The notes below the pieces were generated by a model, which saw only the letters and a program-made list of their open reading frames with translations, did not search any database and was not told where the DNA came from. Positions 1-64,000 of a DNA stretch of 64,000 nucleotides are shown here, piece by piece. Both the position numbers and the translations under genes were made by a program. Within the stretch, counting starts at the first letter, position 1. The number at the start of each line of letters is the position of its first letter. The DNA lies in IMG/VR virus record IMGVR_UViG_3300008110_010000, positions 155,356-219,355 of that record; one strand, 5' to 3'.

Positions 1-19
1 AGGAATCACACCAAGTCAA

Positions 20-1201
20 ATGATAAGAGAAGGAGCAGCACTTCCTATGGCACAGGCTGTTACTTTTTTTGGAACAGATACCGGAAATAATCTTGAAACA
101 ATATTAGGAATAGACACGGGTTTAAAATGGGATCAACCGCAACAGAAATCAAGAGTAGATCTTCAGGGAAATGATAGAGGATTATTAAATAGCACTTTAG
201 GAAAATATATTGAAGGGATTCTTTCCACTGAAGCAAATGATAATCTCAGAGGAATTAGTAATTTGCTTGGAACTTTTACAGATCCAGATAACCAAGAACT
301 CCAATTAAGAAGACAATTATTCGATAAATTAACATCTGGTGATGGTCCACTAAGTAGAAAGATTTTTGTCGACGTTAACACAGTTAATAAAATGTGGGTA
401 AGAGATGTTGGACTTTCAGGAGGAGAGCAATCTTTCACACTTAAGTTTACTTACAGTTTAACTAGTGTAGGTGAAGTAAACAGCAGAATGTTATTTTTAG
501 ATTTATTTGCTAATTTATTAGCACTTGGAACGGATTATGGAAAATTTTTAACACCGCAGCTTTTAGTTAATTCTAATAGACAGGGGCTAGGATTTCCTAT
601 GGGTAACAAAGGTTATATTCAGCACCTAACACATCCTGTTGAATTTATAAATTCGATGCTGAAACTCAATTTTAGTGCAGAGGTTAAATCCAAAATAGAA
701 AGTTTAAAAGGTGACGTTGAAAAAGCAAAGGAAGAGTTGGAAGGAATAAAAAAAGGAACACCATTAAGTAAGGATGGGAAAATTTATAAGACCCTAACAG
801 CTATGCTTACTAGTGACCTGATAAATCAATTGTATTATGAACCCATTATGCTTTCTGGATATCCCACCGGTGAATGGCACGTAACAGTAGGAAATCCACT
901 CAATCCTATTGCTATGATGGGTAACATGATCTGCGATACCGTAAAGATACGCCTTAATAATGTTTTAGGACCTGATGATTTTCCTACAGAGTTAACTGCT
1001 GAATATTCTATGAAATCTGCTAGACAAAAACATAGGGGTGATTTTGAAAGTATGTTTAACAGAGGAAACGGAAGACTTTATCTTGGTAAATTTGAAATTT
1101 CTGACGCTTCTAAAGGAGCACAGATAGGTGCAAAAAGCGGACTGGATATTAACACACCAACGGGAGATTCTAGAGATTCATCTGCAGCATTTGCGTCTTG
1201 A
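20..1201 (+). CDS. Putative baseplate/tail structural protein, probably 5'-truncated by the window edge
   Basis: The frame is open from position 2 to the stop at 1201. It lies directly upstream of gp53-like and hub genes. No motif confidently recognised. Confidence 0.5.
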   Translation: MIREGAALPMAQAVTFFGTDTGNNLETILGIDTGLKWDQPQQKSRVDLQGNDRGLLNSTLGKYIEGILSTEANDNLRGISNLLGTFTDPDNQELQLRRQLFDKLTSGDGPLSRKIFVDVNTVNKMWVRDVGLSGGEQSFTLKFTYSLTSVGEVNSRMLFLDLFANLLALGTDYGKFLTPQLLVNSNRQGLGFPMGNKGYIQHLTHPVEFINSMLKLNFSAEVKSKIESLKGDVEKAKEELEGIKKGTPLSKDGKIYKTLTAMLTSDLINQLYYEPIMLSGYPTGEWHVTVGNPLNPIAMMGNMICDTVKIRLNNVLGPDDFPTELTAEYSMKSARQKHRGDFESMFNRGNGRLYLGKFEISDASKGAQIGAKSGLDINTPTGDSRDSSAAFAS

Positions 1202-1215
1202 TATAATGGAATGAT

Positions 1216-1803
1216 ATGATAACAATAGACACCTTAGAAAATAAACCAGTTAAACTAGTTAGAGGTGAAGAAATAGTAGATTTTACTTATAAGTCAATTA
1301 ACAGTGACACTATCCCTGGATATTCTAGAGTTATTCTAGTTACCAGGGAAATGACTATGAGGCCAGATCTAATTGCTCATATGTATTGTGGATCACAGAA
1401 CAAGGTAGGAAGTCTTTTAAAGATAAATTCTATTTCCAATCCTTTTTCCCTAGATGAGGGAGACATACTTTATATTCCAGATTCTGAAACGATGAGCAAT
1501 ATTATTGCTAAACCAATAGAGGCTGATGCTTCGGAAGCTAGAAAATCCTTTAGAAAACAATTACAAGAAAGAATATCCAAGGTTTCTGATCAAAGAAAAG
1601 AGTATTTAAATTCAGTAGATATCAGTGCTTCTACCATACTACCTCCCAACGTAGTAAAAGATGGAGACGAACAATTTAAAGTACTAGACGGAAAATTAAT
1701 ATTCGGATCTGATATTGGAGTATGTAGAACAAAAATTCAGCAGAATAAATCTGTTGCAACAATAAAATCAAGATTTGCTCAAAGACAAATTTTTGAAACA
1801 TGA
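1216..1803 (+). CDS. Baseplate wedge protein, T4 gp53 / LysM-like
   Basis: RPDLIAHMYCGSQNKVGSLLKINSISNPFSLDEGDILYIP matches the gp53/P2-X LysM-like pattern, and the baseplate context agrees. Confidence 0.75.
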   Translation: MITIDTLENKPVKLVRGEEIVDFTYKSINSDTIPGYSRVILVTREMTMRPDLIAHMYCGSQNKVGSLLKINSISNPFSLDEGDILYIPDSETMSNIIAKPIEADASEARKSFRKQLQERISKVSDQRKEYLNSVDISASTILPPNVVKDGDEQFKVLDGKLIFGSDIGVCRTKIQQNKSVATIKSRFAQRQIFET

Positions 1804-3326
1804 TAGATCCTAAAAAAACAATTCTCCAGCTTGAAAAGGAAACAATAGTATTAGACGAACTTTCTGTTGTTGATGAGATGAATGCTGGGGACAGTTCAAG
1901 TGTAAATGCATCACAAAGTAGGGAAGAAATTGATATAGGATACGGATTACCCCTGATTAAAATAAACTCTTATGTTGTAAAGAATTTAAAATTTTTCAGA
2001 CTGGATTTATCAAATAAAATTCCAGATCTAATATTCAGATTTACAACAGAGGATGAAACATTTCTTTATACTTCATTTCCTAAGGATGGAGATATTGTTT
2101 GTCTTTATATAAGATCAACATCTGAACTCTATAAACCGATAAGAATGGATTTATTAGTTACTGAAGTAATAAACTCTTTTCCCATGCTAGAGGACGAAAT
2201 AGGCGGTGAAGATAATAGAGCTAATGCTACTAGCACAACTTTTACTATAAAGGCTCAGATGAGAATTCCTGGAATTTATCAGCACCAATCCAAATCTTAC
2301 AAAGATCTGACATCTTTTGAGGTTCTAAGATCTGTTGCCAAAGATCTAGGTTTAGGATTTGCATCTAACGAGAGTGGAACCGATGATAAGATGAGTTGGA
2401 TCTGTCCTAACAAAACCTTTTATAAATTCATAGATGATGTTGCTAATAGCTCATGGAAGGGTGAAGAAGATTTTTTTGATTGGTGGATAGATCAATATTA
2501 TGTTTTAAATTTTATCAATCTAAGAAAACAACTTCTAGAAAAAAGTAAAGACGAAACAAAGATATTAACTGCAATTGGACCGGAGAGGGGAATAGCGGGA
2601 GGATTAACTAGTGATGTAAAACCCTCTGAAATCGATTTACCGCTTTTCTTTACCAATGATTTCTATTATAAAAAATATCCATTTTTTATTAACGCTTATT
2701 CTGTTAAGAATGAATCTGGTTATATTGTGAGTAGATTCGGATATTCCAGGGATCTTCAATTTTACGACACAAAATTAGTTAGTGATAGACCAATTAATAA
2801 GTATGTTAGCTATAAAGTTGAATATGTAACCGAGAAAGATTTAGGTCCTAGTAGCATATTGTTTAAAGGGAGGGTAAACGAAGAGGTTTATAAAAAGGAG
2901 AACAAGAAAACATGGATAGGAACTCAATATGGAGAAAATCAGCATAAAAATATTCAACAGGCTCAGATACAAAACAAGATAAACAAATATGAGAATTTTA
3001 AAGTTTATCTGGAAACCCAAATGCATTCTTATGTTCCGTGGGTCTATAGAGGACAGAATGTACCAACTAAGATCGTACATGCTAGTGCTAGACAAGCAGC
3101 AGTAAATTCTCAGGAGTATAAAGGAGGTGGACAGAAAGATCCAGACCAGTTCCGAGCAGGTGCAAAGGTTGACAATAAATTTCTAAGTGGTGTTTATATG
3201 GTCATGGGATCGTATATTGAGTATATAGAGGGTAGGATCAAGCAGTCGTTTATCCTAGGAAAGAGAGAATGGGTATTAAACGACGGAAGAGGATCAGACC
3301 CAGAACCTAAAGTATCTAAAACGTAA
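1800..3326 (+). CDS. Baseplate hub protein (gp27 / late-control-D-like)
   Basis: 508 aa between the gp53-like and gp5-like genes. Contains TSFEVLRSVAKDLGLGF and a C-terminal LSGVYMVMG...QSFILGKRE pattern typical of hub proteins. Confidence 0.6.
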   Translation: MIDPKKTILQLEKETIVLDELSVVDEMNAGDSSSVNASQSREEIDIGYGLPLIKINSYVVKNLKFFRLDLSNKIPDLIFRFTTEDETFLYTSFPKDGDIVCLYIRSTSELYKPIRMDLLVTEVINSFPMLEDEIGGEDNRANATSTTFTIKAQMRIPGIYQHQSKSYKDLTSFEVLRSVAKDLGLGFASNESGTDDKMSWICPNKTFYKFIDDVANSSWKGEEDFFDWWIDQYYVLNFINLRKQLLEKSKDETKILTAIGPERGIAGGLTSDVKPSEIDLPLFFTNDFYYKKYPFFINAYSVKNESGYIVSRFGYSRDLQFYDTKLVSDRPINKYVSYKVEYVTEKDLGPSSILFKGRVNEEVYKKENKKTWIGTQYGENQHKNIQQAQIQNKINKYENFKVYLETQMHSYVPWVYRGQNVPTKIVHASARQAAVNSQEYKGGGQKDPDQFRAGAKVDNKFLSGVYMVMGSYIEYIEGRIKQSFILGKREWVLNDGRGSDPEPKVSKT

Positions 3327-5455
3327 TGGCCTTTTTAAGCGATATAAAAGATAATGCTACATCGATAGGTAATTCTTCGGATATCCTAAATAGAGGCGTA
3401 GACAAAATGAGAACCCAGTTTTTAAGTGGGTTAAAAACAACTACGTCAGGGCAAAAGGAGGATCCAACTTATACTGGATTTAGACTTATGTTTGATATGG
3501 GATATGGAGGATTAGTTGATCCAGAAACATTTTTACCCGTGAGTCCTTTATTGTCTAAAGGAAGTCTCCAGGTTAGCCCCGGAGGACCTAGAGGTATGAA
3601 GCTAGATTCCCCTGTAGATTTTTTCCATCTTTCTAGAAATAAAATGATGCCTTTTCCAAACTACACTGAAAGACTTCATTATATGACCGCGGAAGCTTTT
3701 TTAAGAGAAAGAAGAAGTGCAGCAGAAAATGGTTTAAATGGTCCTTTTACTGACAACACTGGAAAAGAGATTCCTTTTGATTCATCCCAACTTTCATCAG
3801 GAACAGTTTCCCACAGAGCTGACTCGTTATCAGGATTTAGAAATATTCTAACCTCGATCAATGAAAAAAGTCCTTGGTTTATTCAATCAATAGACGGATT
3901 GGATCAAATTCTTAAAGTTCCCCTAGCTAGACAAATAGGGGGTGGTACAGGAAGGGATCAAAGATCTGGTGTTTTAACTTTTGATTGTTTGGATTCAATA
4001 GATCTTAGAGTTAATGCTATGGCTGAACTCTATAGAAAAGCGACATATGATTTTCAGTATCACAGGGAAATGCTACCTGCGAATCTTAGAAAATTTAGAA
4101 TGTGGATAATAGTAACAGAGATTAGACAAATGGATTTGCAGAGAAATCTTGCAGATGTTCTAAATCCTTTTAATCTATCTGGTGTTAGAAGCGCAGCTCA
4201 AACTATATCTCAAATTGCTCAATCTGCAGGAATTTTAAAAAATAGTGCGACAGAATCAGAAAATCCTAGGAGAGATTTAGAATCTTTGGTTAAATCCTTT
4301 GAAAGATTACAACCCTATGTTTTAATTTATCAATTAGATTTATGCGAATTTAATTTTGACGAAACCTATGCTTTTAGTAGGCTCACAAACAGTAGAAATG
4401 AATCTGCTGTGAATGCTAAATTTAAAATTCATGTTGGAGCTGCTAAGGAGTATAAATTACAGTATAATATTTTATCAGATTTAATTAAAAACCAGTCAAG
4501 TCTTTCTCCTATTTTAATTCAGGATAGCTGGAATTTATTAGGATCTAAAATTCTAATGGAAGGAGTAACATTGGACAATAATCCAAACCTTTTTTCTAGA
4601 CTTGCTAATAACTTCATAAACAATTCTATTGCTTCGGTTATTCAACAAAAAGTAAGTCCTTTGGTGACCGGAGCTCAGTTAGGAAATGCCTACGGATTTA
4701 GATTAAGTGATGCAGTTAGATCCTTAAATTCACTTCCTGATATGATAAACGGGATCAAGACCATAAAAAGTCCTTTTCAAGATTATCGTCCGCAATCTAA
4801 AGGTTTAGGTGGTCCGGAGGAACGACAGTATCCAACTATAAAAGAGGATCTTTATCCTAACACAAGGGTCGCTCCTGGACAGGTTATAGATAACGTGTTT
4901 GGAGAAACCCCAGGGAGAGGTGAGATTCTAAGGGGTGATGTGTATCCGGATAATCCGGGAAAAGATCTCGGTTTGCCTACTAGGATGTATCCTACGATAA
5001 AGGATGACGAATACAGAAACACCGGTGGAGATTTAAGTAATCAAGATTTAGGGGTTCCTGATAGGGTTTATCAAAAAGTAAACGATGACATATACAAAGA
5101 ATCTCCAGGTTTAGATCTTGGATTACCCAAAAGAGTTTATCAAAAAGTAGATGACGACGTCTATACCGGGGTACCAGGGAATGATTTAGGAGTACCTGAA
5201 AGAGTTTATAGAACTAATGATGGAGAGAAAGATGTTTATAACGATGTTCCCGGAAGAGACTTAGGTTTACCCCAAAGAACTTATGCTAGAAACAATGATG
5301 ATGTCTATCCGAATGTATCTGGTTCTGATTTAGGTGCACCTGAGAGGGTTTATCCGAATCTAGACGGTGTTGACACATACAATAATGTTCCTGGATCAGA
5401 TTTAGGACTTCCAAAAAGAAACTATCCAAGTATAGACGAAAACGTTTACAAATAG
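3326..5455 (+). CDS. Tail-tube-initiator-like baseplate protein (gp48/gp54-like N-terminal part) with C-terminal 23-27 aa repeats
   Basis: Tube-like segment LTFDCLDSIDLRV...LPANLRKFRMWIIVTE, baseplate context, and DLGxPxRxY repeats at the C-terminus. Confidence 0.5.
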   Translation: MAFLSDIKDNATSIGNSSDILNRGVDKMRTQFLSGLKTTTSGQKEDPTYTGFRLMFDMGYGGLVDPETFLPVSPLLSKGSLQVSPGGPRGMKLDSPVDFFHLSRNKMMPFPNYTERLHYMTAEAFLRERRSAAENGLNGPFTDNTGKEIPFDSSQLSSGTVSHRADSLSGFRNILTSINEKSPWFIQSIDGLDQILKVPLARQIGGGTGRDQRSGVLTFDCLDSIDLRVNAMAELYRKATYDFQYHREMLPANLRKFRMWIIVTEIRQMDLQRNLADVLNPFNLSGVRSAAQTISQIAQSAGILKNSATESENPRRDLESLVKSFERLQPYVLIYQLDLCEFNFDETYAFSRLTNSRNESAVNAKFKIHVGAAKEYKLQYNILSDLIKNQSSLSPILIQDSWNLLGSKILMEGVTLDNNPNLFSRLANNFINNSIASVIQQKVSPLVTGAQLGNAYGFRLSDAVRSLNSLPDMINGIKTIKSPFQDYRPQSKGLGGPEERQYPTIKEDLYPNTRVAPGQVIDNVFGETPGRGEILRGDVYPDNPGKDLGLPTRMYPTIKDDEYRNTGGDLSNQDLGVPDRVYQKVNDDIYKESPGLDLGLPKRVYQKVDDDVYTGVPGNDLGVPERVYRTNDGEKDVYNDVPGRDLGLPQRTYARNNDDVYPNVSGSDLGAPERVYPNLDGVDTYNNVPGSDLGLPKRNYPSIDENVYK
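4946..5452 (+). repeat. Seven in-frame peptide repeats, consensus PGxDLG(L/V)PxRxYxxxxDDVY, plus one degenerate copy near 4799
   Basis: Read directly from the translation; the DNA copies are diverged. Confidence 0.9.
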
Positions 5456-5471
5456 GGTTTTTATATACTCA

Positions 5472-5479
5472 GATAAATA
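5472..5479 (+). promoter_or_regulatory. Putative late promoter GATAAATA
   Basis: One mismatch from T4 late TATAAATA, 15 nt before the gp5-like ATG. Confidence 0.55.
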
Positions 5480-5494
5480 GAAAAAACCCTTTTT

Positions 5495-6280
5495 ATGTCT
5501 GTACAGAATATTCAAGAATCAAATATTGAAAGAGCCCAGCATTTCTTGGGTGTTGTTGTGGATAACAAAGATCCGGAATTTAGGGCAAGATGTAAAGTTA
5601 AGGTTTTTGGAGTATTTGACGATGTTGCAGATACGGATCTACCATGGGCGTTCCAAAGATTTGATATTTCATTTGGTGACAATGGTGGATCTGGAAGGGT
5701 TAGTATACCTAAATTAGGTGCAGTTGTCCATGTCCAATTCAATAACGGGAACTACTATGCCCCCGAATACAAAGCAGTACAAGAATTATCTTCCGATTTA
5801 ATAGAAGAAATAAAAGCATCTTATGAAGGTGCTCATTCTCTAATCTATGACGGAATAGAACAGCTAAAAATATATTACACTGTTGCTAAAGGACTCGTAA
5901 TAGATTTAAAAGAGTCAACTGTGGTAATTTCTAATGATAATTCAATAACAATAACACATGCTGGCCAAACATCTACCCTTGAATTTAGAGGTGGTAAAAT
6001 TACAGAGTATGCAAATTCTGAAATAGAAAGCACTGCAGTAACTAGAATTAAACAAAGCAGCAACGAAGTTTGGGCAGACGGTAAAACAACAAAGCTTGGT
6101 CATTCCCCTGTTTATTCTGCAGTTTTAGCGGAACCTTTATGGATGTTTTTAAAACAACTCGCAGCAGCGGTAGATGCTAAAGTTCCTTCCTGTCCTGGGT
6201 GTATGGCTACCCTTGCAGAAAGCTACGAACAGCTCTCTACGTCCGATGTGGTTAAGTTAACTAAGAGTAATGAGCAATAA
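5495..6280 (+). CDS. Baseplate central spike, gp5/VgrG-type OB-fold protein without a lysozyme domain
   Basis: LGVVVDNKDPEFRARCKVKVFG...LPWA...IPKLGAVVHVQF is the gp5 N-terminal OB-fold signature, followed by a short beta-rich region. Confidence 0.85.
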   Translation: MSVQNIQESNIERAQHFLGVVVDNKDPEFRARCKVKVFGVFDDVADTDLPWAFQRFDISFGDNGGSGRVSIPKLGAVVHVQFNNGNYYAPEYKAVQELSSDLIEEIKASYEGAHSLIYDGIEQLKIYYTVAKGLVIDLKESTVVISNDNSITITHAGQTSTLEFRGGKITEYANSEIESTAVTRIKQSSNEVWADGKTTKLGHSPVYSAVLAEPLWMFLKQLAAAVDAKVPSCPGCMATLAESYEQLSTSDVVKLTKSNEQ

Positions 6281-9200
6281 TTTAGAAAACCTTGATAAGT
6301 GGGTAAAAGATCTCGAAAACGGTACTATAACTGTTGAAGAGTTAGCTGCAAGATTGTCTTCCATTCCTGATCCTCTCGGGAAGGAGGAAGATATAATTAA
6401 CGCTGGGGAAGAAATTAATAATTCATTAAATCCTGAAGATTTAATACTTACTGATAATGAGATAAATGATATTATATGTAAATACGAGGGCGAGGAATTA
6501 GGAAATAGATTAATCTGGAAAATTTTAGAAAAACTTAATTTAACTTCAGATCTTAAAGAAATTCCGGATTTTTCTAATAATGACTCATTTGAGAAATATT
6601 TTGAAAGAATTTCTTTGCAAGATAGATTACAAAGAGCCAAGGAAATGCTTTTTGATAATCTTGATTTAGATCTTATAGGCATCAAAGTTAAAAGCCCTAA
6701 TTTAAAAAAAAGAAATTTTAAAATTCTAGGCTTTAATTTTCCTCTCAATATCATAACATATAAGGGTAAGCCCTTGTTTTTTCATATAGCTCCTCCTAAG
6801 GTCAACCTCTCCAAAATACTTCAAAGACTAAGAGACAGAATAAAATCTAAAAAGGTAAAGAGCTGCGAAAAGAAAGGAACTTATATAGATGAGGATGATC
6901 TTTTAAAAAAGTTAGAGAATCTTCTAAACGACGAAAAGGAAGAATATAACAATGTATTTGAAATCGCTGATGAGGTTTTTTGTGAGCCTGATATTCCAAT
7001 TAATCCTGAAACGGGGGAATCGCTTTTCACAAAAAACGACTTAACTCAGTTTTTGAAAGAAATATGTGAGCCCGAAATTCCTTCTCCAGAAACACCTATC
7101 GATCCTGAACCTGATATAGAAGATATTTCAGACACTATTAATTCGTGCTTAAAGCAAACTAAATCCATATTTAATGAAGTTAGGGAAAAGAATGAAGAAA
7201 AAGCTAGACTTCAAAAAGCAGAAAAAGAGCTGGAGGAGGTTTTGTTTTATTATAAAATAATTCATAATTATTATGACGAATTATATTCCCAATTTGAAAA
7301 GAAAAGCAAAGCGGGTAAAAAAGGAGATCCATTAAAATTAGCAATCAATTTAGTACTTGGAACCGGAGCTGACGATTATATAAAGAAATTAAATCAATTT
7401 TCTTCAAGATTTCAGTCTACTAAAAAAATAATACTTCCTGGTAGTAAATACATTGGAATATCATTTGGAATAGATTTTCCACACGGCTTAGGGAAAAAAA
7501 TTCCGTATGAGAGAGTAAAAATGGAGGTTAATAACGATCTGATGAGTCAAGATTATCAAAAGGTCGACACATCTAAACTCCAGGTAGGAATGGAGTACAG
7601 CAAGGGTGGATTATTAGGAGGGCAGGATACCTCATTTTTCAAAGATTTTGAATCTTTTTTAAAAATCAAGGATGAAAATCCTAAGAATAAAACAGACTAC
7701 TATAGTTTCGTTAGCGATATAGAAAACTCTAACAAAAGCAAGGGTCAAATTATTAAATCAATAGAATCTGATCATGGATTTTTATTTTCCAATCTAATAG
7801 AGACATCTGCAAGTCCTTGGATATTTTTTACTGCTCAGGAAAGAGGAGATAATGATGCTAGAAAATCTGCCGATATAAAACCAGCAAAAACCGACAAGGA
7901 AGGAAATCCAAACAAGGAATTTGAAGAATTCTGGCAAGACTTTAAAACAAAATGGGACCAAAAGTATAACGATAGAAAGAAAACAATAGAGGATAAAATA
8001 CTGGATTTAAAAAAATCTTCGGATGCCTTAGCAGAAAAAATAGCGGATTATTATTTTACGATCAGCGTGTCTTCTGTAAAGAAAAATAGTGAACTTCTTA
8101 AAGAAGCTTCAGATGGAATAAAATCAAGGGTTACTGCAATTGAAAATTCTTTAATGTCAATAGCTGAGAAGATAACTAAGTTAGATCAGGAGAATTCTCC
8201 AGAGGGACTTTCCACCAAAGCTAATTCCATAAGTTGTGCCACTAAAAAAGAAGAGAAATGCCCAACAGAATGTTGCGGTCCTGCTGGGCAGAGTTTAAAA
8301 TTAAAAGATACATGTGCTTCACATCGATCTCCGGATTGTCCAAATCTTTTTACCAAATGCTATTGGAAAGAGTTTTGTAAAAATTTAAATAAAGTGGGAT
8401 TACTCCCCCTCCCTGCTGGTCTTCCCCCTATAGAAAATCCCGCAAATTTTTTACCGAATCTGGGTTTAAAATATTGGCCGGTAGGTTATCTTCCGCCATC
8501 TTTTATACCTTTACCTCCACCGATAGTGAATCCATTAGACGGGTTACCTTTTATTAGAATTCCTATGCCAATGGTATGGACGAAGGTAGATCCTGTTGTT
8601 ATTCCGATAGGAATTGGGGTCATAGTTATATTCGTTCCTTTCATCGGGGGATTCATGCCTAGCCCCCTAGTTTTTTTCCATGATTTTTTAACTGGGAATA
8701 GTATGTTTCTTCTTGGACTCAGAGGGTTTAGGTTCATTCCTAGAAAATCTGATCCTGTTGCTAACGATCCTCTCGAAAATTACAAAAAGATGCTTTCTAA
8801 AGGAATACCAAACTTTCTTTTTCCTTTTTCCAACCTTGGAAAAGATGACGTTGATGATCCTAAAAGACTTTTCGGAGAAGTTGTTTCGAATCTTGAAAAG
8901 AGACTTGCAAATTATAGCAAGCCTGTAAACATGGAGAAAATCCAAAAATTACAAGACAAGATAACAAAAAAGAAAGAGGAGTCTCAATCTAAGATACTAG
9001 AAAAGAAAAGAAAAATGGCTTTAGAGGGTGGAGATATTAAAAAAGAGAAGGAGGAAATAGACAACTTTCTAAAATCTATAGACGGTGAAAAAATATCAGC
9101 CTTAAAAGATATTATGAAAGAATATTTGACGGGAGCGGTAGACATTCCAGATATTCAGTTCCCTAAAAAATCAAAAAATCTTTTAGTTGATCTGCCCCAG

Positions 9201-10574
9201 CCTATAAAATCTTTAAGGGATTTAGATGCTAAAAGAAAACTTGGTGTTATCCCGGATAAAATTCCCAAGATAAATCTTTTATCTAGGATCCTTAGAGGAG
9301 TAGATTCTATAAAAATTCCTACCCCAAAAGAATTAGACGATTTAAACAAAAATCTTCCTAATAATTCTAAGATAGTTGCTAAATTTAATAATAAACTGAA
9401 GGATCTTTCTAGTTCTCCCGAGGACGTAAAAAAATTAGAAGATTTAGTTAAGAAAAGTGCAACTGAGGTTTTTGAAGGTGAGGATTCTCCTTTAAGTAGT
9501 AAAAAACTTCTTTCGTTTAAAGCTAAAATAACACCCGCCCCTAGAATTTTAGGTGCAGGTGTACCTTTGCCTTCTGGAATAGAAGAAATACCAAATCCTG
9601 TTATTTCTCAATTAAAAAACTTTGCCACAAGTAGTATAAAATTAAATACAGATCAACTAACATCTATAGTAAGTAATTTAGCAATTTCTGAGAATAAGAT
9701 TATAAGACAGCGGGATCTTAAAATGATCACAAAGAACGTAATTAATAGTTCGCTATCAAAATTTCCTGTTGATTTAAAAAACTTTTCCATTCCTGATACT
9801 GCAAGCATGAAAAACATGCAGAAATCATTTACTAATTTGTCTTCTTCGTTAAACCTCCCTTCCATTCCTCCTAAGAAAAGCGCTTCACCTGTTTCTCCGA
9901 TTGGCCCTGGAGGTATTCCCCCTATAATCATTCCAGGAAAAGTGATTAGTAAATTCTTGGTTGATGGAGCAATGTCTTCTGTAAATCCTGAAATGATCAC
10001 TAAATTATTGCCAGGGGTTCTTGAAAACTTCGAAACGTTATCAGATAGTGACATTAAAACAATGTCAGATAATATTGTTAAGAATTTTACTAAAACAGCT
10101 AAGATACCTGCTTTGGATTCTATTCCAAAGATACCCATCCCTGCAAGGAATCAGGATTATATAGAATTCACTATGAATTTCTTACCAACTCATCCAGCCT
10201 CTGATATAGCATTTACCCAACTTTGGGATAAATTTAAAACCCCTCCAAGAATTCCTATCCCTGGTGAATTTCTTCAAAAGTATCTGGATATACAGGATGC
10301 AATATTCTCTAAGGTCCCTTGGCCTGTGGTAGTTGTACTGGGTAGAAATATTATTAATATCTTAAATCCTTTATGGAACAACGAAGATATCCCACGCTGG
10401 GACAGAATGAGTTTAAAGAATCCTTTTTATGTTGTTTTCATGGACGAGTTCTTAAGATCTGCTGTTGATATCTCAGGAGGCTTTAAATTCTTTGCCGGTG
10501 CGGGAAAATTATTTTATCCTCTGCCAGATTCTGAAATCTATCTAGGGTTTGGGACTAAAATATCAATAAATTAA
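6270..10574 (+). CDS. Large unknown protein (1434 aa), likely virion-associated
   Basis: Long ORF overlapping the gp5-like stop. Lys/Glu-rich helical regions flank a Cys cluster and a Pro-rich hydrophobic core. Confidence 0.6.
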   Translation: MSNNLENLDKWVKDLENGTITVEELAARLSSIPDPLGKEEDIINAGEEINNSLNPEDLILTDNEINDIICKYEGEELGNRLIWKILEKLNLTSDLKEIPDFSNNDSFEKYFERISLQDRLQRAKEMLFDNLDLDLIGIKVKSPNLKKRNFKILGFNFPLNIITYKGKPLFFHIAPPKVNLSKILQRLRDRIKSKKVKSCEKKGTYIDEDDLLKKLENLLNDEKEEYNNVFEIADEVFCEPDIPINPETGESLFTKNDLTQFLKEICEPEIPSPETPIDPEPDIEDISDTINSCLKQTKSIFNEVREKNEEKARLQKAEKELEEVLFYYKIIHNYYDELYSQFEKKSKAGKKGDPLKLAINLVLGTGADDYIKKLNQFSSRFQSTKKIILPGSKYIGISFGIDFPHGLGKKIPYERVKMEVNNDLMSQDYQKVDTSKLQVGMEYSKGGLLGGQDTSFFKDFESFLKIKDENPKNKTDYYSFVSDIENSNKSKGQIIKSIESDHGFLFSNLIETSASPWIFFTAQERGDNDARKSADIKPAKTDKEGNPNKEFEEFWQDFKTKWDQKYNDRKKTIEDKILDLKKSSDALAEKIADYYFTISVSSVKKNSELLKEASDGIKSRVTAIENSLMSIAEKITKLDQENSPEGLSTKANSISCATKKEEKCPTECCGPAGQSLKLKDTCASHRSPDCPNLFTKCYWKEFCKNLNKVGLLPLPAGLPPIENPANFLPNLGLKYWPVGYLPPSFIPLPPPIVNPLDGLPFIRIPMPMVWTKVDPVVIPIGIGVIVIFVPFIGGFMPSPLVFFHDFLTGNSMFLLGLRGFRFIPRKSDPVANDPLENYKKMLSKGIPNFLFPFSNLGKDDVDDPKRLFGEVVSNLEKRLANYSKPVNMEKIQKLQDKITKKKEESQSKILEKKRKMALEGGDIKKEKEEIDNFLKSIDGEKISALKDIMKEYLTGAVDIPDIQFPKKSKNLLVDLPQPIKSLRDLDAKRKLGVIPDKIPKINLLSRILRGVDSIKIPTPKELDDLNKNLPNNSKIVAKFNNKLKDLSSSPEDVKKLEDLVKKSATEVFEGEDSPLSSKKLLSFKAKITPAPRILGAGVPLPSGIEEIPNPVISQLKNFATSSIKLNTDQLTSIVSNLAISENKIIRQRDLKMITKNVINSSLSKFPVDLKNFSIPDTASMKNMQKSFTNLSSSLNLPSIPPKKSASPVSPIGPGGIPPIIIPGKVISKFLVDGAMSSVNPEMITKLLPGVLENFETLSDSDIKTMSDNIVKNFTKTAKIPALDSIPKIPIPARNQDYIEFTMNFLPTHPASDIAFTQLWDKFKTPPRIPIPGEFLQKYLDIQDAIFSKVPWPVVVVLGRNIINILNPLWNNEDIPRWDRMSLKNPFYVVFMDEFLRSAVDISGGFKFFAGAGKLFYPLPDSEIYLGFGTKISIN

Positions 10575-10596
10575 TTCATCTTTTAAAAAACAACTA

Positions 10597-11721
10597 ATGG
10601 CTAAAAAAAGAACCTATACTAGAGAAGAATACTCTCCAGAGGAAAGAGCAATAATGGATGCTTTGTATGAAGGTCATTTCAATTCAAATTTCACACAAAA
10701 ATCAATTCCATTCACATCAAAAGAACTTGAAGAAAATCAAGTTTTAAGAGTAAAGATAACAAGAATCAGAGACAACAGTGCAATTGGTGAATCCGTAAAT
10801 GGACAATCAGTTTCTATCGATATTCTTAAGGAAGAAAAAGCAATTAGGAGATTAGGTTATCCCCCTATGGATATCATGGAAGGAACCGAAATTGACGTTG
10901 TTGTATTCAAAGACCGCAGCGGCATTTATAATGGATCTCTTGCTGCAGGATATGAAAACTCCCTTAAGAATGAACTTTCTAAATCTATCAAAGATGAGAA
11001 GAGCGCATACACTGTAAGAATCGAATCAACTTGTCCTGGAGGATTTATGGTTAATCTCTCAGGAATTAAGTGTTTCTTACCTGGATCACTTGCAGCTGCA
11101 AATAGAATTATTGACTTCCAATCTTTTGTAGGGAAAACCATCAATGTGATGATTGAGACTTATGATGAAAGAAGAGATATTTTTGTAGTATCTTTCAAAA
11201 AATATCTAAAACACATCATAGATCAAAAAGTAGAGGAACTTTCGATAACACAGCAATACAGTGGAACCGTTACTGGAACATCACCTGCAGGAGTTTTTGT
11301 TGAATGGGACGAATATTACACAGGGTTAATTCCGGCGGAAGAATTTGAATCTGCGGGTTTAAAAATGCATATGGAACCAGGAAGCTCAGTTTCCTTCTAT
11401 GTTTCAGATTTTAGAAATCCAAACAGAATAGTTTTAAAATTAAACCCACCAGAGGGGAAAGAAAGGGAACTTCAGGAATTAAGGGACATATCTTTATCGG
11501 AAGACAAAGAAAATAAAATATATAGAGGAACCGTCTCTAAGATCAAGAATTTTGGAGTTTTTGTAAAACTCGAAAATGGGATCCCGGGACTGGTGGAAAA
11601 GGACAATTTAGCTAAGCCACCTAAAGAGTACGAAGTCGGTTCCGAAATTCTCTGTACTGTTTTAGATGTTGAGCTACAAAGTTCTAAATTATATCTAAAA
11701 CAGAAAATTGAGAATACTTGA
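10597..11721 (+). CDS. Ribosomal protein S1-like protein (about four S1/OB repeats)
   Basis: GGFMVNLSGIKCFLPGSLA, GTVTGTSPAGVFVEW and GTVSKIKNFGVFVKLENGIPGLV are S1-domain motifs. The N-terminus YSPEERAIMDALYE resembles Bacteroidota S1. Confidence 0.85.
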   Translation: MAKKRTYTREEYSPEERAIMDALYEGHFNSNFTQKSIPFTSKELEENQVLRVKITRIRDNSAIGESVNGQSVSIDILKEEKAIRRLGYPPMDIMEGTEIDVVVFKDRSGIYNGSLAAGYENSLKNELSKSIKDEKSAYTVRIESTCPGGFMVNLSGIKCFLPGSLAAANRIIDFQSFVGKTINVMIETYDERRDIFVVSFKKYLKHIIDQKVEELSITQQYSGTVTGTSPAGVFVEWDEYYTGLIPAEEFESAGLKMHMEPGSSVSFYVSDFRNPNRIVLKLNPPEGKERELQELRDISLSEDKENKIYRGTVSKIKNFGVFVKLENGIPGLVEKDNLAKPPKEYEVGSEILCTVLDVELQSSKLYLKQKIENT

Positions 11722-13168
11722 TCAAAATTTCTTCTACGCAGCAAAAATTGGATTTGAATTTGAGTTCATGTCCAATTTTTCGCGTTCGGAGATGGTGCAA
11801 AGAATAGGCGACGAGATTGGGAAGGAAATTAAGCTTTTCAAGAGATACCACTCCAGATTTAAGCCAACAAGGGACGTTTTTAAATTAGAACCAGATTTTT
11901 CTGGCGGTACCAAGATGGTAGAGCTAATTACTGGTCCGATGGATTACTTCGAGGCAATCCCCGTTTTAATTAGAATTCTAAAATGGATAGAAGAAAACGG
12001 ATACACGAATGAAAAATGCGCACTGCAATTTGGATTAAGCTTCGATCGTCTTAAATACCCAGATCTAATAGACCTTAAAAATTTAAATGCTTTAAAATTT
12101 GTTTTAGGGTATGATGAAGAGTATGTGTGGAGCAGATTTCCTGAAAGAAGAGGATCTCTCTATGCTAAATCTATAAAAAGAATAATTCCGGCTAACAAGT
12201 TCATTAGAAAATATGACGGAACTATTGCTGATAGAAATTCTTATGTTGTATACACTGAAAAAAACATGGGAATCAACCTTACTAAATTAGAAGAGGGTTA
12301 TATCGAGGTGAGATACATGGGAGGGACTGATTACCAGAAAAAATACACTGAGATAAAAGAAATTATAGATCACACCATAACTCATACTTTTAAAACCCTT
12401 TTACAGAACGACACCTTAAATCAAAAAGAAACATCGGATCTAAGCGCTCTAATTTCCAAATTATATAAAGAAACTGAGAGCTTTATTGACCCTGAAACGT
12501 TTGTTAGAAACTATCCAGATCTTCATGTAACTGTTGATTTAAGAGAAGATTTACAGATTATTAAAACATATTTTCACGACATTAGAGACATTCTTTACAA
12601 TTTAATAGTAGAGAATGAAATTACCTCTGGATTCCTAAATTATGACACACAAATTTCAAGATATCAGCTAAAAGACGGAAAAACTACAAGAGCTAATATT
12701 ATAAAAAATTTAGATCTTGTTGAGTGTGAAATTGAAGGAAACGTAGCTAAGTGTAGAGCTTTTGGATGTAAATTCAAAAATTGTCAAATAGAGGACACTG
12801 ATTTGGTAATGAATAATGAAATTGAAGATTCTAAAATTCTAGATTGTGATCTGGGTCTGGGAAACACTGTTAATAACTCTTATATAGATGCCAAAGATAA
12901 AGAAATAAGTTGTGAAATTACTGGGGGTATAATTAGATCAGGGTACATCACATCTCTTGCTCAGGTTTCTTCCACTACAGAAATTATAACAAATGATGCG
13001 GATGGAAAAAGCAAAGGCAAAGGCAAGGGGGAAAAATTCTTAAAGAATGTAGTATTTCCTGATCGTAATATTGAAGGACAAGTTGGCCCAAGCGACGATT
13101 TCAATAACCTTAATAATACAATTCCTTCTATTTCGATAAATAGATTGTATAAAAATAATGATCAATAA
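11708..13168 (+). CDS. Amidoligase-like (COOH-NH2 ligase type 2) protein with a C-terminal beta-helix-like region
   Basis: IGFEFEF, FKLEPDFSGG, VELITGP and IEVRYMGG motifs; TTG start; C-terminal Cys/Ile/Asn short-period repeats. Confidence 0.65.
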   Translation: MRILDQNFFYAAKIGFEFEFMSNFSRSEMVQRIGDEIGKEIKLFKRYHSRFKPTRDVFKLEPDFSGGTKMVELITGPMDYFEAIPVLIRILKWIEENGYTNEKCALQFGLSFDRLKYPDLIDLKNLNALKFVLGYDEEYVWSRFPERRGSLYAKSIKRIIPANKFIRKYDGTIADRNSYVVYTEKNMGINLTKLEEGYIEVRYMGGTDYQKKYTEIKEIIDHTITHTFKTLLQNDTLNQKETSDLSALISKLYKETESFIDPETFVRNYPDLHVTVDLREDLQIIKTYFHDIRDILYNLIVENEITSGFLNYDTQISRYQLKDGKTTRANIIKNLDLVECEIEGNVAKCRAFGCKFKNCQIEDTDLVMNNEIEDSKILDCDLGLGNTVNNSYIDAKDKEISCEITGGIIRSGYITSLAQVSSTTEIITNDADGKSKGKGKGEKFLKNVVFPDRNIEGQVGPSDDFNNLNNTIPSISINRLYKNNDQ

Positions 13169-13941
13169 TGGCTAATACTACGGAAGACCAATTAGTTCAA
13201 GAAATAAAGGATGATATCTCACATTCTTGCGCTTTACCATACGCTCTGAATGACGGGGAAATTAAAAGAATCATCAAAAGGGCCAAAGCATATTTTTATG
13301 ACAACTATCAATATGCTGTAGAGGATAGAATTTTTATTTTAGGTAAAGAACTTTTTTCACATCAATCATTTAGAGCAACTAGACAGGTTCAGCTACCTGA
13401 ATGCGTGATAAGTGTTTATGATGTAAGGGAGGTTGGTGGATCTGGTATAGTTGGAACACCCGATAAAGATTTTGGAGATTCCAAGCTATTAGGATCTGAA
13501 CTTATGTTAAGTCCCTTCGTGGGAGACAACCTTGTGTATAGAACCGTTTTATACTCATTTTTTGACCTCGCAAAAGCATACCTATTAGAAACATATGCTT
13601 TCAATTATAACAAGAATACGAAGAAGCTAACCATCCTAGGACGCGATCCTAGCCGAACATCCAGCACAGGTTTAGCCCTTGGAGGTAAGGATGTGGGAAT
13701 TAAGGCATGTATTGCCATTCCCGAGGAAAATCTATATTCTGATGAGCTTTTCGTTAGATATTGCCTTGCAGAAGCAAAAATTAATATCGGGAGACTTTTA
13801 GGAACTTTTGGTTACCAATTACCTGGTGGGGTTACCATAAACGCTAGTGCTATTTCAGCACAGGGAACCACAGAAAAGACTGAGGTAATGGATATGATTA
13901 AATCGGAAAACACCCCAAGCTATTTCTTACAGTGGAATTAA
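13168..13941 (+). CDS. Neck protein, T4 gp13-like
   Basis: C-terminal LGTFGYQLPGGVTINASAISAQG...E matches the gp13 LPGGVTxNG motif. Confidence 0.8.
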   Translation: MANTTEDQLVQEIKDDISHSCALPYALNDGEIKRIIKRAKAYFYDNYQYAVEDRIFILGKELFSHQSFRATRQVQLPECVISVYDVREVGGSGIVGTPDKDFGDSKLLGSELMLSPFVGDNLVYRTVLYSFFDLAKAYLLETYAFNYNKNTKKLTILGRDPSRTSSTGLALGGKDVGIKACIAIPEENLYSDELFVRYCLAEAKINIGRLLGTFGYQLPGGVTINASAISAQGTTEKTEVMDMIKSENTPSYFLQWN

Positions 13942-13968
13942 TCCTTAAATTATCTTCTGCTTATATTT

Positions 13969-13980
13969 TATAAATATATA
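13969..13980 (+). promoter_or_regulatory. Late promoter, exact TATAAATA overlapping AATATATA
   Basis: T4 late consensus at 13969-13976, 13 nt before the gp25-like ATG. Confidence 0.65.
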
Positions 13981-13989
13981 AGGGAGATA

Positions 13990-14361
13990 ATGATAAAGAT
14001 CACTGACATATACCCTAGAAATCCTGACGATCCCTTATACGTCCCGGACAAATTAGAAACCGACGATGTTGTGGAATCCTCTATAGGAATGATAAAGCAG
14101 ATCATGTTAACTAAACCTGGTTCTGTTTTAGGAGACCCATTCTTTGGTATAGATCTAGAATCTTTAATTTTCGATTTTGAGGTCAATCAGCAAGAATTAG
14201 AAGAGGCAATCAGCTTACAGCTTTATACCTACTGTCCTTTTGCTAGAGGAATACTCAAAATTGATTTTCAGGTGGGTTTTTTCAGAGGAGAAACCAGAGA
14301 TAGCTGTGTTATTGAATTCGCTATCAAAGGTAATCCTGTATTGGGAATAAAGGTAATTTAA
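13990..14361 (+). CDS. Baseplate wedge subunit gp25-like (GPW/gp25 family)
   Basis: IKQIMLTKPGSVLGDPFFGIDLESLIFD motif and 123 aa length. Confidence 0.85.
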   Translation: MIKITDIYPRNPDDPLYVPDKLETDDVVESSIGMIKQIMLTKPGSVLGDPFFGIDLESLIFDFEVNQQELEEAISLQLYTYCPFARGILKIDFQVGFFRGETRDSCVIEFAIKGNPVLGIKVI

Positions 14362-14362
14362 A

Positions 14363-16087
14363 ATGGATTTATTCAAAAAAAATCGGGCTAAAATTCAGGA
14401 TCTTCTTCAGGATACTCTTGAGATCATCCAGAAAAGATATAATCAAGCCAATCAATTATTTACAGTAGCTTCTGCTTGGGGACAAATATTATTTGTTCTG
14501 CAGAACCTTTCTCAGCTAATCCTTTACTTTATTGAGGATTCTATTACTGAGCTTGATATTAGAAAAGCAAGTAGGGAAAGTTCAATTTATGGACTTGCTG
14601 CTCTTGCTGGACATAACGCTTCCAGAAGTACTGCTGCAAGGGGCCAGGTGGAAATTATATGGAACGGAACAGATGCAACAACTGTAGGCGGTGGAGCAAT
14701 TCTAATTCCTAGATATGCTCAAATTAAATTTTCTAACGGTGGCGTTTCTTATGTTTTAAACTTTCCCCAGGAATATACTAGGATTAATCTAAATTCTTCT
14801 TCCAAGGTTTCTTGTGAAATATTAGAGGGAAGCATTAAAACTTCGACATTCACAGGAAACGGAAGATCACTACAAAGTTACAACGTGTCTGACAGGATTA
14901 CTTCCGCCATTGACAACTTTCAAGTTAAAGTTTTTGTAGACAGTGACGAATGGAAGGTTTATGATTCTTTATATGATATTCCATTTAATGCAGAGGGTGT
15001 TTTGGTTAGAACCGGTATCAGTAGTGGTATAGACGTAATTTTTGGAAATTTAAATTTTGGAAAAATCCCTCCTACTGGATCCACAATACAGGTACAATAT
15101 CTGGAAACCCTAGGGTCTGGAGGAAATATCAGTTCTCTTGAACCTGGAAAAATAGCATTTGAATTTAGCGACGACGGAACGGATTCTTTCGGTAATTCAG
15201 TTTCCCTTCAGGAGTATTTAAAAATAAACTGCACCGTTGCACCTCAGTTAGGAACCGATAAAGAATCCATAGAACTTACAAGAATTCTTGCTCCTAAAAC
15301 CTCAAGATCTTTTGTTTTAGCAAATCCCGATAATTATATTACATACTTTGAAAAATTTGGTATATTCTCAATTATTGAGGCTTTTTCAACCTTTGATGAT
15401 CAATATCTGGATGATGATAATATTATTTATGTTCTTTTAGTACCTGATATAACTCAGAAATTAAAAACTAATGAAACGTATTTTGATATTGCAGAGACAG
15501 AATTCAAGCTGACAGAATTCCAAAAAAATAGACTTCTTCAAGCAATCGAAGATAGCGGACAGAAAATTGTTACTACTGAAGTAAGAATATTAGATCCTAA
15601 AATTTCTAGGTATGTTTTAAATATACTCATAACTGTTTTTGAAGGTTATGATCCTGATACTATAAAAGGACAAATCATTGATTCTATTAGCAATTACTTT
15701 ATAGGTATTAGAAGAAGAGACAAAATCCCTAGATCTGATTTAATTTCAATTGTAGAATCTGTTCCGGGGGTAGATTCAGTTACTTTATTTTTTATATCTG
15801 AAAAAAATGAACTGTATGCTAAAAGTGTAGAATCTCTTCCTGATACAGATCCTAAAAAGAAAACGGTTTTAGGTTTAGATGATTTTGGAGATATTCTTTT
15901 TGATAAGGATGAAATAGTAATACTTACTGGCGGATGGTCAGACAGAGCTGGTTTATTTTATGATAAAGGAGCGGATTTAAACAAGTTATCTTCAATCAAT
16001 ATAGATATTAGAAAAACAGTTCCTGTTACCTACAACACAGAGGTAAATATGAAGAACAAGCAATTCATAAGAAATAGTAATTCATAA
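14363..16087 (+). CDS. Baseplate wedge protein gp6 / baseplate-J-like
   Basis: Follows gp25. Contains A...G.NASRSTAA, IFGNLNFGKIPPTGSTIQVQYLET.G..GN and a RSFVLANPDNY segment typical of gp6. Confidence 0.8.
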   Translation: MDLFKKNRAKIQDLLQDTLEIIQKRYNQANQLFTVASAWGQILFVLQNLSQLILYFIEDSITELDIRKASRESSIYGLAALAGHNASRSTAARGQVEIIWNGTDATTVGGGAILIPRYAQIKFSNGGVSYVLNFPQEYTRINLNSSSKVSCEILEGSIKTSTFTGNGRSLQSYNVSDRITSAIDNFQVKVFVDSDEWKVYDSLYDIPFNAEGVLVRTGISSGIDVIFGNLNFGKIPPTGSTIQVQYLETLGSGGNISSLEPGKIAFEFSDDGTDSFGNSVSLQEYLKINCTVAPQLGTDKESIELTRILAPKTSRSFVLANPDNYITYFEKFGIFSIIEAFSTFDDQYLDDDNIIYVLLVPDITQKLKTNETYFDIAETEFKLTEFQKNRLLQAIEDSGQKIVTTEVRILDPKISRYVLNILITVFEGYDPDTIKGQIIDSISNYFIGIRRRDKIPRSDLISIVESVPGVDSVTLFFISEKNELYAKSVESLPDTDPKKKTVLGLDDFGDILFDKDEIVILTGGWSDRAGLFYDKGADLNKLSSINIDIRKTVPVTYNTEVNMKNKQFIRNSNS

Positions 16088-16088
16088 A

Positions 16089-16343
16089 ATGTTTAATACT
16101 GAAAGAAAAAGTTATTATGACTACATAAATTCAACAAGAGATAATAGATCAAATGTTGGATTCAACTACGAGGGGCAGATATTTGAAAAAACCCTGTCCT
16201 CTATAACACTTGAAGGCGACAAAAACAGGAAAAGTATAATGTCGTATATCGAGAGGGTAGTTTATAGATTAATCGAGGCAACTAAGGGAATTAGAAATTT
16301 TGTTAACTACAGAGTTCCTAAAAATAATAAGTACGTTAGGTAA
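16089..16343 (+). CDS. Hypothetical protein (84 aa)
   Basis: Fills the operon gap; its stop overlaps the next start (TAATG). Confidence 0.6.
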   Translation: MFNTERKSYYDYINSTRDNRSNVGFNYEGQIFEKTLSSITLEGDKNRKSIMSYIERVVYRLIEATKGIRNFVNYRVPKNNKYVR

Positions 16344-19300
16344 TGAATTATAAAAATCTTCTATTTTTTAATAAAACTGGGCACCAATCAAATTTTGTTT
16401 GGAACGGAGAATTCTGGGAAACTAGATTAATGCTTCCTCAGGTATCTGTGGATCTTTTTGAAATAGAACACCTGTTTATAATTGAAAAATTTGAAGATCT
16501 AAACGGAAACACTGTTTATGGATATCCTCATATAACCCCAGAAATAAGTTCAACCTCTGCATCTGGAATATATGGATCTTTTAATTCTGGATCTAGAAAG
16601 GTTACATTAAACTCTGAACCTGTTGTGGATTTTATAGGATCTAAGGTTTTTTGTCAGCAGTTCCCTAACGGAAATCTTGTAACTGGTGTTAGTGTGGTGG
16701 ATAAGACAATTGAGCTTGAAAATGCTGCAACGTTTTCAGAAAATTCCGTCCCTTTGTTTTTTAATTTATGGAGAGTTAGTTTCGAGACAACTAGAAACGT
16801 TTTAGATTTTGATGCTTTTGATCCTATTAGAGCGAGTATAACTAAGGGATTAGATTATATCACGACTTCCTCTGATGTAAGTGCTATTTCGGAGAATGAC
16901 GAATTTTTAATGATTTTAGGAGACGGAATTCCTAAAGATGCTAGAATTACAAAAGTTTCTGGAAATAAAATATACTTAAACAAGAAGTGCGAAGTTACTC
17001 TTAATAACATCACGGTTTTTGTATATCCTGTCGAGGAAAGAAATAACATTTCTTCTTACATATATCAATACATCCTCACCGAAGATGGAACTCTGGATGC
17101 TCCTGTTTTAGAATCAATCAATACTAATTATTTAAAAATCGATTATGATCCAAATGAAACTGTAAATGATTACTTAAGAAGCTCGGGTGAAATATATTCG
17201 GGAAGTGCCTCTGTTAACATAGCTCTTAATTCTAAAGAGGAGGGAATATTCGGTAGAACATTAGTAATAGAGGATCTTTCATTAGGGTACCCAAAAACTG
17301 TAGCAAGGATAGAGATACACGGGGAAACAATAGGTGAAGATGAAAGATATAAAACAATTTTAAATAATTTTGGGAGAAGGTTAAATGCGGAAGACGCTTA
17401 TATATTAAGAGATTCTGATCCCAAAGAGCCATTCACAGATTATGAGATTTTAAATGATAAGAGAAAAGAGCTTTTATTAGAAGGACATGAAATATACTCT
17501 TATTTAGGATCTTATAAGGGTCTTGTTAATGCTATTAAATTTTTTGGGTACCAAGATCTAAGAATTAAAGAATATTGGTTAAATATTAAAAAATCTGAAT
17601 CTGAAACATCCGCTCTCAAACAAAATACGGATTTTTTAGAGAGGTGGAATGCTTTACCCGGAGGTCAACAAAATTTAATATCCAGTATAATTGACGATGA
17701 AAATTCTGGTAAGTATAAACAGGTAGAAATTTACGGAAAAAGAAACGACGGAACTTTTGGTTTAAAATCCTCGATGGAAAAATTATTTCCATCCTCAAGT
17801 TTTAAGAAAACTGCACTCTTTGGTTTATTCTATGATATCAACAGGGTAGTTGAGAACCAAGAGGACATTTATGAATATCCCGTTGTGGAAAATGCTTTTG
17901 TTTTTTCTCCGGAGGAGGTACTTATAAAACTGTTTGGCTTAAAAGAAAAATTAAAAAAAGATTATCTTCCTTTAAATGCGAGGATTATTGATATAACAGG
18001 AGAAGGTGTCTATTTTGGAATCTACAAAACCAGAGCATGGACAGATAATTTAAAGATAGATGAGTTAAATCAGGGAATTGACCTAGAGCTAGGATTTACC
18101 CCAGAATATGGTTACATAGAGGATTTAAGGCCCTTTTCAGTAAGACCCAATTCTGATATTCCGTATGTTCCTTATGTTGGGGTGGAACCTAACACCTACG
18201 ATTTTTCAACTTATGGAAATCTAGTAGATTTACCCCAGAACAATTTAAAACTCCCAGGTAAACAGTCCAAAGCTTTAGCTGATGCAATAAAGCTATTTTA
18301 TGATGAAAGAAACACGAAGGGAATAAAACCTTACAGACTAGGTGACGGAGATAATAAAAACGGGGGATACCGAAAACTATATGACGGGAAAGTTTATGAT
18401 GTCCCCGCAGGATTTCCGGTTACGATGGAAATAACATCTTTTGTTTTAACATGGGACGAAGTAAATAATCAGTGGGATTCTTTAGATAGAAATATTTCAA
18501 CATATTCTTCAACACTAGCATCTATTTCAGATGTTTCCGGATATAACGATCAGACCCTAATAGACTCTAGCTTAAATTTTGAATTTAATCTTTCTACCAT
18601 ATTTGGAACCTTGTTCAATATTAATCTCCAAACTGGTATATCAATTTTAAACCCAGCATCTGGTAAGGTTCAACTTAAATTTACTTCTAACACAGATTCC
18701 GATTGTCAGTTTCTATGTGAGGTTCAAAGCTATAGTACTCTCACTGGAATAGCTAATGTTAAACTTTTATGGGTTAAAAATGAAGGAATATTCGATGACT
18801 GGAAAGTAGAAATCGTTAACATTTTTAAAGACAATCTCGATTTATCCTATTATGATTATTCTTTCAATCCCGACGGATTTTATTCTTGGGATAATCTTAG
18901 ATTCGCGGGATTTTATGAGGTTGAATGGAAGATCACAAAGAAAGATGATAGACCTTATTATTATGATCTAAGAGGTAAAATAACTGATTATTATAAACTT
19001 CCCCTTGTTCTTCCATATGATGGAATATATTCGGTTCAATGCAGGGTTTGGGATGGATTTAACGACATCTGTTCTACACACTATGAGAATTGCTTGGAAG
19101 TTAAGAAGAGGGAAGTTGAAATTGTTAGTGTTTCTAGATTCAGAGAAGCTGAAGTTTATACCTGGGATCAGACAAAACAGCCTTGGGATAATTTTGAATC
19201 GATGTGGGTTTTTCCCGTTGAAAGAAGACCAGAAGAACCTAAACCATCTAATTTAATCCTAAATCCTGCTGAATATGGAAATCAATTTAACGAGGGTCAA

Positions 19301-22300
19301 AAATGCAAGATTTTAAAAGATTTTCCAGAAACTATAGGATCTTCTTTAGTTAGATTCGGTCTACAAAAAATACCTATGTCTAGCTTTACCAGTTCTTATA
19401 GTGGAACAGGTTCTGGTCCAGTGATTGCAACTTTAAATTCATCATATCTTCCACATTCTTTTATAAACGGGGAGAGAGTAACATTAATAGATGGATACAA
19501 CACTGGGGCAGGAAATCTTTCCGGGACTTATCTAATAAGTAACGTTACAGCTACAGGTTTCACCCTTCCGATTATACTCTCAGGTTCAGTAACACCTTCC
19601 CTTATAAGTGTGGTTAAATCCGGGAGCATTACTGTAAAGTACGAGGGATCTAATTATCATACTGTTGATTTTAATGGAAGATTGGATACTACACTGGGCA
19701 ATTTGATGAGTAAATTCAATGGGTTCACGAAAGATCCTGCTTTCGGGATTGATACTATAACTACTTCTCTTATTTCCACAGCTAACGTTCAAGAATGGAT
19801 GGATGTTGTTTTTAAAACACCGATAGGGAGGGGAGCATTATACAATGGTAAATCCCTCGAGTTTACTACGACCGGTGGCCTTTATCTATACGATGGAAGT
19901 TCTGCAGTTAAATCATATTCTTCACAATTCTCTGGAGGAATTAATGCTTACTCTGATTATGTTGATTATAATTTTGAAGGAGATCTTCCAACGGAAAATA
20001 CCAGATACTATGGAACCAAGGGATTAAACTGGGACTCTTTTGATTCTCTTTCTTGGAATAATTTATATTCTCAAACCTGGGGAATGTATGATTTTCATAA
20101 TGACTGGTTAGGTGGATTTTCCCTTTATAATCTACAAAGTGGAGATAAAATAAGGGTTAGTCAAAAGTCTAAAGGAATAATTCTAGGGAATGTTTCTTCC
20201 CCTGATGCAAGTCCAAATTATCTAGATTTAAGGGAAGCTGCTGATCAATTAAATGCGTCAACAGATCCGAATATTTCTAGATTCTATTATGAAGTTAGGG
20301 GATTTTCAAAATTGCCGGAATATTTTAAGAACACTGGGGATGTTATTTCCCCGGGTCTTACGTGTATAGCTAGGCCTTACAAAGAGGAAACCTTATCATA
20401 TGATTTACAAGTTGGATCGCCTGCAATGGGTGCTCCTTTATCTATAAAGCAAGATAGAGACGGTGATATAATCATGGGAGGAGTTACCTCTGTCAAGGTA
20501 ATGAAATCCCCAACAGATATAGATTATTATTATATAGGTACTGAATATCCCGGGTCTGTTCCAAGAAAAGTTTTACCTGATGAATATGGAAATTGGTGGT
20601 GTTATGGAGAAAGATGTGCTGTACCTCTAGTTATTTATAATAGACAAAAACCAGAGGAGACAATACTAGTTAGTTCTGTTCTCGTATCCGGATTCTCCAG
20701 ACCAGATCTCAATTATTTAGCTCCTGTCCCTGATTCTCAATTTCAAACAATATGCTTAGCCGTAGATGATAGGACTGAAAACTTTGTGATGTATGTTAAG
20801 TACATACAATCATATTCTGTTGGATCTCCAGAAGATTCCTATAGATTAATAGAGTTTAATGCTTCTTCTAAAGAATTCGTTGTTATTTCAACTCTAGGTC
20901 CTTCATGGAATGCTAGTAGAACATATAATGTTGGAAGTATTGTTAGTAAGAATGGATTATCATATAGATCCCTAGTTGGTAGTAATCTTTCTCAAAATCC
21001 GGAATCATCCACAGGATATTGGGAATTAATTCCTCAAGAAAATATTGGAATTATTGATACTACTCTGTATAGTATCAGACAGTTAAAGTATGAATATATT
21101 GGAAAGAAATCTAAACTTTGGATTGTTACTAATGGTGGATTAAAAACATACAACGGGATTAAAATTGATACACTGGATATCAGTAACAGTGGTCTCCATA
21201 CTAACGATCTTTATTCATTGGAAATAGATGAATCTGGAAGTAAGTGGATAGGAAGTTCTAATGGAATATGTTATTATGATAATATAAGATGGGGATGTTG
21301 GACGCCAACTACCAATCCAGAATTACCAGTCGGTAAAAGTAGAAACATAGTAAATCTTGGAAGTGGAAGGATATTCTTTATAGTACAAACAGGAACAGAA
21401 ATCTATGAATTAGTTTATTTTAACGGAATAACTTTTGTAGTTTATTCAGATGATCCTGGAACCATAAACACATTTGGACCTATCTACAGTTTAGATTATG
21501 ATTATGAAGATATTTATTTCTTTAAAAATAATGTAAAGTATATTGACGGGAATTTTACTAGGAACGTAGGTGATTTATTTTATTTGGGGGATGAACCAAG
21601 AATAGGATCTCCTTATGTTAATGCTAATTATTGGGATCAATCCAGCGTTGGGTCTTATCCAACACCGCAAAACATCCACGCGAGAAAAATTTCTTTTGTT
21701 ATTCCCTATATTCATGCATCGGCAAAAACCCCTGGAATTTCTGGATGGGATTTTATTTATCATTTATCATATAGACCAGTTCCAGATCCTATTTATGTAA
21801 GAGAAAAAGGTATCGGAGAAACAGAAGTAAATTTCAACTTTATTGTTGGTCCTTTATACACTTCTTCAATAAATATCGGTAAAGATCCCCAACTTCCTTA
21901 CGTTGATAGCAAATCGTGGAAAATCCCTAGCTGGATTAATTATGATTTTAGAGATGTAACAGATTCACATCCTGGAATTGATATTGACAATCTTTTCCTC
22001 GATGCACCGCTTAGAGATATTGCTTCTGGTGTTGCATTAAAGGAGTCATATTGGAGAAACAGCAATGTTATTAGAAGCTCCGATAGGGAGATTGGAAATC
22101 TTCTTGATAGATTTGAATGGGTTATTAAAATAGGAGATACCCAGGATGATAGAGGGATAAAAACATTTGTGGATGAAGAAGGGTATGTTTATGTTACTGG
22201 ATTTTTCTCAGGAACTATAAGTTTTGGATCTAAGAATAACCTACCAATAGGTGCAAATACAACTCTTGCTTCTAATAGCTGTAGATCAATATTTGTTGCT

Positions 22301-23872
22301 AAGTATAACCAATTTGGTGTTGTACAATGGGCGAGAAAATATGGAGATGCAAGCTTTAGTGGATTTGCGGATTATGATTTTACCCCAACCGGAATCAAGG
22401 TTGATAGGGTAGGTAACGTAGTTGTTGTCGGGTATAAGGAAAAAAATAGAAATAACACAACATCAGAACTTCCTACCAATATCTACTTAAAATGGAATTG
22501 GAATGCTGTTTTTGTTAGTGGTACTAATTTATTTTCGCCTTCCAGTGATACTGCTAGAGATTTGATAAAAGATCTTGCTATAGACCAGGTTGGTAACGTT
22601 TATGTTGCTGGAATATTTAGTGGAACACTTTCTGCTGGAAACTTCTCAATATCCAGTTCTGGATCAGACCCTGAAGTCTTTGTAGCTAGGATCGAGGGTG
22701 ACGGGAACGTAAAATGGCTTTATAAAGCAAATAGCGGAGGAATTGAAGAAAATCCTTCTATTCAAATAGGAAAGGATTATGAAGATCTTTATTTGGCATA
22801 CAGTTCCAGAGTAGGATCTGTTCAGAATTTAATTCTCTCAAAATTCATTAGCTATGATTTTCATATAGAGTGGACAAGATCCTATAGAAATAGTGATCAT
22901 TCGAATTATCACATAAGTCCAAGAATTAAAGTCTCAGGGAACGGAGAAATTGCTCTTGGTGCTACTTTTTCTGGATTTATCGAAGTAGAGGGTAACGTTA
23001 TATCTTCTAACGGGGACAAAGATATAGCAATCATGAAATTTAACGGATACAGAAATCTTTGGGCAAAATCTGTAGGATCTAAGGATGCAGATTATTGCCA
23101 GGACGTAGAAATAGATTCTGAAGGTAACCTTTATATTTTGGGATCATACGACGGACCTTTAATAGCTTCACCGGAATTTTCTTCCCCTAGCTATTATCCA
23201 TCCCCCGAAGGAAATAGCGACATTGTTTTATTTAAATATGATCATCACGGAATACTTCTTGATATAGTTGATGCTGGGGGTATTAATAGAGATGAGGGTA
23301 TATCTCTTTCACTAGATAAAGAAGATAATATTTATTTAACCGGATATATTTCAGGAGAATCGGAATTTTCAAACTGGATTGCTTCACCAAGTGGAGGAGA
23401 GGATGCATTTATTGGAAAAATTACAAATCTAAAATATAGAACCGGTAAAAATATAGGAGGAGTATATTCTTGGTTTGGTACTGGATCTTGGACATCTGGC
23501 GAAAGAAAAATCTCAAATAAAGAATTTGAAGTTCCTATGGGAACTACCGTTATTTTTAACCCGATAGATTCTTTAATACCTGGTCAGAAGAATATAGTTT
23601 ACACCCTAATTAACGATGATGATGACGAAAATCTGATTGAAATAAAAGATGCTCATGCTTTCATCTGGACATTTAATCAGCCAGGATTTTATACCCTACG
23701 AGCTAAGATCGAAGATACTAATGGAAATATTTATATCCACGATAAAAAAGGATACATTAGAGTTATAGATCACAAGAACCCACCCCCAGGAGAAATAGTT
23801 GAATACGTAAACAGCGAAACCTTTAGGAAAAGAGCGATCTACGAGAAAAAGACTATGCCTCAGATAATTTAA
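16343..23872 (+). CDS. Giant baseplate/wedge protein (gp7-like position) with CBM5/12-like, beta-propeller and PKD-like modules
   Basis: YLGSYKGLVNAIKFFGY wedge-like motif; WNASRTYNVGSIV...GYW module; LYSLEIDESGSKWIGS propeller; repeated DxxGNxYxxG (SBBP-type) motifs; C-terminal WTFNQPGFYTLRAKIED. Confidence 0.7.
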   Translation: MNYKNLLFFNKTGHQSNFVWNGEFWETRLMLPQVSVDLFEIEHLFIIEKFEDLNGNTVYGYPHITPEISSTSASGIYGSFNSGSRKVTLNSEPVVDFIGSKVFCQQFPNGNLVTGVSVVDKTIELENAATFSENSVPLFFNLWRVSFETTRNVLDFDAFDPIRASITKGLDYITTSSDVSAISENDEFLMILGDGIPKDARITKVSGNKIYLNKKCEVTLNNITVFVYPVEERNNISSYIYQYILTEDGTLDAPVLESINTNYLKIDYDPNETVNDYLRSSGEIYSGSASVNIALNSKEEGIFGRTLVIEDLSLGYPKTVARIEIHGETIGEDERYKTILNNFGRRLNAEDAYILRDSDPKEPFTDYEILNDKRKELLLEGHEIYSYLGSYKGLVNAIKFFGYQDLRIKEYWLNIKKSESETSALKQNTDFLERWNALPGGQQNLISSIIDDENSGKYKQVEIYGKRNDGTFGLKSSMEKLFPSSSFKKTALFGLFYDINRVVENQEDIYEYPVVENAFVFSPEEVLIKLFGLKEKLKKDYLPLNARIIDITGEGVYFGIYKTRAWTDNLKIDELNQGIDLELGFTPEYGYIEDLRPFSVRPNSDIPYVPYVGVEPNTYDFSTYGNLVDLPQNNLKLPGKQSKALADAIKLFYDERNTKGIKPYRLGDGDNKNGGYRKLYDGKVYDVPAGFPVTMEITSFVLTWDEVNNQWDSLDRNISTYSSTLASISDVSGYNDQTLIDSSLNFEFNLSTIFGTLFNINLQTGISILNPASGKVQLKFTSNTDSDCQFLCEVQSYSTLTGIANVKLLWVKNEGIFDDWKVEIVNIFKDNLDLSYYDYSFNPDGFYSWDNLRFAGFYEVEWKITKKDDRPYYYDLRGKITDYYKLPLVLPYDGIYSVQCRVWDGFNDICSTHYENCLEVKKREVEIVSVSRFREAEVYTWDQTKQPWDNFESMWVFPVERRPEEPKPSNLILNPAEYGNQFNEGQKCKILKDFPETIGSSLVRFGLQKIPMSSFTSSYSGTGSGPVIATLNSSYLPHSFINGERVTLIDGYNTGAGNLSGTYLISNVTATGFTLPIILSGSVTPSLISVVKSGSITVKYEGSNYHTVDFNGRLDTTLGNLMSKFNGFTKDPAFGIDTITTSLISTANVQEWMDVVFKTPIGRGALYNGKSLEFTTTGGLYLYDGSSAVKSYSSQFSGGINAYSDYVDYNFEGDLPTENTRYYGTKGLNWDSFDSLSWNNLYSQTWGMYDFHNDWLGGFSLYNLQSGDKIRVSQKSKGIILGNVSSPDASPNYLDLREAADQLNASTDPNISRFYYEVRGFSKLPEYFKNTGDVISPGLTCIARPYKEETLSYDLQVGSPAMGAPLSIKQDRDGDIIMGGVTSVKVMKSPTDIDYYYIGTEYPGSVPRKVLPDEYGNWWCYGERCAVPLVIYNRQKPEETILVSSVLVSGFSRPDLNYLAPVPDSQFQTICLAVDDRTENFVMYVKYIQSYSVGSPEDSYRLIEFNASSKEFVVISTLGPSWNASRTYNVGSIVSKNGLSYRSLVGSNLSQNPESSTGYWELIPQENIGIIDTTLYSIRQLKYEYIGKKSKLWIVTNGGLKTYNGIKIDTLDISNSGLHTNDLYSLEIDESGSKWIGSSNGICYYDNIRWGCWTPTTNPELPVGKSRNIVNLGSGRIFFIVQTGTEIYELVYFNGITFVVYSDDPGTINTFGPIYSLDYDYEDIYFFKNNVKYIDGNFTRNVGDLFYLGDEPRIGSPYVNANYWDQSSVGSYPTPQNIHARKISFVIPYIHASAKTPGISGWDFIYHLSYRPVPDPIYVREKGIGETEVNFNFIVGPLYTSSINIGKDPQLPYVDSKSWKIPSWINYDFRDVTDSHPGIDIDNLFLDAPLRDIASGVALKESYWRNSNVIRSSDREIGNLLDRFEWVIKIGDTQDDRGIKTFVDEEGYVYVTGFFSGTISFGSKNNLPIGANTTLASNSCRSIFVAKYNQFGVVQWARKYGDASFSGFADYDFTPTGIKVDRVGNVVVVGYKEKNRNNTTSELPTNIYLKWNWNAVFVSGTNLFSPSSDTARDLIKDLAIDQVGNVYVAGIFSGTLSAGNFSISSSGSDPEVFVARIEGDGNVKWLYKANSGGIEENPSIQIGKDYEDLYLAYSSRVGSVQNLILSKFISYDFHIEWTRSYRNSDHSNYHISPRIKVSGNGEIALGATFSGFIEVEGNVISSNGDKDIAIMKFNGYRNLWAKSVGSKDADYCQDVEIDSEGNLYILGSYDGPLIASPEFSSPSYYPSPEGNSDIVLFKYDHHGILLDIVDAGGINRDEGISLSLDKEDNIYLTGYISGESEFSNWIASPSGGEDAFIGKITNLKYRTGKNIGGVYSWFGTGSWTSGERKISNKEFEVPMGTTVIFNPIDSLIPGQKNIVYTLINDDDDENLIEIKDAHAFIWTFNQPGFYTLRAKIEDTNGNIYIHDKKGYIRVIDHKNPPPGEIVEYVNSETFRKRAIYEKKTMPQII

Positions 23873-24553
23873 TTATCTGTCTCTGTATTCAGTATAAACC
23901 CCAAGAATTTCTGGAACAATAGGATGCCTGTGATTTTTCTTGAGAGAAATGACTTTAACCCCATCTACCCTAGAAGACACTGTATTTAAAAAATCCAATC
24001 CAGAGTCTTTTTTGATTTTTAAGTCTATTTGGGAAATATCACCACAGATCATAATTTTAGAAGCTATACCAAGTCTTCCCAAAACCATTTCCATTTGTGA
24101 GTTAGTAACGTTTTGAGCTTCGTCAACAATGACACAGGCATGAAGAAATGTTCTACCTCTCATAAAAGGGAAGGGAAGAATTTCAATTATCTCGTCAGCA
24201 ACCATTTTATCTATTTTTTCTTTATCGTATAAAAGATAAAGATTGGAATAAATTGGAGCTAGCCAAGGGTCCATTTTTTCTTTAAGATCTCCGGGAAGAA
24301 ATCCTATATCTTCCTTAGCTACCGTTGGTCTTGTTATTATAACCTTTTCAACTTCCCGGTTAAAAAGAAGATCTAGAGCTATCTGACAAGCTAGAAGTGT
24401 TTTTCCCGATCCTGCCATACCCCTGATAACTGTTACTGGGTTTTCTAAAATTATAGATTTAGCTTCCTTTTGTTCCTCGTTAAGCTGAAGTTTAAACTTA
24501 ATAGGGCCCTTCACTTTCCCCTTGATAGGAGATTCCTTTGTTGTTTTTTCCAT
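23873..24553 (-). CDS. phoH: PhoH family ATPase
   Basis: GMAGSGKT, RPTV, GFLPGDLKEKMDPW, MRGRTF, DEAQN and GDISQIDL motifs. Confidence 0.95.
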   Translation of the reverse strand: MEKTTKESPIKGKVKGPIKFKLQLNEEQKEAKSIILENPVTVIRGMAGSGKTLLACQIALDLLFNREVEKVIITRPTVAKEDIGFLPGDLKEKMDPWLAPIYSNLYLLYDKEKIDKMVADEIIEILPFPFMRGRTFLHACVIVDEAQNVTNSQMEMVLGRLGIASKIMICGDISQIDLKIKKDSGLDFLNTVSSRVDGVKVISLKKNHRHPIVPEILGVYTEYRDR

Positions 24554-24575
24554 AAAATTTGGGATTAATTTGTGA

Positions 24576-24603
24576 GAAACTTAAGAATTTTTTACCGTAT
24601 GAT
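24576..24603 (+). promoter_or_regulatory. Putative GAAAC-N17-TATGAT promoter
   Basis: Same bipartite motif as at 45000, 57107 and 61079. Confidence 0.45.
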
Positions 24604-24642
24604 CTAAGCATGCAAGAATTATTTCTTCGTTCGGTCTTGTAT

Positions 24643-24654
24643 GATATATATATT
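24643..24654. promoter_or_regulatory. Late-promoter motif GATATATA within a self-complementary ATATATATAT run
   Basis: 22 nt before ATG 24673; reads AATATATA on the minus strand toward phoH. Confidence 0.55.
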
Positions 24655-24672
24655 CAGAATAAAAAATAACAA

Positions 24673-25617
24673 ATGATTACTATTCAGGAGATATTAGGCA
24701 CTGACTCGATCGCAGCCTCGAGACTTACCATTAATTCAAATTTCCTACTGGTTGAGAATGAAATAAATGATCTAGAGAACACATTCAATATTAATGTGGT
24801 AACGGGATCTATGGACATTTCTCAGGCCACCAGTGGACAATTAAAAGCCAAAACGTTTTTTGCTAACCAGGCAACTTTTCCAGCTTCTGGAACTGCTACT
24901 GTTAGTATTTACGGAACTGGTGCTAGCGCAGGAAATGCTTCATTTTCTGGAATCGTTTCATCCGGGCAAATTTCAGTTTCTGGAACAGGAACATTTAATC
25001 AGATCAATGCATCAGGAGCAGCAGTTTTTGGTTCCACTGCCAGATTTGATGGAGATGTTACTTTCAATGGATCTGTAATAATCGGAGCTACTGGATCTTA
25101 TATTGATAGAAATGCAACAGGTGCATCAGGGGCAACAAATGCTTTTCTTTCTCCTGGTAACGGAGGCGGCGGCATAACAGGTACATTTAGTAATCCCTAT
25201 GTTCTAACTTTTGATGAAAGCGTGGTCTTTGCAAATTGTAGCTATGTTAGTGGAGCAACAGGAGATTCCAGTAATCAAACAGGATTCTATTTTAGAGTTG
25301 CTACTGGGGACGGAGGATCTCTTAATCTACCAGCAGTTCCACAAGGTTTTAGACTTACTGTAGTAAATACCGGTCTTTATGCTGGATTAATAGGAACGGG
25401 GGTAAAAACACCTTTCACCGGTAATTATTATACTGGATTCAATACTGATAATAACGCAGGAAGATTCCCTTCTGAAATTACTGTACCGGCTAGTTTACCT
25501 TATAAAGCTTCAGTAACCCTACAGTGGGAAAATAGATTGGGAAAGGGATCAGCAACACAGAACGGATCTTGGGTAGTAATATCAACTGCTGGACTTAGCG
25601 CTAGTGATCTAAGTTAA
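24673..25617 (+). CDS. Gly/Ser/Thr-rich short fibre-like virion protein
   Basis: N-terminal ILGTDS...INSNF motif (gp9/gp10-like) followed by a beta-helix-like G/S/T-rich body. Confidence 0.6.
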   Translation: MITIQEILGTDSIAASRLTINSNFLLVENEINDLENTFNINVVTGSMDISQATSGQLKAKTFFANQATFPASGTATVSIYGTGASAGNASFSGIVSSGQISVSGTGTFNQINASGAAVFGSTARFDGDVTFNGSVIIGATGSYIDRNATGASGATNAFLSPGNGGGGITGTFSNPYVLTFDESVVFANCSYVSGATGDSSNQTGFYFRVATGDGGSLNLPAVPQGFRLTVVNTGLYAGLIGTGVKTPFTGNYYTGFNTDNNAGRFPSEITVPASLPYKASVTLQWENRLGKGSATQNGSWVVISTAGLSASDLS

Positions 25618-25636
25618 AAATAAATTATAAAGCTGG

Positions 25637-27820
25637 ATGGCAAAAACTCCATTTATTAGACCTCTTCAGACACAGGGCGGAACATTTTACACATTTAGCT
25701 CTGCGGCGGAAGATCTTGCCCTTACTTTTAACAACACTGTTAATAAGTTTAGATTTTCTAAGTATGTACTGTTAAACATCCCTGAATTTAGAGATCCTTT
25801 ATATGGAGAGAATTCTATCCAATTTGATACTGTAGATTCTTCTTTTCTAGATGTTGCGGAGGGAAGTTTTGATTTGGTCGATCCAAATAATTTAAGTCCT
25901 AATTTGGAGGTGTCTTTTCAAAACTATTGTCTTAACCTAGAGTCAAGATTATTGTCTGATGAGAATTATAATCCAACACTGAAAAGAAACGTTTCTGAAA
26001 GAGTATTTTGGAAATGGATGAAAGAGCTTGGAGCTGTTAGATTTAGACCAGCTAACTCTAATGAAGTAGCTCCTGGATTAAATCAGAACGCAACTGGATT
26101 ATCAGGGGGATTTCCTTTTTCTGACAAAAGATGGGTAGAGGAAGATGACTATTCCATAGGAAACGGATCAGTTAAACCTAGATATTCTAGAATAGTTAAG
26201 TATATTGGAGAATGTGATATTGTAAACTCTGTACAGCATAAAAATAATTCATACTCTGAAGTTTACATTCATGTTCCAACTGAGGATGGTCACACACCTC
26301 TTGTAATGTTTAAAACAACTGCGGATCAGAATTATTATCCTGGACAAATATTAACACACAAACCAACCGATCCTTTAGATACAGAATATCTTCAAGGAAG
26401 AAGTCATAATGACGGAAATTACGGTCCTAATACTCTTCCAACTTTTGCCATTTATGATCAGGATGTTTTAGGTCAACCTGGAATAACTGGAACGTCTGCT
26501 ACTGGAGCAACCTTTACTAATCAATGGTACTATCCAAGAAATACTGCAAACTCTTATTACACCGAATCATCATTCTTTGATTCAGATACTAATAGAATTA
26601 CGAAGTATTTAAAAAATGGGACATACCAGACAAATTATAGAAGATCTAATCTTGATGGTATTCAATTAGACTTTAATCCTGATAACTATAAACCTATTAT
26701 CGACAATCCTTCTATATCAACTATAGAAGAATTCAATTCTGTTTCAGATTCAGGTTCTTTTGATTTTAATGCTGTTTTAATTTATTATGATGTATACGAT
26801 CCTAATAATCCTGTCGATGCTGAAACTAATTTATATGGAATTTTATTTTTAGAAGATGTAGAACCTATTTCCAACTCTGCTGGTAAAATTCCAACGTTCA
26901 AAAAGTACAAGCCGGATCCTATTACCAAACTAAATGGTAATTCGTATGGCCTTAAAATTAACATTAAGTTTGATACTGATGTTGATAATACAGGAGTAGA
27001 ATTAGCAGTAAATGACTATTCTTCTTTCTCCCTTTCCATGTTTATGGATGCTGTAAATGTTTTACAGGATGCATCTAAAGCTTTAAATGATCAAACAACA
27101 GAGATCATTTCAATGAATACCAGAGTTACAACGCTTGAAGATTTAGTTGTCACTATGGATGACAATACATCTCTTTCTGCAAGGATTAAAGCTCTAGAAG
27201 ATGCAATGGTAGCTAATCAATCATTATTTAAAAATACACAGGATATCCTAGGATTAATTGAAAGAAATTACTTAATGGTTCAAAATATTCTAAACGGGAC
27301 TACCAACATCAAGCTTTCTTATGATCTGGATCTAATTAAAAGCGGAACGGGAATAAATGTAGATAGATCTACACCCAATAGATTGGTTTTAAACAATTCA
27401 GTTCAGGGATATTCTTTACCTGAGGAAAATGGGTATAATTTTACCATAAACCCAACTAACGGTAACACATTAGTTCTTAATCCTTTTAATAACTATTATA
27501 AGCATAAGAATTTTGGACTAACTATAAATTTAAATAACGATCTGGTATTTAAAATTGATGACACTAACAGTCACTGGAAAAAGGGACAATCATTTAGAAT
27601 TGTCTTTGATGACAAATTGGTTTTAAATGGAAATAATCTTCTAATATACACTGATGCAAAAGGCTCTTATCCTCTTAGTGCACCAGGGGGAATTCCTTAT
27701 GGAATATTAATTGGAGGATTCACCCAAACAAGTTTTAATTCATCAGACAATAAACCTATATTCGATATAGTTTGTGTTGACGAGAAAAACTTAGTTTTTG
27801 AAATAGATCAAATAAGATAA
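25637..27820 (+). CDS. Unknown virion structural protein (727 aa) with a coiled-coil segment
   Basis: Long ORF in the structural operon; heptads around DASKALNDQTTEII...RIKALEDAM. Confidence 0.6.
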   Translation: MAKTPFIRPLQTQGGTFYTFSSAAEDLALTFNNTVNKFRFSKYVLLNIPEFRDPLYGENSIQFDTVDSSFLDVAEGSFDLVDPNNLSPNLEVSFQNYCLNLESRLLSDENYNPTLKRNVSERVFWKWMKELGAVRFRPANSNEVAPGLNQNATGLSGGFPFSDKRWVEEDDYSIGNGSVKPRYSRIVKYIGECDIVNSVQHKNNSYSEVYIHVPTEDGHTPLVMFKTTADQNYYPGQILTHKPTDPLDTEYLQGRSHNDGNYGPNTLPTFAIYDQDVLGQPGITGTSATGATFTNQWYYPRNTANSYYTESSFFDSDTNRITKYLKNGTYQTNYRRSNLDGIQLDFNPDNYKPIIDNPSISTIEEFNSVSDSGSFDFNAVLIYYDVYDPNNPVDAETNLYGILFLEDVEPISNSAGKIPTFKKYKPDPITKLNGNSYGLKINIKFDTDVDNTGVELAVNDYSSFSLSMFMDAVNVLQDASKALNDQTTEIISMNTRVTTLEDLVVTMDDNTSLSARIKALEDAMVANQSLFKNTQDILGLIERNYLMVQNILNGTTNIKLSYDLDLIKSGTGINVDRSTPNRLVLNNSVQGYSLPEENGYNFTINPTNGNTLVLNPFNNYYKHKNFGLTINLNNDLVFKIDDTNSHWKKGQSFRIVFDDKLVLNGNNLLIYTDAKGSYPLSAPGGIPYGILIGGFTQTSFNSSDNKPIFDIVCVDEKNLVFEIDQIR

Positions 27821-27821
27821 A

Positions 27822-30800
27822 ATGGCAGGTACTAAAAATTCAATAAGTTCACTACTAGCTCAATTTCTAAGACTTCAAAAAAACTCTTTAGAAATTATCA
27901 ATAAGTTGAGTAACGCTACAACTTCGAAAGAAGATATTGTCAGCGTTGAATTTATTGATGAAAATAATAATGCTAGTACGATCTCGATTCCTTCTTGGGG
28001 TTATATTATAAACGAAATTAAGAGATTAGATTCTAATATTAAAAGATTAAGTGGATTAGAAGACGGTGATGCAAATGTTAGAAATGCAGACGGGACTGTT
28101 TCTAGAATTTACGAAGCTAAACCTCTATTAGATCCTATAGCCCCTGCTAATTTGCAGGTTCCCTCTAATTTTAAATTTAGAAGCAATCATTTTTTTGAAA
28201 GCTTTTTAAATCCCCTTCTATTTGTATCTTTCAATCTGGATGGACAGGTTGATTCTGAAACGAAAAGAGTTTTTGTAAAAAGAATTATAGCAAATACTTT
28301 TACTGACGCCCAAAAAAATTGGTTCGATACCAATTTAAAGGGTAGAAATGATATCAGTGACTCTGATTTAATGAGTGCTCTTACCGGGGAGGGAATAACT
28401 TACACTATAGACGAATCCCCAGAAGACTTACCTCTTAGGGTAATTAGATACAAGGGAAACTTTGCTGTTTTAAGAGTATTTGATACGATAGTTCCTGTGA
28501 CAATTGGTGGACAAGTTGTTAATCAAACTGTAAGGAAATATAAATTAGATACTATCACATACAAGGATCTAATTTCATCTGGATTAAATTCTGACCGACA
28601 AATTAAAGTAGGGGATCAATTAATGACTAAAGGAGGAAGTAAGCTAGAGGTTACTTCCATAGATCTTTCTGAATTAACCGTTGTATTAAAAAGAATTAGC
28701 GGATATGATCCAGTTCCAATTGGTGAGGGTGCACTAACCCTATCTTCTGATATACTTTCACCCCTTCAAGTTAATGTTAACATTGGACACGATGAAAGAC
28801 AGGGGGTTTTTATTAAAGCCATTAACGATAATCACCATGTTACCGGTTCTACGTATAGTAACGGCGTTATTTTTTATTCCAATGAAATGATTATCGGAAC
28901 TTCAAACGGAAACATGACACTTGATGAGTTTTATAAAACTCAAGTTGCAGATTTCGGGTCTCAATTTTTATCTAACACCAAAGAAAAGGTAATACCTTCG
29001 GTATATGGTTTAGTCCCAAATGTTCCAGTACTTAATTCTTCTAATTTTAAAGTTGTACAAATTAACAAGCAGATCACTCAGTCTACAACATCTGAAAAAT
29101 TTGCTGCAGCGGTTCAAAATAAGGTTAAGCTTCAAAACGAAATTGATGCAATTAATAAATCTATAGATCAAACAAGAAGTGAGCTTGCAGATTTAACTAT
29201 AACATCAGTCACAAAATCTACTGCATCATCTAGAGAAAGTTTAATAGCAAAAATTGACAGTTTAACTAGAGAAAAATCTACTAAGACCTCTTTGTTACAA
29301 ACTGTGATACAGGATCTAAATAATCTTTCTAGTGCTGCACCAGAAGTTACAGAAGCTCCTAAATATAGAGTAAGAGGATTTTGGCCAATTCCTTCCCCAA
29401 TAGAGGATGGAAAATCAGGATCTCAAAGTGTTATACAATTCAGAGTAAGATACAGATATTTAACTAAGCAGGGTAACGCTACTAATGCGGAAGAGATTAA
29501 ATTTTCGGATAACGACGGAACTGAAAGAAGAGCAACGTACAGTAACTGGATAGAGTATAAAACAGATATTAGAAAAAAGTCCTATGACTCTGTAACTAAA
29601 AAATATTTCTGGAAAGACGAAGATGTTCAAGATGCTGATCTTCCTAACATTAATCAAATAGATATTCCTGTAACATCTGGAGAAAAAGTTGAAATTAAGG
29701 TATCATCTATTTCTGAAGCTGGCTGGCCTATGAATCCTTTAGAATCTGATTTTTCTGGATCTGTTATAATAGATTTTCCAGAAGAGCTTTCTGTCGGAAA
29801 CACTAACGAACAGTATGTTACACAAAACTCGAATGACCAGGTTTTAGTTTCCCTTCAGCAGGATTTAACTTCTAGAGGATTAGATTCGCATCTATCAACA
29901 GCATTTAATAGTGGAGATAAATATTTTGCCCACGTAGCTGATACCATATCTTCAGGATTTTTTGATAGTACAGGAAGATCTCTGGATTTATATCAAAAAA
30001 TATTAGCTATGGATAAAGAGATAGCTTCATTAAAAGCATTAATATCTGTAGCTAAAGGAGTACTTACTGTTTATATTAAGAGCGGAAGCGATCTAATAAA
30101 AGTTAATAGAGGATCAGTTGTTGAACTATTTGCTGGATATTATGACGAGCTAATAGATTTAACTAACTTTTCAAATTATGGAAAAATAGTTTCTGTTCTG
30201 TATTCTATAGAACTTAGAAATGAAACTGCTTCACCATTAGAGCTTGCATCTATTATTCCAGGAGGTCAAAATGTTATGTCTCTTGATAACACTAGTACTA
30301 CTGCAACTCCGGATTATGCTACTAACAGAAAATATGATTTATCTCCTATTTCTTTAACAAGCATAAAACCCCTTGATGTAAGACCAAACCTAACAGGAAG
30401 AAATTCTTATATTCACGCATCTCCTTTCCAATCTGCGAATGCAAATTCTCAATTCATTTATCCTAGATTTAAATCGGTAGGATTTGATGATGATTTATAT
30501 TTCACTCCAAAAACAGGATTAACTTGGAATTCTGAAAGCGGGGTTAGTGGTGTTCCGGTAGATGGAGGAAGTTTAATTCCGTTTAAGCCCGGAGGTACTT
30601 CCACTCCTGGAACAGCTAATGCTAATATTTGGAACGGATCTTATGCATCCGGATCTCCTGTTGGAAACGGAAAGTTAAATGAGTTTTGCGTTCATATTTC
30701 GCATCCTACAATCGTGAATGAAGCTACAACAACATCTAAAAGTTTTGAGAATTTAATTCGTCCAATACAAGGAACCAGTGGATTTAATTACCCATCTTTT

Positions 30801-31355
30801 AGACATTCACTAGGATTTGAAGCTTCTTCTACCGATACATTGTTTGTTAATACAGTAACAAACCAGACCAAAAATTATCAGCAGCTTTCTTATAACCAGA
30901 TTGCTACAAACTCTTATGGAGCTACTGGTGCAAATACCTCATATCCAGAAAAGCTAGGATTTAGTTCAGATGATGAATATTTGGTCGGAAAATATTCTTG
31001 CGGATCATATCTATTTATGTCTCCTTCAAGTCACTCTACGATCCAAGTTGAGGGTTCAACAACTCTAGCAACAAAAACGCTTTCTTCTGGTGAAGAAAAT
31101 TCTATAGTTATACCCGTCTTATTCCAAATGAGATGTCAGGATAAACTTGGCTATATAGGAGGATTTAGAAATAGCGGAGCGATAAGAAATATTACCTACA
31201 CTAAAAAGATAGGGATAGATATAAAAGTAAATAATGAAGAGTTATTTTCTTTTGACTTGTCAGTCTCAGGAAGCTATACTAAATCAGCATTAGCTTCTCC
31301 AACATATTCAAGTTTTAGAGACAGACTAGGAATAAGAAGACTCATCGAGGCATAA
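27822..31355 (+). CDS. Unknown virion structural protein (1177 aa) with a central coiled coil
   Basis: Long ORF 1 nt after the previous stop; coiled coil KVKLQNEIDAINKSIDQTRSEL. Confidence 0.6.
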   Translation: MAGTKNSISSLLAQFLRLQKNSLEIINKLSNATTSKEDIVSVEFIDENNNASTISIPSWGYIINEIKRLDSNIKRLSGLEDGDANVRNADGTVSRIYEAKPLLDPIAPANLQVPSNFKFRSNHFFESFLNPLLFVSFNLDGQVDSETKRVFVKRIIANTFTDAQKNWFDTNLKGRNDISDSDLMSALTGEGITYTIDESPEDLPLRVIRYKGNFAVLRVFDTIVPVTIGGQVVNQTVRKYKLDTITYKDLISSGLNSDRQIKVGDQLMTKGGSKLEVTSIDLSELTVVLKRISGYDPVPIGEGALTLSSDILSPLQVNVNIGHDERQGVFIKAINDNHHVTGSTYSNGVIFYSNEMIIGTSNGNMTLDEFYKTQVADFGSQFLSNTKEKVIPSVYGLVPNVPVLNSSNFKVVQINKQITQSTTSEKFAAAVQNKVKLQNEIDAINKSIDQTRSELADLTITSVTKSTASSRESLIAKIDSLTREKSTKTSLLQTVIQDLNNLSSAAPEVTEAPKYRVRGFWPIPSPIEDGKSGSQSVIQFRVRYRYLTKQGNATNAEEIKFSDNDGTERRATYSNWIEYKTDIRKKSYDSVTKKYFWKDEDVQDADLPNINQIDIPVTSGEKVEIKVSSISEAGWPMNPLESDFSGSVIIDFPEELSVGNTNEQYVTQNSNDQVLVSLQQDLTSRGLDSHLSTAFNSGDKYFAHVADTISSGFFDSTGRSLDLYQKILAMDKEIASLKALISVAKGVLTVYIKSGSDLIKVNRGSVVELFAGYYDELIDLTNFSNYGKIVSVLYSIELRNETASPLELASIIPGGQNVMSLDNTSTTATPDYATNRKYDLSPISLTSIKPLDVRPNLTGRNSYIHASPFQSANANSQFIYPRFKSVGFDDDLYFTPKTGLTWNSESGVSGVPVDGGSLIPFKPGGTSTPGTANANIWNGSYASGSPVGNGKLNEFCVHISHPTIVNEATTTSKSFENLIRPIQGTSGFNYPSFRHSLGFEASSTDTLFVNTVTNQTKNYQQLSYNQIATNSYGATGANTSYPEKLGFSSDDEYLVGKYSCGSYLFMSPSSHSTIQVEGSTTLATKTLSSGEENSIVIPVLFQMRCQDKLGYIGGFRNSGAIRNITYTKKIGIDIKVNNEELFSFDLSVSGSYTKSALASPTYSSFRDRLGIRRLIEA

Positions 31356-31361
31356 CTATAA

Positions 31362-34300
31362 ATGGCTACAAAAAAAGGAAAATATAAGTCATCGTTCGGG
31401 GTACTTAGATCTAATCCTAGGATTTCTGGTAACCTGAAGATCAGCGTTGATTCATCAGGAAATCTATGGTTTAATTCTATAGATTCAAATGATGAAATGT
31501 CTAAAAACCAATACAAAGGATATAGAATATCCCCCGATGGAGATTTTGCTCAGGATGTTTATAATTTCTTTGATGAAGGAAAAACCCCCGGGGATTTTGT
31601 TTTTGGTCTAAAAAACGAAAAAAGCCCAAAAGATACTTATACCTCCACATTAAGCGATCAATTTGATGGATTTTATCACGCAGGAGCGAACCCCTTAATA
31701 TCTAATCTATACGAGGAAGAATTTTCATTCCTTGCTCCAATCAGAGTACAGAGGGATTTGCCTAAGTATTTTGTAATATTTAGAATAACCGATCCGATAG
31801 ATTTTTCATATCTAATACCGGTTACATCTTTAACAGTTGGAAAAACCTATAAGGTAGTTGAAAAATATGGACTTGATAAAAACTCTAATTCTTATCTTCC
31901 ATATAAAATAAAATCTAGCGGTACGGAATATTCCTCCGGGGAGATTTTTGTTGCTAGTTCTACTGGGTTTGATTTAGTTCAGGGTCAAGGCGATGTCATC
32001 CTTTTGGATTCAAATTATAACATACAATTCATAGGTGATGAGCAGGACCATTTTATAGAAAACATCTTACCAAAGTCCAGAATAGTTGCAACATATTCAT
32101 TGCAGGAAGATTCTAAATTGGGAAAATATCTTTCTAAAATAAGGTCTAATATAAACTATACCCAGTCATTAATCGATGTTAAATTTGAGAAAGATTCCCT
32201 AACTACATACAATGGGGTCTCTATAAAGGACGGGGTTTTCTGTAAAAAGGGAGAGTATCTAAATTCTGTTTTTTCTGCTGATGCACCCATTATTGAAACT
32301 GATGAACTAATAACTGATGGATTTAAAAGAAATGGGGTTATTTCCCATAGTATATTAAATCTAGAGTTTCTTTTTAATGATCCTGATGCAGACCTATACA
32401 GTATCAATAGATATTATGGATTTTACGTCGATGATATAAAAACGGGTACGTTTAGATTATCAGCGGATTTATTTTTTAATAATTCCGCATCTGTTAATAA
32501 TTTTCCGGAGCCAAAGTCACCTTATCAGATATCTGATAAAATGACATCTTCTTATTATCAGCAGAATGATAATGGATTAAGACTTTTCGTTGATCCTGAT
32601 TCTATATGGGGTTACGTTCCTACATCAGACGATGTTCACACAAACGAAAGATTGAAATCTTTTTATATCAAAGATAAGAATAGAAATTTTTATTCATATA
32701 AGCAGATAAAAAATTATTCAACGGATGCAACCAATTCTGATAAATGGGGAACAGGAACCACTCAAAACGATTTATTAATAATTAGTAATAAACTTGTTGA
32801 CCTCTCTGTTTTTTCTGGGCCAAATTCATTGAAAACAAAAGAATATAAGGGAGAAATTTCAGAAGAAACTGGTAGGTCATATTCCGTTATTAAAATTGAT
32901 GGTCAATTGCTACCAAATGACGCTATAGTTTTGTACCATCCTTTTGGAGTTAACCAAATCGGGAACAGAAGATTTGATTATTTTGTAGCATCAGAATTAA
33001 CATATGTCAGAGGAGGATGGGGACCTGGAAGTTTTACTGATGAAGGGGGAGTTTATTATTTTCATCCATTTGGAACCAAATCACAAATTGCTGAAGCAAT
33101 AGCAGGGGTTTTAAATAGTGTAAATTATAAATCATATAGAGCATTTGCAATAGGAAATGAAGTTATTATAAGAACTTCAGGTTCGGATGAAACTAACAAC
33201 AATCTTTTTTCTTTATTCTCGTATAGGGATTACTATAATAAACTTTCCTTCGACAGAAGGGGAAAGATTTTCTTTAATGATATAGATGTAAACGATCTAA
33301 CCACGGATTTAAAATTTATCGGGGGTTCTAAGTATTCCAATACAAGGATTAAAATTAAAAACGAGGACGCCTATAAACTTTCAGTTGATAGAAGTTACAT
33401 TAAGACGAACTTCGGCCTTTCAAAAGTTAAGTTTATAGGGAAGTGTGTTGACTATAGTGATTCAGAGCTTCAATACAATACCATAAAAGATTATTTAACA
33501 CACTCGATAGTTGAAATCCAGGATAACACCCATACAGTTTTAAGGGGATCCCTTGGAACTATTATAACTGAAGAATTAGTAGATATTGAGACTGGGGTAT
33601 TTTCTTTCTATCCAACGAAAGATCTTGATGTGGACTTCTGGAGTAGCACATACGGAAAAACCCCGACAGAAGAATACTATAGATATATTGATGTTCAACC
33701 TGACGGAATAACCCCGATTTACGAAGGAATTGATTATGCGGTTGCTAATGGATCAACTGTTTCTTATATGGGAAGCACATACGGTCCAACTGGCAGTTAC
33801 ATATTTAGAGGAGGAACTGCTTCTAATTACAGCTTAATTTCCGGTAATAATTCAGGGAAAGCAAATGTTGTTCCTTTGATGTATGTTAAAGATCTTAATC
33901 AGGCTAGGTTTTTTGGTTTCAATGATCCTCTTCCAGATTTAGATAGATTTCCCGGTTTTGCAGGATTGCAAGAAATTAAATATCTTGACGAAGCATCTCA
34001 GATCTCTTCAAAAAGGGATCAAATGAATTTTGGTAAGGTTGATAATGAGTATGACGTTTTAAAAGAAAATTATCTTAGATCACTGGTTACAAGATCGAGG
34101 GTAACACCATACATTACCAAATGGGTTTACGAGGGTGGAACTGATGTAAGAGGGAATGATTATAGATTAAATTCCAGTTCCGCTTTTACACCATTAAATT
34201 TTTCCCCTGGATTTTTCAGTCCAGGTAGAGATCCTTTATATTTTACAAATGAATGGTATGTATTGGAAACCCCTCCAATATCAGCTACTTCAAACCTGAT

Positions 34301-37160
34301 AAAGTCTTCTTCCAATTATTGTGCAGGTTCATTTTCTTTATCCTCTGTTCAAAACGCAGATCCTGCTAGCGAGGATTATTTCTTAAATTATTTTACTGTA
34401 GACGGGAAAGATTTCTACGATCTTGATAATGTTAGATTTAGTTCTGTTGAATCAAAACCAATAGAGCAAAGATATACATGGTTTACATATGATAATTCTT
34501 CAGGATTTTCCGAAACCCTCTACAGAGGGGTAAAAGTAAGAATCAAGGAAAGAACTGAAGCTTCTATCCAAACCAGAGAAACTAATTTGTTTAAAACTGG
34601 TGATCAGAAATTTAATGATTACAAATTCTCATGTATTTTAAGAGCTGTAGAGGATCCGGATCCTTATGGAGTAACCTCTCCAGTGACATTTCAAGTACAT
34701 CAGAACGAAGAATTTAAAACTGTCACATTCATAATTACCTTGATAGTATCTGATGTTAGATTTGTAGATCCTGAAAAGTTAAAAGATATTCTATATTTGG
34801 CATCAGGTCCAGCAGATGTATCTCAATCAAATTCAACTGGATCCTGGTATTTTAATCCTACTGGAATACACGGAGGTGCGGATTATTTTGGTCTATATTC
34901 TCTTTCTAATAAATTAAGACATAAGGTAACGGGAGGATCAGGAACTGATGAGTATTCTAGAATAACATCAAGTCCAGCTGGTCTGCTTAATTCAGATCTT
35001 TCCTATGTTAAGTTGAGTTCGGGATTGAATTTTTCCAGTCTTGCAACAATTGGAATTCAGTCAATAGTAAGTTCAACTACAGTGGACGGAACGGGTATAG
35101 CTGCAATAGCAACAAATCCAAATTATGATACAGATTTAAGGAATGAAGTTCAATTCTATTCCCCTACTACCCCAGTAAATTCTTTTTCACCAGGAAGCAG
35201 GCCTGCTAATTATCTTGACACGTTTACTCTTTTTTCTCCGAAATCCGGGGATCCTGGAGCTTATTGGTACAGAACCCCATGGATTACTGGTGCTGGAAAA
35301 AATTACGTAAACTTTAGCGAGATTAGCTATGTTGGGGGTTATTATTTTGATTTTTCTAATCTGGGATATACTCCCCCTAGTTTTACTTCTGTACCAGTTC
35401 CTGTCTCTTATAATATTTTTTCTGCGAGAGCAGTATATCAAGCAGGAGCAGGTCAAAGCTACTGGGATTCTGTTTTTGATAAGATAACGTTCCCTGAAAT
35501 CTATAAACTATTTTTGAATAATAGTCCATACATAAAATATACAAAATCTTATTGGAATACCACAACTCAAAGCACAGTGGTAACTTCAGATACCTTTGTT
35601 TTAGAATTCATAAAACCATCATCCTTCTTACAGACAAACAAATTAATTCCTGTGGAGGAAAATTATAAACCTGAATCTTTTTCCAATGTTAATGTTGGAT
35701 ATGATTTAGTTTCCGAAGATGATGTGACTGAATTTTTTAGATATGGCGGTGGATATACTCCGAAGTTTTTAGAAATAATACATTTTAAAAATACCAAGAA
35801 TGATTTCTTAGTTTCTGATAGAGATACACCAACTTCTCCTAGTTTACAAATAGATGTTTCTATTTCGGAAAAAATACCAGGATCCCCCTATTATGGTGTA
35901 GGATCTAGCTATGAAATATCAATCGATGGAAAAACCCGAAAAAAAATAAGATTAGTCAGGGGAAACACATATAACTTTGTTTTTACCAATTTTGTTAAAG
36001 ATAGTGTTCCCTCGTATTCAGGTTCTTCAACATATTCAGAAAATTCTGTGGTGGATTATCTGGGAAATCTTTATATCTCATTAGCAAATTCAAACACAGG
36101 AAACACCCCAACTTCTTCCCCACTTTGGTGGACATCTTATTCGGTTGTTGCAAGAAAGGATTTCGTTCTTTCCATTCTTAAAAATAGTGGGGAAAGCGCT
36201 GATGTATATTCGAAAGGATTTACATACTCGGGTGTAACTGGAGCAACTTTTATCGTTCCTCAAAATGCTCCCGATGAAATATATTATGAGTTAAAAGATG
36301 AAAGTTACTCTGGGGGATCCTCCTTAATTGCAGAAAGCTTAGAATATAAAAACGTAACATTTGGCTCCAATAAGGATAATTTTGGAAAAGTTAAAAATGT
36401 TAATTTCTATAAGTATGCAAAATCTAATCCCTTCCAAGTAGATCCGCAATCCGGATATAAAGCGGAATACCCGCTCATAGGAGAATCCCCTATAGGTATA
36501 AGAGACACGTTTATTTTTGAGAGCACGTGGGATCCTGGAAGATATAGAGAATACAGTACAGGAAATAGTTTTAGTTATATCCCAGGAACTAAAAATATGA
36601 TAGAACAGAAAAATTTCTTCGGTAGTAAGGTGATGAAAACACCAAACACCATAAGGGAAGATTTTCAACTAAAATATTCCTCTTCGATTTCTGATGTGTT
36701 TAGTGTTAACAAGGACCTTTATCCTAAGTATGAAATCCTTTGGGAAGAAACTGAAACCGAGATAAAGGCTCTTTTAATAGTTGAAAGAACCGCTATAAAG
36801 CATTTTCAAGAGGGGGGAATTGATAAAAAATTTAGTGAAATCTTGGTTCCTGAATTTGGTATCGGGGACGGAACTATCCTATCTGATGACATTGACGAAT
36901 ATTTAAAAAACAACGTTCTTCCCCAGTATGAAACTAAAGAGATAGTGGTTTATATTAAAAAGATTAGAAGAACTGAAGGAGTAGATTTGGATCCTATAAT
37001 TACAAATTTAAGCAATTATGAAAAGATATCTTCCGGATTTGTGAAGACAAATAACAATGATATTAAAAAACGTAGCCAGTTAGAATTTGAGTATAGGTTG
37101 CAGAAGGATCCAACATATGATTATTCTGTCGCCTTCTCTTTACTGGTCGGAAAGATATAA
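31362..37160 (+). CDS. Unknown virion structural protein (1932 aa) with nested cupredoxin-like and CBM-like modules
   Basis: IRLVRGNTYNF...TFIVPQNAPDEIYY interrupted by YSGSSTYSENSVV...PTSSPLWW. Confidence 0.6.
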   Translation: MATKKGKYKSSFGVLRSNPRISGNLKISVDSSGNLWFNSIDSNDEMSKNQYKGYRISPDGDFAQDVYNFFDEGKTPGDFVFGLKNEKSPKDTYTSTLSDQFDGFYHAGANPLISNLYEEEFSFLAPIRVQRDLPKYFVIFRITDPIDFSYLIPVTSLTVGKTYKVVEKYGLDKNSNSYLPYKIKSSGTEYSSGEIFVASSTGFDLVQGQGDVILLDSNYNIQFIGDEQDHFIENILPKSRIVATYSLQEDSKLGKYLSKIRSNINYTQSLIDVKFEKDSLTTYNGVSIKDGVFCKKGEYLNSVFSADAPIIETDELITDGFKRNGVISHSILNLEFLFNDPDADLYSINRYYGFYVDDIKTGTFRLSADLFFNNSASVNNFPEPKSPYQISDKMTSSYYQQNDNGLRLFVDPDSIWGYVPTSDDVHTNERLKSFYIKDKNRNFYSYKQIKNYSTDATNSDKWGTGTTQNDLLIISNKLVDLSVFSGPNSLKTKEYKGEISEETGRSYSVIKIDGQLLPNDAIVLYHPFGVNQIGNRRFDYFVASELTYVRGGWGPGSFTDEGGVYYFHPFGTKSQIAEAIAGVLNSVNYKSYRAFAIGNEVIIRTSGSDETNNNLFSLFSYRDYYNKLSFDRRGKIFFNDIDVNDLTTDLKFIGGSKYSNTRIKIKNEDAYKLSVDRSYIKTNFGLSKVKFIGKCVDYSDSELQYNTIKDYLTHSIVEIQDNTHTVLRGSLGTIITEELVDIETGVFSFYPTKDLDVDFWSSTYGKTPTEEYYRYIDVQPDGITPIYEGIDYAVANGSTVSYMGSTYGPTGSYIFRGGTASNYSLISGNNSGKANVVPLMYVKDLNQARFFGFNDPLPDLDRFPGFAGLQEIKYLDEASQISSKRDQMNFGKVDNEYDVLKENYLRSLVTRSRVTPYITKWVYEGGTDVRGNDYRLNSSSAFTPLNFSPGFFSPGRDPLYFTNEWYVLETPPISATSNLIKSSSNYCAGSFSLSSVQNADPASEDYFLNYFTVDGKDFYDLDNVRFSSVESKPIEQRYTWFTYDNSSGFSETLYRGVKVRIKERTEASIQTRETNLFKTGDQKFNDYKFSCILRAVEDPDPYGVTSPVTFQVHQNEEFKTVTFIITLIVSDVRFVDPEKLKDILYLASGPADVSQSNSTGSWYFNPTGIHGGADYFGLYSLSNKLRHKVTGGSGTDEYSRITSSPAGLLNSDLSYVKLSSGLNFSSLATIGIQSIVSSTTVDGTGIAAIATNPNYDTDLRNEVQFYSPTTPVNSFSPGSRPANYLDTFTLFSPKSGDPGAYWYRTPWITGAGKNYVNFSEISYVGGYYFDFSNLGYTPPSFTSVPVPVSYNIFSARAVYQAGAGQSYWDSVFDKITFPEIYKLFLNNSPYIKYTKSYWNTTTQSTVVTSDTFVLEFIKPSSFLQTNKLIPVEENYKPESFSNVNVGYDLVSEDDVTEFFRYGGGYTPKFLEIIHFKNTKNDFLVSDRDTPTSPSLQIDVSISEKIPGSPYYGVGSSYEISIDGKTRKKIRLVRGNTYNFVFTNFVKDSVPSYSGSSTYSENSVVDYLGNLYISLANSNTGNTPTSSPLWWTSYSVVARKDFVLSILKNSGESADVYSKGFTYSGVTGATFIVPQNAPDEIYYELKDESYSGGSSLIAESLEYKNVTFGSNKDNFGKVKNVNFYKYAKSNPFQVDPQSGYKAEYPLIGESPIGIRDTFIFESTWDPGRYREYSTGNSFSYIPGTKNMIEQKNFFGSKVMKTPNTIREDFQLKYSSSISDVFSVNKDLYPKYEILWEETETEIKALLIVERTAIKHFQEGGIDKKFSEILVPEFGIGDGTILSDDIDEYLKNNVLPQYETKEIVVYIKKIRRTEGVDLDPIITNLSNYEKISSGFVKTNNNDIKKRSQLEFEYRLQKDPTYDYSVAFSLLVGKI

Positions 37161-37161
37161 G

Positions 37162-37169
37162 GATATATA
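37162..37169 (+). promoter_or_regulatory. Late promoter GATATATA
   Basis: 18 nt before ATG 37188. Confidence 0.6.
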
Positions 37170-37187
37170 AAATTAATTTAGATAGAA

Positions 37188-40100
37188 ATGCCACTTATTA
37201 ATATTTTAAATGTTCTTCCGGGAGACTCCCAAACAATCTTGATAGACAAGATTAATTACAATTTTGATCAAATCTTGACGGCTGGTGGAGGACCCCAGGG
37301 ACCTCAGGGAATAAGAGGCGCTACTGGAGCTATCGGACCTCAAGGTATACAAGGACCAACCGGACCCCAGGGACTAAGAGGAGCTAGATGGTATGTCCAA
37401 CAAACAGCACCAGCAATCGGGAATCTTTATAATACTCCTTGGGGAGAGCCTGAACTTGGAGACTATTGGCTTTCAGATAGTACAGATACAAATCCTTATG
37501 GGATCTATGTCTATGATGAAACTTCCCCGGGAAGTGGATCGTTAACTTGGCAATATTCTGGCGTATTTTTTTCTAACACGTCCGCATTTGTTCCTGTTGA
37601 TAATACGAATTTAACTGACGATAGAGTATTAATTCATGATACTAATTTTAGCCACAAATATGGATTATTATTAAGCGATAGAGGGGGGACAGGTGCAGAT
37701 CCTAGTTATCAATATACTGAACTTAATAAGTTTGGATTAAATGGCGAAAGAGCTAAACTTAAAATTGCAACGGATCCTAGTTCTAATATAGCTTCATTGA
37801 TATCTTTCGGAAGAGCTAATCAAGACGAAGCTAATAGAACAAGTGCAGGTTTTAGCCAGAGCAGAAATCCAAGATTTAGATGGAAAAATCCAGGAGCTGT
37901 TACAACTGATTATGATATTGAATTTTTTAGCCCCGGAGGCAGTGTGTCTTTTCTAGCTGCTTCAAATAGTTTTGACGTTCAAGCATCAAGAGTTAATATT
38001 ACAGGTGCTAACTGGATCAATGCTACAGGAGGATCTATAAGACTTAGAAGATCCTCAGGAAGCTTTGTTAACAGTGGAGTCGGTACATACTTTGCCGATG
38101 GGACGGAAATGAGGTATTCTCCAGATTATACCAACAGTGTCGGTAATTTTATAGTTGGTGATGCTATTACAACTCAAGGAAACAAAGGAATAATTCTTTC
38201 CAATTCAGGAGCTACTAACGGAAGAAATGTTATCTTCAAAAGTGGGAACACTGCAGTTGGTAGTGTTTTTGGTGGACTAATGGCGGAGAAGGCAGCGGAT
38301 AGCGTTGCTATTGCAGGAGTTTCATTTGCTCTTGACGGCTCTGCCTCAACCGAAACAAGAATCGATTTATCAGTAAGTAATACTTCAGGTAATAATGTTA
38401 CGAGACTCAGATTAGACAAAGATGGTAATTTACAATTTAGATTTGGGATTTTTACCGGATCTACGAGAGATGGATTAGTTTACATGCAGGATTCTGCATC
38501 AGGGGAATCTGGTGCTAATCTAACCATCAAATCTGGAGCTGGTACTGCAGCTCCTGGCGGAAATCTTTATCTATATGGTGGATTAGGAGCAGCAGGAAGC
38601 ACAGGGGGTAATGTAGTAATCCATCCCGGTCCAGTCCTATCTGGCGGTGGATCTAAAGGAGGAAATATTTATTTACATCCTAGTCAATCTAATAAGACTA
38701 ATGTTACTGGTGTTGCTATAGGAATTTCAGATAGTGTATCAGTAGACGCTGCTTTAGTTGTTGCTGACACTAACAATGGAATATCTGGTGGTGACATTCT
38801 TCAATTAAAAACGTATGCACAAAATGCAACAGGAGCTCACTTCTTTGGATTTGATAGTGATGGATATTTAACAAAAGGCCTTCCTTTCAATGAAACAACA
38901 ATTCCTCTTCAAACAAGTCCTAATAATTTAGATTACTATGAAGAGGGAGATTGGTCTGGAACATTGGCATTAAATCCAAGAGTAGCACAAACAGGATGGA
39001 ACTCAACCAAATATAAAATAGTTAAATCCAAATACACAAGGGTTGGTGATACAGTTGATATTGATTTTGTAATTAAGATTGATTCTCTTTCTACATCTAT
39101 ACCAGCACCAGCAACTGCTAGTAATGGCTATATGTACATAACAGGGTTTCCTTATTCTGCTGACTTCTCTAATGTTAGACTGGGAACATCTGTAACTGAC
39201 TTTCTGACACCAGCAATGCCGGTTGTTGGTTTAAAAGCAACAGGTTTTGCTGGTATCGGATCAACTCCAGCTGGTACTATAATGCCTTGGCCTTCTTTAG
39301 ATTTACCTAATGGATGGTTAGAATGTAATGGACAAGCGGTTTCTAGGTCTACTTATTCTTCTCTTTTTGGAGTTATTGGAACTACCTACGGATCTGGGGA
39401 TGGAACCACAACATTTAATTTACCAGATTTAGGTGGTAAGTTCATCAGAGGCCTTGGAGGAAATGCATCATCACTAGGAACAACACAGAATGATGAAATA
39501 AAATCACACACACACTCCTTAGAAACCAATCGAAGATTAGTTGGAACTGAAGATAGAGGAACCTCTTTATCAGGCAGTGGATCTGATGCTGTTTCTTCTA
39601 ACAATCAAGCAAACGTCTTTGCTAATGGTATAGCATCAACTGGAGGCACTGAAACCCGTCCTGTAAACATGGCGATGAACTATATAATTTACGCTGGTTC
39701 ATCCTCTGCTATACAGGAGTTAGGAGGAGCGTTTATCAGTGAAAGTTCTGATTCTAGACTTTATATTTATAGCAGTGGAGGAAACTTAGGAATTAATTCA
39801 ATCCCTGGGGGATCTACTTCTTATATACATGGAAGCTTCAGGTATTTTACTACAAGTTCAACTAAATATACTGCAGCTCCACCTCCTAGTCCAACACCTA
39901 CACCTACGCCGACTCCAACACCGACACCTACACCGACGCCAACACCGACGCCGACGCCGACACCGACACCTACACCGACGCCTGCTCCAACGCCTGCTCC
40001 TGTTTGTTTATTTAATAGCGGAACAACGACGATTAACCAGGCATCTCCTGGACCTGTTAATTCCTCTTGGATAATTAATTCTCCGGGTGCTTATTTACAA

Positions 40101-40322
40101 TTAACTGCGTTCGGTGGAAGTTCTTTTGCTGGTGAGGCTGATACTTTCCTACAGATTACTGGTATTACTGTTCCTGATCCTTCACCAAATATTATTAGTG
40201 CTTATTCTATTGGTGCAAATCCAGTTTCCCAAACAATTTGGTTGGATCCTGGAAATTACGTTGCTTCTCTATATGGTTCCTTCACTATTAGTAGTGGATC
40301 TGGAACAGTAAGTTGTGTTTAA
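37188..40322 (+). CDS. Tail fibre protein (collagen segment, tail-collar domain, Pro-Thr linker, C-terminal domain)
   Basis: [13 protein letters not shown] collagen; PAGTIMPW...[40 protein letters not shown] collar; [12 protein letters not shown]. Confidence 0.85.
39891..40001 (+). repeat. (Pro-Thr)15 + PAPTPAP linker
   Basis: CCN-ACN dicodon repeat with varied third positions. Confidence 0.95.
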
Positions 40323-40339
40323 TTTAAACTATCGAGAAT

Positions 40340-40621
40340 ATGAAGATGTCTTTTAAGGAGATTGAAAAAATAAAATCTATAATGACTAATTATAGGGAGA
40401 TTCATGATGAGCTTTCCTCATACGAAAAAGAATTGGACAGAATGAGCGAGAACGAATCTGAAAAAAATGAAAATAGGATCATCCATTTAGGAAATAAGAT
40501 AAAATCGTGTATTAAATCCTTAAACATCCAAAGGACAGATGAAAAAAGTATGTATGTTGAGCTAGAAAAAAAATACGGGCCTGGACAAATAGACGTTAAA
40601 ACGTTCGAATATAAAAGATAG
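40340..40621 (+). CDS. Small coiled-coil hypothetical protein
   Basis: 93 aa ending LEKKYGPGQID, a pattern seen in small phage coiled-coil proteins. Confidence 0.6.
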   Translation: MKMSFKEIEKIKSIMTNYREIHDELSSYEKELDRMSENESEKNENRIIHLGNKIKSCIKSLNIQRTDEKSMYVELEKKYGPGQIDVKTFEYKR

Positions 40622-40623
40622 CT

Positions 40624-41391
40624 ATGAAAAAAATAAAAGAAGAAGTACAACAAGAGATTGAAAAAAAGGTCGAATCTGTACAAAATTTTAAAAATAATAA
40701 TAAGAAACTACTAATAGGAGCAGGATTACTAATATTAGCATTCCTGATATATGGTACATTTAGTAACGATTATCACAAAAAAGAAATTAAAGCTTTAGAA
40801 AGTGAGATCAGCGAAGTTCAAGAAAAATTTGAAGCAGCAGTAGAGGAGAAAGAAAGGCTCAGAGATTCTTCTGAAGTTTATGAGAATCTGGCTGAGCAAG
40901 CAGGAGAAGAGGCTGACAAATTTAGAGCAAAGGCCGCAAAAGAAAAGAAAGACAAGGAAGCAGCTTTAGCAGCTTTACAAAATCTACCAAAGGATGTAAT
41001 TGACACATTTTTCATAAAAAGATATGCAGAAGTTCCTAAATCCGATGTAGGACTAGAACTAGATAAAAATGTCGGTAATGCGATAGTTATAGAGCTAGTC
41101 GAAAAGGATCACTTAGTTGGAGAATTAAAGACAGCAGGAGACCTAACTAATTCTCTAACAACTCAAGTTAATACGTTACAAACCTCTTTAAATTTTTCCA
41201 AATCTGCTCTTGTGAGTGCTGATTCAGCAATTATAGCAAGATCTAAGCAATTTGAATTACAGCAGCAGGTATCAGATCTACTTAAGCAGGATCTAAAAAC
41301 TGCCAAGAAAAAAGCATTCTGGAACAAGATCAAGGGAACTGCTGTTGGCGTGGTAATTGGATTAACAGTCGGTTTGATTGCAGTTAAATAA
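40624..41391 (+). CDS. Membrane-anchored coiled-coil protein, spanin-like candidate
   Basis: Hydrophobic LLIGAGLLILAFLIYGTF near the N-terminus, a long coiled coil, and C-terminal KKKAFW...AVGVVIGLTVGLIAVK. Confidence 0.5.
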   Translation: MKKIKEEVQQEIEKKVESVQNFKNNNKKLLIGAGLLILAFLIYGTFSNDYHKKEIKALESEISEVQEKFEAAVEEKERLRDSSEVYENLAEQAGEEADKFRAKAAKEKKDKEAALAALQNLPKDVIDTFFIKRYAEVPKSDVGLELDKNVGNAIVIELVEKDHLVGELKTAGDLTNSLTTQVNTLQTSLNFSKSALVSADSAIIARSKQFELQQQVSDLLKQDLKTAKKKAFWNKIKGTAVGVVIGLTVGLIAVK

Positions 41392-41450
41392 TGGGGGATA
41401 TAAAAATCTCCGGAAGGCGTGATGTGATATTATCACTCTGTAATAAACTT

Positions 41451-41458
41451 GATATATA
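41451..41458 (+). promoter_or_regulatory. Late promoter GATATATA
   Basis: 7 nt before ATG 41466. Confidence 0.5.
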
Positions 41459-41465
41459 AGAGGAT

Positions 41466-43781
41466 ATGTCAAGTTTTAACTATACTAGCAAATTTTTTAG
41501 TCTATCTCCATATTTACTTATGGAGTATAGATATGGTGTTCAGCCAAATCCCGAATACCATCAGGTTATTTTTGGGCCCTCTGTAGTTGGCTTTGAAAAA
41601 ATGGTAAACGGATATTTTAATAATGCCGTACAGATAACAAACAGAAACGAGGACACACAAACAACTGGTAATGTTAGGGACAGAAGTTCTGTACAAATAT
41701 CACAAAACACGTTTGTTAAGCTTGACATTGATCGATTAGTACAGTATTTAGACTATGATGATAAATTAACGGATCCTGCGAATCTTCCAGTTACGTTTGA
41801 TACCAATTTAAATGTTTATTACGATACTATCAGATACCACTTTTTAAGTGGATTTGATTTCGGTTTAAGTGATGGAGTAATCATGCAAGTCCAGTTCCAG
41901 GAAAGAAATGGTAAAAAGTGCACAGTATCGCAGGTAACTTATGAAACTGGAGATTTAGACATAACAACACCCAATCCGAATCCCATATACTTTAATGCAG
42001 GAATTTATGATAATTATGTAGAGGTTAAAATACCTTCTTATTCAAGTATAACATATGAGTATGACACTCAAGCTGGATCTGGATTAGAAAGTGGAACAGT
42101 AGCAGCAAAGATCAGCTCAGACGGTAAGGGATTTATTAGAAATCAGCCTTTCACCGTTAGTCTTTATGAAATAGAGAATACGCAAGAATTAAATGGCTTC
42201 TATTATTTCTATACAGCTTTAAATAGTATTGCAACAGTTACTCCTTTTGATGAATACGGTGATTTAGCTGCTAATGTTGTTGAAGATAACGACTTTGATT
42301 ATTTTAAATATTATCCAACTTGGAAAGAAAACTTCATTGAGGATTTTATTTATACCGAAAGTTCTCTAGGTAATATTTATTACATCATACATGATTTAGA
42401 AGTAAAAGAGCAGGTAGGACAAAGACAAATATCAACACAAAAATTACAGCTTCTTCAGGATAAAGATTTTAATTCACCTTATATCTATAGGCCTGTAATT
42501 GTAAATCCTAAAGCAACCAGCTTTAGTATTATTTACACTATGAGATTGGTGAACAAGTTCAGTAATGTTTCTATCATGAGGATAGCATCGGTTACAAGCA
42601 CTGAAGTTGATAAGTATGGACCTTCAATAAAGAAAATAAATCTTTTACATCAGCCTTATCCTCAAAAAGTTTATAACAAAGTAACAGAGCCTGTTGTATC
42701 TAAAGCATATACATTAAATGTAAATCCAATTGAAAGGGTAATTACGAAATATGTTCCTGCTTTCTTTGAAAGAGAATCTGTAAACATTTCTCAAGAGGAT
42801 TTGACAATTGATAATTTAGGAGGATTAACACAATCAACAACTACTGATGCAACTATTGCATATGGACAGGGAAAATCCAAAATAGTTGTTAACCCTTATG
42901 ATAATTATTATAAGTTTAGAATATTCATCAAAAATGAAGGAAAAGAAAATACTGTTTTAGATCTTGGATCTAATTCTGATTTTTATCTTGTTTTTGAAGG
43001 AGGCGATAATAAAACTGTTAAAATATCAAGTATGACTGACAGTACTTTCCAAAATCCAAGCAAGGGAGAATTAGTTTTTAAACTTGTAGAATCTGAATCT
43101 AAAAAAATATCTGCATTTAGTTCACGCGATTTTCATATAGTTTCTAAAACAAACAATGGAATAGAAACATCTGTTTATCACGGAACTTGGATATTACCTT
43201 CTGAGAGAGATCAAAAACCAGTTGCAACCACAACCGCTACTCCTGCACCTGCACCTGCAGTTGTTGAAATAGCTCCTTCCGTTATAACGCAAGAACCGGT
43301 AGTCGATATAATTCCTCAACAGCCTAAAGATTACTTTGATATAGAAAAAGATCAGGTTGTTTTAAATGTTGAGCCCGTAGTTAAACCAATATTAACAGTC
43401 GAAGAACCCGTTATTAAACCTAAACAACCAATCAGATATAACATCGACACTCTATCCAATTTAATCAGTATGGACGAAACAGCGGGTAAGAGTGTTCAGG
43501 AAATTGCTGATTATTATACAATACCAGGAAGACCTGGGAATGATCTGTTTGAGGGAATGAATAATAAATTCTTCTTAAATGCAGTCAGATTAGTTCATCC
43601 AGATTCTAATGGAATCAGAAGCTCAATGTTTAACCAATACTCTTCTTATCTTGGAGAAATTTACGAGCCTTATGAATCTGTTAGATATCCAGTTGGCGGG
43701 GGAGGAGGAAGTAGATTTATTGATTATGATCAGATGGGTTTAAAACCTAGTAATGATATGGGACAACAGTTCTATTTATAA
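41466..43781 (+). CDS. Unknown protein (771 aa), probably structural
   Basis: Late motif upstream, precedes the gp3-like gene, and has an internal T/P/A linker. Confidence 0.55.
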   Translation: MSSFNYTSKFFSLSPYLLMEYRYGVQPNPEYHQVIFGPSVVGFEKMVNGYFNNAVQITNRNEDTQTTGNVRDRSSVQISQNTFVKLDIDRLVQYLDYDDKLTDPANLPVTFDTNLNVYYDTIRYHFLSGFDFGLSDGVIMQVQFQERNGKKCTVSQVTYETGDLDITTPNPNPIYFNAGIYDNYVEVKIPSYSSITYEYDTQAGSGLESGTVAAKISSDGKGFIRNQPFTVSLYEIENTQELNGFYYFYTALNSIATVTPFDEYGDLAANVVEDNDFDYFKYYPTWKENFIEDFIYTESSLGNIYYIIHDLEVKEQVGQRQISTQKLQLLQDKDFNSPYIYRPVIVNPKATSFSIIYTMRLVNKFSNVSIMRIASVTSTEVDKYGPSIKKINLLHQPYPQKVYNKVTEPVVSKAYTLNVNPIERVITKYVPAFFERESVNISQEDLTIDNLGGLTQSTTTDATIAYGQGKSKIVVNPYDNYYKFRIFIKNEGKENTVLDLGSNSDFYLVFEGGDNKTVKISSMTDSTFQNPSKGELVFKLVESESKKISAFSSRDFHIVSKTNNGIETSVYHGTWILPSERDQKPVATTTATPAPAPAVVEIAPSVITQEPVVDIIPQQPKDYFDIEKDQVVLNVEPVVKPILTVEEPVIKPKQPIRYNIDTLSNLISMDETAGKSVQEIADYYTIPGRPGNDLFEGMNNKFFLNAVRLVHPDSNGIRSSMFNQYSSYLGEIYEPYESVRYPVGGGGGSRFIDYDQMGLKPSNDMGQQFYL

Positions 43782-43798
43782 ATTTTGTTTGAAAACTT

Positions 43799-44350
43799 AT
43801 GTTATTAAATTCAAGACAGAATGCTTTTATATTTAACCTCCCAAAGGGATTTTATTCGTCCAAACTGGAAGAAAAGTATTTAGCTTACGTTAAAAGAATG
43901 CCAATTCCTTATGACACACTGAAGGATTTTATGAATTCAACAATTCAACAGGTATCTTTTCCGACATTTCAAACCATTGATACTGTCGAACAAACTAGAC
44001 CTGGTGGATATAAGCAGAACTACAAAAGTGCAACCACTATACAAAATCTAATCAGAAGAGATTTCAACGTCACATTTAAGCTTGGGGAGGGATTCATCAA
44101 TTATTGGATTATGTATGAAAGCATAGTAGATTTTTTAGATTTTCAAAACGAGAACGAATACCTACCAGATTTAACTCTTCATTTGTTAGACCATGAGGGC
44201 ATTATTATGTCCACTGTGAAATTTCAGCAGCCGATATATACATCGCTATCTGAAGTACAATTGAACTATTCTAGCACGACACCTCAGTTCTCCACTTTTA
44301 GTGTGGGCTTTAGATGTAACTACGTCGATATAAAATTAGAAATTGGGTAA
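43799..44350 (+). CDS. Tail tube terminator/completion protein, T4 gp3 / gp19-like fold
   Basis: TIQQVSFP...FNVTFKLGEGFINYW...DLTLHLLD...YTSLSEVQLNY...FSVGFRCN pattern. Confidence 0.7.
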   Translation: MLLNSRQNAFIFNLPKGFYSSKLEEKYLAYVKRMPIPYDTLKDFMNSTIQQVSFPTFQTIDTVEQTRPGGYKQNYKSATTIQNLIRRDFNVTFKLGEGFINYWIMYESIVDFLDFQNENEYLPDLTLHLLDHEGIIMSTVKFQQPIYTSLSEVQLNYSSTTPQFSTFSVGFRCNYVDIKLEIG

Positions 44351-45011
44351 AAACATTATTGGGGTGGATTTTTCTTTAAATTCCCCAGCCTGGTGCTCCC
44401 TTAGCGAGCATGGGGCAAACTGGGGATCTTGCCACAGAACAACCAAAAAGATTGGGAATATTCTTGCAAAGGAGGGATCTCCTTTTAAAATATTCGGGGA
44501 AGATTCTAATTTTACCCTTACTGTAAGGGAAAAAAGCAAGATTGAAGGTGAATATTGGGAGATAGAAAGGATCAAACTGGAAAACTTTTCTATCATAGCT
44601 GATAATTTCATGATGACTCTTATACCCTTTATAACTGACGAATCTGTGGTATTCATGGAGGGTATTTCATTCGGAAGCTCTGGAAATTCTCTTATTGATA
44701 TTTCCATGTGTACTGCTTTGGTAAGAGAGAGGATAGCTGAATTGGTAGGATACAAGAATCTTTATGTTTATTCTCCTACCGCAATTAAAAAATTTGCCCT
44801 CAAGGGTAATGCAAAAAAGGACGAACTTTATTTAGCTCTTATAGATAAATACGGTGAGGATAATCTCCTAAGTCCTCTTGTTTCTCCGTTGAAACAAAAC
44901 AAGGATATCTGGATTAAAAAAAACAAGGAAGTGGAGACCCCGTGTTCAGATTTGATAGATGCCACTTGGATTAGTTTATACGGAAAACAAATTTTAGGGG
45001 AAACTTTTTGA
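44343..45011 (+). CDS. RuvC-like Holliday junction resolvase
   Basis: IIGVDFSLNSP, VFMEG, PTAIKKFALKGNAKKDEL and DLIDATWI give the RuvC acidic catalytic set. Confidence 0.85.
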   Translation: MGKNIIGVDFSLNSPAWCSLSEHGANWGSCHRTTKKIGNILAKEGSPFKIFGEDSNFTLTVREKSKIEGEYWEIERIKLENFSIIADNFMMTLIPFITDESVVFMEGISFGSSGNSLIDISMCTALVRERIAELVGYKNLYVYSPTAIKKFALKGNAKKDELYLALIDKYGEDNLLSPLVSPLKQNKDIWIKKNKEVETPCSDLIDATWISLYGKQILGETF

Positions 45012-45028
45012 GACACTTAGGTATAACT
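45000..45028 (+). promoter_or_regulatory. Putative GAAAC-N17-TATAAC promoter for gp32
   Basis: Bipartite motif repeated in front of the polymerase and Hc1 genes. Confidence 0.5.
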
Positions 45029-45070
45029 TAGGAATCAATTTTAGTTAATTTAAAAAAATTTAGAAAAAAC

Positions 45071-46051
45071 ATGGAAAATTTTGACATTTTTAGTTTGGAC
45101 AATGAGGACTTTCTGAAACCAGAACCCCAAGCTCAAGGCGGCGACGCTAACATTTACAAACCCTATCCAGAACTTGGAAAGGATGGAGTTTATAAATCTT
45201 TGATTAGATTCCTCCCAAACATCGCAAATCCCAAAAAATCTAAAATCCACAAATATTATGTGTGGTTGAAAGATCCAGTAGACAACAGTAACTTTGTTGC
45301 TGACTGTCCATCAACTGTAGGTAAAAAATCAATACTAAAAGACATCTTCTGGAAGTTAAAAAACTCTCCATCTGCTAAGGATCAAGAGCTTGCTAAGTCT
45401 TTCTCGCGTAAGGAGGATTACTATGCATTGATTCAAGTAGTTAAGGATCCAAGCAAACCTGAATTGGAAGGCAAAATTATGGTTTTCAAATTCGGTAAAA
45501 AGGTTGCTGATATGATCGAGCAACAAATTAAGCCAGAATATGGTACTCCATGCAACCCTTTCGATCTGTTTGAAGGTAAGAATTTTGGTGTGCATGTTAG
45601 AAAAGTAGGGGATTGGAACAATTACGATCTTTGCCAATTTGTTGGTGAGAAAGGGCCAATTTCCATCGGAGGATCTCCTGTTGAAAAAAGCGAAGCTGAT
45701 CAAAAAAGAATCGTTGAATACTTAAAAGCAGGTCCACAGGATCTAGTTGAAAAATACGATTACAAAGAATGGAGCGACGAAGACAGGGAAAAAATTAACT
45801 CAATTATTCGCAACACCATTCCAGACGGAAGAATGTTATCTGAAATCTTCTCAGGATCTCCGGATTCCAAACCATCTGCATCAAGTGCCAATCCAAACCC
45901 GATGAAAAAGGAGGTCAAAAAGTCTGCTGAAGCAGATTTCTTCTCCGATACAGAAAGTCTAGAAGAAGCTGAAGCAATGCAACCAGCATCACCTGCTAAG
46001 AAGACTTCTGCATCTTCTGGAAGCTTGGATGATTTGTATAACGATCTCTAA
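45071..46051 (+). CDS. Single-stranded DNA-binding protein, T4 gp32-like
   Basis: IRFLP, YYALIQVVKDP..PELEGKIMVFKFGKKV, NPFDLFEGKNF, NYD motifs and an acidic C-terminal tail. Confidence 0.9.
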   Translation: MENFDIFSLDNEDFLKPEPQAQGGDANIYKPYPELGKDGVYKSLIRFLPNIANPKKSKIHKYYVWLKDPVDNSNFVADCPSTVGKKSILKDIFWKLKNSPSAKDQELAKSFSRKEDYYALIQVVKDPSKPELEGKIMVFKFGKKVADMIEQQIKPEYGTPCNPFDLFEGKNFGVHVRKVGDWNNYDLCQFVGEKGPISIGGSPVEKSEADQKRIVEYLKAGPQDLVEKYDYKEWSDEDREKINSIIRNTIPDGRMLSEIFSGSPDSKPSASSANPNPMKKEVKKSAEADFFSDTESLEEAEAMQPASPAKKTSASSGSLDDLYNDL

Positions 46052-46069
46052 TAACATTTATGAGATCTT

Positions 46070-47122
46070 ATGCAAAAATTAGGTTTAGAAAAGGTCAAGG
46101 ATCTTGTATCCAAAGCTTTGGAGGTTGCCTTTCCCGGAAATCTCCAGAAGCAAAAAATCTATACTTCACATAATAGATTAAACTTTTCCTGTCCCTACTG
46201 CGGAGACTCAAATGATCCAAGAAAAAAGAGAGGCAATCTATACGTAGATAGCCTCTCTTTTAAGTGTTATAATGGTGGATGTGGTAAATTCAGAGATTTA
46301 ATTGGTTTCCTTTTCGATCATGAGCTTGCTCGGGAATTAACCCATGAGCAAATAGAGGAGGCTAAGAATACCATAAATCTGAAGAAAACATCTAGAAGAG
46401 TTTCTGCCAGTGTTGATGTGTTTATCTTGGAAAACTATCGGGATGTTCTGGTTTCAAGAGAGGATTACAAAGCTAAATTAAAGCTCATAGAAGTCCCTAG
46501 ACCGGTCCAGGAATATTTAGTGCAGAGAAATCAGACTGTTGACGAAAAGTACTTGTATGACCCCGTAAAACGGTCTATACACATACTTAATTTGACTTCG
46601 GATGGAAAGTTCATATTAGGATTACAATTGAGAAATATGAACAAGAATGCAGTGAATAAGTATTACACTTATAAGCTTAGTGGTATTCATAAAAATCTTT
46701 TAAGGAGCAAAGATGCGGACCTTCTTCAAAAAGCAGAAGAGCTAGATCCGATTTCTTTAGTTTTTGGATTTTCCACAGTGGATTTAGATCAACCGGTTAC
46801 TATTTTTGAAGGACCCTTTGATTCCTTTCTTTTTCCGAATGCAGTCGCTCTCTGTTCGATCAACAATCCTTTTCCCTTTGATATCACTAACAAGAGATGG
46901 TTTTATGATGGAGACGATCCAGGAAAGGAAGAGCTAAGAAAGAAGATATGTAGTGGAGAGAGTGTTTTCTTATGGAAGAAATTTCTAGACGAAAACAATT
47001 TACCCGACAGGGACAAGTGGGATCTAAATGATGTGGTTGATTATGTTAGATCCAATAAGATCAAAATAAAAAGATTCGAAAAATATTTTTCTAGCGAGAA
47101 ATGGGACATGATTTTGATTTAA
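46070..47122 (+). CDS. DNA primase, T4 gp61-like
   Basis: Zn finger FSCPYCGDS...KCYNGGC; TOPRIM IFEGPFDSFL and YDGD. Confidence 0.9.
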   Translation: MQKLGLEKVKDLVSKALEVAFPGNLQKQKIYTSHNRLNFSCPYCGDSNDPRKKRGNLYVDSLSFKCYNGGCGKFRDLIGFLFDHELARELTHEQIEEAKNTINLKKTSRRVSASVDVFILENYRDVLVSREDYKAKLKLIEVPRPVQEYLVQRNQTVDEKYLYDPVKRSIHILNLTSDGKFILGLQLRNMNKNAVNKYYTYKLSGIHKNLLRSKDADLLQKAEELDPISLVFGFSTVDLDQPVTIFEGPFDSFLFPNAVALCSINNPFPFDITNKRWFYDGDDPGKEELRKKICSGESVFLWKKFLDENNLPDRDKWDLNDVVDYVRSNKIKIKRFEKYFSSEKWDMILI

Positions 47123-47322
47123 CAAAAGAGGAATTAGAAAGGTATAATAGGAAGAAATTCTTATTGAAAGTTCCTGTTTCTTATATGGCTAGTGAGGATT
47201 TAGAACTCCCTCAACTGGAGTTTAACTTTACCCCAGAGGAAGTAAAGTTAAACAAGAAGATAGTTACTGAGGTAGTTGATATAAAAAAAGAAAAAAAGAA
47301 TAAAAGCAATAAGCTTCTATGA
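47101..47322 (+). CDS. Hypothetical protein (73 aa)
   Basis: Fills the operon gap and overlaps both neighbours. Confidence 0.45.
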   Translation: MGHDFDLTKEELERYNRKKFLLKVPVSYMASEDLELPQLEFNFTPEEVKLNKKIVTEVVDIKKEKKNKSNKLL

Positions 47323-47762
47323 GTGATACTATAAGCAATTTCGAAGCACAATTCCAGGAAGAAAGAGAAACATGGACAGAAAGAATTCGTGAACTTTCTG
47401 TCAGAATGAGAAACATCAGAGAAATCGGAGAGGTTCAGGTTGAGCTTTATTCGGATAGACAAAAGTTATTGGAATACTCTTTTAAGTTAGGACAAGCTCT
47501 AAGTAGAATAAATTCTAATTATCGTTCTGAAAAGAAAAATAAAATGATGTATTACTCAGAGGAACACAACATTAGATATGGCTCTAATGAAAAAACCCAC
47601 CTCATCGATGGAGATCTGAGTGAAATTAAACACAGGATAGATCTGATTGATAATCACACTAGCTTTATGAATGAGACAATCAAAACTGTTGACCATATGT
47701 TATATGGGATAAAGGCAAGGATATCTCTAGAGGAGTTTATGCGAGGCGGTGGGGTTAAATAA
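47319..47762 (+). CDS. uvsY: Recombination mediator UvsY-like
   Basis: Helical 147 aa protein immediately before UvsW; C-terminus IKTVDHMLYGIKARI...F..GG. Confidence 0.7.
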   Translation: MSDTISNFEAQFQEERETWTERIRELSVRMRNIREIGEVQVELYSDRQKLLEYSFKLGQALSRINSNYRSEKKNKMMYYSEEHNIRYGSNEKTHLIDGDLSEIKHRIDLIDNHTSFMNETIKTVDHMLYGIKARISLEEFMRGGGVK

Positions 47763-47773
47763 GAAAATTTTAG

Positions 47774-49300
47774 ATGCTTAAATTTATAGTTTCAGAAGAT
47801 TTACAATGGTTACTTTTACAAGACTATGACGAGGAAGTTGAAAGAAAACAACTAGAGATTTCGTTGACTCGTAAAATACACAATCATTTTTTCCATCCTT
47901 TAGTGAAAAAGAAACATTGGGATGGAGCTATTTGTTTTGTGGATAAAAGAGGGCCACTCTGGAAAGTTCCTATTGGTCTATGGAGTGAGGTTTTTGATAT
48001 TGGCGAGAAGTATAAAATAGATGTTGATATCGTAGGTCTAGATCAAATCATAGAAAATGATCTTACATTAGAAGAATTTACCCAGTGGGCCAAAGAATTT
48101 TTTGCTGATAAAGAACTGAAGCCCAGAGATTACCAAATAGAGGCTGCGTGGAGAATTATAAAATTCAGATATTCCTGCCTAGAAATTGCGACTTCTTCGG
48201 GTAAGACCCTGATTGCATTTATCGTTCTGGCTTATCTTAAGATGGTTAAGCAAGTAAATAAATTCTTAATGATTGTTCCAAACACCACGCTGATTCTTCA
48301 AGGATCTGAGGATTTTGAAAGCTATGGATTAAAAGAACTTGATAATTGCGAAATGCAACTAATCCACGGGGGTAATAAAAACAAGATATCATCCGGGCTT
48401 ATGATAGGCACATATCAGTCATTGGTTAAGCAGGATGAATCTTTCTTTGACGGGGTTGAAGCTGTGTTTGTCGACGAATCACATCAAAGTCATTCTAAGT
48501 CGATTAAAGAAGTAGTTTCTAAATGTAAAGAATCTAAATATAGATTTGGTCTTTCGGGAACATTGACCAATAGAAACACTGCAGAGCATCTAACAATTCA
48601 GCAATATCTTGGACCATTGGTAATGGAGATCAGTCCTAAATTTTTGTTTGATAATAACTATGCTACTCCTGTTTCCATTAAGGTAGTTAAGATGAATTGG
48701 CTTTCCGACGATCTAAAGGAAAAGCTTTATGATCTAAGAACTAACAAGCAAGATTTAGAAGGCAGTGAAATCTTTAATGTGGAAAGAAAGTTAGTTATTT
48801 CATCGGATAAAAGAATCAATTATATAGTGGACTTCATTTCTAAAACTAGCAAAAATTCCCTGGTTTTATTCCAATCCGTTGGAGAGGGATATGGAAAAAG
48901 AATGTATGACATGCTTAGAGAAATTCAGGCAGATAAAGAGATCTTTTATGTCGACGGAGACACTGAACCTGAAAGAAGAGATTTTTATAAGGGTAAAATG
49001 GAAGAGGGTACTAATAAGGTTCTAGTGGCCAGTTTTGGAACCCTTAGTACCGGAGTCTCTGTGAAAAATATTCACAACATTTTCTTGACAGAATCTTACA
49101 AATCTGAGGTATTGATCAAACAAAGTCTTGGAAGGGGAATGAGACTTTACGAGGGAAAGGAGAAGGTTAATGTTATTGACTTTGTCGACGACTTTACCTG
49201 GAAAGCTTCTGCAAACTACCTAATAAAGCATTCTAATGAGCGTATAGAGATCTACAAGAGGGAAAAGTTCGAATATAAGGTTTATGAGGTTACTCTCTAA
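47774..49300 (+). CDS. uvsW: UvsW-like SF2 DNA helicase
   Basis: PRDYQ, ATSSGKT, VDESH, GLSGT, ASFGTLSTGVS and QSLGRGMR motifs. Confidence 0.92.
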   Translation: MLKFIVSEDLQWLLLQDYDEEVERKQLEISLTRKIHNHFFHPLVKKKHWDGAICFVDKRGPLWKVPIGLWSEVFDIGEKYKIDVDIVGLDQIIENDLTLEEFTQWAKEFFADKELKPRDYQIEAAWRIIKFRYSCLEIATSSGKTLIAFIVLAYLKMVKQVNKFLMIVPNTTLILQGSEDFESYGLKELDNCEMQLIHGGNKNKISSGLMIGTYQSLVKQDESFFDGVEAVFVDESHQSHSKSIKEVVSKCKESKYRFGLSGTLTNRNTAEHLTIQQYLGPLVMEISPKFLFDNNYATPVSIKVVKMNWLSDDLKEKLYDLRTNKQDLEGSEIFNVERKLVISSDKRINYIVDFISKTSKNSLVLFQSVGEGYGKRMYDMLREIQADKEIFYVDGDTEPERRDFYKGKMEEGTNKVLVASFGTLSTGVSVKNIHNIFLTESYKSEVLIKQSLGRGMRLYEGKEKVNVIDFVDDFTWKASANYLIKHSNERIEIYKREKFEYKVYEVTL

Positions 49301-49309
49301 CGCGTTTCA

Positions 49310-49317
49310 GATATATA
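49310..49317 (+). promoter_or_regulatory. Late promoter GATATATA
   Basis: 12 nt before ATG 49330, followed by an A-rich leader. Confidence 0.6.
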
Positions 49318-49329
49318 AAATAAAAAAAA

Positions 49330-49941
49330 ATGAAATATATCCGTTCATATGCTTTATATGAGAGTAGTTTGAAGATATTTGAAAAGTACGATTCTTCAAA
49401 ATACACTAAATATACTGGCCAGTCCGCCGAGCCTGGATGGCAGGATTGGATTTACAATTTTTTCAAAAGCATGCAAAGCAGATTTGAGGGGTTTGATCGT
49501 TTTTACCAAAGAGAGATAGCAGTAAAGAAAACTGGAGGTGGTGTAATAGACACCGGCATGGGATGGCTAATTGGAAAAACTGGATCTCTTGCTACTGAGC
49601 TAATGGCTAAAATATTTGAGCCAAATAAATTTGCTACTCTGACCGGTCAGGGTTTGCTTGCTCCAAAATCTCCTGCTGATGTGTCTGGAATTAAATCCGC
49701 TAAAGACGTTACTCCTGAGCATCATAGATTGCTGAACGATCAGTTTGTTAAAAACGATCTTCCCACAATTTCTAATGATGACCAAATGAAAGATTATATC
49801 TTTAATTACTATAAGAAAATAGGGGTTCCTCCTAATTATAATAAAGTTGCTGATGAAGTAGCTGCAACGTATGCAACCACATACTTTAACAATAAAAAAT
49901 CGCAAGGTATGCTCGCCCAGGGTTTACCTTCTACATTTTAA
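49330..49941 (+). CDS. Hypothetical protein with capsid-targeting-like leader (MKYIRSYALYE)
   Basis: ORF with late promoter; leader pattern shared with its neighbours. Confidence 0.6.
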   Translation: MKYIRSYALYESSLKIFEKYDSSKYTKYTGQSAEPGWQDWIYNFFKSMQSRFEGFDRFYQREIAVKKTGGGVIDTGMGWLIGKTGSLATELMAKIFEPNKFATLTGQGLLAPKSPADVSGIKSAKDVTPEHHRLLNDQFVKNDLPTISNDDQMKDYIFNYYKKIGVPPNYNKVADEVAATYATTYFNNKKSQGMLAQGLPSTF

Positions 49942-49955
49942 TAGAAACAAAAAAA

Positions 49956-50222
49956 ATGAAAAAAATAACACAGATTCAAGAAAGCCTTAAGATAGAAAAA
50001 GCCAAGGTTATTTCCAAATTAGAGGAAACAAACAAATACCTAACTTTTGCAAAAGGCTATTACAAAAAGCATGGAGTATCTGGTCCTTTTGACGAGAAGT
50101 TTAAAAGTGACAAGAAAGCTCAAAAGAAATTTATGGATGACCTAGGTAAAGCTTGGGATGAGCACAAAGAAAAACATGGAATTGTAACCAGCTCAGAAAA
50201 GCCCTGGGGTAAGAAAAAATAA
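49956..50222 (+). CDS. Small basic hypothetical protein (leader MKKITQIQE)
   Basis: 88 aa, Lys-rich, in operon. Confidence 0.55.
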   Translation: MKKITQIQESLKIEKAKVISKLEETNKYLTFAKGYYKKHGVSGPFDEKFKSDKKAQKKFMDDLGKAWDEHKEKHGIVTSSEKPWGKKK

Positions 50223-50226
50223 CCTA

Positions 50227-50655
50227 ATGATCGTAGATATTCTTTACCCCATAATCGAGCATTACATTGGAGATGGAGTAGCGGGGGTTAAAAGAGGACA
50301 TGATGAAGTTTCCTTTTTAACTATAATGGGTAAGGATGGTAGAATTGAAAAGAATGAAGAAGGCGATTGGGATTTGTTAGTAGAGGAGGAAAAAGTTGCC
50401 GAGATAGAGGATTCTTTATTTTCTATTTTCTGTGAGGCAAAGAAACAACCCCCAATAGATGTCTATTATAAAAAACTATTAAAAGTAAAAAGAAAAAAAC
50501 TAAATTATAGATCTAGCATTTTGGTAGAACAACTCGTTAAATCTTTGGAAATGCTAATGCTTAACATGGAAGTTAAATTGAAGAATCCAATAGCAATAGG
50601 ACCATTTTTAGTTTTTACTTCTATGGGAAGAAAAGACATTATCGTATTAAATTAA
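50227..50655 (+). CDS. Hypothetical protein (142 aa)
   Basis: In operon with 3-4 nt gaps. Confidence 0.55.
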   Translation: MIVDILYPIIEHYIGDGVAGVKRGHDEVSFLTIMGKDGRIEKNEEGDWDLLVEEEKVAEIEDSLFSIFCEAKKQPPIDVYYKKLLKVKRKKLNYRSSILVEQLVKSLEMLMLNMEVKLKNPIAIGPFLVFTSMGRKDIIVLN

Positions 50656-50658
50656 TAT

Positions 50659-52662
50659 ATGGCAGGGATTAAACAACTAAGTGAAGTTTATAAAAAGCAA
50701 GGAGCAGAATTCATTGACAATTTATTTGGAGATGAAGTTACAGTTTCTGAAAAATTGAATGGTATGTCTTTCTCCTTCGAGAAAAGCATAGGAGACGGAA
50801 CTATGTTCTTTTATAAAAGAGATCAGGTTAATCCCATTTCTAAAATTGATAGAGTTCTGATGAACTATTATGATGGACCTATTACATACGTGCAGGGGTT
50901 ACCAGATCTTACGAAAAATGAAATTCCTCCTGGTTGGAGATTTGGAACTGAATTTTTTATTAACGAAAGTCCAGTTTTATTGTCATACAACAGAGTCCCT
51001 AAGAATGGACTTGTTCTAACCCATATCATTGTTAAAAATCAATATGGGGATATCGAGAGAACTATTGTTGAAAAGGAGGAATTAGATTATTGGGCAGATC
51101 TATTAGATATTGAAAGATCCCCAATTATTTTTCAGGGAAAATTATCAGACCAACAAAAAGCCTCAATTAATGATTTTGTTAATTCTCCGTTTGATAGCTT
51201 AAAATCGTCTCATGGAACACAGAGCTTTGCTAAGTACTTAGTGAAAACTTTAAATCCGGATTTAGATAAAACATTACTTAATGATGATTTAGATCGTCCC
51301 ATAGAGGGTATAGTTTTCAGATTTGGACCAATCAGCGGAACTGGTGAATCTTTTTCTGCAAAAATTATTGATCCAGTTTTTGAAGACATCACAAGACAAA
51401 ACAATGTTAAAAAAGCCAGTTATTTCCCAAGCGACATCTACGGAATAACACTCCTGGAAGTAATGAATTATATCCTAGATAAAGGTATAGAGAGTTTTGA
51501 ATTTGCCGGGGAAGATCCACAGGACAGATACATTTCTTTTATCTCTGGTGTTTTCAATTCCTTCATAGAAGATAATGGTGAAAAATACTTGGGTCTCGAT
51601 TTTCAAGAGCCCGAATTTTTAAAACAAGACGGATTTGAATCTAATTTAGATCTGATTAGTAACGATCAGACTAAACAATTAGTTGCTCAAGATGAAAGCT
51701 ATGAATCTCTTTTTAAATTGATCTTATCAGCATTTAGAAAGATTAAGAAAAAATCTGGTGGTTTTTTTACTCCTGGAGTTATAGAGCAATTTAATTTATT
51801 AGTTAGAGAGATATCAGATTATCTCAATAGAAAACCTGTAATTGCGGAATCATTGATTCCAACATTTAGTGAGTTTAGAAAGGTTAAAAAATCTTTTGTA
51901 CCCGATGAAGAACAGGATGATGAAGACGAGGAAGAACCTATGGAAGAACCCGAGGATGAAATTATAGGGGAGCCTATAGAAACCCCTCAAGAAAATCCTG
52001 AAGATGTTGAAGAAGAACCTGAAGAGGTTCAAGAAGAACCACAGAAAGATCCAGAAGAAATCCAGGTTAAAGAAATAGATCCTGAAATTGCCTTTAAAAT
52101 GCAAGCTGCTTTAGGACAGATGGATCCTATTTCAGATCCTGCTGTCAATCCTGAATCACAGAATGTAAATGTAATTATTGGTAAGTTTCAACCATTTAAT
52201 AACGGTCATCTTAAAATGATCAAAAAAGCAAATCAGGTAAATGGAAATCCTGTTGCCTTGATGGTGGTTAATAATTCCAAGAGCTTCATTAATAGGGAAA
52301 TAATGAATAAGATGATGAAGATCATTTCTGATGAAATGTCTGATCTAATTCATTCGGTAAATTACGTTCCTGATGATCTACTTTCTACTTCTATTGAAAA
52401 AATTAAAGATAAATGTAACCCTAAGAGCTTAACAGTGGGATCTAAAAAGCTAGACAATTATTTGATCCAGAGCCGCACTCTTAAGAAAAGAAAAAAATTA
52501 CCCCAGGATTTCCAAATCCAAACTTCTCCGGAGTGGGTTATTTCCAGAGAGGTAATGAAGACTCTAGAAGATAAAGATTACATGCAATTCAAAAAGCATG
52601 TCCCTAAATCTCTTTCTTCTCTTTGGGAGGAATTACATCGCTGCTACGAATCAGCTAAATAG
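50659..52662 (+). CDS. Fusion of an RNA-ligase-type (Rnl2-like) nucleotidyltransferase, an acidic linker and a cytidylyltransferase-like Rossmann domain
   Basis: EKLNG (motif I), FGTEF (III), IEGIVFR (IV), AKIIDPVF (V); C-terminal IGKFQPFNNGH (HxGH variant). Confidence 0.7.
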   Translation: MAGIKQLSEVYKKQGAEFIDNLFGDEVTVSEKLNGMSFSFEKSIGDGTMFFYKRDQVNPISKIDRVLMNYYDGPITYVQGLPDLTKNEIPPGWRFGTEFFINESPVLLSYNRVPKNGLVLTHIIVKNQYGDIERTIVEKEELDYWADLLDIERSPIIFQGKLSDQQKASINDFVNSPFDSLKSSHGTQSFAKYLVKTLNPDLDKTLLNDDLDRPIEGIVFRFGPISGTGESFSAKIIDPVFEDITRQNNVKKASYFPSDIYGITLLEVMNYILDKGIESFEFAGEDPQDRYISFISGVFNSFIEDNGEKYLGLDFQEPEFLKQDGFESNLDLISNDQTKQLVAQDESYESLFKLILSAFRKIKKKSGGFFTPGVIEQFNLLVREISDYLNRKPVIAESLIPTFSEFRKVKKSFVPDEEQDDEDEEEPMEEPEDEIIGEPIETPQENPEDVEEEPEEVQEEPQKDPEEIQVKEIDPEIAFKMQAALGQMDPISDPAVNPESQNVNVIIGKFQPFNNGHLKMIKKANQVNGNPVALMVVNNSKSFINREIMNKMMKIISDEMSDLIHSVNYVPDDLLSTSIEKIKDKCNPKSLTVGSKKLDNYLIQSRTLKKRKKLPQDFQIQTSPEWVISREVMKTLEDKDYMQFKKHVPKSLSSLWEELHRCYESAK

Positions 52663-52704
52663 ACTCATCGCATTATTTTTTTCCTACCGTTTGTTTTATA
52701 TTTG

Positions 52705-52712
52705 GATATATA
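52705..52712 (+). promoter_or_regulatory. Late promoter GATATATA, preceded by TATATTTG
   Basis: 12 nt before ATG 52725. Confidence 0.6.
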
Positions 52713-52724
52713 AAATAAAAATTA

Positions 52725-53570
52725 ATGGGAAAGCTCTCAAATTTTGAAAACAGTCAAAAATCTCCTCTTTTAGAAAACTCTGATAAAAGCAAAGCTGCTT
52801 TTGATAAAATAGTGGATTGTAAAATTAGACTTATTGCAGGATCTAATACTTTCTTTGGAAAGTTTTCTTTAAGCCTTGAATTTATTGAGGATCTTAATCT
52901 TCAATACAAAACTATGGCCACCGATGGTATGAAAATATACTATGACCCAGATTTTGTATTAAAACACAGCGAGGAAGAAATTAGATGGGTAATCTGTCAT
53001 GAAATCATGCATTGTGCTCTTTTTCATTTCATTAGAAGGCAAGCAAATCCCACAGCGTGGAACGCAGCTGCCGATTATGCCCTAAATCAATTAATAGACC
53101 CGGAATCTTACACAATTCCCCCAGGGGATCCACAGAGCCCTGAAGTAAGAAAAGCTAAAATATTTTTAGGTGCTTTGGGAAAAATGATACCAGGATGCTT
53201 AAATACTAGACCAGCTACCCCGGACAATCCTTACGGAAAACCAGAGTATAAGGGTTGGTCTGCAGAGCAAATTTATGACCATATAATAGAAAACAACGTT
53301 CAGCTTCCTCCAGAAGAAGGATGGAATTACGGAGGCGTTACACCCCCAGAATTTACTGGTTCTTCTAAGAAAAAATCTGCAGGGGCAACAGGTCCTTCTG
53401 GTCCTATCGCTAAAATTGGCGATTTCGTAAAAATAAAAAGCGGAGGGTTTGGTCGAATAACATCAATAGATGCAAATACTGGGGAAGCAATGGTTGACCC
53501 ATACTCTGAGGCTGATGCTATAGCACAGATAGAAAAACAATCCGGAAGAAAGGTTATATCAATAAAATAA
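52725..53570 (+). CDS. Zinc metallopeptidase domain protein (DUF2201 N-terminal-like) with a C-terminal KOW/SH3-like motif
   Basis: TMATDGMKIYYDPDFV, VICHEIMHCALFH and WNAAADYALN match this family; KIGDFVKIKSGGFGRITSID is KOW-like. Confidence 0.8.
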   Translation: MGKLSNFENSQKSPLLENSDKSKAAFDKIVDCKIRLIAGSNTFFGKFSLSLEFIEDLNLQYKTMATDGMKIYYDPDFVLKHSEEEIRWVICHEIMHCALFHFIRRQANPTAWNAAADYALNQLIDPESYTIPPGDPQSPEVRKAKIFLGALGKMIPGCLNTRPATPDNPYGKPEYKGWSAEQIYDHIIENNVQLPPEEGWNYGGVTPPEFTGSSKKKSAGATGPSGPIAKIGDFVKIKSGGFGRITSIDANTGEAMVDPYSEADAIAQIEKQSGRKVISIK

Positions 53571-53576
53571 ACTTCG

Positions 53577-54497
53577 ATGAAAATAGATATTAATGAATTA
53601 AGGAAGGTATCAGTAAAATTTGAACCGGAACCACCCCCACCACCACCTCCCCCTGGGACCCCACCGTCTCCTCCTCCCCCTAAGATTGAGGATTTTCCTG
53701 TTCCCCCTTCCCCTGATAAACCCTGGGACGACGAGGACGGAGGAGACGCCGGAGGAGCAGGAAACCAAGCTGGTGAAAAACCTAGGGTAATTGACGTTGA
53801 TCCGGAAAACATAGATGAATTAAAGGAAAAATGGAGAAGGGAGGTCGAAAAGGCAAGAAGATCTGGTGGACTTCCCCCAGAATTACAAAAATCTCTGGAC
53901 AAATTCAACGCAGGTAAAGTTGATTGGAAGGGTGATTTGAAGAGATTTGTTACCGGCCTTTCCGCTAAAAGAGAATATTTTTTACCTAACAAAAGGTTCC
54001 TAAGTAGAGGACAGGTTTTATGGGGTACCAAAAGAGTTAAAGAAGGTTTTGATGTTCTAACCCTGATCGTGGATACTTCAGGATCCATCTCCCAAAAAGA
54101 ATTGGAGGTATTTATTAACGAGGCTTATGCAATCGTAGAGGAATTTAATCCAAGAAAAACTTACGTTCTTTTCTTTGATACTAAGGTATATGAACCGGTG
54201 ACTGAAGTAGAAAGAGGTGAAAACATTAAGGTTAATAAAGCATACGGAGGAGGAGGAACTAGCTTTCTTGAACCTTTCCAATGGATAGAGAAGAATCTAT
54301 TAGGTCAGGTAAATATGGGCCCAGTTGTATTCTTTACTGACGGTTATCCAACATCAGGAGGATGGCCATCATCGAATGATTATGGAATCAGCACCTATGA
54401 TAAAAAAGTGATGTGGATTATAATACATCAGGATTACCCAAACAACGATCCTAATGTTGTAGTTCCGTTTGGAAATAGAACCGATCTAGTTTACTAA
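53577..54497 (+). CDS. vWA domain protein (DUF2201 C-terminal-like) with a Pro-rich N-terminal linker
   Basis: MIDAS motif IVDTSGSIS, GGGGTSF, VFFTDGY; VDWKGDLKRF; poly-Pro stretch. Confidence 0.85.
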   Translation: MKIDINELRKVSVKFEPEPPPPPPPPGTPPSPPPPKIEDFPVPPSPDKPWDDEDGGDAGGAGNQAGEKPRVIDVDPENIDELKEKWRREVEKARRSGGLPPELQKSLDKFNAGKVDWKGDLKRFVTGLSAKREYFLPNKRFLSRGQVLWGTKRVKEGFDVLTLIVDTSGSISQKELEVFINEAYAIVEEFNPRKTYVLFFDTKVYEPVTEVERGENIKVNKAYGGGGTSFLEPFQWIEKNLLGQVNMGPVVFFTDGYPTSGGWPSSNDYGISTYDKKVMWIIIHQDYPNNDPNVVVPFGNRTDLVY

Positions 54498-54500
54498 AAA

Positions 54501-54508
54501 GATATATA
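54501..54508 (+). promoter_or_regulatory. Late promoter GATATATA
   Basis: 24 nt before ATG 54533. Confidence 0.55.
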
Positions 54509-54532
54509 GAAAAAAGAATATAAGATTAATAA

Positions 54533-56161
54533 ATGCCAAGCATTAAAAAATTTGACCAATATGTAAACGAGGATTATTCATTAAAAAGTATGATATCTGG
54601 TGTTGGAAGCTGGATTAAAAATCTCGTAAGCAAGATTAAAGGTGGAGGAATAGAGAAAGTTCCCAACACGCCCGAAGCACACGTGAAAGCTGGAAAGCCC
54701 ATGGTAAATTATTATAGCTGTGCACGTGGCGGCGGTAAATCTGTGGAGCAACAAGTTGAAGACACTTATGGTATTAAGTTTGAATCTAAAGCATTCGAAG
54801 ACTATGAGATTGATGAGGCAACTATGAAGGATTACGGAGATATTGAAATGTTAAAATATCCTGATAAAGAAGCTGGAATTTCAAACATGAAAGGAGATGC
54901 TCTGAAGAGCATGATACTTAAAAGATTTGATAGTTTAGTTAGAGGCGGCTACGATAAGCCAATCTTTATTTATGGAGCTCCTGGTATAGGTAAAACCGAG
55001 ATAGTTGCTAGCGTAGCTTCCCAACTTTGTATAGATCTTATAACGGTTGATCTTCAGTTCATGGATCCTACTGACTTCTTGGGTATTCCATCAACTGATG
55101 ATATCCCGAAAGAATTTTTCACTGAAAAAGATATAGAAAAAAGAATTGGAATTCTAAGTAAGCTCGGAAAGGGAATAACTAGATCTAACCCTCCATCTTG
55201 GCTTCCATTAGACAATGGCGAACCAATCACAGTGGTTGGTGGAGACGGCAATGAGGAAAAATCCGACGGACCTGGTGGAATTATTTTCTTTGACGAAATG
55301 AACAGGGCAAACCCTCCAGTTATTGCTGCAATGATGGTACTTCTTCAACAGAGAAGAGTTGGTACCGAGTATAATCTTCCTAGTAAATGGTTGATTGTAG
55401 CAGCGGGAAATAGAAAGGAAGACGATTTACCTGGTGAGATCAATGATTTAGGTTCAGCTCTTATTAACCGTTGTGAGGTAGTAAACTACCTTGCTAGTCC
55501 TAAAGAATGGATCGAATGGGTTAAAACCTCTCCAATAAAATTGAAGGGTGCATTTGGAAGAACTGCCAATGAAATTGTACTTCCTGAATTGATAGCATTT
55601 ATGGAATTTTCTAAAGATTATTTCTACACTTTAAATGCAGGAAAAAAAGGAAGAGTATTTGCATCCCCAAGATCTTGGATCGATGCTTCTAAGGCTCTTT
55701 ACTCAGAAATGGATTACCTCAGAAGACAAGGAACCAATTCAATTTCTAAAGAAGAGATGATTGATATTTTTTCTAGAAACGTGGGTCCAGAACCTGCACA
55801 GGCATTCGTTGAATTTTATACAGAATCACAGAATACCAAAATGGAAGATGTTGTTAAGGTTTTTGACGATCCTGATAACGCTCCTCTTCCAGAAAAAATT
55901 GGTGGACAATACAAGCCAGATAAATCTTACTATTTAATAGCTGCTATAGTTGATAAATCTAGACAAATCAGTCCTGATGGGAAACTTACTGCAAGCCAAT
56001 TCTCTAATGCGATAGATTGGTCTATTAGATTAGATTCTGCTGAATATGGAACTGCTTTTGTAAGCTTATTACTTTCTAAGCACCCTTACATAACAAAATC
56101 TGGTATCGAATACATTAAACACATGGAAAGATACACTGACAGATACATGCCAGACAAATAA
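54533..56161 (+). CDS. MoxR/AAA_5-type AAA+ ATPase with a long N-terminal extension
   Basis: Walker A IYGAPGIGKT, Walker B IIFFDEMNRA, VAAGNR, ALINR and ASPRSW motifs. Confidence 0.9.
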   Translation: MPSIKKFDQYVNEDYSLKSMISGVGSWIKNLVSKIKGGGIEKVPNTPEAHVKAGKPMVNYYSCARGGGKSVEQQVEDTYGIKFESKAFEDYEIDEATMKDYGDIEMLKYPDKEAGISNMKGDALKSMILKRFDSLVRGGYDKPIFIYGAPGIGKTEIVASVASQLCIDLITVDLQFMDPTDFLGIPSTDDIPKEFFTEKDIEKRIGILSKLGKGITRSNPPSWLPLDNGEPITVVGGDGNEEKSDGPGGIIFFDEMNRANPPVIAAMMVLLQQRRVGTEYNLPSKWLIVAAGNRKEDDLPGEINDLGSALINRCEVVNYLASPKEWIEWVKTSPIKLKGAFGRTANEIVLPELIAFMEFSKDYFYTLNAGKKGRVFASPRSWIDASKALYSEMDYLRRQGTNSISKEEMIDIFSRNVGPEPAQAFVEFYTESQNTKMEDVVKVFDDPDNAPLPEKIGGQYKPDKSYYLIAAIVDKSRQISPDGKLTASQFSNAIDWSIRLDSAEYGTAFVSLLLSKHPYITKSGIEYIKHMERYTDRYMPDK

Positions 56162-56177
56162 TAAAATTAAAACAATT

Positions 56178-56203
56178 AAACCCCCGGCTTTCGGGGGTTT
56201 TTT
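56178..56203 (+). terminator. Rho-independent terminator
   Basis: AAACCCCCG-gcttt-CGGGGGTTT stem followed by a T tract, after the AAA gene. Confidence 0.9.
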
Positions 56204-56226
56204 GTTTCCTTTCGGGTTTAAATTTG

Positions 56227-56234
56227 AATATATA
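56227..56234 (+). promoter_or_regulatory. Late promoter AATATATA, preceded by TAAATTTG
   Basis: 13 nt before ATG 56248. Confidence 0.55.
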
Positions 56235-56247
56235 AAATAAAAAAAGA

Positions 56248-56814
56248 ATGAAATTCATAAACAAATTTGGAGATCACTTTCCCAAGCCTGTAAATAATTT
56301 AAATAAAGTAAATGAAGATGCTGGTTATGGAAACGACTATTTTGCAGACGAAAAGGTTGAAAAATCTCAGCACTACTTCTTTAAAATTAGTGAGGGAGAC
56401 GAAGAGATTGGATTAATCTTAAAAATTGGAAAATTTTCTAAGTCTGGAGTTATCTCCGAGAATGAAAAAAATTACGGCGTGCTTCATTTAGAGATTATGA
56501 ATCCCGATGATATGGATGATTATTTAGTAAATGATAGTGAATACAGATCTAGGGAAGATGAAGGATTCTCCCTTTCAAACGAGGTATTAAGTCAGGCATT
56601 TTTTATTATTACCAAATCAATGGATAATTATTTACAAAAAAATCCGAAGGTTACTAAGTTTTATGATGAGATTCTAGAAAATCTTGGCATGGATAGAGAA
56701 GAATATTCAGATTTCATTTCCCCGAGAATCAGAACGTGGTCCAGGGGAAGATGGAAGATTCAGGAAGGAAATTCAGAGAAATCATTAATTTACACTAAGA
56801 CCTCACATGAGTAA
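56248..56814 (+). CDS. Acidic hypothetical protein (leader ending VNE-D)
   Basis: 188 aa with a late promoter. Confidence 0.6.
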   Translation: MKFINKFGDHFPKPVNNLNKVNEDAGYGNDYFADEKVEKSQHYFFKISEGDEEIGLILKIGKFSKSGVISENEKNYGVLHLEIMNPDDMDDYLVNDSEYRSREDEGFSLSNEVLSQAFFIITKSMDNYLQKNPKVTKFYDEILENLGMDREEYSDFISPRIRTWSRGRWKIQEGNSEKSLIYTKTSHE

Positions 56815-57124
56815 TCTTAAAAAATATAGCGAATTCATTAATGAATCATTAACACCGGTAATGTTTATGAGTGTTAAAAATGAATTGAAGAATTCGATTG
56901 TTAAATTCCTACACGAAAAAGGACAGGCAACTAGAAAGGAAATTTTAGAATTTGCCTCCACCCTAGGAGAGAATGGATCTGTTGTGGACAGAAGATGGAT
57001 CTCCAGAAATAAACAATTGATTAAGTGTTTGGTTTCAGAGGAAGGACCAAATCTTTATACCCTTACAAAATTGGGAAAAAGATTTGCCAAAAGTCTTTCG
57101 GTAAATGAAACAAAAAACCTTTAA
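56807..57124 (+). CDS. Small protein with capsid-targeting-like leader and a possible winged-helix fold
   Basis: Leader MSNLKKYSEFINE; IVKFLHEKGQATRKEIL...YTLTKLGKRF resembles a winged helix-turn-helix. Confidence 0.6.
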   Translation: MSNLKKYSEFINESLTPVMFMSVKNELKNSIVKFLHEKGQATRKEILEFASTLGENGSVVDRRWISRNKQLIKCLVSEEGPNLYTLTKLGKRFAKSLSVNETKNL

Positions 57125-57137
57125 TTTTGTATAAATA
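57107..57137 (+). promoter_or_regulatory. Composite promoter: GAAAC-N18-TATAAA, TAATTTTG and exact TATAAATA
   Basis: All three motifs overlap 12-43 nt before ATG 57150. Confidence 0.55.
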
Positions 57138-57149
57138 ATAAACATTTTT

Positions 57150-57335
57150 ATGGAAAACTACGAAAAATTAGTTGCTCTTGTAGAATCAATGAGAGAAAAT
57201 GTGGATAAGTTTTTTGATAAGGGTAATAAGTCTGCTGGAACCAGAGTTAGAACTCAGTGTCAAGAATTAAAAAAATTAGCACAAGAACTTCGCTTAGATG
57301 TTCAAAATGCTAAAAAATCCACTACAGAGCAATAA
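57150..57335 (+). CDS. Histone H1-like Hc1 family small DNA-binding protein
   Basis: KGNKSAGTRVR...ELKKLAQELR matches the Bacteroidota Hc1-like motif KGNKAAGTRAR. Confidence 0.8.
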   Translation: MENYEKLVALVESMRENVDKFFDKGNKSAGTRVRTQCQELKKLAQELRLDVQNAKKSTTEQ

Positions 57336-57361
57336 TAATATCGAAAAGATATTTAGTTACT

Positions 57362-57388
57362 AAAACCAGCCAATGCGCTGGTTTTTTT
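57362..57388 (+). terminator. Rho-independent terminator
   Basis: AAAACCAGC-caatgc-GCTGGTTTT plus a T tract. Confidence 0.85.
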
Positions 57389-57396
57389 GTTTTCAA

Positions 57397-57404
57397 AATA
57401 TATA
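57397..57404 (+). promoter_or_regulatory. Late promoter AATATATA
   Basis: 17 nt before ATG 57422. Confidence 0.5.
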
Positions 57405-57421
57405 GAAGTAAATTTTATCTC

Positions 57422-58435
57422 ATGTCTACATCAAGACCATTTGCATATAATACGGGATCCGCTATAGCAGGTACCGATCAGGTAGGAAATCTAGCAATCG
57501 GATTTCCCACCTCCGGATTTGGATCTACCGGACTAGAATGGTGGAACGGACCTGACGAAGACCTTGGATATGTCATCGCCTGTCAGGTTCCTGATGAAAG
57601 TCAGCCTACCCCAGAAATGGGAAATTTAGCTTCTGTTGGCTTTTATAGAACCGGTCTTTTCACTGATGAATCTTTTATAGATCTGGCAGAATATATTGCT
57701 AGAGTGGTTTCAAACAATCCCCAAAATTTTGCAAACGGATCCGATGCTAAAACTTGGCTCAATAATAATGGGTATTGGACATCTTACACTTCACCATTGG
57801 TAACTTCTGGTTTGGTTCTTAGATTAAATGCATCTGATCCTGCCTCCTATTCAGGATCTGGGTCTACCTGGGTGGATCTGGCGGGAACCCAACAAAATGT
57901 AACATTATATAATTCCCCTTCATACACATCAGGACCTCCCTCATATTTTACTTTTAATGGATCTAGTCAATATGGACTGGGGTCTGGATCTGTTCTTCCT
58001 ACGACATCTTATACTAAATCCGTTTGGTTTTACCTAAATGGATATGCTGACAATAACATAGTTAGCGGAGATGGACATTTCATGTATATGGGGCCAGCGG
58101 GATCAACTCAGAAGATATATTGCGGACATTCAAATTGGGGAAATTATGTGGCATTTCCTTCCTCTGCAACTATAAATCTAAACACCTGGTATTATGCTGC
58201 TTTAACTTTCAACACTTCCGATGGCATGAAGCTTTATATTAATGGTGTATTGGACAGCACATACACCGCTAACAAAGGTGCACACCCAGGAACTGGTACG
58301 ATAAATCTGGCTACATTTAACGGAGGCAATCTAATGAATGGTAGAATTTCTAAAGTTTATTGCTATAATACCAGTTTAACCGGGCCTGAGGTTCTTCAAA
58401 ACTTTAATGCGGATAAATCAGAATTTGGCCTTTAG
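57422..58435 (+). CDS. LamG / concanavalin A-like lectin domain virion protein
   Basis: GLVLRLNASDPASYSGSGSTWVDL, YTKSVWF, WYYAALTF, MKLYINGV and GRISKVYCYNTSL motifs. Confidence 0.85.
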   Translation: MSTSRPFAYNTGSAIAGTDQVGNLAIGFPTSGFGSTGLEWWNGPDEDLGYVIACQVPDESQPTPEMGNLASVGFYRTGLFTDESFIDLAEYIARVVSNNPQNFANGSDAKTWLNNNGYWTSYTSPLVTSGLVLRLNASDPASYSGSGSTWVDLAGTQQNVTLYNSPSYTSGPPSYFTFNGSSQYGLGSGSVLPTTSYTKSVWFYLNGYADNNIVSGDGHFMYMGPAGSTQKIYCGHSNWGNYVAFPSSATINLNTWYYAALTFNTSDGMKLYINGVLDSTYTANKGAHPGTGTINLATFNGGNLMNGRISKVYCYNTSLTGPEVLQNFNADKSEFGL

Positions 58436-58478
58436 TATCAATTTTTCCGAAACAACCAGTGATCTTATTGCTTTAATC

Positions 58479-58486
58479 GATATATA
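58479..58486 (+). promoter_or_regulatory. Late promoter GATATATA
   Basis: 12 nt before ATG 58499; a GAAAC lies upstream at 58449. Confidence 0.55.
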
Positions 58487-58498
58487 AAACAACAAATT

Positions 58499-58717
58499 AT
58501 GGCTTATTATCAATGTAAAGTGACTTTTGACACAGGTGAGGTCAACAAGCAAGGAAAACCACAAATCACCAAAACAGTGATGCTGGTAGAGGCAACGGGG
58601 GTAACCGAAGCAGAAGCTAGAATCACGGAACACCTTAAATCCGATATTATGGATTTTGAAGTGACCTCGGTTGCTCTTTCCAATATCGAATCGGTGTTGC
58701 AAGAAAAAGACAAGTAA
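58499..58717 (+). CDS. DUF4494-like small protein
   Basis: YYQCKV...LVEATGVTEAEARI...DFEVTSV resembles Bacteroidota DUF4494. Confidence 0.65.
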   Translation: MAYYQCKVTFDTGEVNKQGKPQITKTVMLVEATGVTEAEARITEHLKSDIMDFEVTSVALSNIESVLQEKDK

Positions 58718-58719
58718 CA

Positions 58720-58920
58720 ATGAAAAACCAAAAATCTCCTGTAGACGAAAACAAAAAAGACGGTGGAGCAGCGGACACTTCCAATTATGAACCACCAATC
58801 AGTCCTGTTAAAATTCCAGATAATGATACTGGATTCAAAACAGTAAAAAAAGCCTACAGGAGATTTATTTGGACCTTAGATCAACATTCTGAGAAAAAGA
58901 TAAGAGGAAAGGATAAATAG
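58720..58920 (+). CDS. Hypothetical protein (66 aa)
   Basis: In operon; leader ends VDE-N. Confidence 0.5.
   Translation: MKNQKSPVDENKKDGGAADTSNYEPPISPVKIPDNDTGFKTVKKAYRRFIWTLDQHSEKKIRGKDK
58912..58919 (+). promoter_or_regulatory. Late promoter GATAAATA
   Basis: 13 nt before ATG 58933. Confidence 0.45.
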
Positions 58921-58932
58921 TAATAAAAAACT

Positions 58933-59289
58933 ATGCCTTCCCTTTCAAGAACACAACAAAGGCTTTTCGGTCAAGCATACGGGGTAAAGCTCTGGAAAAA
59001 GTCAGGGGGTAAAAGAGGTATTAATCCTAAAGACCTCAATCCTAAGTACAAAAAAGAAATTGAAAAATTAGCAGACAGTATGTCTATGGCTAAACTTAAA
59101 GATTTCGCGGAAACCAAACACAAAAGAATTCCCGAAGAAGTAAATGAGAAAGTGATCAAAGCATTATTTTTTAAACTTGATCCGGACTCTCAATACGATT
59201 CGTCTAAAGAGAAAGCAAGAAGGCTTGCTAATCTATCAGATTATAGAGAATTTTTACATAAGAAAAAAAGAGATAAAAATGCAAACTAA
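58933..59289 (+). CDS. DUF3008-like protein
   Basis: MPSLSRTQQRLFGQA...SMSMAKLKDFAETKHKRIPE pattern. Confidence 0.65.
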   Translation: MPSLSRTQQRLFGQAYGVKLWKKSGGKRGINPKDLNPKYKKEIEKLADSMSMAKLKDFAETKHKRIPEEVNEKVIKALFFKLDPDSQYDSSKEKARRLANLSDYREFLHKKKRDKNAN

Positions 59290-59746
59290 TCCTGTTAATG
59301 AAGGCTGTGGATGTGGCAAAAAAGCACAGTCTGAAACCGTTATTCAAAAAACCATCCAACAAGATCCTAATCTAGGAAAAATGGCGGATGTCTTAGATGG
59401 CAGAAGGGGTACTATTAACGATTCTATTAGAAACTCTAGAGGTGAGGTTATTGGATATGTTCTTAATAATGACAATGGTACTTTCAGAGTGTTTAAAGAT
59501 AAAGTCTCCAACATTTATGAAAGTGAAGGATCAATGGCAACCCTGCCTAATGTTTCCGGTATGGGTGAAGTACAAGCACCAACTAGAGACTCAGCAGGAT
59601 CTGGAGATCAGTTTCCAAGTTTAACTGCTGGAACCCCAGCTGCTAAAAAATCAAAGGGAAAGAAAGCAAAAGACGAGCCATCCCTTGCTAGTTCTGTTAT
59701 GGACTGGAAAAATTTTAGAAAAGCAATGCTTAAAAATCAGGGGTGA
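59279..59746 (+). CDS. Hypothetical protein (start revised to ATG 59279)
   Basis: MQTNPVNE leader, an SH3-like segment and a TLPNVSGMGEV...GSGDQF motif. Confidence 0.55.
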   Translation: MQTNPVNEGCGCGKKAQSETVIQKTIQQDPNLGKMADVLDGRRGTINDSIRNSRGEVIGYVLNNDNGTFRVFKDKVSNIYESEGSMATLPNVSGMGEVQAPTRDSAGSGDQFPSLTAGTPAAKKSKGKKAKDEPSLASSVMDWKNFRKAMLKNQG

Positions 59747-59830
59747 CAAAATTCCGGAATTTTTAAAAAATTCCGCCAAGATTGCTTGTTTATTTTCACT
59801 AATATGACTAAAATGCCTATTAATTCTAAT

Positions 59831-59846
59831 GGGCATTTTTATTGCA
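59831..59846 (+). promoter_or_regulatory. Putative sigma54-type (-24/-12) promoter
   Basis: GGGCATTTTTATTGCA has GG-N10-GC spacing and resembles TGGCACNNNNNTTGCW, 27 nt before the HSP20 ATG. Confidence 0.55.
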
Positions 59847-59873
59847 TATATGCGGTGAATATAATCAATAACT

Positions 59874-60233
59874 ATGTTAAAACTTTATTCGTCGCCTGCT
59901 TCAAGACTTTTAGATCTGTACAACGACATGGATGTTTTTCTAGGGAATCCAATTCCTTTGGAAAATGGAACACTAACACTCGATGTTCCTGGATTCTCCA
60001 AAAAAGACCTAATTGTTGAGATTGATCAGAATGAAAATCTTTTAACCATCAAAGGGGAAAAGGAAATTAACGGTAAATCCAGAAAGATCAGCAAGAGCAT
60101 CAGAGATTACAGACTGAGGAACATAGATCTTAAAAAGGTAGAAGCTAAAGTTGAGGACGGCGTTCTCTATATCGATTTTAAAGATGTCGAGGACAAGCTA
60201 AAAGAAACTAAAAGAGTCATTTCTTTAAATTAA
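59874..60233 (+). CDS. Small heat shock protein (HSP20 / alpha-crystallin)
   Basis: LDVPGFSKKDLIVEI...LTIKGEK...VEAKVEDGVLYIDF. Confidence 0.9.
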   Translation: MLKLYSSPASRLLDLYNDMDVFLGNPIPLENGTLTLDVPGFSKKDLIVEIDQNENLLTIKGEKEINGKSRKISKSIRDYRLRNIDLKKVEAKVEDGVLYIDFKDVEDKLKETKRVISLN

Positions 60234-60255
60234 TTTAGTTTCTTAAATTTGGTGT

Positions 60256-60642
60256 GTGGAAAAAATAGATTTGATTCAGACTCATTATTTAGGAGACCCA
60301 TGGAAGATAATGATCTCATGCATTCTCCTTAATCAAACTACTAACGTGCAAGTTAGACCGGTTGTCCGCCAGCTCTTTGAACGTTTTCCCACACCAGATT
60401 CTTTTAATTTGAATCACCATTTAGAAATAGCTAACATTCTTAAGCCCTGTGGATTTCAAAACATCAAAGCAAAGAGGATTATAGATTTCACAAGGGTTTG
60501 GAACTCTGGGGAAAGAGACCCAAATAAATTTCCTGGTATTGGTCCTTATGCTAGAGACGCATGGAAGATTTTTGTGGAAGGTAAGAAGGATTTTATTGCC
60601 TGTGATAAAAAGCTGAATCTATATCTTCAGCAATGTAACTAA
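60256..60642 (+). CDS. HhH-GPD DNA glycosylase, MBD4-like
   Basis: DPWKIMISCILLNQT, LKPCG, PGIGPYARDAWKIF and DKKLNLY parallel MBD4 DPWKLLIATIFLN, HGIGKYGNDSYRIF and DHKLNKY. GTG start. Confidence 0.85.
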   Translation: MEKIDLIQTHYLGDPWKIMISCILLNQTTNVQVRPVVRQLFERFPTPDSFNLNHHLEIANILKPCGFQNIKAKRIIDFTRVWNSGERDPNKFPGIGPYARDAWKIFVEGKKDFIACDKKLNLYLQQCN

Positions 60643-60664
60643 CGGGGATTCCTTGATATAATGT

Positions 60665-60696
60665 AACCAGTAAATGGTTCGGAACCTGGTTTTTTA
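60665..60696 (+). terminator. Possible terminator between convergent genes
   Basis: AACCAG...CTGGTT outer stem, GGTT-cgg-AACC inner stem and a T tract. Confidence 0.45.
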
Positions 60697-61059
60697 AGAA
60701 GAAGTAATTTTTAATCTATCCTCAATTATTTTTCTAAATCTTCTTGGGATCATTTTAATTCTATTGCCTGTGATTTTTTCTAACATTTTGATTGTTGAAA
60801 GATAAAATAAAGAGCTTCCTGGAATTGGTGAAGAAACAAAAATAACTATCAGGGGAGCAACCCTGGGAATATCAATTAGACTCTGTATGGCTTCTTTAAT
60901 CTCTTCCTCTGTTGGCTTAACTGCTTTTGAATTCACTACACTATTAATAGGATAAAAAAGAATTTCTGCAATTCCCCCCAAATCTTTACCTTCTAATTTC
61001 CACGCCTCAACCACTTCTTTTCCCAGGTCCTTTATCTCGTCTAATTTTAATTTAGTCAT
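60694..61059 (-). CDS. Hypothetical protein with a LETM1-like motif
   Basis: EEIKEAIQSLIDIPRVAPLIVIF..PIPGSSL...MIPRRF. It has its own AATATATA motif at 61066-61073 on the minus strand. Confidence 0.5.
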   Translation of the reverse strand: MTKLKLDEIKDLGKEVVEAWKLEGKDLGGIAEILFYPINSVVNSKAVKPTEEEIKEAIQSLIDIPRVAPLIVIFVSSPIPGSSLFYLSTIKMLEKITGNRIKMIPRRFRKIIEDRLKITSS

Positions 61060-61078
61060 ACTCTTTATATATTAATGC

Positions 61079-61106
61079 GAAACTAAGGCGGTTTCTTATG
61101 TATAAG
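61079..61106 (+). promoter_or_regulatory. Putative GAAAC-N17-TATAAG promoter for the DNA polymerase
   Basis: Same spacing as at 45000. Confidence 0.5.
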
Positions 61107-61113
61107 AATAGCT

Positions 61114-62523
61114 ATGATAATTGACGTTGAGAATTTAGGGGAGAATCTAAGAGTATCCCATTACACTGAAGAAGGAGATTTAGCCTATCTCGATTTAAAA
61201 ATTCCTCAAGCGGAAAGATATGTCTGGCGCAAATGTTCTGCTGCCGATAGGAGTCGTGAAAAGGGTTGGGCTTCTTGGGACGGTTTTCCTGTTAAGAAAC
61301 AGTCCACTTTGAAATACGACAAATATCGGTTAGTTGAACTTTTAGAATATTTTGATAAAGAGAAAACCAAACCCCTTTGGGATACACAAACTCCTAAAAA
61401 ATACTTTGTTGATATTGAGGTGGAGATCACAGACAATCGTGCTGATTCCCTAGACACTGTTAGAGCAAATAATAAAGTGCTCACTATTGCGATTGCATCA
61501 TCTCAAGGTAAAATTCTAATTCTTGGACTAGATAAATTGGATTCACCAAAGATCTTAAAAATAGAGCAGAGAGTCAATGAACATTTTAAAACACTTCCTT
61601 ACGATTTAAAATGGACTTTCAACTATAGATCCTTTGAGAGTGAGTTTGACATGATTTATACCTTTATGTCCAAACTCATGCATAAGATGCCTTTAATCAC
61701 AGGATGGAACTGGTTTGGATATGACTGGCCTTATCTGCTTAATCGTGCTAAGAAATTGGGTATTGATCCTAAGATTGCTTCACCTAGTGGAATTTTATTA
61801 GGTAAGGACCAAATTCCGATGCATGTGTTAATGGTCGATTACTTACAGATTTATAAAAAATGGGATAGAGTAATTAAGATCAGGGAATCAGATTCTCTGG
61901 ATTATGTTTCTAATGCTGCTTTAGGTGTAAGAAAAATTCATTACCAAGGCACATTGAAAGATCTATATGAATCTGATTTTGAGACGTATATCTTCTATAA
62001 CGCAATTGACTCTTGTCTAGTACATTATATTGATCAGAAGCTAAACACATTAGCTACTTTCTTTAAAATAGCAAACGTAAGTGGTGTAGAGATTAATAGA
62101 GCTCTTTCTCCTGTTTGGACAACAGAAGTCCTTATGTCAAGAAAATTTCTGGCTAGAAACAGAGTGATAGTTTGGGAAAGAACTGAGGAGGAACACACAA
62201 AATTCGAAGGAGCTTATGTGAAGCAACCTATTAAAGGATTACATGAATGGGTAGTTTGTTTTGACTTTGCTTCTCTGTATCCTAATACTATGATGCAATG
62301 GGGTTTATCTCCTGAGATCTTTATTGGTAAGAATCTAGCAAATCCTCCAGAAGGAGCAATTAAGACTGCGGGAGGAGCTTATTTTCATTCCAAGAATGGG
62401 GAAGAACCAGTTTTAAGAGACGTATTAACCACACTATATGCAATGAGAAAATCAGCCAAGAAAAAATACTTGGAATGCGAAATTAAAATCACAGAATTAG
62501 AAGAAATATTAAAATCAAGATAA
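61114..62523 (+). CDS. Family B DNA polymerase, N-terminal subunit only (T4 gp43A-like: exonuclease, motif A, first fingers helix)
   Basis: ExoI FVDIE, ExoII GWNWFGYDWPYL, ExoIII YNAID and motif A CFDFASLYP are present. KxxxNSxYG and YxDTDS are absent. Confidence 0.9.
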   Translation: MIIDVENLGENLRVSHYTEEGDLAYLDLKIPQAERYVWRKCSAADRSREKGWASWDGFPVKKQSTLKYDKYRLVELLEYFDKEKTKPLWDTQTPKKYFVDIEVEITDNRADSLDTVRANNKVLTIAIASSQGKILILGLDKLDSPKILKIEQRVNEHFKTLPYDLKWTFNYRSFESEFDMIYTFMSKLMHKMPLITGWNWFGYDWPYLLNRAKKLGIDPKIASPSGILLGKDQIPMHVLMVDYLQIYKKWDRVIKIRESDSLDYVSNAALGVRKIHYQGTLKDLYESDFETYIFYNAIDSCLVHYIDQKLNTLATFFKIANVSGVEINRALSPVWTTEVLMSRKFLARNRVIVWERTEEEHTKFEGAYVKQPIKGLHEWVVCFDFASLYPNTMMQWGLSPEIFIGKNLANPPEGAIKTAGGAYFHSKNGEEPVLRDVLTTLYAMRKSAKKKYLECEIKITELEEILKSR

Positions 62524-62524
62524 T

Positions 62525-63004
62525 ATGGCAAACGTAGATAATTCATGCGCACATTTAGAAGTTGAAGATGTATTTACAGAGTCTTCAAATACCTTAGAAG
62601 ATCTTTATAACCTGCAGAAAGACATTCAGGAAAATGTTTATGGATACAACTTCGAAGAATTAAGAAATAAACCTCTGAATGAATTTAGACAATTTTTTGA
62701 TTGGAACTATCACGCCATTCAGGATGAATTAAGGGAAACTTTCGATGCACTAGGTGGAATCAAGGATGGTATTGGTAACGGTGTATGGAAACCGTGGAAG
62801 AAAGCATATCACGAAAAAGCACCCAATATGACTTTCAATGAGCTCTCAGATTCTGATAAAAAAGAATTACAAATGGAATTAATTGATATTCAGCACTTTC
62901 TTTTTAATATGATGCTTGCTGCTGGATTAGATCCTAAAGACTTGATGAACATGTATTTTGCCAAGAACAAGGAGAACAGAGAGCGTCAAAAAAGAGGATA
63001 TTAA
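62525..63004 (+). CDS. Dimeric all-alpha dUTPase/dCTPase (dUTPase_2 / T4 gp56-like)
   Basis: QDELRE, WKPWKK, MELIDIQHFL and KNKENRERQKRGY motifs. Confidence 0.85.
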   Translation: MANVDNSCAHLEVEDVFTESSNTLEDLYNLQKDIQENVYGYNFEELRNKPLNEFRQFFDWNYHAIQDELRETFDALGGIKDGIGNGVWKPWKKAYHEKAPNMTFNELSDSDKKELQMELIDIQHFLFNMMLAAGLDPKDLMNMYFAKNKENRERQKRGY

Positions 63005-63028
63005 GATCCAATATTCCGCGTTTTTTTG

Positions 63029-63054
63029 AAAGAAGATCGTTGATCTTCTTTTTT
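63029..63054 (+). terminator. Rho-independent terminator
   Basis: AAAGAAGATC-gtt-GATCTTCTTT plus a T tract. Confidence 0.8.
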
Positions 63055-63087
63055 GTTGTGTATTTACACCGTAACCTAAATAATGAT

Positions 63088-63095
63088 GATATATA
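63088..63095 (+). promoter_or_regulatory. Late promoter GATATATA
   Basis: 22 nt before TTG 63118. Confidence 0.55.
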
Positions 63096-63117
63096 GGGAG
63101 AATAAAAGTATTTAGAG

Positions 63118-64000
63118 TTGGCACAAAAAACCAGACCGGAACTTAAGATACGTTTCCAAACCGGGGACATCCCAACACAGCAGGATTTTGAAGATTTAAT
63201 TGATAGTCAGTTCAATCTGATAGAAGATGCCCTAGTTACCGGACCTACCGGAGCTACTGGACCTCAAGGTCCTCAGGGTTACACTGGTGCAACCGGTGCA
63301 ACAGGAGAAACCGGAACATCAGGAACATCAGGTGTTAATGGTACTTCTGGGACTTCAGGAGCTAACGGAGCTGCTGGAGCTACTGGTGCAACTGGGGCAA
63401 CTGGTGCCGCTGGTGCCGCTGGATTAAATGGTGCCGCTGGGCCAACTGGTGCTACTGGTGCTACTGGTTTAAATGGAGCTATCGGTGCTACCGGGGAAGC
63501 TGGTACTTCAGGTACTTCTGGTGCAGCTGGTGCAGCTGGTGCTACAGGTAATCCTGGGTCTTCTGGAACCTCTGGGGTTTCAGGAACCTCCGGTGAATCT
63601 GGTGCTGCTGGTTCTTCTGGTACTTCTGGCGTTGGTATACCCTCAGGGGGAAATATAGGTCAGGTTTTAGCTAAAGCAAGCTCTACTAGTTATGATGTAG
63701 CCTGGGTAGATCAAACTGGAGGTGGCGGAGGAGGTTCTAATGGAACATCCGGTACATCTGGTAACTCTGGATCTTCTGGTACTTCCGGTAACTCTGGATC
63801 TTCTGGTACATCTGGAACTGATGGACAATCTGGTTCTTCTGGTACATCTGGAACTGACGGACAATCTGGTTCTTCTGGTACATCTGGTGAGTCTGGAGCA
63901 TCTGGTTCTTCTGGTACTTCTGGAACTGACGGACAATCTGGTTCTTCTGGTACATCTGGAACTGACGGACAATCTGGTTCTTCTGGTACTTCCGGTAACT
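63118..64000 (+). CDS. Collagen-like (Gly-X-Y) fibre protein, 3'-truncated, absent from the supplied ORF track
   Basis: The TTG start gives MAQKTRPELKIRFQTGDIPTQQDFEDLIDS, then about 44 GXY triplets (63241-63636), a PSGGNIGQVLAK...W knob, and more GXY to the window end. Confidence 0.85.
   Translation, partial: MAQKTRPELKIRFQTGDIPTQQDFEDLIDSQFNLIEDALVTGPTGATGPQGPQGYTGATGATGETGTSGTSGVNGTSGTSGANGAAGATGATGATGAAGAAGLNGAAGPTGATGATGLNGAIGATGEAGTSGTSGAAGAAGATGNPGSSGTSGVSGTSGESGAAGSSGTSGVGIPSGGNIGQVLAKASSTSYDVAWVDQTGGGGGGSNGTSGTSGNSGSSGTSGNSGSSGTSGTDGQSGSSGTSGTDGQSGSSGTSGESGASGSSGTSGTDGQSGSSGTSGTDGQSGSSGTSGN
63802..63981 (+). repeat. 36-bp tandem repeat x5 (four near-identical SGTSGTDGQSGS copies and one variant)
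   Basis: Unit tctggtacatctggaactgacggacaatctggttct. Confidence 0.9.

What the first reader, a model, noticed from the sequence alone, without database searches (positions are those of the whole stretch)
10597..11721. Phage ribosomal protein S1 homologue embedded in the baseplate-neck operon
Seen: about four S1 repeats rather than six, a Bacteroidota-like N-terminus, and a position among virion genes overlapping the next ORF. Most leaders in this window are A-rich and lack Shine-Dalgarno sites. Known: S1 homologues have been reported in some huge phages, and Bacteroidota initiate translation largely without SD pairing. Inference: a late-expressed S1 that biases ribosomes toward phage A-rich leaders or displaces host S1.
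Basis: partly seen in the sequence, partly recalled or inferred. Interest (0 to 1): 0.6.

Follow-up and report, generated by a model that had tools for sequence, protein, structure and literature searches.

The report
Huge-phage ribosomal protein S1 homologue
A freshwater huge phage carries a shortened, four-domain copy of bacterial ribosomal protein S1 that keeps the Bacteroidota-type ribosome anchor and always sits among its tail-baseplate genes; such phage S1 copies were already reported in 2020, so this is a well-described new member, not a new kind.

Summary
Window 10597-11721 (+) encodes a 374-aa protein with an N-terminal helix and four S1/OB domains. Its best structural matches are E. 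coli bS1 on the 30S subunit. Its N-terminal helix matches the helix of Bacteroidota rpsA and not that of gamma-proteobacteria, and its second domain matches bacterial S1 domain 2. The gene lies in a gap-free array of baseplate and neck genes and overlaps the next gene by 14 nt. This position is fixed: S1L (the S1-like gene) is upstream of the same neighbour in 69 of 69 related IMG/VR loci, down to 35% identity, and in the 462-kb phage LR756500. Leaders are A-rich and depleted in Shine-Dalgarno motifs. All phage copies, including those of Lak and the 630-735-kb phages, form one long-branched clade, so the acquisition was old. The most likely function is a phage bS1 substitute that docks on host 30S subunits and supports initiation on SD-less mRNAs during late expression. 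Docking on uS2 got only weak in-silico support, and nothing shows selectivity for phage mRNAs. Al-Shayeb et al. 2020 already described such "possible rpS1s" and their link with missing SD sites. I rate this a new member of a known kind, of moderate interest.

The parts
10575..10596 (+). 22-nt leader of the S1-like gene; the 30 nt before the ATG contain 15 A and no G, and no SD motif
10597..11721 (+). S1-like gene (S1L), 374 aa, four S1 domains
10624..10689 (+). N-terminal anchor helix (residues 10-31), with family-invariant Y12 and Y24 and the Bacteroidota-type motif EYSxxE...LYE
   Evidence: F. johnsoniae bS1 residues 4-40 bind uS2 and uS8 (PMC13000457)
10738..10938 (+). OB domain 1 (residues 48-114); conserved within the phage family but not recognisable as any bacterial S1 domain by sequence
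11008..11193 (+). S1 domain 2 (residues 138-199); the most conserved part and an orthologue of bacterial bS1 domain 2 (GGF.V.LSG..CFLPGS signature)
11254..11439 (+). S1 domain 3 (residues 220-281); best match is bacterial domain 4/5 type; keeps F234, D271 and R277, lacks the first aromatic residue and the His
11521..11700 (+). S1 domain 4 (residues 309-368); best match is bacterial domain 5; keeps F319, F322, D357 and K364, with the His replaced by invariant E334
11708..11721 (+). 14-nt overlap between the end of S1L and the TTG start of the next gene (possible translational coupling)
11708..13168 (+). Downstream neighbour, 486 aa: N-terminal amidoligase-like (glutamine-synthetase fold) part plus a C-terminal beta-helix
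5495..6280 (+). Baseplate hub-like gene (context)
6270..10574 (+). 1434-aa upstream neighbour of unknown family (context); ends 22 nt before S1L
13168..13941 (+). T4 gp13-like neck protein (context)
13990..16087 (+). gp25-like (123 aa) and gp6/J-like (574 aa) baseplate wedge genes (context)

Best explanation
S1L is an old, vertically inherited, shortened copy of bacterial ribosomal protein bS1, carried by a lineage of huge phages that most likely infect Bacteroidota. Shown: four S1 domains preceded by a helix; that helix carries the Bacteroidota-type motif; domain 2 is orthologous to bacterial domain 2; domains 3 and 4 keep most canonical RNA-contact residues. Also shown: the gene is a fixed member of the baseplate/neck gene array, and the genome does not use SD sites. 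Inferred: the helix with domains 1-2 docks on uS2 at the 30S platform, in the place of the loosely bound host bS1. Inferred: domains 3-4 hold single-stranded A-rich leaders near the mRNA channel. The gene is made together with the virion proteins. It would therefore keep or raise SD-independent initiation capacity when phage late mRNAs dominate and host bS1 is limiting or no longer made. Selectivity for phage over host mRNAs is possible but unsupported.
For: Collinear rpsA match and S1 Pfam hits. Four-domain model whose best PDB matches are ribosome-bound E. coli bS1: 9gut_B E 5e-24, 9gux_B TM 0.67 over 260 residues, 9guq_B domains 1-2 TM 0.71. The N-terminal helix matches the Bacteroidota rpsA helix at 20.3 bits against a best shuffle of 12.2, and does not match E. 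coli or Acinetobacter; Y12 and Y24 are invariant in 38 family members. Domain 2 scores 35 bits against E. coli domain 2 and 8 against the next best domain. RNA-contact positions are kept 4 of 5 in domain 4 and 3 of 5 in domain 3. Complex prediction of residues 1-135 with F. johnsoniae uS2 gave weak support: median ipSAE 0.34 (runs 0.26, 0.34, 0.52), best of 3 controls 0.01, partner pLDDT at least 64, runs agreeing in at least 34% of contacts. In calibration the mark was reached by 51 of 78 solved pairs and 2 of 108 mismatches, but passes at 0.60 or under are more often wrong than right unless the guess was likely beforehand. The genome is SD-poor with A-rich leaders, and the rest of the record carries 21 tRNAs and a tmRNA. 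[quoted passage not shown] Al-Shayeb 2020 found that phages with possible rpS1s rarely have SD sites.
Against: No experiment and no RNA or protein data exist; no RNA run holds the sequence. Domain 1, which in E. coli helps bind uS2, is not recognisable by sequence. The family sits on an 8.3 substitutions/site stem. It evolves slightly faster than its structural neighbours: median identity 48% against 52-77%. Both points fit a changed function. The window's subfamily has only about 9-11 residues before the anchor helix. So it has no counterpart of the first, aromatic-rich helix that contacts uS8 in F. johnsoniae bS1 (residues 11-20). His is replaced by Glu in domain 4. A translation-takeover factor would be expected early, not in a virion-gene array. 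The uS2 used for docking is from F. johnsoniae, and the true host is unknown.
Confidence: 0.5

Rival explanations
1. S1L is an off-ribosome RNA-binding protein. It could act as an RNA chaperone or protector of phage late mRNAs, as a partner of the phage tmRNA, or as a cofactor of a phage RNase or polymerase, in the way host S1 serves T4 RegB and Q-beta replicase. It would use the S1 domains but not the ribosome site.
For: RNA-contact residues are partly kept. The long branch and unrecognisable domain 1 suggest loss of canonical constraints. The phage encodes a full-length tmRNA but no SmpB in the 219 kb held. Al-Shayeb 2020 explicitly left open a role 'on or off the ribosome'. Extraribosomal S1 roles are well documented (PMC13157829 discussion; PMC12916289).
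Against: The Bacteroidota-type anchor helix with invariant Y12 and Y24, and the near-invariant domain 2, have no obvious use off the ribosome. The uS2 docking test passed its controls, though weakly.
Confidence: 0.2
2. S1L is a virion-associated protein: either a structural or assembly factor built from OB folds, or a cargo protein packed with the tail or head and delivered into the cell at infection.
For: It holds a fixed position inside the baseplate/neck array: 69 of 69 loci, plus LR756500 and the Saprospirales-MAG contig. There is no room for its own promoter (22-nt leader, overlap downstream), and promoter-like or terminator-like sites are not enriched. Its rate of change is similar to that of its structural neighbours. 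Late synthesis is hard to reconcile with an early takeover role unless the protein is carried in the virion.
Against: There is no match to any PHROG structural family. All top fold matches are bS1 or RNA-binding S1 proteins. Retention of the ribosome-anchor motif is not explained by a purely structural role. In Lak, LR745206 and LR756501 the homologue lies 100-230 kb from the baseplate genes. The same array also holds an enzyme-like gene, so position alone does not imply a structural role.
Confidence: 0.15
3. S1L is a decoy that occupies the bS1 site on host ribosomes but, lacking two domains, cannot support host mRNA recruitment. It would shut off host translation, while unstructured phage mRNAs initiate without S1 help.
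For: The same anchor evidence as the main explanation. Only four of six domains are present, and there is no counterpart of the uS8-contacting helix.
Against: Host shut-off would be expected early rather than with the virion genes. Domains 3-4 keep RNA-contact residues under strong conservation, which a passive plug would not need. Per Duval et al. 2013 (recalled from memory; cited in the reference list seen, not read here), the first three E. coli S1 domains suffice for S1's activities on the 30S subunit.
Confidence: 0.1

Closest known systems
Bacterial ribosomal protein bS1 (rpsA), especially the Bacteroidia form (F. johnsoniae bS1; PMC13000457)
   Same: Tandem S1 domains in rpsA order; an N-terminal helix with the Bacteroidota motif; the domain 2 signature; an acidic domain 1 and a basic domain 2; fold matches to ribosome-bound bS1.
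   Different: Four domains and 374 aa instead of six and about 590 aa. 92.7 bits against the 577-bit equivalog cut-off. Domain 1 is unrecognisable by sequence. No counterpart of the aromatic first helix that contacts uS8. His replaced by Glu in domain 4. Encoded in a phage virion-gene array.
'Possible rpS1' proteins of huge phages (Al-Shayeb et al. 2020, PMC7162821), e.g. in LR756500, LR745206, LR756501/3, LR756502/4 and Lak phages
   Same: Homologous at 28-35% identity, with similar lengths of 363-389 aa. One clade with SH-aLRT 100. SD-poor genomes. A member of this family is annotated '30S ribosomal protein S1' in that paper's supplementary GenBank files. LR756500 has the same gene order.
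   Different: This subfamily has a short N-terminus and a 10-13-residue insert between the helix and domain 1. In Lak and the 630-735-kb phages the gene is not near the baseplate genes.
Four-domain S1 of low-GC Gram-positive bacteria (NCBIfam PRK06676, 391 aa)
   Same: Similar length and domain number; second-best NCBIfam match, E 7.6e-26, model 12-346 of 391.
   Different: Far below its cut-off (91 against 368 bits). The phage protein has the Bacteroidota-type anchor helix and a domain-2 signature. From general knowledge, Gram-positive S1 binds ribosomes weakly.
bS1 of Microcystis jumbo phage PhiMa05 (PMC13157829)
   Same: A phage-encoded bS1 proposed to replace the host protein.
   Different: PhiMa05 bS1 groups with Vampirovibrio proteins, which suggests a host-derived gene, and sits with other ribosomal protein genes. 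The present family is long-branched, stands alone as a ribosomal protein gene, and lies among tail genes.

Membership tests
bS1 / rpsA | Several tandem S1 (OB) domains collinear with rpsA | tested here: met
   TIGR00717 alignment 68-368 to 30-341 of 516; four OB domains in the model; top Foldseek hits are bS1
bS1 / rpsA | Score above the curated equivalog cut-off | tested here: not met
   92.7 bits against 577 (TIGR00717); all other rpsA models are also far below their cut-offs
bS1 / rpsA | Six S1 domains, as in Bacteroidota and Proteobacteria | tested here: not met
   Four domains; domains 3 and 4 resemble bacterial domains 4/5 most
bS1 / rpsA | N-terminal helix that anchors the protein on uS2 | tested here: met
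   Met at sequence level only: the Bacteroidota helix HMM scores 20.3 bits against a best shuffle of 12.2; helix 14-31 in the model
bS1 / rpsA | Domain 2 signature (GGF.V.L.G..AFLPGS) | tested here: met
   Phage domain 2 HMM hits E. coli 113-169 at 35.1 bits and Bacteroidota domain 2 at 28.3 bits; other domains score 8 or less
bS1 / rpsA | Physical binding to uS2 / the 30S subunit | tested here: inconclusive
   Complex prediction gave weak support: median 0.34, best control 0.01; in silico only, with F. johnsoniae uS2
bS1 / rpsA | RNA-contact residues in the C-terminal domains (Phe, Phe, His, Asp, Arg of the S1 motif) | tested here: inconclusive
   Domain 4 has F319, F322, D357 and K364 but E334 for His. 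Domain 3 has F234, D271 and R277 but A231 and P246
bS1 / rpsA | Component of the ribosome in vivo, needed for initiation | not testable with these tools
   No RNA runs, no proteomics, no cultured phage
Huge-phage rpS1-like proteins (Al-Shayeb 2020) | Multi-S1-domain protein encoded by a phage of more than 200 kb that lacks SD sites, homologous to those reported | tested here: met
   The record is 219 kb at an estimated 79% completeness. Homologues in the LR7565xx and Lak genomes. One clade. SD depletion. A family member appears in that paper's supplement
Phage baseplate/tail structural OB-fold proteins (e.g. gp5/gp27-type hub) | Similarity to a known virion protein family | tested here: not met
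   No PHROG structural hit, only a weak nuclease S1-domain hit; no virion protein among the top 50 fold matches

The most novel reading that the evidence does not exclude
S1L is made late because it is loaded into the particle, with the tail or head contents, and is delivered with the DNA. The phage would then bring its own Bacteroidota-fitted bS1 substitute to host ribosomes from the first minute of infection. That would explain why a translation factor is locked into the baseplate/neck gene array across this phage lineage.
Probability: 0.1. Interest if true: 0.8.

Novelty: new member of a known kind. Interest (0 to 1): 0.35.

Why it matters
Bacteroidota start translation without SD pairing and seem to lean on bS1 and upstream adenines, but how bS1 does this is still open (PMC13000457). 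This phage family offers a natural minimal version: anchor helix, domains 1-2 and two RNA-binding domains, present in hundreds of freshwater phage contigs. A minimal version could show which parts of bS1 are needed for SD-less initiation. The fixed place of the gene inside the tail-gene array is, as far as I could find, not described. It raises the testable question of whether a ribosomal protein mimic is only co-expressed with virion proteins or travels in the particle. If it is an ordinary late-expressed bS1 substitute, it confirms an idea proposed in 2020 and adds no new principle.

Tried and rejected
- PDB sequence searches with the N-terminal 135-138 residues, as a single sequence and as a 28-sequence profile, found no S1 chain. 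Domain 1 cannot be assigned by sequence.
- The PHROGs scan of S1L gave only a weak S1-domain hit in a nuclease family.
- The tree of helix, domain 1 and domain 2 could not place the phage clade inside or outside Bacteroidota: it gave a polytomy, with only two proteobacterial outgroups and long branches. I make no claim about the donor.
- The sigma-70 promoter and terminator scan of 5000-17000 showed no enrichment (37 against 43 expected; 11 against 7.5) and nothing flanking S1L. Bacteroidota-type and phage promoters are not covered by that scan.
- No bS21 and no SmpB in the 219-kb record. The record is incomplete, so absence is not shown.
- No RNA sequencing run holds the region, so read laying was not used and expression could not be checked.
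- Complex prediction gave weak support only. It is cited as such and not as evidence of binding.
- The big representative protein search was not used, because the word search and family scans had already settled what the protein is.
- Linkage of S1L to the amidoligase-like gene as a functional pair was considered. In LR745206 that gene stays near the hub gene without S1L, and Lak has S1L without it. The pairing is therefore not obligatory.

Full report
**What the window is.** The window is bases 155356-219355 of a 219,355-bp linear IMG/VR virus record, estimated 79% complete. GC content is 35%. Near-identical DNA occurs in freshwater and lake metagenomes from at least 13 studies, and no RNA run holds it. 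Its baseplate wedge protein is closest to those of LR756500 (462 kb), the Lak phages and the 630-735-kb phages of Al-Shayeb et al. 2020. After those come phages of Flavobacterium, Tenacibaculum and Chryseobacterium. A Bacteroidota host is therefore likely but not shown.

**The observation.** ORF 10597-11721 (+) encodes 374 aa.
- It matches Pfam S1 (E 5.7e-20). It aligns collinearly with NCBIfam rpsA models, far below their cut-offs: TIGR00717 gives 92.7 bits against 577.
- I folded an alignment of 38 family members. Its first row, P0001, differs from the window protein only at residue 316, S for I.
- The model has pLDDT 80.4 and pTM 0.52. It shows a helix at 14-31 and four OB domains at 48-114, 138-199, 220-281 and 309-368, joined by helical linkers.
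- Foldseek against the PDB puts E. coli bS1 on the 30S subunit first. 9gut_B has E 5e-24, 9gux_B has TM 0.67 over 260 residues, and the domain 1-2 chains have TM about 0.7.

**Which S1 domains they are.** I built HMMs of each phage domain and searched E. coli, Acinetobacter and 31 Bacteroidota rpsA products.
- Phage domain 2 is the orthologue of bacterial domain 2: 35.1 bits at E. coli 113-169 against 8 for the next domain.
- Domain 1 matches nothing by sequence.
- Domains 3 and 4 match bacterial domains 4 and 5 best.
- At the canonical RNA-contact positions, domain 4 keeps F319, F322, D357 and K364 and has invariant E334 in place of His. Domain 3 keeps F234, D271 and R277.

**The N-terminus.** I fetched rpsA from 31 genomes of the phylum of a Saprospirales MAG. 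Their segment before domain 1 carries a helix motif of the type EY[ST]xxE...[LM]Y[ES]xT[LM].
- An HMM of that 32-residue segment aligns to residues 10-29 of the phage protein in the same register, at 20.3 bits.
- The median over 101 targets is 13.1, and the best of 2020 shuffles is 12.2. E. coli scores 1.5 and Acinetobacter -0.9.
- Y12 and Y24 are invariant in the family.
- The window's subfamily has only about nine residues before the helix, so it has no counterpart of the first, uS8-contacting helix. Longer relatives carry an aromatic-rich N-terminal extension.
- A complex prediction of residues 1-135 with F. johnsoniae uS2 gave weak support: median 0.34, best control 0.01.

**Context.** From position 20 to 16087 the genes lie on one strand with gaps of at most 48 nt. 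The order is: hub-like, a 1434-aa protein, S1L, a 486-aa protein, gp13-like, gp25-like, gp6/J-like.
- S1L starts 22 nt after the upstream stop. The next gene's TTG start overlaps it by 14 nt, and orthologue alignment confirms that start.
- The same order holds in a 453-kb contig (62% S1L identity), a 103-kb contig (49%), a contig binned in a Saprospirales MAG (38%) and, with insertions, LR756500 (29%).
- Of 69 IMG/VR loci with enough sequence upstream of the 486-aa gene, all 69 have S1L there on the same strand, and 68 have it adjacent.
- Median identity to the window is 48% for S1L. It is 52% for the neighbour, 58.5% for gp6-like, 62% for gp25-like and 77% for gp13-like.
- In Lak-A1, LR745206 and LR756501 the structural genes are scattered, and S1L lies 100-230 kb from them.

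**Translation signals.** In 209 genes of the record, A reaches 50-60% at -16 to -3 and G is about 10%. GGAG occurs in 3.3% of leaders against 7.0% of intragenic controls. In the window, 3 of 37 genes have an SD-core tetramer. The record also holds 21 tRNAs and a full-length tmRNA (Rfam 79.5 bits), but no bS21 or SmpB.

**Evolution.** In a tree of helix, domain 1 and domain 2, all 19 phage sequences form one clade (SH-aLRT 100). The clade includes Lak, the LR genomes and the MAG contig, and it sits on a stem of 8.3 substitutions per site. It joins an unresolved polytomy with Bacteroidota when rooted on two proteobacteria. The gene is therefore an old feature of this phage lineage, and the donor is unresolved.

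**Interpretation.** The retained anchor motif and the near-invariant domain 2 argue that ribosome docking is still selected. The two C-terminal domains can plausibly bind RNA. Co-transcription with virion genes is inferred from spacing only.
- I put 0.5 on a late-expressed bS1 substitute that sustains SD-independent initiation.
- I put 0.2 on an off-ribosome RNA-binding role.
- I put 0.15 on a virion-associated role.
- I put 0.1 on an inhibitory decoy.

**Novelty.** Al-Shayeb et al. [quoted passage not shown] They noted that phages with possible rpS1s rarely have SD sites, and proposed a role in initiation on or off the ribosome. A member of this very family is annotated as S1 in their supplementary files. 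Literature searches found no study of this family's function. What is added here:
- the four-domain anatomy;
- the Bacteroidota-type anchor;
- the single origin across the Lak and related huge-phage lineage;
- the fixed position in the baseplate/neck array.

Noticed in passing
window 11708-13168 (+): The gene overlapping the end of S1L encodes a 486-aa protein. Residues 1 to about 300 look like a carboxylate-amine ligase. 3 of 4 orthologues hit Pfam Amidoligase_2 (best E 4e-4), and the AF2 model (pLDDT 80.8) matches glutamine synthetase and GshF folds at E about 1e-5, with low TM scores (0.2-0.3). Residues 308-414 form a beta-helix. An enzyme-like gene inside a baseplate/neck array is unexplained.
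   Followed up: partly
outside the window: G000:C1:41802-66097 (locus L127 for the tmRNA): The same phage record carries a full-length tmRNA (Rfam RF00023, 79.5 bits) and 21 tRNA genes, but no SmpB or bS21 in the 219 kb held. Bacterial S1 is known to bind tmRNA, so a link to S1L is conceivable.
   Followed up: partly
window 6270-10574 (+): The 1434-aa protein just upstream of S1L has no PHROG hit. Its counterparts vary from 424 aa (LR756500) and 944 aa (MAG contig) to 1710 aa (L004). By eye it has a long proline-rich hydrophobic stretch in the middle. Its position after the hub gene suggests a tape-measure or ejection protein, but this was not tested.
   Followed up: no
L010 (contig CALAZP010000190.1, 64.2 kb) in genome G001: A contig with the same hub ... 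S1L-amidoligase-gp13-gp25-gp6 order is binned in an 'uncultured Saprospirales' MAG. That MAG also has its own 589-aa rpsA on another contig. The contig is probably a phage contig binned with its host or by chance, so it is only a weak host hint.
   Followed up: partly
L003:13348-14022: In the 453-kb relative, a GIY-YIG/NUMOD3 homing-endonuclease-like gene and a 180-aa ORF are inserted between the amidoligase-like and gp13-like genes. Both are absent from the window.
   Followed up: no
MK250016.1 (Lak-A1) 342541-343218 and 88226-88957: The Lak homologues of the gp13-like and hub-like proteins contain 7 and 9 in-frame TAG codons. This fits the stop-codon recoding reported for Lak phages (recalled from the literature, not checked here). 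The window itself reads cleanly under table 11.
   Followed up: no
window 9000-14000: Near-identical DNA (97-100% of sampled words) is present in runs from at least 13 studies dated 2017-2024, labelled freshwater or lake water. Several others are labelled 'fungus metagenome'. This suggests a widespread lake phage; the odd label was not examined.
   Followed up: no

What the first reader, a model, noticed from the sequence alone, without database searches (positions are those of the whole stretch)
13949..13992. Hairpin that buries the gp25 ribosome-binding site, with the late promoter inside it
Seen: ATTATCTTC (13949-57) pairs with GGAGATAAT (13983-91, one G-U pair). After a 2-nt bulge, CTTATAT (13960-66) pairs with ATATAAG (13976-82). 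The stem covers GGGAG and the AU of the start codon, and TATAAATA lies in the loop. Known: T4 genes e, soc, 49 and I-TevI are silenced on long read-through mRNA by such hairpins and translated only from late transcripts that lack the 5' arm. Inference: the same timing switch controls gp25, the sheath-initiating wedge protein.
Basis: partly seen in the sequence, partly recalled or inferred. Interest (0 to 1): 0.62.

Follow-up and report, generated by a model that had tools for sequence, protein, structure and literature searches.

The report
Start-masking hairpin around a phage promoter
The hairpin in front of this uncultured jumbo phage's gp25-like baseplate gene is real and conserved in close relatives. 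It probably hides the start codon on long read-through mRNAs, as in phage T4, but the promoter inside it is the phage's own ATATATA box, the GGGAG is probably not a ribosome-binding site, and nothing supports an early/late timing role.

Summary
The sequence facts are correct. The arms 13949-13958 and 13982-13991 pair (43 nt, -12.2 kcal/mol, z -4.8) and cover GGGAG plus the A and U of the ATG at 13990.

The window is the last 64 kb of a 219-kb uncultured jumbo phage. It encodes a region-2-only, gp55-like sigma factor, and its genes lack Shine-Dalgarno sequences.

T4's TATAAATA (13969-76) is not enriched in this genome and is not conserved in relatives. The conserved element is R-ATATATA-R at 13973-81. 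That box has 73 copies, 47 of them in the 4.3% of the genome that is intergenic, has no -35 element, and precedes the gp25-like gene in all ~50 distinct relatives. By the T4 spacing rule, transcripts would start near 13985/6, so they lack the 5' arm and are nearly leaderless. The predicted cost of opening the start region falls from about 13.5 to 1.3 kcal/mol.

In 14 close relatives the arms are 86-95% conserved, against about 54% at third codon positions and about 40% in the loops. No compensatory changes were found. More distant relatives lack the hairpin.

Four other genes in this genome show the same design. Upstream promoters are of the same class, so control of dosage or translational coupling is likelier than a timing switch. 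No RNA data could be obtained.

Verdict: a plausible new member of a known kind.

The parts
13135..13143 (+). Variant promoter-like box GATAAATAG, 24 nt upstream of the ATG of the 257-aa gene. It is the likely source of read-through transcripts that cross the hairpin.
   Evidence: the R-ATA-W-ATA-R scan also finds such boxes just upstream of the starts at 5495 and 58933; for the ORF.
13168..13941 (+). Upstream 257-aa ORF. Its stop codon (13939-41) lies 7 nt before the 5' arm.
   Evidence: weak phrog_211 match; stop codon conserved in relatives.
13949..13958 (+). 5' arm of the outer stem (ATTATCTTCT).
   Evidence: Pairwise identity is 0.945 among 14 near relatives, against 0.53-0.55 at third codon positions and 0.60 in the adjacent spacer. 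The word is not a recurrent intergenic element.
13962..13978 (+). A-U-only inner stem (13962-68 with 13972-78) and its 3-nt apical loop. Its 3' strand is the first half of the promoter box.
   Evidence: Internal-loop positions 13959-61 (identity 0.39) and apical position 13970 (0.40) vary freely.
13969..13976 (+). It is judged coincidental.
   Evidence: 7 copies in the window against 9.9 expected. 25 copies genome-wide without the enrichment seen for ATATATA. Position 13970 is not conserved.
13973..13981 (+). The phage's own -10-type promoter-like box, AATATATAA (consensus R-ATATATA-R).
   Evidence: ATATATA occurs 73 times in the genome, 47 of them intergenic (4.3% of the genome); control A/T words have 0-4 intergenic copies. 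The box is oriented toward genes and lies 4-29 nt before start codons. There is no -35 information, and A occurs 6 nt after the box in 33 of 42 sites. It is invariant before the gp25-like gene in ~50 distinct relatives.
13982..13991 (+). 3' arm (GGGAGATAAT), covering the SD-like GGGAG and the A and U of the start codon.
   Evidence: Identity is 0.857 in near relatives. The only changes turn U-G pairs into U-A or C-G.
13985..13986 (+). Inferred transcription start of the promoter-proximal mRNA, giving a 4-5 nt leader. Not mapped.
   Evidence: Inference from the T4 rule that the box spans -13 to -6 (PMC2988020), the A enrichment at that position, and the sharp minimum box-to-ATG spacing that places the A of the ATG exactly there.
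13990..14361 (+). gp25-like sheath-initiator/baseplate gene (123 aa).
   Evidence: AF2 model with pLDDT 79.5. Top Foldseek PDB hits are T4 gp25 5iw9 (E 7.8e-4, TM 0.54) and other gp25/TssE-like baseplate proteins. There is no Pfam or PHROG hit.
14363..16087 (+). gp6-like baseplate wedge gene, directly downstream.
   Evidence: phrog_219, E 2e-29. tblastn relatives are found in Lak megaphages, other huge phages and jumbo phages of Tenacibaculum, Flavobacterium and Chryseobacterium.
41447..41474 (+). Analogous hairpin at the 771-aa gene. The 5' arm includes the box (41452-59) and the 3' arm covers the ATG at 41466 and the next two codons.
   Evidence: -13.6, z -2.6. (opening cost 13.2 kcal/mol on the long transcript, 0.4 on the short one). 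Stems are conserved and the loop varies in 4 relatives.
52680..52732 (+). Analogous hairpin at an HNH endonuclease gene (ATG 52725), with the box at 52706-13 inside it.
   Evidence: -13.5, z -3.3; phrog_1314, HNH endonuclease; 10.2 against 3.6 kcal/mol; relatives keep pairing of upstream sequence with the box region.

Best explanation
The hairpin is a cis-acting mRNA structure, and it forms only on transcripts that begin upstream of 13949. Those would start at same-class boxes such as 13135, and no terminator intervenes. On such read-through mRNAs the outer stem locks the 8 nt before the start codon, together with the A and U of the AUG, against a conserved intergenic segment. In a translation system without Shine-Dalgarno sites, initiation depends on an open, A-rich start region, so this pairing should strongly reduce internal initiation of the gp25-like gene.

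The phage's own -10-only promoter box (R-ATATATA-R, 13973-81) lies inside the hairpin. It is probably read by host RNA polymerase carrying the phage's region-2-only, gp55-like sigma. Transcripts from it should start near 13985/6. They would lack the 5' arm and the inner stem, carry a 4-5 nt leader, and have an open start codon.

The result would be that translation of the gp25-like protein depends on its own promoter rather than on the 14-kb upstream baseplate operon. That is control of dosage or uncoupling, not of timing.

Shown: the structure, its conservation pattern, the box and its statistics, and the sigma gene. Inferred: the transcription start, read-through, the effect on translation, and the biological purpose.
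For: - Structure. The sense RNA is favoured over the antisense RNA and over DNA.
- Predicted cost of opening -8..+13: 13.3-14.0 kcal/mol on read-through RNA against 1.3 from a start at 13985-88.
- Footprint in 14 near relatives: 5' arm 0.945, box 0.986, 3' arm 0.857; spacer 0.60, internal loop 0.39, third codon positions 0.53-0.55.
- All four substitutions within pairs keep or improve pairing.
- Box statistics and logo.
- The box is retained before this gene in all relatives.
- gp55-like, region-2-only sigma. A multisubunit phage RNA polymerase was not found. The T7-type search was uninformative, because its control found nothing anywhere.
- SD depletion and A-rich leaders. The role of start-region structure in SD-less Flavobacterium: PMC6847099.
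- No terminators above chance upstream.
- The same architecture occurs at four other genes. One has arms that differ between relatives while staying complementary, and one has conserved stems with a variable loop.
- T4 precedent for genes e, soc, 49 and I-TevI: PMC3014915.
Against:
- There are no compensatory double substitutions in this hairpin. Support is conservation only, within a shallow clade.
- Relatives at 84% protein identity or less, and all more distant ones, keep the box but lack the hairpin. The mask is therefore dispensable for expressing this gene.
- Upstream transcripts come from the same promoter class, so the benefit of masking is unclear.
- As a class, genes with a box are not more masked than other genes (Mann-Whitney p 0.22).
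- A 4-5 nt leader may itself translate poorly, and the host's ability to use such mRNAs is unknown.
- The G-rich segment just downstream of the box differs from the A/T-rich segment at other sites and may weaken this promoter.
Confidence: 0.45

Rival explanations
1. Translational coupling device. The hairpin keeps the gp25-like start closed on polycistronic mRNA, except when a ribosome finishing the upstream 257-aa ORF melts the outer stem. That ORF's stop codon lies 7 nt before the 5' arm. Synthesis of the two proteins would then be tied together, and the internal promoter would add a second, uncoupled supply.
For: The stop codon at 13939-41 lies 7 nt before the arm, and the spacer is similarly short (about 7-11 nt) but variable in sequence in relatives. 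Forcing the bases covered by a terminating ribosome (to 13952-54) to be unpaired lowers the opening cost of the start region from 13.7 to 5.9-7.8 kcal/mol.
Against: The predicted opening is only partial. A 48-nt gap is long for re-initiation. The hairpin is absent from most relatives, which have the same gene order.
Confidence: 0.15
2. RNA end or processing element. The hairpin stabilises the 3' end of the upstream operon's mRNA, is a nuclease (for example RNase III) site, or weakly terminates transcription. Masking of the start codon would be a side effect.
For: The hairpin sits in the only sizeable gap (48 nt) of a tightly packed operon. Elsewhere in the genome, boxes often follow a hairpin that ends the preceding unit (for example upstream of 56248 and 57422).
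Against: It has no U-tract and an A-U-rich stem, unlike the phage's clear G+C-rich, U-tailed terminators. Its 3' arm reaches into the next gene's start codon, which an end-protecting hairpin has no need to do.
Confidence: 0.1
3. DNA-level element. The two conserved blocks are recognised as DNA, for example by a gene-specific regulator binding around -37..-28 and at the start site, or they aid promoter melting. The RNA hairpin would be incidental.
For: Under the inferred transcription start, the 5' arm lies exactly at -37..-28 relative to the box. Both blocks are conserved without covariation.
Against: Other box sites carry no information at -35. The arm word does not recur in intergenic DNA. 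The arms are complementary through G-U pairs that favour sense RNA (-12.2) over DNA (-5.5) or antisense RNA (-6.6). A 25-bp spacing between half-sites is atypical for a dimeric binding site.
Confidence: 0.1
4. No function. The box is palindromic and sits in A/T-rich DNA, which yields the inner stem automatically, and the outer stem is a lineage-specific accident.
For: The inner stem is A-U only and overlaps a self-complementary box. About 2.7% of random genome windows fold as well. The hairpin is confined to a shallow clade and shows no covariation.
Against: The 5' arm is conserved at 0.945 while flanking intergenic positions and third codon positions are at 0.4-0.6. A G-rich tract is exceptional in leaders that are 12% G. 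The four substitutions within pairs all preserve pairing.
Confidence: 0.12
5. A T4-consensus late promoter TATAAATA in the loop and a buried Shine-Dalgarno site make an early-off, late-on timing switch.
For: The exact word is present. A gp55 homologue is present. There is T4 precedent (PMC3014915).
Against: The word is at chance frequency and is not conserved. SD motifs are depleted genome-wide. The upstream transcription units carry the same late-type box. The only other promoter-like class is far upstream.
Confidence: 0.05

Closest known systems
T4 start-masking hairpins of genes e (lysozyme), soc, 49 and I-TevI (PMC3014915)
   Same: A helix sequesters the translation start on long upstream-initiated transcripts. 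A gp55-type, -10-only promoter lies within or next to the 5' strand region, so promoter-proximal transcripts lack the 5' arm. In this genome one of the sister cases is also a homing-type (HNH) endonuclease.
   Different: - There is no functional Shine-Dalgarno site to hide, because the genome lacks SD sites.
- The box is R-ATATATA-R, not TATAAATA.
- The inferred start lies inside the 3' arm, giving a nearly leaderless mRNA.
- The read-through transcripts come from the same promoter class, so timing is not the evident purpose.
- Nothing has been tested experimentally.
T4 gene 25 'split' translation initiation region (Nivinskas/Malys, as reviewed in PMC3014915)
   Same: It concerns the homologous gene, with a conserved hairpin at its translation start that is restricted to close relatives.
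   Different: In T4 the hairpin lies between the SD and the AUG, brings them from 27 to 11 nt apart, and enhances translation. Here the hairpin lies upstream, includes the AUG and should inhibit translation.
T4 late promoters read by gp55 (PMC2988020)
   Same: An 8-bp A/T box about one helical turn upstream of the start, no -35 element, a variable first base, and a region-2-only sigma encoded by the phage.
   Different: The consensus differs at two positions (R for T at -13, T for A at -9, with GATAAATAG variants). The sigma is shorter (118 aa, matching profile positions 25-129 of 181). gp33 and gp45 partners were not examined.
Translational coupling through a masked downstream start (as in RNA phage MS2, from general knowledge)
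   Same: A start site is closed by pairing with sequence near the end of the upstream cistron and can be opened by a terminating ribosome.
   Different: Only partial opening is predicted, and an internal promoter offers an independent route.

Membership tests
T4-type start-masking hairpin bypassed by an internal late promoter | A stable helix that includes the SD and/or the start codon | tested here: met
   The outer stem 13949-58/13982-91 includes the A and U of the AUG and the 8 nt before it. MFE -12.2, z -4.8. The opening cost on long RNA is 13.3-14 kcal/mol.
T4-type start-masking hairpin bypassed by an internal late promoter | A promoter downstream of the 5' arm, so that its transcripts cannot form the helix | tested here: inconclusive
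   A strongly enriched, conserved -10-type box lies at 13973-81. Promoter activity and the transcription start were not measured.
T4-type start-masking hairpin bypassed by an internal late promoter | Longer transcripts of an earlier temporal class run through the hairpin | tested here: not met
   Upstream units carry boxes of the same class (13135, 5472, genome 154689). The other promoter-like class is more than 45 kb upstream of the hairpin. This is in silico only. Read-through itself is plausible, since no terminator is found.
T4-type start-masking hairpin bypassed by an internal late promoter | Translation is low from long transcripts and high from short ones | not testable with these tools
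T4 late promoter (TATAAATA box read by gp55) | A consensus TATAAATA box that is used genome-wide and conserved | tested here: not met
   7 copies in the window against 9.9 expected. 25 copies in the genome, 8 of them intergenic. The second base varies in relatives.
T4 late promoter (TATAAATA box read by gp55) | A gp55-type sigma encoded by the phage, and a -10-only architecture | tested here: met
   ORF at genome 109220-109576: T4 gp55 E 3.6e-6, phrog_234 E 6e-17, Sigma70 region 2 only. There is no -35 information at 42 box sites.
gp25 / GPW / TssE sheath-initiator family | gp25-like fold | tested here: met
   AF2 model with pLDDT 79.5. Top PDB matches are T4 gp25 5iw9 (probability 1.00, TM 0.54) and baseplate proteins of other contractile systems.
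gp25 / GPW / TssE sheath-initiator family | Match to the family's sequence profile | tested here: not met
   No hit to a gp25-type family in Pfam even at E 10 (the only match was an unrelated PilM_2 at E 0.043) and no PHROG hit. The sequence is too diverged.
gp25 / GPW / TssE sheath-initiator family | Adjacent to a gp6/J-like wedge gene | tested here: met
   The gene at 14363-16087 matches phrog_219, E 2e-29.
Shine-Dalgarno ribosome-binding site | Purine-rich anti-SD complement used upstream of the genome's genes at a suitable spacing | tested here: not met
   GGAG lies within 20 nt upstream of 5 of about 225 genes (2.2%) against 8.1% in coding background. Leaders are 49% A and 12% G. Here only 3 nt separate GGGAG from the ATG.
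Intrinsic terminator | G+C-rich stem followed by a U-tract | tested here: not met
   Two G-C pairs, no U-tract, and not reported by the scan.
Described RNA families (Rfam) | Match at the gathering score | tested here: not met
   Only two sub-threshold chance matches.

The most novel reading that the evidence does not exclude
A family of uncultured freshwater jumbo phages, probably of Bacteroidota, runs late expression from a variant gp55-type TATA box (R-ATATATA-R). The box is placed so close to start codons that many late mRNAs are leaderless or carry leaders of 2-5 nt. In this SD-less setting a subset of genes has evolved hairpins that wrap the promoter, so that only promoter-proximal transcripts are translated. 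That subset comprises the gp25-like gene, a tail fibre gene, an HNH endonuclease gene and two others. This would be a general 'promoter-licensed translation' strategy rather than T4's early/late safeguard.
Probability: 0.3. Interest if true: 0.55.

Novelty: new member of a known kind. Interest (0 to 1): 0.35.

Why it matters
If confirmed, the T4 device of hiding a start codon from read-through mRNA and exposing it on promoter-proximal mRNA would extend to a distant, uncultured jumbo-phage lineage. That lineage's hosts appear not to use Shine-Dalgarno sites, so mRNA structure may be the main control on initiation.

The by-products are of practical use for annotating these phages. They are a well-supported late-type promoter consensus, an inferred fixed start position that gives leaderless or near-leaderless mRNAs, and a pairing of two promoter-like classes with two phage sigma factors. 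The hairpin itself is an ordinary regulatory feature.

Tried and rejected
- Megablast of 13000-16000 against phage records found no match.
- Pfam and PHROG scans of the 123-aa protein gave nothing useful. Its identity came from the predicted fold.
- Covariation on the gp25 hairpin found 0 compensatory pairs.
- RNAalifold on the sister hairpin recovered only 7 pairs, because bulges misalign. The arm comparison was made by eye.
- Genes with a box are not more masked, as a class, than other genes (p 0.22). Masking is confined to a handful of genes.
- The box is absent upstream of the homologous gene in Lak-A1 and Tenacibaculum phage pT24. In LR756501 a box-like sequence (AATATATATAG) lies about 40 nt upstream, in front of a short ORF, and was not interpreted. 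The consensus is therefore not shown to be general to all related huge phages.
- A first pattern for the second upstream motif was too strict and was redone.
- No Rfam family matched, and the terminator reading was rejected.
- The T7-type RNA polymerase search was uninformative, because its control found nothing anywhere.

Full report
**Context**

The window is the last 64 kb of a single 219,355-bp viral contig with 35% G+C. Almost all window genes lie on the + strand.

Around the finding lies a baseplate module:
- a gp27/gp5-type hub OB-domain protein (5495-6280);
- a 1434-aa protein;
- a protein with S1 RNA-binding domains (10597-11721);
- two further ORFs;
- the 123-aa ORF at 13990-14361;
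- a gp6-like wedge protein at 14363-16087 (phrog_219, E 2e-29).

The wedge protein's relatives are in Lak megaphages of Prevotella, other huge metagenomic phages, and jumbo phages of Tenacibaculum, Flavobacterium and Chryseobacterium. A Bacteroidota host is therefore likely but is inferred.

The 123-aa protein has no Pfam or PHROG hit. Its AlphaFold model (pLDDT 79.5) matches T4 gp25 best (5iw9, probability 1.00, TM 0.54), followed by gp25/TssE-like proteins of other contractile systems. 'gp25-like' is therefore justified.

**The observation**

- The 43-nt element folds at -12.2 kcal/mol (z -4.8, 0 of 200 shuffles as good). The 71-nt context folds at -14.8 (z -3.0).
- The minimum-energy fold has a 10-bp outer stem (13949-58 with 13982-91, three G-U pairs), 3x3 internal loops and a 7-bp A-U inner stem (13962-68 with 13972-78).
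- The outer stem is common to both folds. It covers GGGAG and the A and U of the AUG.
- About 2.7% of random 50-nt genome windows fold as well. Among 224 start-codon windows, which are less structured than average, this one ranks 7th.
- The sense RNA is far more stable than the antisense RNA (-6.6) or DNA (-5.5).

**The promoter is not TATAAATA**

TATAAATA occurs 7 times in the window against 9.9 expected and 25 times in the genome.

Listing all upstream regions exposed a different recurrent element, ATATATA preceded by G or A.
- It occurs 73 times in the genome. 47 of those are in the 4.3% that is intergenic, while comparable A/T words have 0-4 intergenic copies.
- 42 copies point at a start codon 4-29 nt downstream.
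- The logo shows G (26) or A (13) before the heptamer and no information at -35.
- A occurs in 33 of 42 sites at the position 6 nt after the heptamer.
- The smallest box-to-ATG spacing, found four times and never undercut, puts the A of the ATG exactly at that position.

T4 late promoters are an 8-bp box spanning -13 to -6, with a variable first base and no -35 element (PMC2988020). Aligned to that, the enriched A is +1, and the tightest spacing gives leaderless mRNAs.

Variants GATAAATAG sit just upstream of the starts at 5495, 13168 and 58933.

The genome encodes a 118-aa, gp55-like sigma with region 2 only. That fits a -10-only box. It also encodes a separate 207-aa ECF-type sigma with regions 2 and 4. 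No multisubunit phage RNA polymerase was found. The contig is estimated to be 79% complete.

That the box is a promoter, and that the gp55-like sigma reads it, are inferences.

**The box in the hairpin**

The gp25-like gene has AATATATAA at 13973-81, 8 nt before the ATG.

I compared 24 viral and 54 metagenomic loci holding homologues at 53-100% protein identity. About 50 of them have distinct upstream sequences. All keep R-ATATATA-R 5-9 nt before the ATG. The TATAAATA reading is lost in many (TCTAAATA, TTCAAATA).

The inferred start is 13985/6, inside GGGAG.

**GGGAG is probably not a ribosome-binding site**

GGAG lies within 20 nt upstream of only 2.2% of genes, against 8.1% of coding windows. 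Leaders are 49% A and 12% G. This is the pattern described for Bacteroidota, where start-region structure and upstream adenines tune initiation (PMC6847099).

The G-rich tract is thus an oddity, and pairing with the 5' arm explains it better than an RBS role does.

**Conservation**

Among 14 distinct close relatives, pairwise identities are as follows:

| Region | Pairwise identity |
|---|---|
| Third codon positions | 0.53-0.55 |
| Spacer after the stop codon | 0.60 |
| Internal loop | 0.39 |
| 5' arm | 0.945 |
| Promoter box | 0.986 |
| 3' arm | 0.857 |

Each variant still folds (-9.4 to -13.4 kcal/mol). The exception is one intermediate sequence at -3.9. In four variants the stem ends just before the AUG.

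Formal counting gives 97% of cells paired, four one-sided changes (U-G to U-A or C-G) and no compensatory double changes.

Relatives at 84% identity or less keep the box but have neither the G-rich tract nor the arm. The hairpin is therefore a constrained but lineage-specific addition.

**Predicted effect**

Opening -8..+13 costs 13.3-14.0 kcal/mol on read-through RNA and 1.3 kcal/mol on RNA starting at 13985-88.

No terminators above chance lie upstream. The nearest upstream boxes are at 13135 and 5472 and at genome 154689, so read-through RNA is expected and belongs to the same promoter class.

A second promoter-like motif, with a CGGGG core, occurs five times. All copies lie more than 45 kb upstream of the hairpin. 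An early/late switch is therefore unsupported.

A ribosome terminating at 13939-41 would lower the opening cost to 5.9-7.8 kcal/mol. Translational coupling is a live rival.

**Sister cases**

Of 42 box-plus-start regions, five combine a strong fold with a start that is masked only on long RNA:
- genome 125457 (19.2 against 3.1 kcal/mol);
- window 41466 (13.2 against 0.4);
- this gene (13.7 against 1.3);
- a tail-fibre gene at genome 118382;
- an HNH endonuclease gene at window 52725.

At genome 125457 the arms differ among eight relatives while staying complementary. By eye, the arm segment just outside the shared GGATAT/ATATCC core reads CCTAGG, TTAG, CCGG or TTCTGG with matching partners. 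RNAalifold recovered only part of this.

At window 41466 the stems are invariant and the loop varies.

As a class, genes with a box are not more masked than others (p 0.22). As in T4, this is a device of a few genes.

**Comparison with the known**

T4 genes e, soc, 49 and I-TevI use inhibitory start-region helices that late-promoter transcripts escape (PMC3014915). This case works like them in architecture. It differs in the box sequence, the absence of an SD, the near-leaderless product and the lack of an evident timing role.

T4's own gene 25 has a different, enhancing hairpin between the SD and the AUG (same review).

No Rfam family matches.

**Limits**

Nothing here measures RNA or protein.

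**Verdict**

- This is most likely a new member of a known kind.
- Confidence in the masking model is about 0.45.

Noticed in passing
window 37162, 41451, 49310, 52705, 54501, 56227, 57397, 58479, 63088 (+) and 61065 (-); variants at 5472, 13135, 58912: A phage-wide promoter-like box, R-ATATATA-R (variant GATAAATAG). It is oriented toward genes, often follows a G+C-rich U-tailed terminator (for example before 56248 and 57422), and precedes both structural and non-structural genes. The minimum spacing gives leaderless mRNAs.
   Followed up: yes
G000:C1 1516, 37494, 75558, 114009, 123839 (outside the window): A second conserved upstream motif: a T-run, then CGGGG, then a TAAATTT-like element 21-37 nt before start codons. 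There are five intergenic copies, all on the + strand. It is possibly a bipartite early or middle promoter. A 207-aa ECF-type sigma with regions 2 and 4 (G000:C1:98495-99118) could be its reader.
   Followed up: partly
window 10597-11721: A 374-aa protein with S1 RNA-binding domains (PF00575, E 6e-20) is encoded inside the baseplate operon. This is unusual placement, and it could bear on translating structured or leaderless mRNAs in an SD-less host.
   Followed up: no
window 52680-53570: An HNH endonuclease gene (phrog_1314) has its start codon masked by a hairpin that encloses its own promoter box. This parallels T4 I-TevI.
   Followed up: partly
G000:C1:125420-125465 and loci L093-L099: A hairpin enclosing the box upstream of a conserved GTG/TTG-start gene (phrog_36119). 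Its arms differ between relatives while staying complementary.
   Followed up: partly
G000:C1:94648-94700: A box followed at once by a terminator-like hairpin with a U-tract, before a small TTG-start ORF. It looks like an attenuator, or a short RNA made from this promoter.
   Followed up: no
window 16343-23872 and 31362-37160: Very large ORFs (2509 and 1932 aa) lie downstream of the wedge genes. They were not characterised.
   Followed up: no
Lak phage records, e.g. MK250016.1 279206-281472: In Lak megaphages the gp25-like gene lies downstream of the gp6-like gene, the reverse of the order here. No ATATATA box precedes it.
   Followed up: partly
G000:C1 about 43900, 58900, 65850-66130, 73950: tRNA-like sequences are visible in intergenic DNA. 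Some crude ORF calls there are spurious. They were not checked with ARAGORN.
   Followed up: no
window about 63400-63470: A run of GGT/GCC/GCT triplets (collagen-like Gly-X-Y coding repeats) near the contig end, similar to the collagen-like tail-fibre gene at genome 118382.
   Followed up: no

What the first reader, a model, noticed from the sequence alone, without database searches (positions are those of the whole stretch)
49330..59746. Island of late genes with T4 capsid-targeting-like leaders: candidate virion-packaged, injected cargo set
Seen: many ORFs here open with a basic/aromatic leader ending in (I/V/L/Y)-x-E. These are 56807 MSNLKKYSEFINE-S, 54533 MPSIKKFDQYVNE-D, 49330 MKYIRSYALYE-S, 49956 MKKITQIQE-S, 56248 MKFINKF...KVNE-D, 52725 MGKLSNFE...PLLE-N, 59279 MQTNPVNE-G, 58720 ...PVDE-N and 53577 MKIDINE-L. 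Most of these operons sit behind the late-promoter motif, and the core structural and replication genes lack such leaders. Known: T4 internal proteins IPII/IPIII carry MKTYQEFIAE, which targets them to the prohead and is cut after Glu by gp21; KKYSEFINE matches it at 6 of 9 positions. Inference: this 10 kb block encodes proteins packaged in the head and delivered at infection. Unusually, these include enzymes (AAA ATPase, metallopeptidase, ligase/nucleotidyltransferase) as well as small basic proteins.
Basis: partly seen in the sequence, partly recalled or inferred. Interest (0 to 1): 0.88.

Follow-up and report, generated by a model that had tools for sequence, protein, structure and literature searches.

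The report
Capsid-targeting leader tags on phage proteins
Five or six genes in this stretch of an uncultured giant phage begin with a short tag like the one phage T4 uses to load proteins into its head for injection; the tag copies a repeat in this phage's own head scaffold and is common in uncultured phages, so it may predict what such phages inject.

Summary
Of the nine ORFs listed, two carry a canonical leader (56807 MSNLKKYSEFINE|S; 54533 MPSIKKFDQYVNE|D). Three carry conserved variants (56248, 52725, 49330), one is possible (49956) and three fail (53577, 58720, 59279). The RNA ligase start is part of the ligase fold.

The T4-type reading is well supported in silico:
- About 20-29 kb upstream of the window, the same phage encodes a T4 gp21-family protease (Peptidase_S77) and a gp23-type capsid protein.
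- The protease is fused to a scaffold with 15 tandem 14-residue repeats, NLDKNISYSEYLAE. The repeat core equals the leader core and the T4 IPII/IPIII core YQEFIAE.
- A head-module protein starts MKKYSEFISE|S.
- A back-translated leader pattern hit the 120-locus limit in IMG/VR. 94 of 125 matches are true ORF starts, on at least 70 unrelated protein families.
- In 596 Gb of cellular genomes only 8 of 120 matches look like ORF starts.

Leader genes are not confined to this block, so it is not a unique island. Packaging, cleavage and injection remain untested. I file it as a new variant of a known kind, the T4 capsid targeting sequence. It extends to Bacteroidota-type jumbo and megaphages and to enzymes (MoxR ATPase, DUF2201 metallopeptidase).

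The parts
49311..49326 (+). late-promoter-like motif ATATATAAAATAAAAA, 18 nt upstream of ATG 49330
49330..49941 (+). 203-aa protein of unknown family with a variant leader, MKYIRSYALYE|S (leader 49330-49362). The predicted mature part has pI 9.0.
   Evidence: Leader M[KR][HY][IL]x[SP][FY]x[LI][LFY]E[SA] is conserved in 4 relatives, with synonymous codon changes. No Pfam or PHROG hit.
49956..50222 (+). 88-aa very basic protein (27% K+R) starting MKKITQIQE|S. A possible short leader with aliphatic instead of aromatic residues at positions 4 and 7.
   Evidence: It lacks the aromatic pair, so it is graded as possible only.
50659..52662 (+). RNA-ligase-like plus cytidylyltransferase-like protein. 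It is NOT a leader protein.
   Evidence: Weak Pfam RNA_ligase match over residues 25-235, below the curated cut-off. Residues 5-33 align with T4 Rnl2 residues 3-37, including EKxxG (E = 0.037).
52706..52721 (+). late-promoter-like motif, exact copy, 19 nt upstream of ATG 52725
52725..53570 (+). DUF2201_N putative zinc metallopeptidase with a variant leader, MGKLSNFENSQKSPLLE|N (52725-52775)
   Evidence: The Pfam domain starts at residue 40. Relatives start MSKLVKWKDYSKIYE|D. DUF2201 proteins of independent phages start with the canonical leader (L098/L125, L004). The L016 orthologue lacks it.
53577..54497 (+). DUF2201 VWA-like protein with a poly-proline N-terminal stretch and no leader. It is a separate gene from 52725.
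   Evidence: Pfam. The N-terminus is not conserved as a leader. In relatives the two ORFs lie in different frames. A TAA stop sits at 53568-53570. The two pieces were searched apart.
54533..56161 (+). MoxR-type AAA_5 ATPase. It has a canonical leader MPSIKKFDQYVNE|D (54533-54571) and an add-on N-terminal extension of about 110 aa (to about 54862).
   Evidence: Pfam and PHROG domains start at about residue 142. Leader and extension are conserved in 3 relatives and absent from the L016 orthologue. Distant relatives match only from residue 143.
56178..56205 (+). G+C-rich hairpin followed by a T run: a terminator-like site closing the 52725-56161 unit
   Evidence: read directly from the sequence printed
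56228..56243 (+). late-promoter-like motif, exact copy, 20 nt upstream of ATG 56248
56248..56814 (+). 188-aa acidic protein with a leader of variable length that ends VNE|DAGYG (56248-56316)
   Evidence: Orthologues start MKFIKDFKAYKINE|EAGYG. Distant family members in L051, L072 and L103 also end [VMI]NE| just before the conserved DGFG.
56807..57124 (+). 105-aa basic (pI 9.9) winged-helix protein with the canonical leader MSNLKKYSEFINE|S (56807-56845). Its start overlaps the end of 56248 by 8 nt.
   Evidence: 37 close homologues, with M1, F10 and E13 invariant. AF2 model pLDDT 78.8; the leader is a low-confidence separate helix and residues 26-103 form a winged HTH. Foldseek hits to MarR/HxlR/ArsR regulators, E = 2e-3, probability 1.0. 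Rank 3 of 28,396 positions with the scaffold-repeat PSSM.
57150..57335 (+). 61-aa Hc1 histone H1-like DNA-binding protein in the same late unit. No separable leader.
   Evidence: Pfam Hc1, E = 1.6e-23, covering residues 1-57
57422..58435 (+). Laminin_G_3 (concanavalin-like) protein with no leader. It resembles the C-terminal parts of virion structural proteins.
58480..58495 (+). late-promoter-like motif, 2 mismatches, upstream of 58499
58499..59746 (+). four small ORFs (DUF4494-like 58499, 58720, 58933, 59279) without a supported leader

Best explanation
The conserved N-terminal peptides are T4-type capsid targeting sequences: removable address tags.

Each tag has two halves.
- A targeting half: an amphipathic stretch with hydrophobic or aromatic residues at i and i+3.
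- A processing half: aliphatic-x-Glu.

The tag imitates one unit of the 14-residue repeat (NLDKNISYSEYLAE) that makes up the scaffold part of this phage's protease-scaffold fusion protein.

Inferred mechanism. During late infection the tagged proteins co-assemble with the scaffold core through tag-repeat contacts. The gp23-type shell closes around them. The gp21-family serine protease cuts after the Glu in scaffold repeats, in the capsid-protein propeptide and in the tags alike. The scaffold peptides leave, and the freed mature proteins stay in the head and leave with the DNA at the next infection.

Predicted cargo in the window:
- a basic winged-helix DNA-binding protein (56807);
- an acidic protein (56248);
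- a 203-aa protein (49330);
- a MoxR AAA ATPase (54533);
- a DUF2201_N metallopeptidase (52725);
- possibly a small basic protein (49956).

Shown: the motif, its conservation, its portability, its restriction to viral DNA, its identity with the scaffold-repeat core and the T4 CTS core, and the presence of the T4-type protease and capsid protein in the same genome.

Inferred: binding to the scaffold, cleavage after Glu, retention in the head and ejection.
For: 1. T4 IPII and IPIII start MKTYQEFIAE. T4 mutagenesis places targeting at CTS residues 4 and 7 and processing at residues 8 and 10 (PMC9026906). These map onto the four most conserved leader positions here, 7, 10, 11 and 13.

2. The same genome encodes a Peptidase_S77 / phrog_207 head maturation protease (E = 1.7e-32) and a Pfam Gp23 capsid protein.

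3. The protease carries 15 tandem 14-aa repeats with the core YSEYLAE. A PSSM built only from the repeats ranks the N-termini of p282 (MKKYSEFISE|S, head module) and of 56807 second and third among 28,396 positions in the 81 other proteins. The chance of two N-terminal hits in the top three is about 0.0015.

4. The capsid-protein N-terminus has four [ILV]xE sites in 44 residues, including SLNE|SAG. T4 gp23's own maturation site, FGSFLTE65, fits the same core pattern. The protease-scaffold protein has the highest density of hydrophobic-x-E-[SGAN] in the 92-kb composite (3.9 against 0.79 per 100 aa).

5. Portability. The IMG/VR scan hit its 120-locus limit. 94 of 125 matches are ORF starts. The unconstrained position 11 is I, L or V in 110 of 125. 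The 96 unique proteins fall into 70 families.

6. Control in 596 Gb of cellular genomes: 8 of 120 matches are start-like and 23 of 120 have I, L or V at position 11 (Fisher p about 2e-30).

7. Leader-bearing loci L062, L124, L115, L108 and L026 carry T4 gp2, gp4, gp20 and gp21 homologues within a few kb. Their protease-scaffold fusions carry the same repeats. So does the 735-kb phage LR756501.1.

8. Synonymous codon changes occur inside conserved leaders.

9. Modularity. The L016 phage lacks the leader on both the ATPase and the metallopeptidase. Independent phages have it on DUF2201 proteins.

10. Leader genes share the [GA]ATATATA element with head and tail genes.
Against: - There is no protein-level evidence for any relative: no virion proteome and no N-terminal mapping.
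- Three of the five window leaders depart from the canonical spacing.
- The window copy of 56248 has lost the second aromatic position.
- The P2 residue of the leaders (mostly N) differs from that of the repeats in this phage (A). The match is therefore to a motif class, not to an exact copy.
- The ATPase carries about 100 further residues after the putative cut, and their role is unknown.
- The top PSSM hit is an internal site in the tail sheath (aa 724), so the motif alone is not sufficient.
- The cultured relatives examined have different or no such repeats in the parts read (PTm1, MaF61).
- The AF2 model of the repeat region is helical but has very low confidence (pLDDT about 30).
- The 'late promoter' is a sequence motif only; no transcription data exist.
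Confidence: 0.7

Rival explanations
1. The tags do send proteins to the scaffold core. But the tagged proteins are assembly factors or core components that act inside the prohead and are then degraded or expelled. They are not cargo delivered to the next host. For example, MoxR, VWA and the metallopeptidase might help core assembly or clearance.
For: [quoted passage not shown] Leader genes p282 and L265:6657 lie inside the head module. MoxR/VWA pairs are generally assembly chaperones; this rests on established knowledge of the family and was not tested here.
Against: In T4, proteins with this kind of tag (IPs, Alt) are retained and injected (PMC9026906; PMC12373910). The leader families include CHAP, GDSL lipase and HD enzymes and a DNA-binding winged-helix protein, which suit action in the host. 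Apart from the protease-scaffold, no leader protein shows the very high cleavage-site density expected of a protein that is degraded.
Confidence: 0.17
2. The N-terminal similarity is chance plus composition. AT-rich codons after the start codon favour K, N, I, F and Y, and [ILVY]-x-E is a loose motif.
For: About 22% of N-termini are expected to carry [ILVY]xE in 15 residues, and window ORFs outside the island match that rate (8 of 34).
Against: This cannot explain several results: 94 of 125 viral matches being ORF starts against 8 of 120 in cellular genomes of similar composition; the I/L/V bias at an unconstrained position; conservation through synonymous changes; and identity with the scaffold-repeat core.
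Confidence: 0.03
3. The leader is a translation or mRNA-level element, for example an unstructured A/U-rich start region that boosts late-gene expression in a host without Shine-Dalgarno pairing.
For: No Shine-Dalgarno sequences are visible. Leaders are AT-rich and sit 14-32 nt from a promoter-like element.
Against: Third-codon positions vary freely while the residues are kept. The conserved features are an aromatic pair and a Glu. Highly expressed late genes (capsid protein, sheath, tube) lack the leader.
Confidence: 0.03
4. The tag is a docking or oligomerisation peptide for some other phage structure or for a MoxR-VWA complex, unrelated to the head.
For: Both the MoxR ATPase and its DUF2201 partner carry the tag, and they lose it together in L016.
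Against: Most of the 70 leader families have no link to MoxR. The tag matches the scaffold repeats and the capsid-protein processing site. It also co-occurs with T4-type head genes.
Confidence: 0.05

Closest known systems
Capsid targeting sequence (CTS) of phage T4 internal proteins IPI, IPII and IPIII and of Alt (Mullaney and Black 1996; reviewed in PMC9026906, PMC3012670)
   Same: An N-terminal tag of 10-19 residues on otherwise unrelated proteins. It has an aromatic pair at i and i+3 followed by aliphatic-x-Glu. It occurs with a gp21-family protease and a gp23-type capsid. The core Y-x-E-F-I-x-E is shared, and one head-module protein here starts MKKYSEFISE, 7 of 10 identical to MKTYQEFIAE.
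   Different: - The usual form here has three extra residues, M-x-x-[IL]-K-[KN], and Asn at P2.
- Spacing between the two halves varies.
- It sits on large enzymes (a 542-aa MoxR ATPase, a metallopeptidase) as well as on small proteins.
- The host clade is Bacteroidota-type jumbo and megaphages that have no detectable sequence similarity to T4 in most genes (phmmer with T4 proteins found nothing in the window).
- No experimental proof exists.
Polymorphic internal-protein loci of T-even phages found through their shared signal sequence (Repoila et al. 1994, cited in PMC12373910). Ip1-3 are injected inhibitors of GmrSD restriction enzymes.
   Same: Runs of unrelated small genes that share only the leader, for example the three leader genes in a row in L035 and L142. 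The leader can be used as a search handle.
   Different: The targets and functions of the proteins here are unknown. One leader protein (L142:4516) is 53% Asp+Glu, which suggests a DNA mimic, but this was not tested.
Long N-terminal propeptides of head and ejection proteins in phiKZ, 201phi2-1 and SPN3US, cut by a gp21-related protease (PMC5694885, PMC10052503)
   Same: Giant phages load many proteins, enzymes included, into the head and trim them after Glu. Paralogues can share identical N-termini.
   Different: Those propeptides are mostly longer than 100 residues, with an A/S/G-x-E motif and no common short tag. Here a short tag of about 13 residues with aliphatic-x-E is shared. The roughly 110-aa extension of the ATPase may be an intermediate case.
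T4 scaffold core protein gp22, which is cleaved at many L/I-x-E sites
   Same: A helical, Glu-rich scaffold cut into small peptides. T4 gp22 has 16 [LI]xE sites in 269 aa.
   Different: Here the scaffold is fused to the protease. It is built of 15 near-identical 14-residue repeats, each ending in a cleavage site and each resembling the cargo tag. No T4 head protein read here shows the core motif in tandem.
Cargo-loading peptides of encapsulins (analogy only, from general knowledge)
   Same: A short terminal peptide is enough to direct unrelated enzymes into a protein shell.
   Different: Encapsulin peptides are C-terminal, bind the shell protein itself and are not removed.

Membership tests
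T4-type capsid targeting sequence / internal-protein system | Tag at the extreme N-terminus, about 10-20 residues, directly after the initiator Met | tested here: met
   Window N-termini. 94 of 125 IMG/VR matches have a stop within 15 codons upstream and no upstream Met.
T4-type capsid targeting sequence / internal-protein system | Targeting determinants: hydrophobic or aromatic residues at i and i+3 (T4 residues 4 and 7) | tested here: met
   [FY]7 and F/Y10 in 56807 and 54533, and in the orthologues of 56248 and 52725. F10 is invariant in the 56807 family. The T4 determinants are taken from PMC9026906. 49956 has Ile/Ile. The window copies of 52725 and 56248 lack the second aromatic residue.
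T4-type capsid targeting sequence / internal-protein system | Processing determinants: aliphatic at P3 and Glu at P1 (T4 residues 8 and 10) | tested here: met
   [IVL]11 in 110 of 125 matches although the search left it unconstrained. E13 is invariant in the 56807 family.
T4-type capsid targeting sequence / internal-protein system | A gp21-family (Peptidase_S77) prohead protease in the same genome | tested here: met
   L143:1749-3830: Pfam PF03420 on record and phrog_207 with E = 1.7e-32. The sequence search against solved structures found no match.
T4-type capsid targeting sequence / internal-protein system | A gp23-family capsid protein with an N-terminal propeptide bearing the same kind of site | tested here: inconclusive
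   Pfam Gp23 on L143:3845-5584. Four [ILV]xE sites lie in the first 44 residues, including SLNE|SAG. The real cleavage site is unknown.
T4-type capsid targeting sequence / internal-protein system | The same tag on proteins with unrelated mature parts | tested here: met
   70 families among 96 unique leader proteins. Pfam hits on their representatives include DUF2201_N, CHAP, GDSL lipase, HD and LRR.
T4-type capsid targeting sequence / internal-protein system | Physical incorporation into proheads, removal of the tag by the protease, and ejection into the host | not testable with these tools
   Needs virion proteomics or N-terminomics and reporter fusions.
T4-type capsid targeting sequence / internal-protein system | Late expression together with head genes | tested here: inconclusive
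   A shared [GA]ATATATA element lies 14-32 nt upstream of head, tail and leader genes and is absent before replication genes. No transcript data exist.
MoxR AAA+ / VWA / DUF2201 metallopeptidase module | An AAA_5 ATPase next to a VWA-like DUF2201 domain and a DUF2201_N zincin-like domain | tested here: met
   Pfam: AAA_5 4.1e-8, DUF2201 5.2e-13, DUF2201_N 2.5e-22. The DUF2201_N and VWA parts are two genes here and in the relatives but are fused in L004. Catalytic residues were not examined.
phiKZ-type long propeptides | Propeptide longer than 100 residues ending in an A/S/G-x-E site | tested here: not met
   Leaders are 10-23 residues with an aliphatic P3. Only the ATPase has a long extension, and its end shows no conserved site.

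The most novel reading that the evidence does not exclude
The cargo tag is a single copy of the scaffold's own 14-residue repeat. If so, capsid loading in this clade works by 'scaffold mimicry'. The clade runs from phages of about 150 kb to the 540-735-kb megaphages. Any protein that acquires one repeat unit would be co-assembled, trimmed and injected. The tag would then be a readable address label. It would allow the injected proteome of thousands of uncultured phages to be predicted from sequence. That proteome would include a complete MoxR ATPase plus metallopeptidase machine delivered ready-made into the host.
Probability: 0.35. Interest if true: 0.85.

Novelty: new variant of a known kind. 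Interest (0 to 1): 0.72.

Why it matters
What giant and mega-sized phages carry in their heads besides DNA is largely unknown, because almost none of them is cultured. A short, recognisable tag tied to the head protease and scaffold would give a sequence-only way to list candidate injected proteins in such phages. These are likely first-strike counter-defence or takeover factors. The link between tag and scaffold repeat also suggests a concrete, testable mechanism for how T4-type targeting sequences are recognised. The literature read here does not explain that mechanism. The tag could also serve as a loading signal for engineering non-model phages of Bacteroidota.

Tried and rejected
- Megablast of the block against 50,697 phage records found nothing.
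- The window's first ORF could not be used for a contig look-up because it is truncated. Walking upstream from 1216-1803 worked instead.
- tblastn of a 600-aa leader protein (L062) against cultured phages gave only an unrelated C-terminal domain match.
- The protease found no relative among solved structures by sequence.
- Literature searches for a prior description of this leader or of protease-scaffold tandem repeats found none in the held library. That is not proof of absence.
- The cultured relatives were read only around their head genes. PTm1 has different scaffold repeats (DFTKELSE|G). MaF61 has another architecture, with many xNE[SN] sites. No genome-wide leader census was made for either.
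- Strict co-variation between the leader P2 residue and the scaffold-repeat P2 residue was looked for and not found.
- The AF2 model of the protease-scaffold protein is too poor (pLDDT 46) to support more than helical propensity.
- I rejected the idea that 52725 and 53577 are one gene broken by a stop or read through it. In relatives they lie in different frames.


Full report
WHAT THE WINDOW IS. The window is the last 64 kb of a 219,355-bp IMG/VR contig, IMGVR_UViG_3300008110_010000. It belongs to an AT-rich (about 35% GC) contractile-tailed phage with almost all genes on one strand. Positions 1-44,350 encode baseplate, fibre, sheath and tube proteins. Positions 44,343-49,300 encode a RuvC-like resolvase, a gp32-type SSB, a primase, a UvsY-like protein and a helicase. 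The DNA polymerase starts at 61,114. The finding therefore lies between replication genes. By capsid protein the closest records are the following:
- an uncultured 462-kb phage, 45% identity;
- the Prevotella Lak megaphages, 39-40%;
- Tenacibaculum phages PTm1, PTm5 and pT24, Sphingomonas phage PAU and Flavobacterium phage MaF61, 30-32%.
This is a Bacteroidota-type jumbo/megaphage lineage.

CHECKING THE OBSERVATION. The ORFs and N-termini are as described. [ILVY]-x-E within the first 15 residues occurs in 10 of 15 island ORFs and 8 of 34 other ORFs (Fisher p = 0.009). The outside rate equals the expectation of about 22% from a per-position background of 0.0185. That motif is too loose to carry the claim alone, so I used four syntenic relatives (L003, L013, L015, L016).
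- Two leaders are canonical and conserved: 56807 (MSNLKKYSEFINE|S) and 54533 (MPSIKKFDQYVNE|D).
- Three are conserved variants with an aromatic pair followed, after 0-3 extra residues, by aliphatic-x-Glu: 56248 (orthologues MKFIKDFKAYKINE|EAGYG), 52725 (orthologues MSKLVKWKDYSKIYE|D) and 49330 (M[KR]HLxS[FY]ELLE|SS).
- 49956 is possible.
- 53577, 58720 and 59279 are not supported.
- The ligase start aligns with the N-terminus of T4 Rnl2 up to the catalytic EKxxG motif, so it belongs to the enzyme fold.
Synonymous codon differences inside the conserved leaders show selection on the peptide, not on the RNA.

THE PROMOTER CLAIM. The exact 16-mer ATATATAAAATAAAAA occurs three times in the window. 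Each copy lies 18-19 nt upstream of an island start codon, and a near copy precedes 58499. I joined the window to 28 kb of upstream sequence to make a 92-kb composite. In it, the core [GA]ATATATA lies 14-32 nt upstream of the protease-scaffold gene, two further head-module genes, the sheath, the fibres and the leader genes. It is absent before the SSB, primase, helicase and polymerase genes. Calling it a late-type promoter is reasonable but remains an inference.

THE HEAD MODULE OF THE SAME PHAGE. I walked upstream through a 122,861-bp JGI contig of the same phage. This reached the following genes, in order:
- an 851-aa protein;
- a 693-aa protein with Pfam Peptidase_S77 (the T4 gp21 family) and phrog_207 'head maturation protease' (E = 1.7e-32);
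- a 579-aa Pfam Gp23 capsid protein;
- three unknown proteins of 372, 282 and 756 aa.
The 282-aa protein starts MKKYSEFISE|S. That is the same length as the T4 IPII/IPIII leader MKTYQEFIAE|A, read from the T4 record, and 7 of 10 residues are identical. A 247-aa protein just upstream of the 851-aa gene starts (M)FRIQNFKDWSLNE|D behind the same promoter core. A cluster 13-15 kb upstream of the window holds three more leader genes: MKVLRYSEFSLNE|S, MEKKILSFEEFSKRYAE|G and MSLRHIKSFSSLFE|S. The second of these is 53% Asp+Glu. The block is therefore one of several leader-gene clusters, not a unique island.

THE KEY NEW RESULT. Residues 275-484 of the protease protein consist of 15 tandem 14-residue repeats with the consensus NLDKNISYSEYLAE. 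The repeat core Y-S-E-Y-L-A-E has the same four positions as the T4 leader and as the leaders here: aromatic, aromatic at +3, aliphatic at +4, Glu at +6. In T4 these are the positions that mutagenesis ties to targeting (residues 4 and 7) and to processing (residues 8 and 10) (PMC9026906). I built a scoring matrix from the repeats alone and scanned 28,396 positions in the 81 other proteins. The N-termini of p282 and of 56807 ranked second and third. Rank 1 is an internal site of the sheath. The chance of two N-terminal hits in the top three is about 0.0015. The capsid-protein N-terminus has four [ILV]xE sites in 44 residues, the last being SLNE|SAG. T4 gp23's known maturation site FGSFLTE65 fits the same pattern. 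The protease-scaffold protein has the highest density of hydrophobic-x-E-[SGAN] in the composite.

HOW WIDESPREAD THE TAG IS. I scanned IMG/VR with a back-translated pattern, ATG-x-x-[not V]-K-[KN]-[FY]-x-x-[FY]-x-N-E.
- The scan stopped at its 120-locus limit.
- 94 of 125 matches are ORF starts.
- Position 11, left free in the pattern, is I, L or V in 110 of 125.
- The consensus is MKN[IL]K[KN][FY][ED][ED]F[IVL]NE[SGNA].
- The 96 unique proteins fall into 70 families by their mature parts.
- Pfam finds DUF2201_N, CHAP, GDSL lipase, HD and LRR domains among 38 representatives.
- Contigs range from 4 to 675 kb.
- Five leader loci also carry T4 gp2, gp4, portal and protease homologues. Their protease-scaffold fusions hold the same repeats; L108 has ten copies of NLDKNISYSEYLAE.
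- The 735-kb phage LR756501.1 has a portal gene, an 807-aa protease-scaffold gene with 13 YxEYIAE repeats, and a capsid gene, in that order.
As a control I ran the same pattern on 596 Gb of bacterial and archaeal genomes. The first 120 matches behave like chance: 8 are start-like and 23 have I, L or V at position 11 (Fisher p about 2e-30).

THE ENZYMES.
- The MoxR-type ATPase has the leader plus an extension of about 110 residues ahead of its AAA_5 domain. Both are missing from the L016 orthologue.
- The DUF2201_N metallopeptidase has its leader ahead of the Pfam domain. The L016 orthologue again lacks it.
- In unrelated phages, DUF2201 proteins start with canonical leaders: MSKIKNYINFANE|Y in L098/L125 and MKYIKSYENFIFE|N in the 429-kb contig of L004.
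- The VWA partner (53577) has no leader. It is a separate gene, lying in a different frame in the relatives.
- 56807 is predicted to be a basic winged-helix DNA-binding protein (AF2 pLDDT 78.8; Foldseek hits to MarR/HxlR-type regulators).
- It is followed by an Hc1 histone-like protein.

INTERPRETATION AND LIMITS. The most economical reading is a T4-type capsid targeting system in which the tag mimics a scaffold repeat. All steps after translation are inferred: scaffold binding, cleavage after Glu, retention and ejection. The main rival keeps the targeting but has the proteins act within, or be cleared from, the prohead. I found no prior description of this leader consensus or of the repeat-tag relation in the held literature. 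The use of the T4 leader to find internal-protein genes in T-even phages is old (Repoila 1994, cited in PMC12373910). I therefore file this as a new variant of a known kind.

Noticed in passing
L143:2571-3200 (protease-scaffold protein aa 275-484), about 25 kb upstream of window position 1: Fifteen tandem 14-residue repeats (NLDKNISYSEYLAE) sit in the C-terminal half of the prohead protease. The same array occurs in L108, L062 and L124 and in the 735-kb phage LR756501.1 (L144).
   Followed up: yes
L142:4516-5034: A leader-bearing 172-aa protein whose predicted mature part is 53% Asp+Glu (pI 4.1). It may be a DNA mimic or a core-like acidic protein.
   Followed up: no
window 53568-53579: The DUF2201_N and VWA ORFs are in the same frame, separated by TAA plus two codons. 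In relatives they lie in different frames, so they are two genes and not a broken or read-through gene.
   Followed up: yes
window 53640-53720: A poly-proline tract (eight consecutive Pro, then a further P-rich stretch) lies at the N-terminus of the VWA-like protein. It is conserved as a P-rich stretch in three of four relatives.
   Followed up: partly
window 57150-57335: A 61-aa Hc1 histone H1-like protein (Pfam E = 1.6e-23) lies in the same late unit as the leader-bearing winged-helix protein. It may be a DNA-condensing protein packaged with the genome.
   Followed up: partly
window 43635-43658 (sheath aa 724-731): The best match anywhere to the scaffold-repeat matrix is an internal QYSSYLGE near the C-terminus of the tail sheath. 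It may be coincidence or a processing site; this is unknown.
   Followed up: no
window 63287-64000: Gly-rich, collagen-like coding repeats lie at the contig end. The contigs of all four relatives end at the same place, so the repeats break the assemblies and the genome is probably longer than 219 kb.
   Followed up: partly
L142 and L017, 1-20 kb upstream of the window: A large sugar and cell-surface biosynthesis cluster (epimerases, glycosyl-, pyruvyl-, methyl- and acetyltransferases, asparagine synthase, ATP-grasp) sits between the head and tail modules.
   Followed up: no
window 59874-60642: An HSP20 small heat-shock protein and an HhH-GPD base-excision glycosylase lie just downstream of the block.
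   Followed up: partly
L035 (294-kb contig), L076, L103: Arrays of two or three consecutive unrelated genes that share only the canonical leader. They resemble the polymorphic internal-protein loci of T-even phages.
   Followed up: partly
L266:7228-8922 (Tenacibaculum phage PTm1 ORF300): This cultured relative has a protease-scaffold fusion with a different repeat (…WIKxDFTKELSE|G…). It offers a natural test of whether leaders co-vary with scaffold repeats.
   Followed up: no
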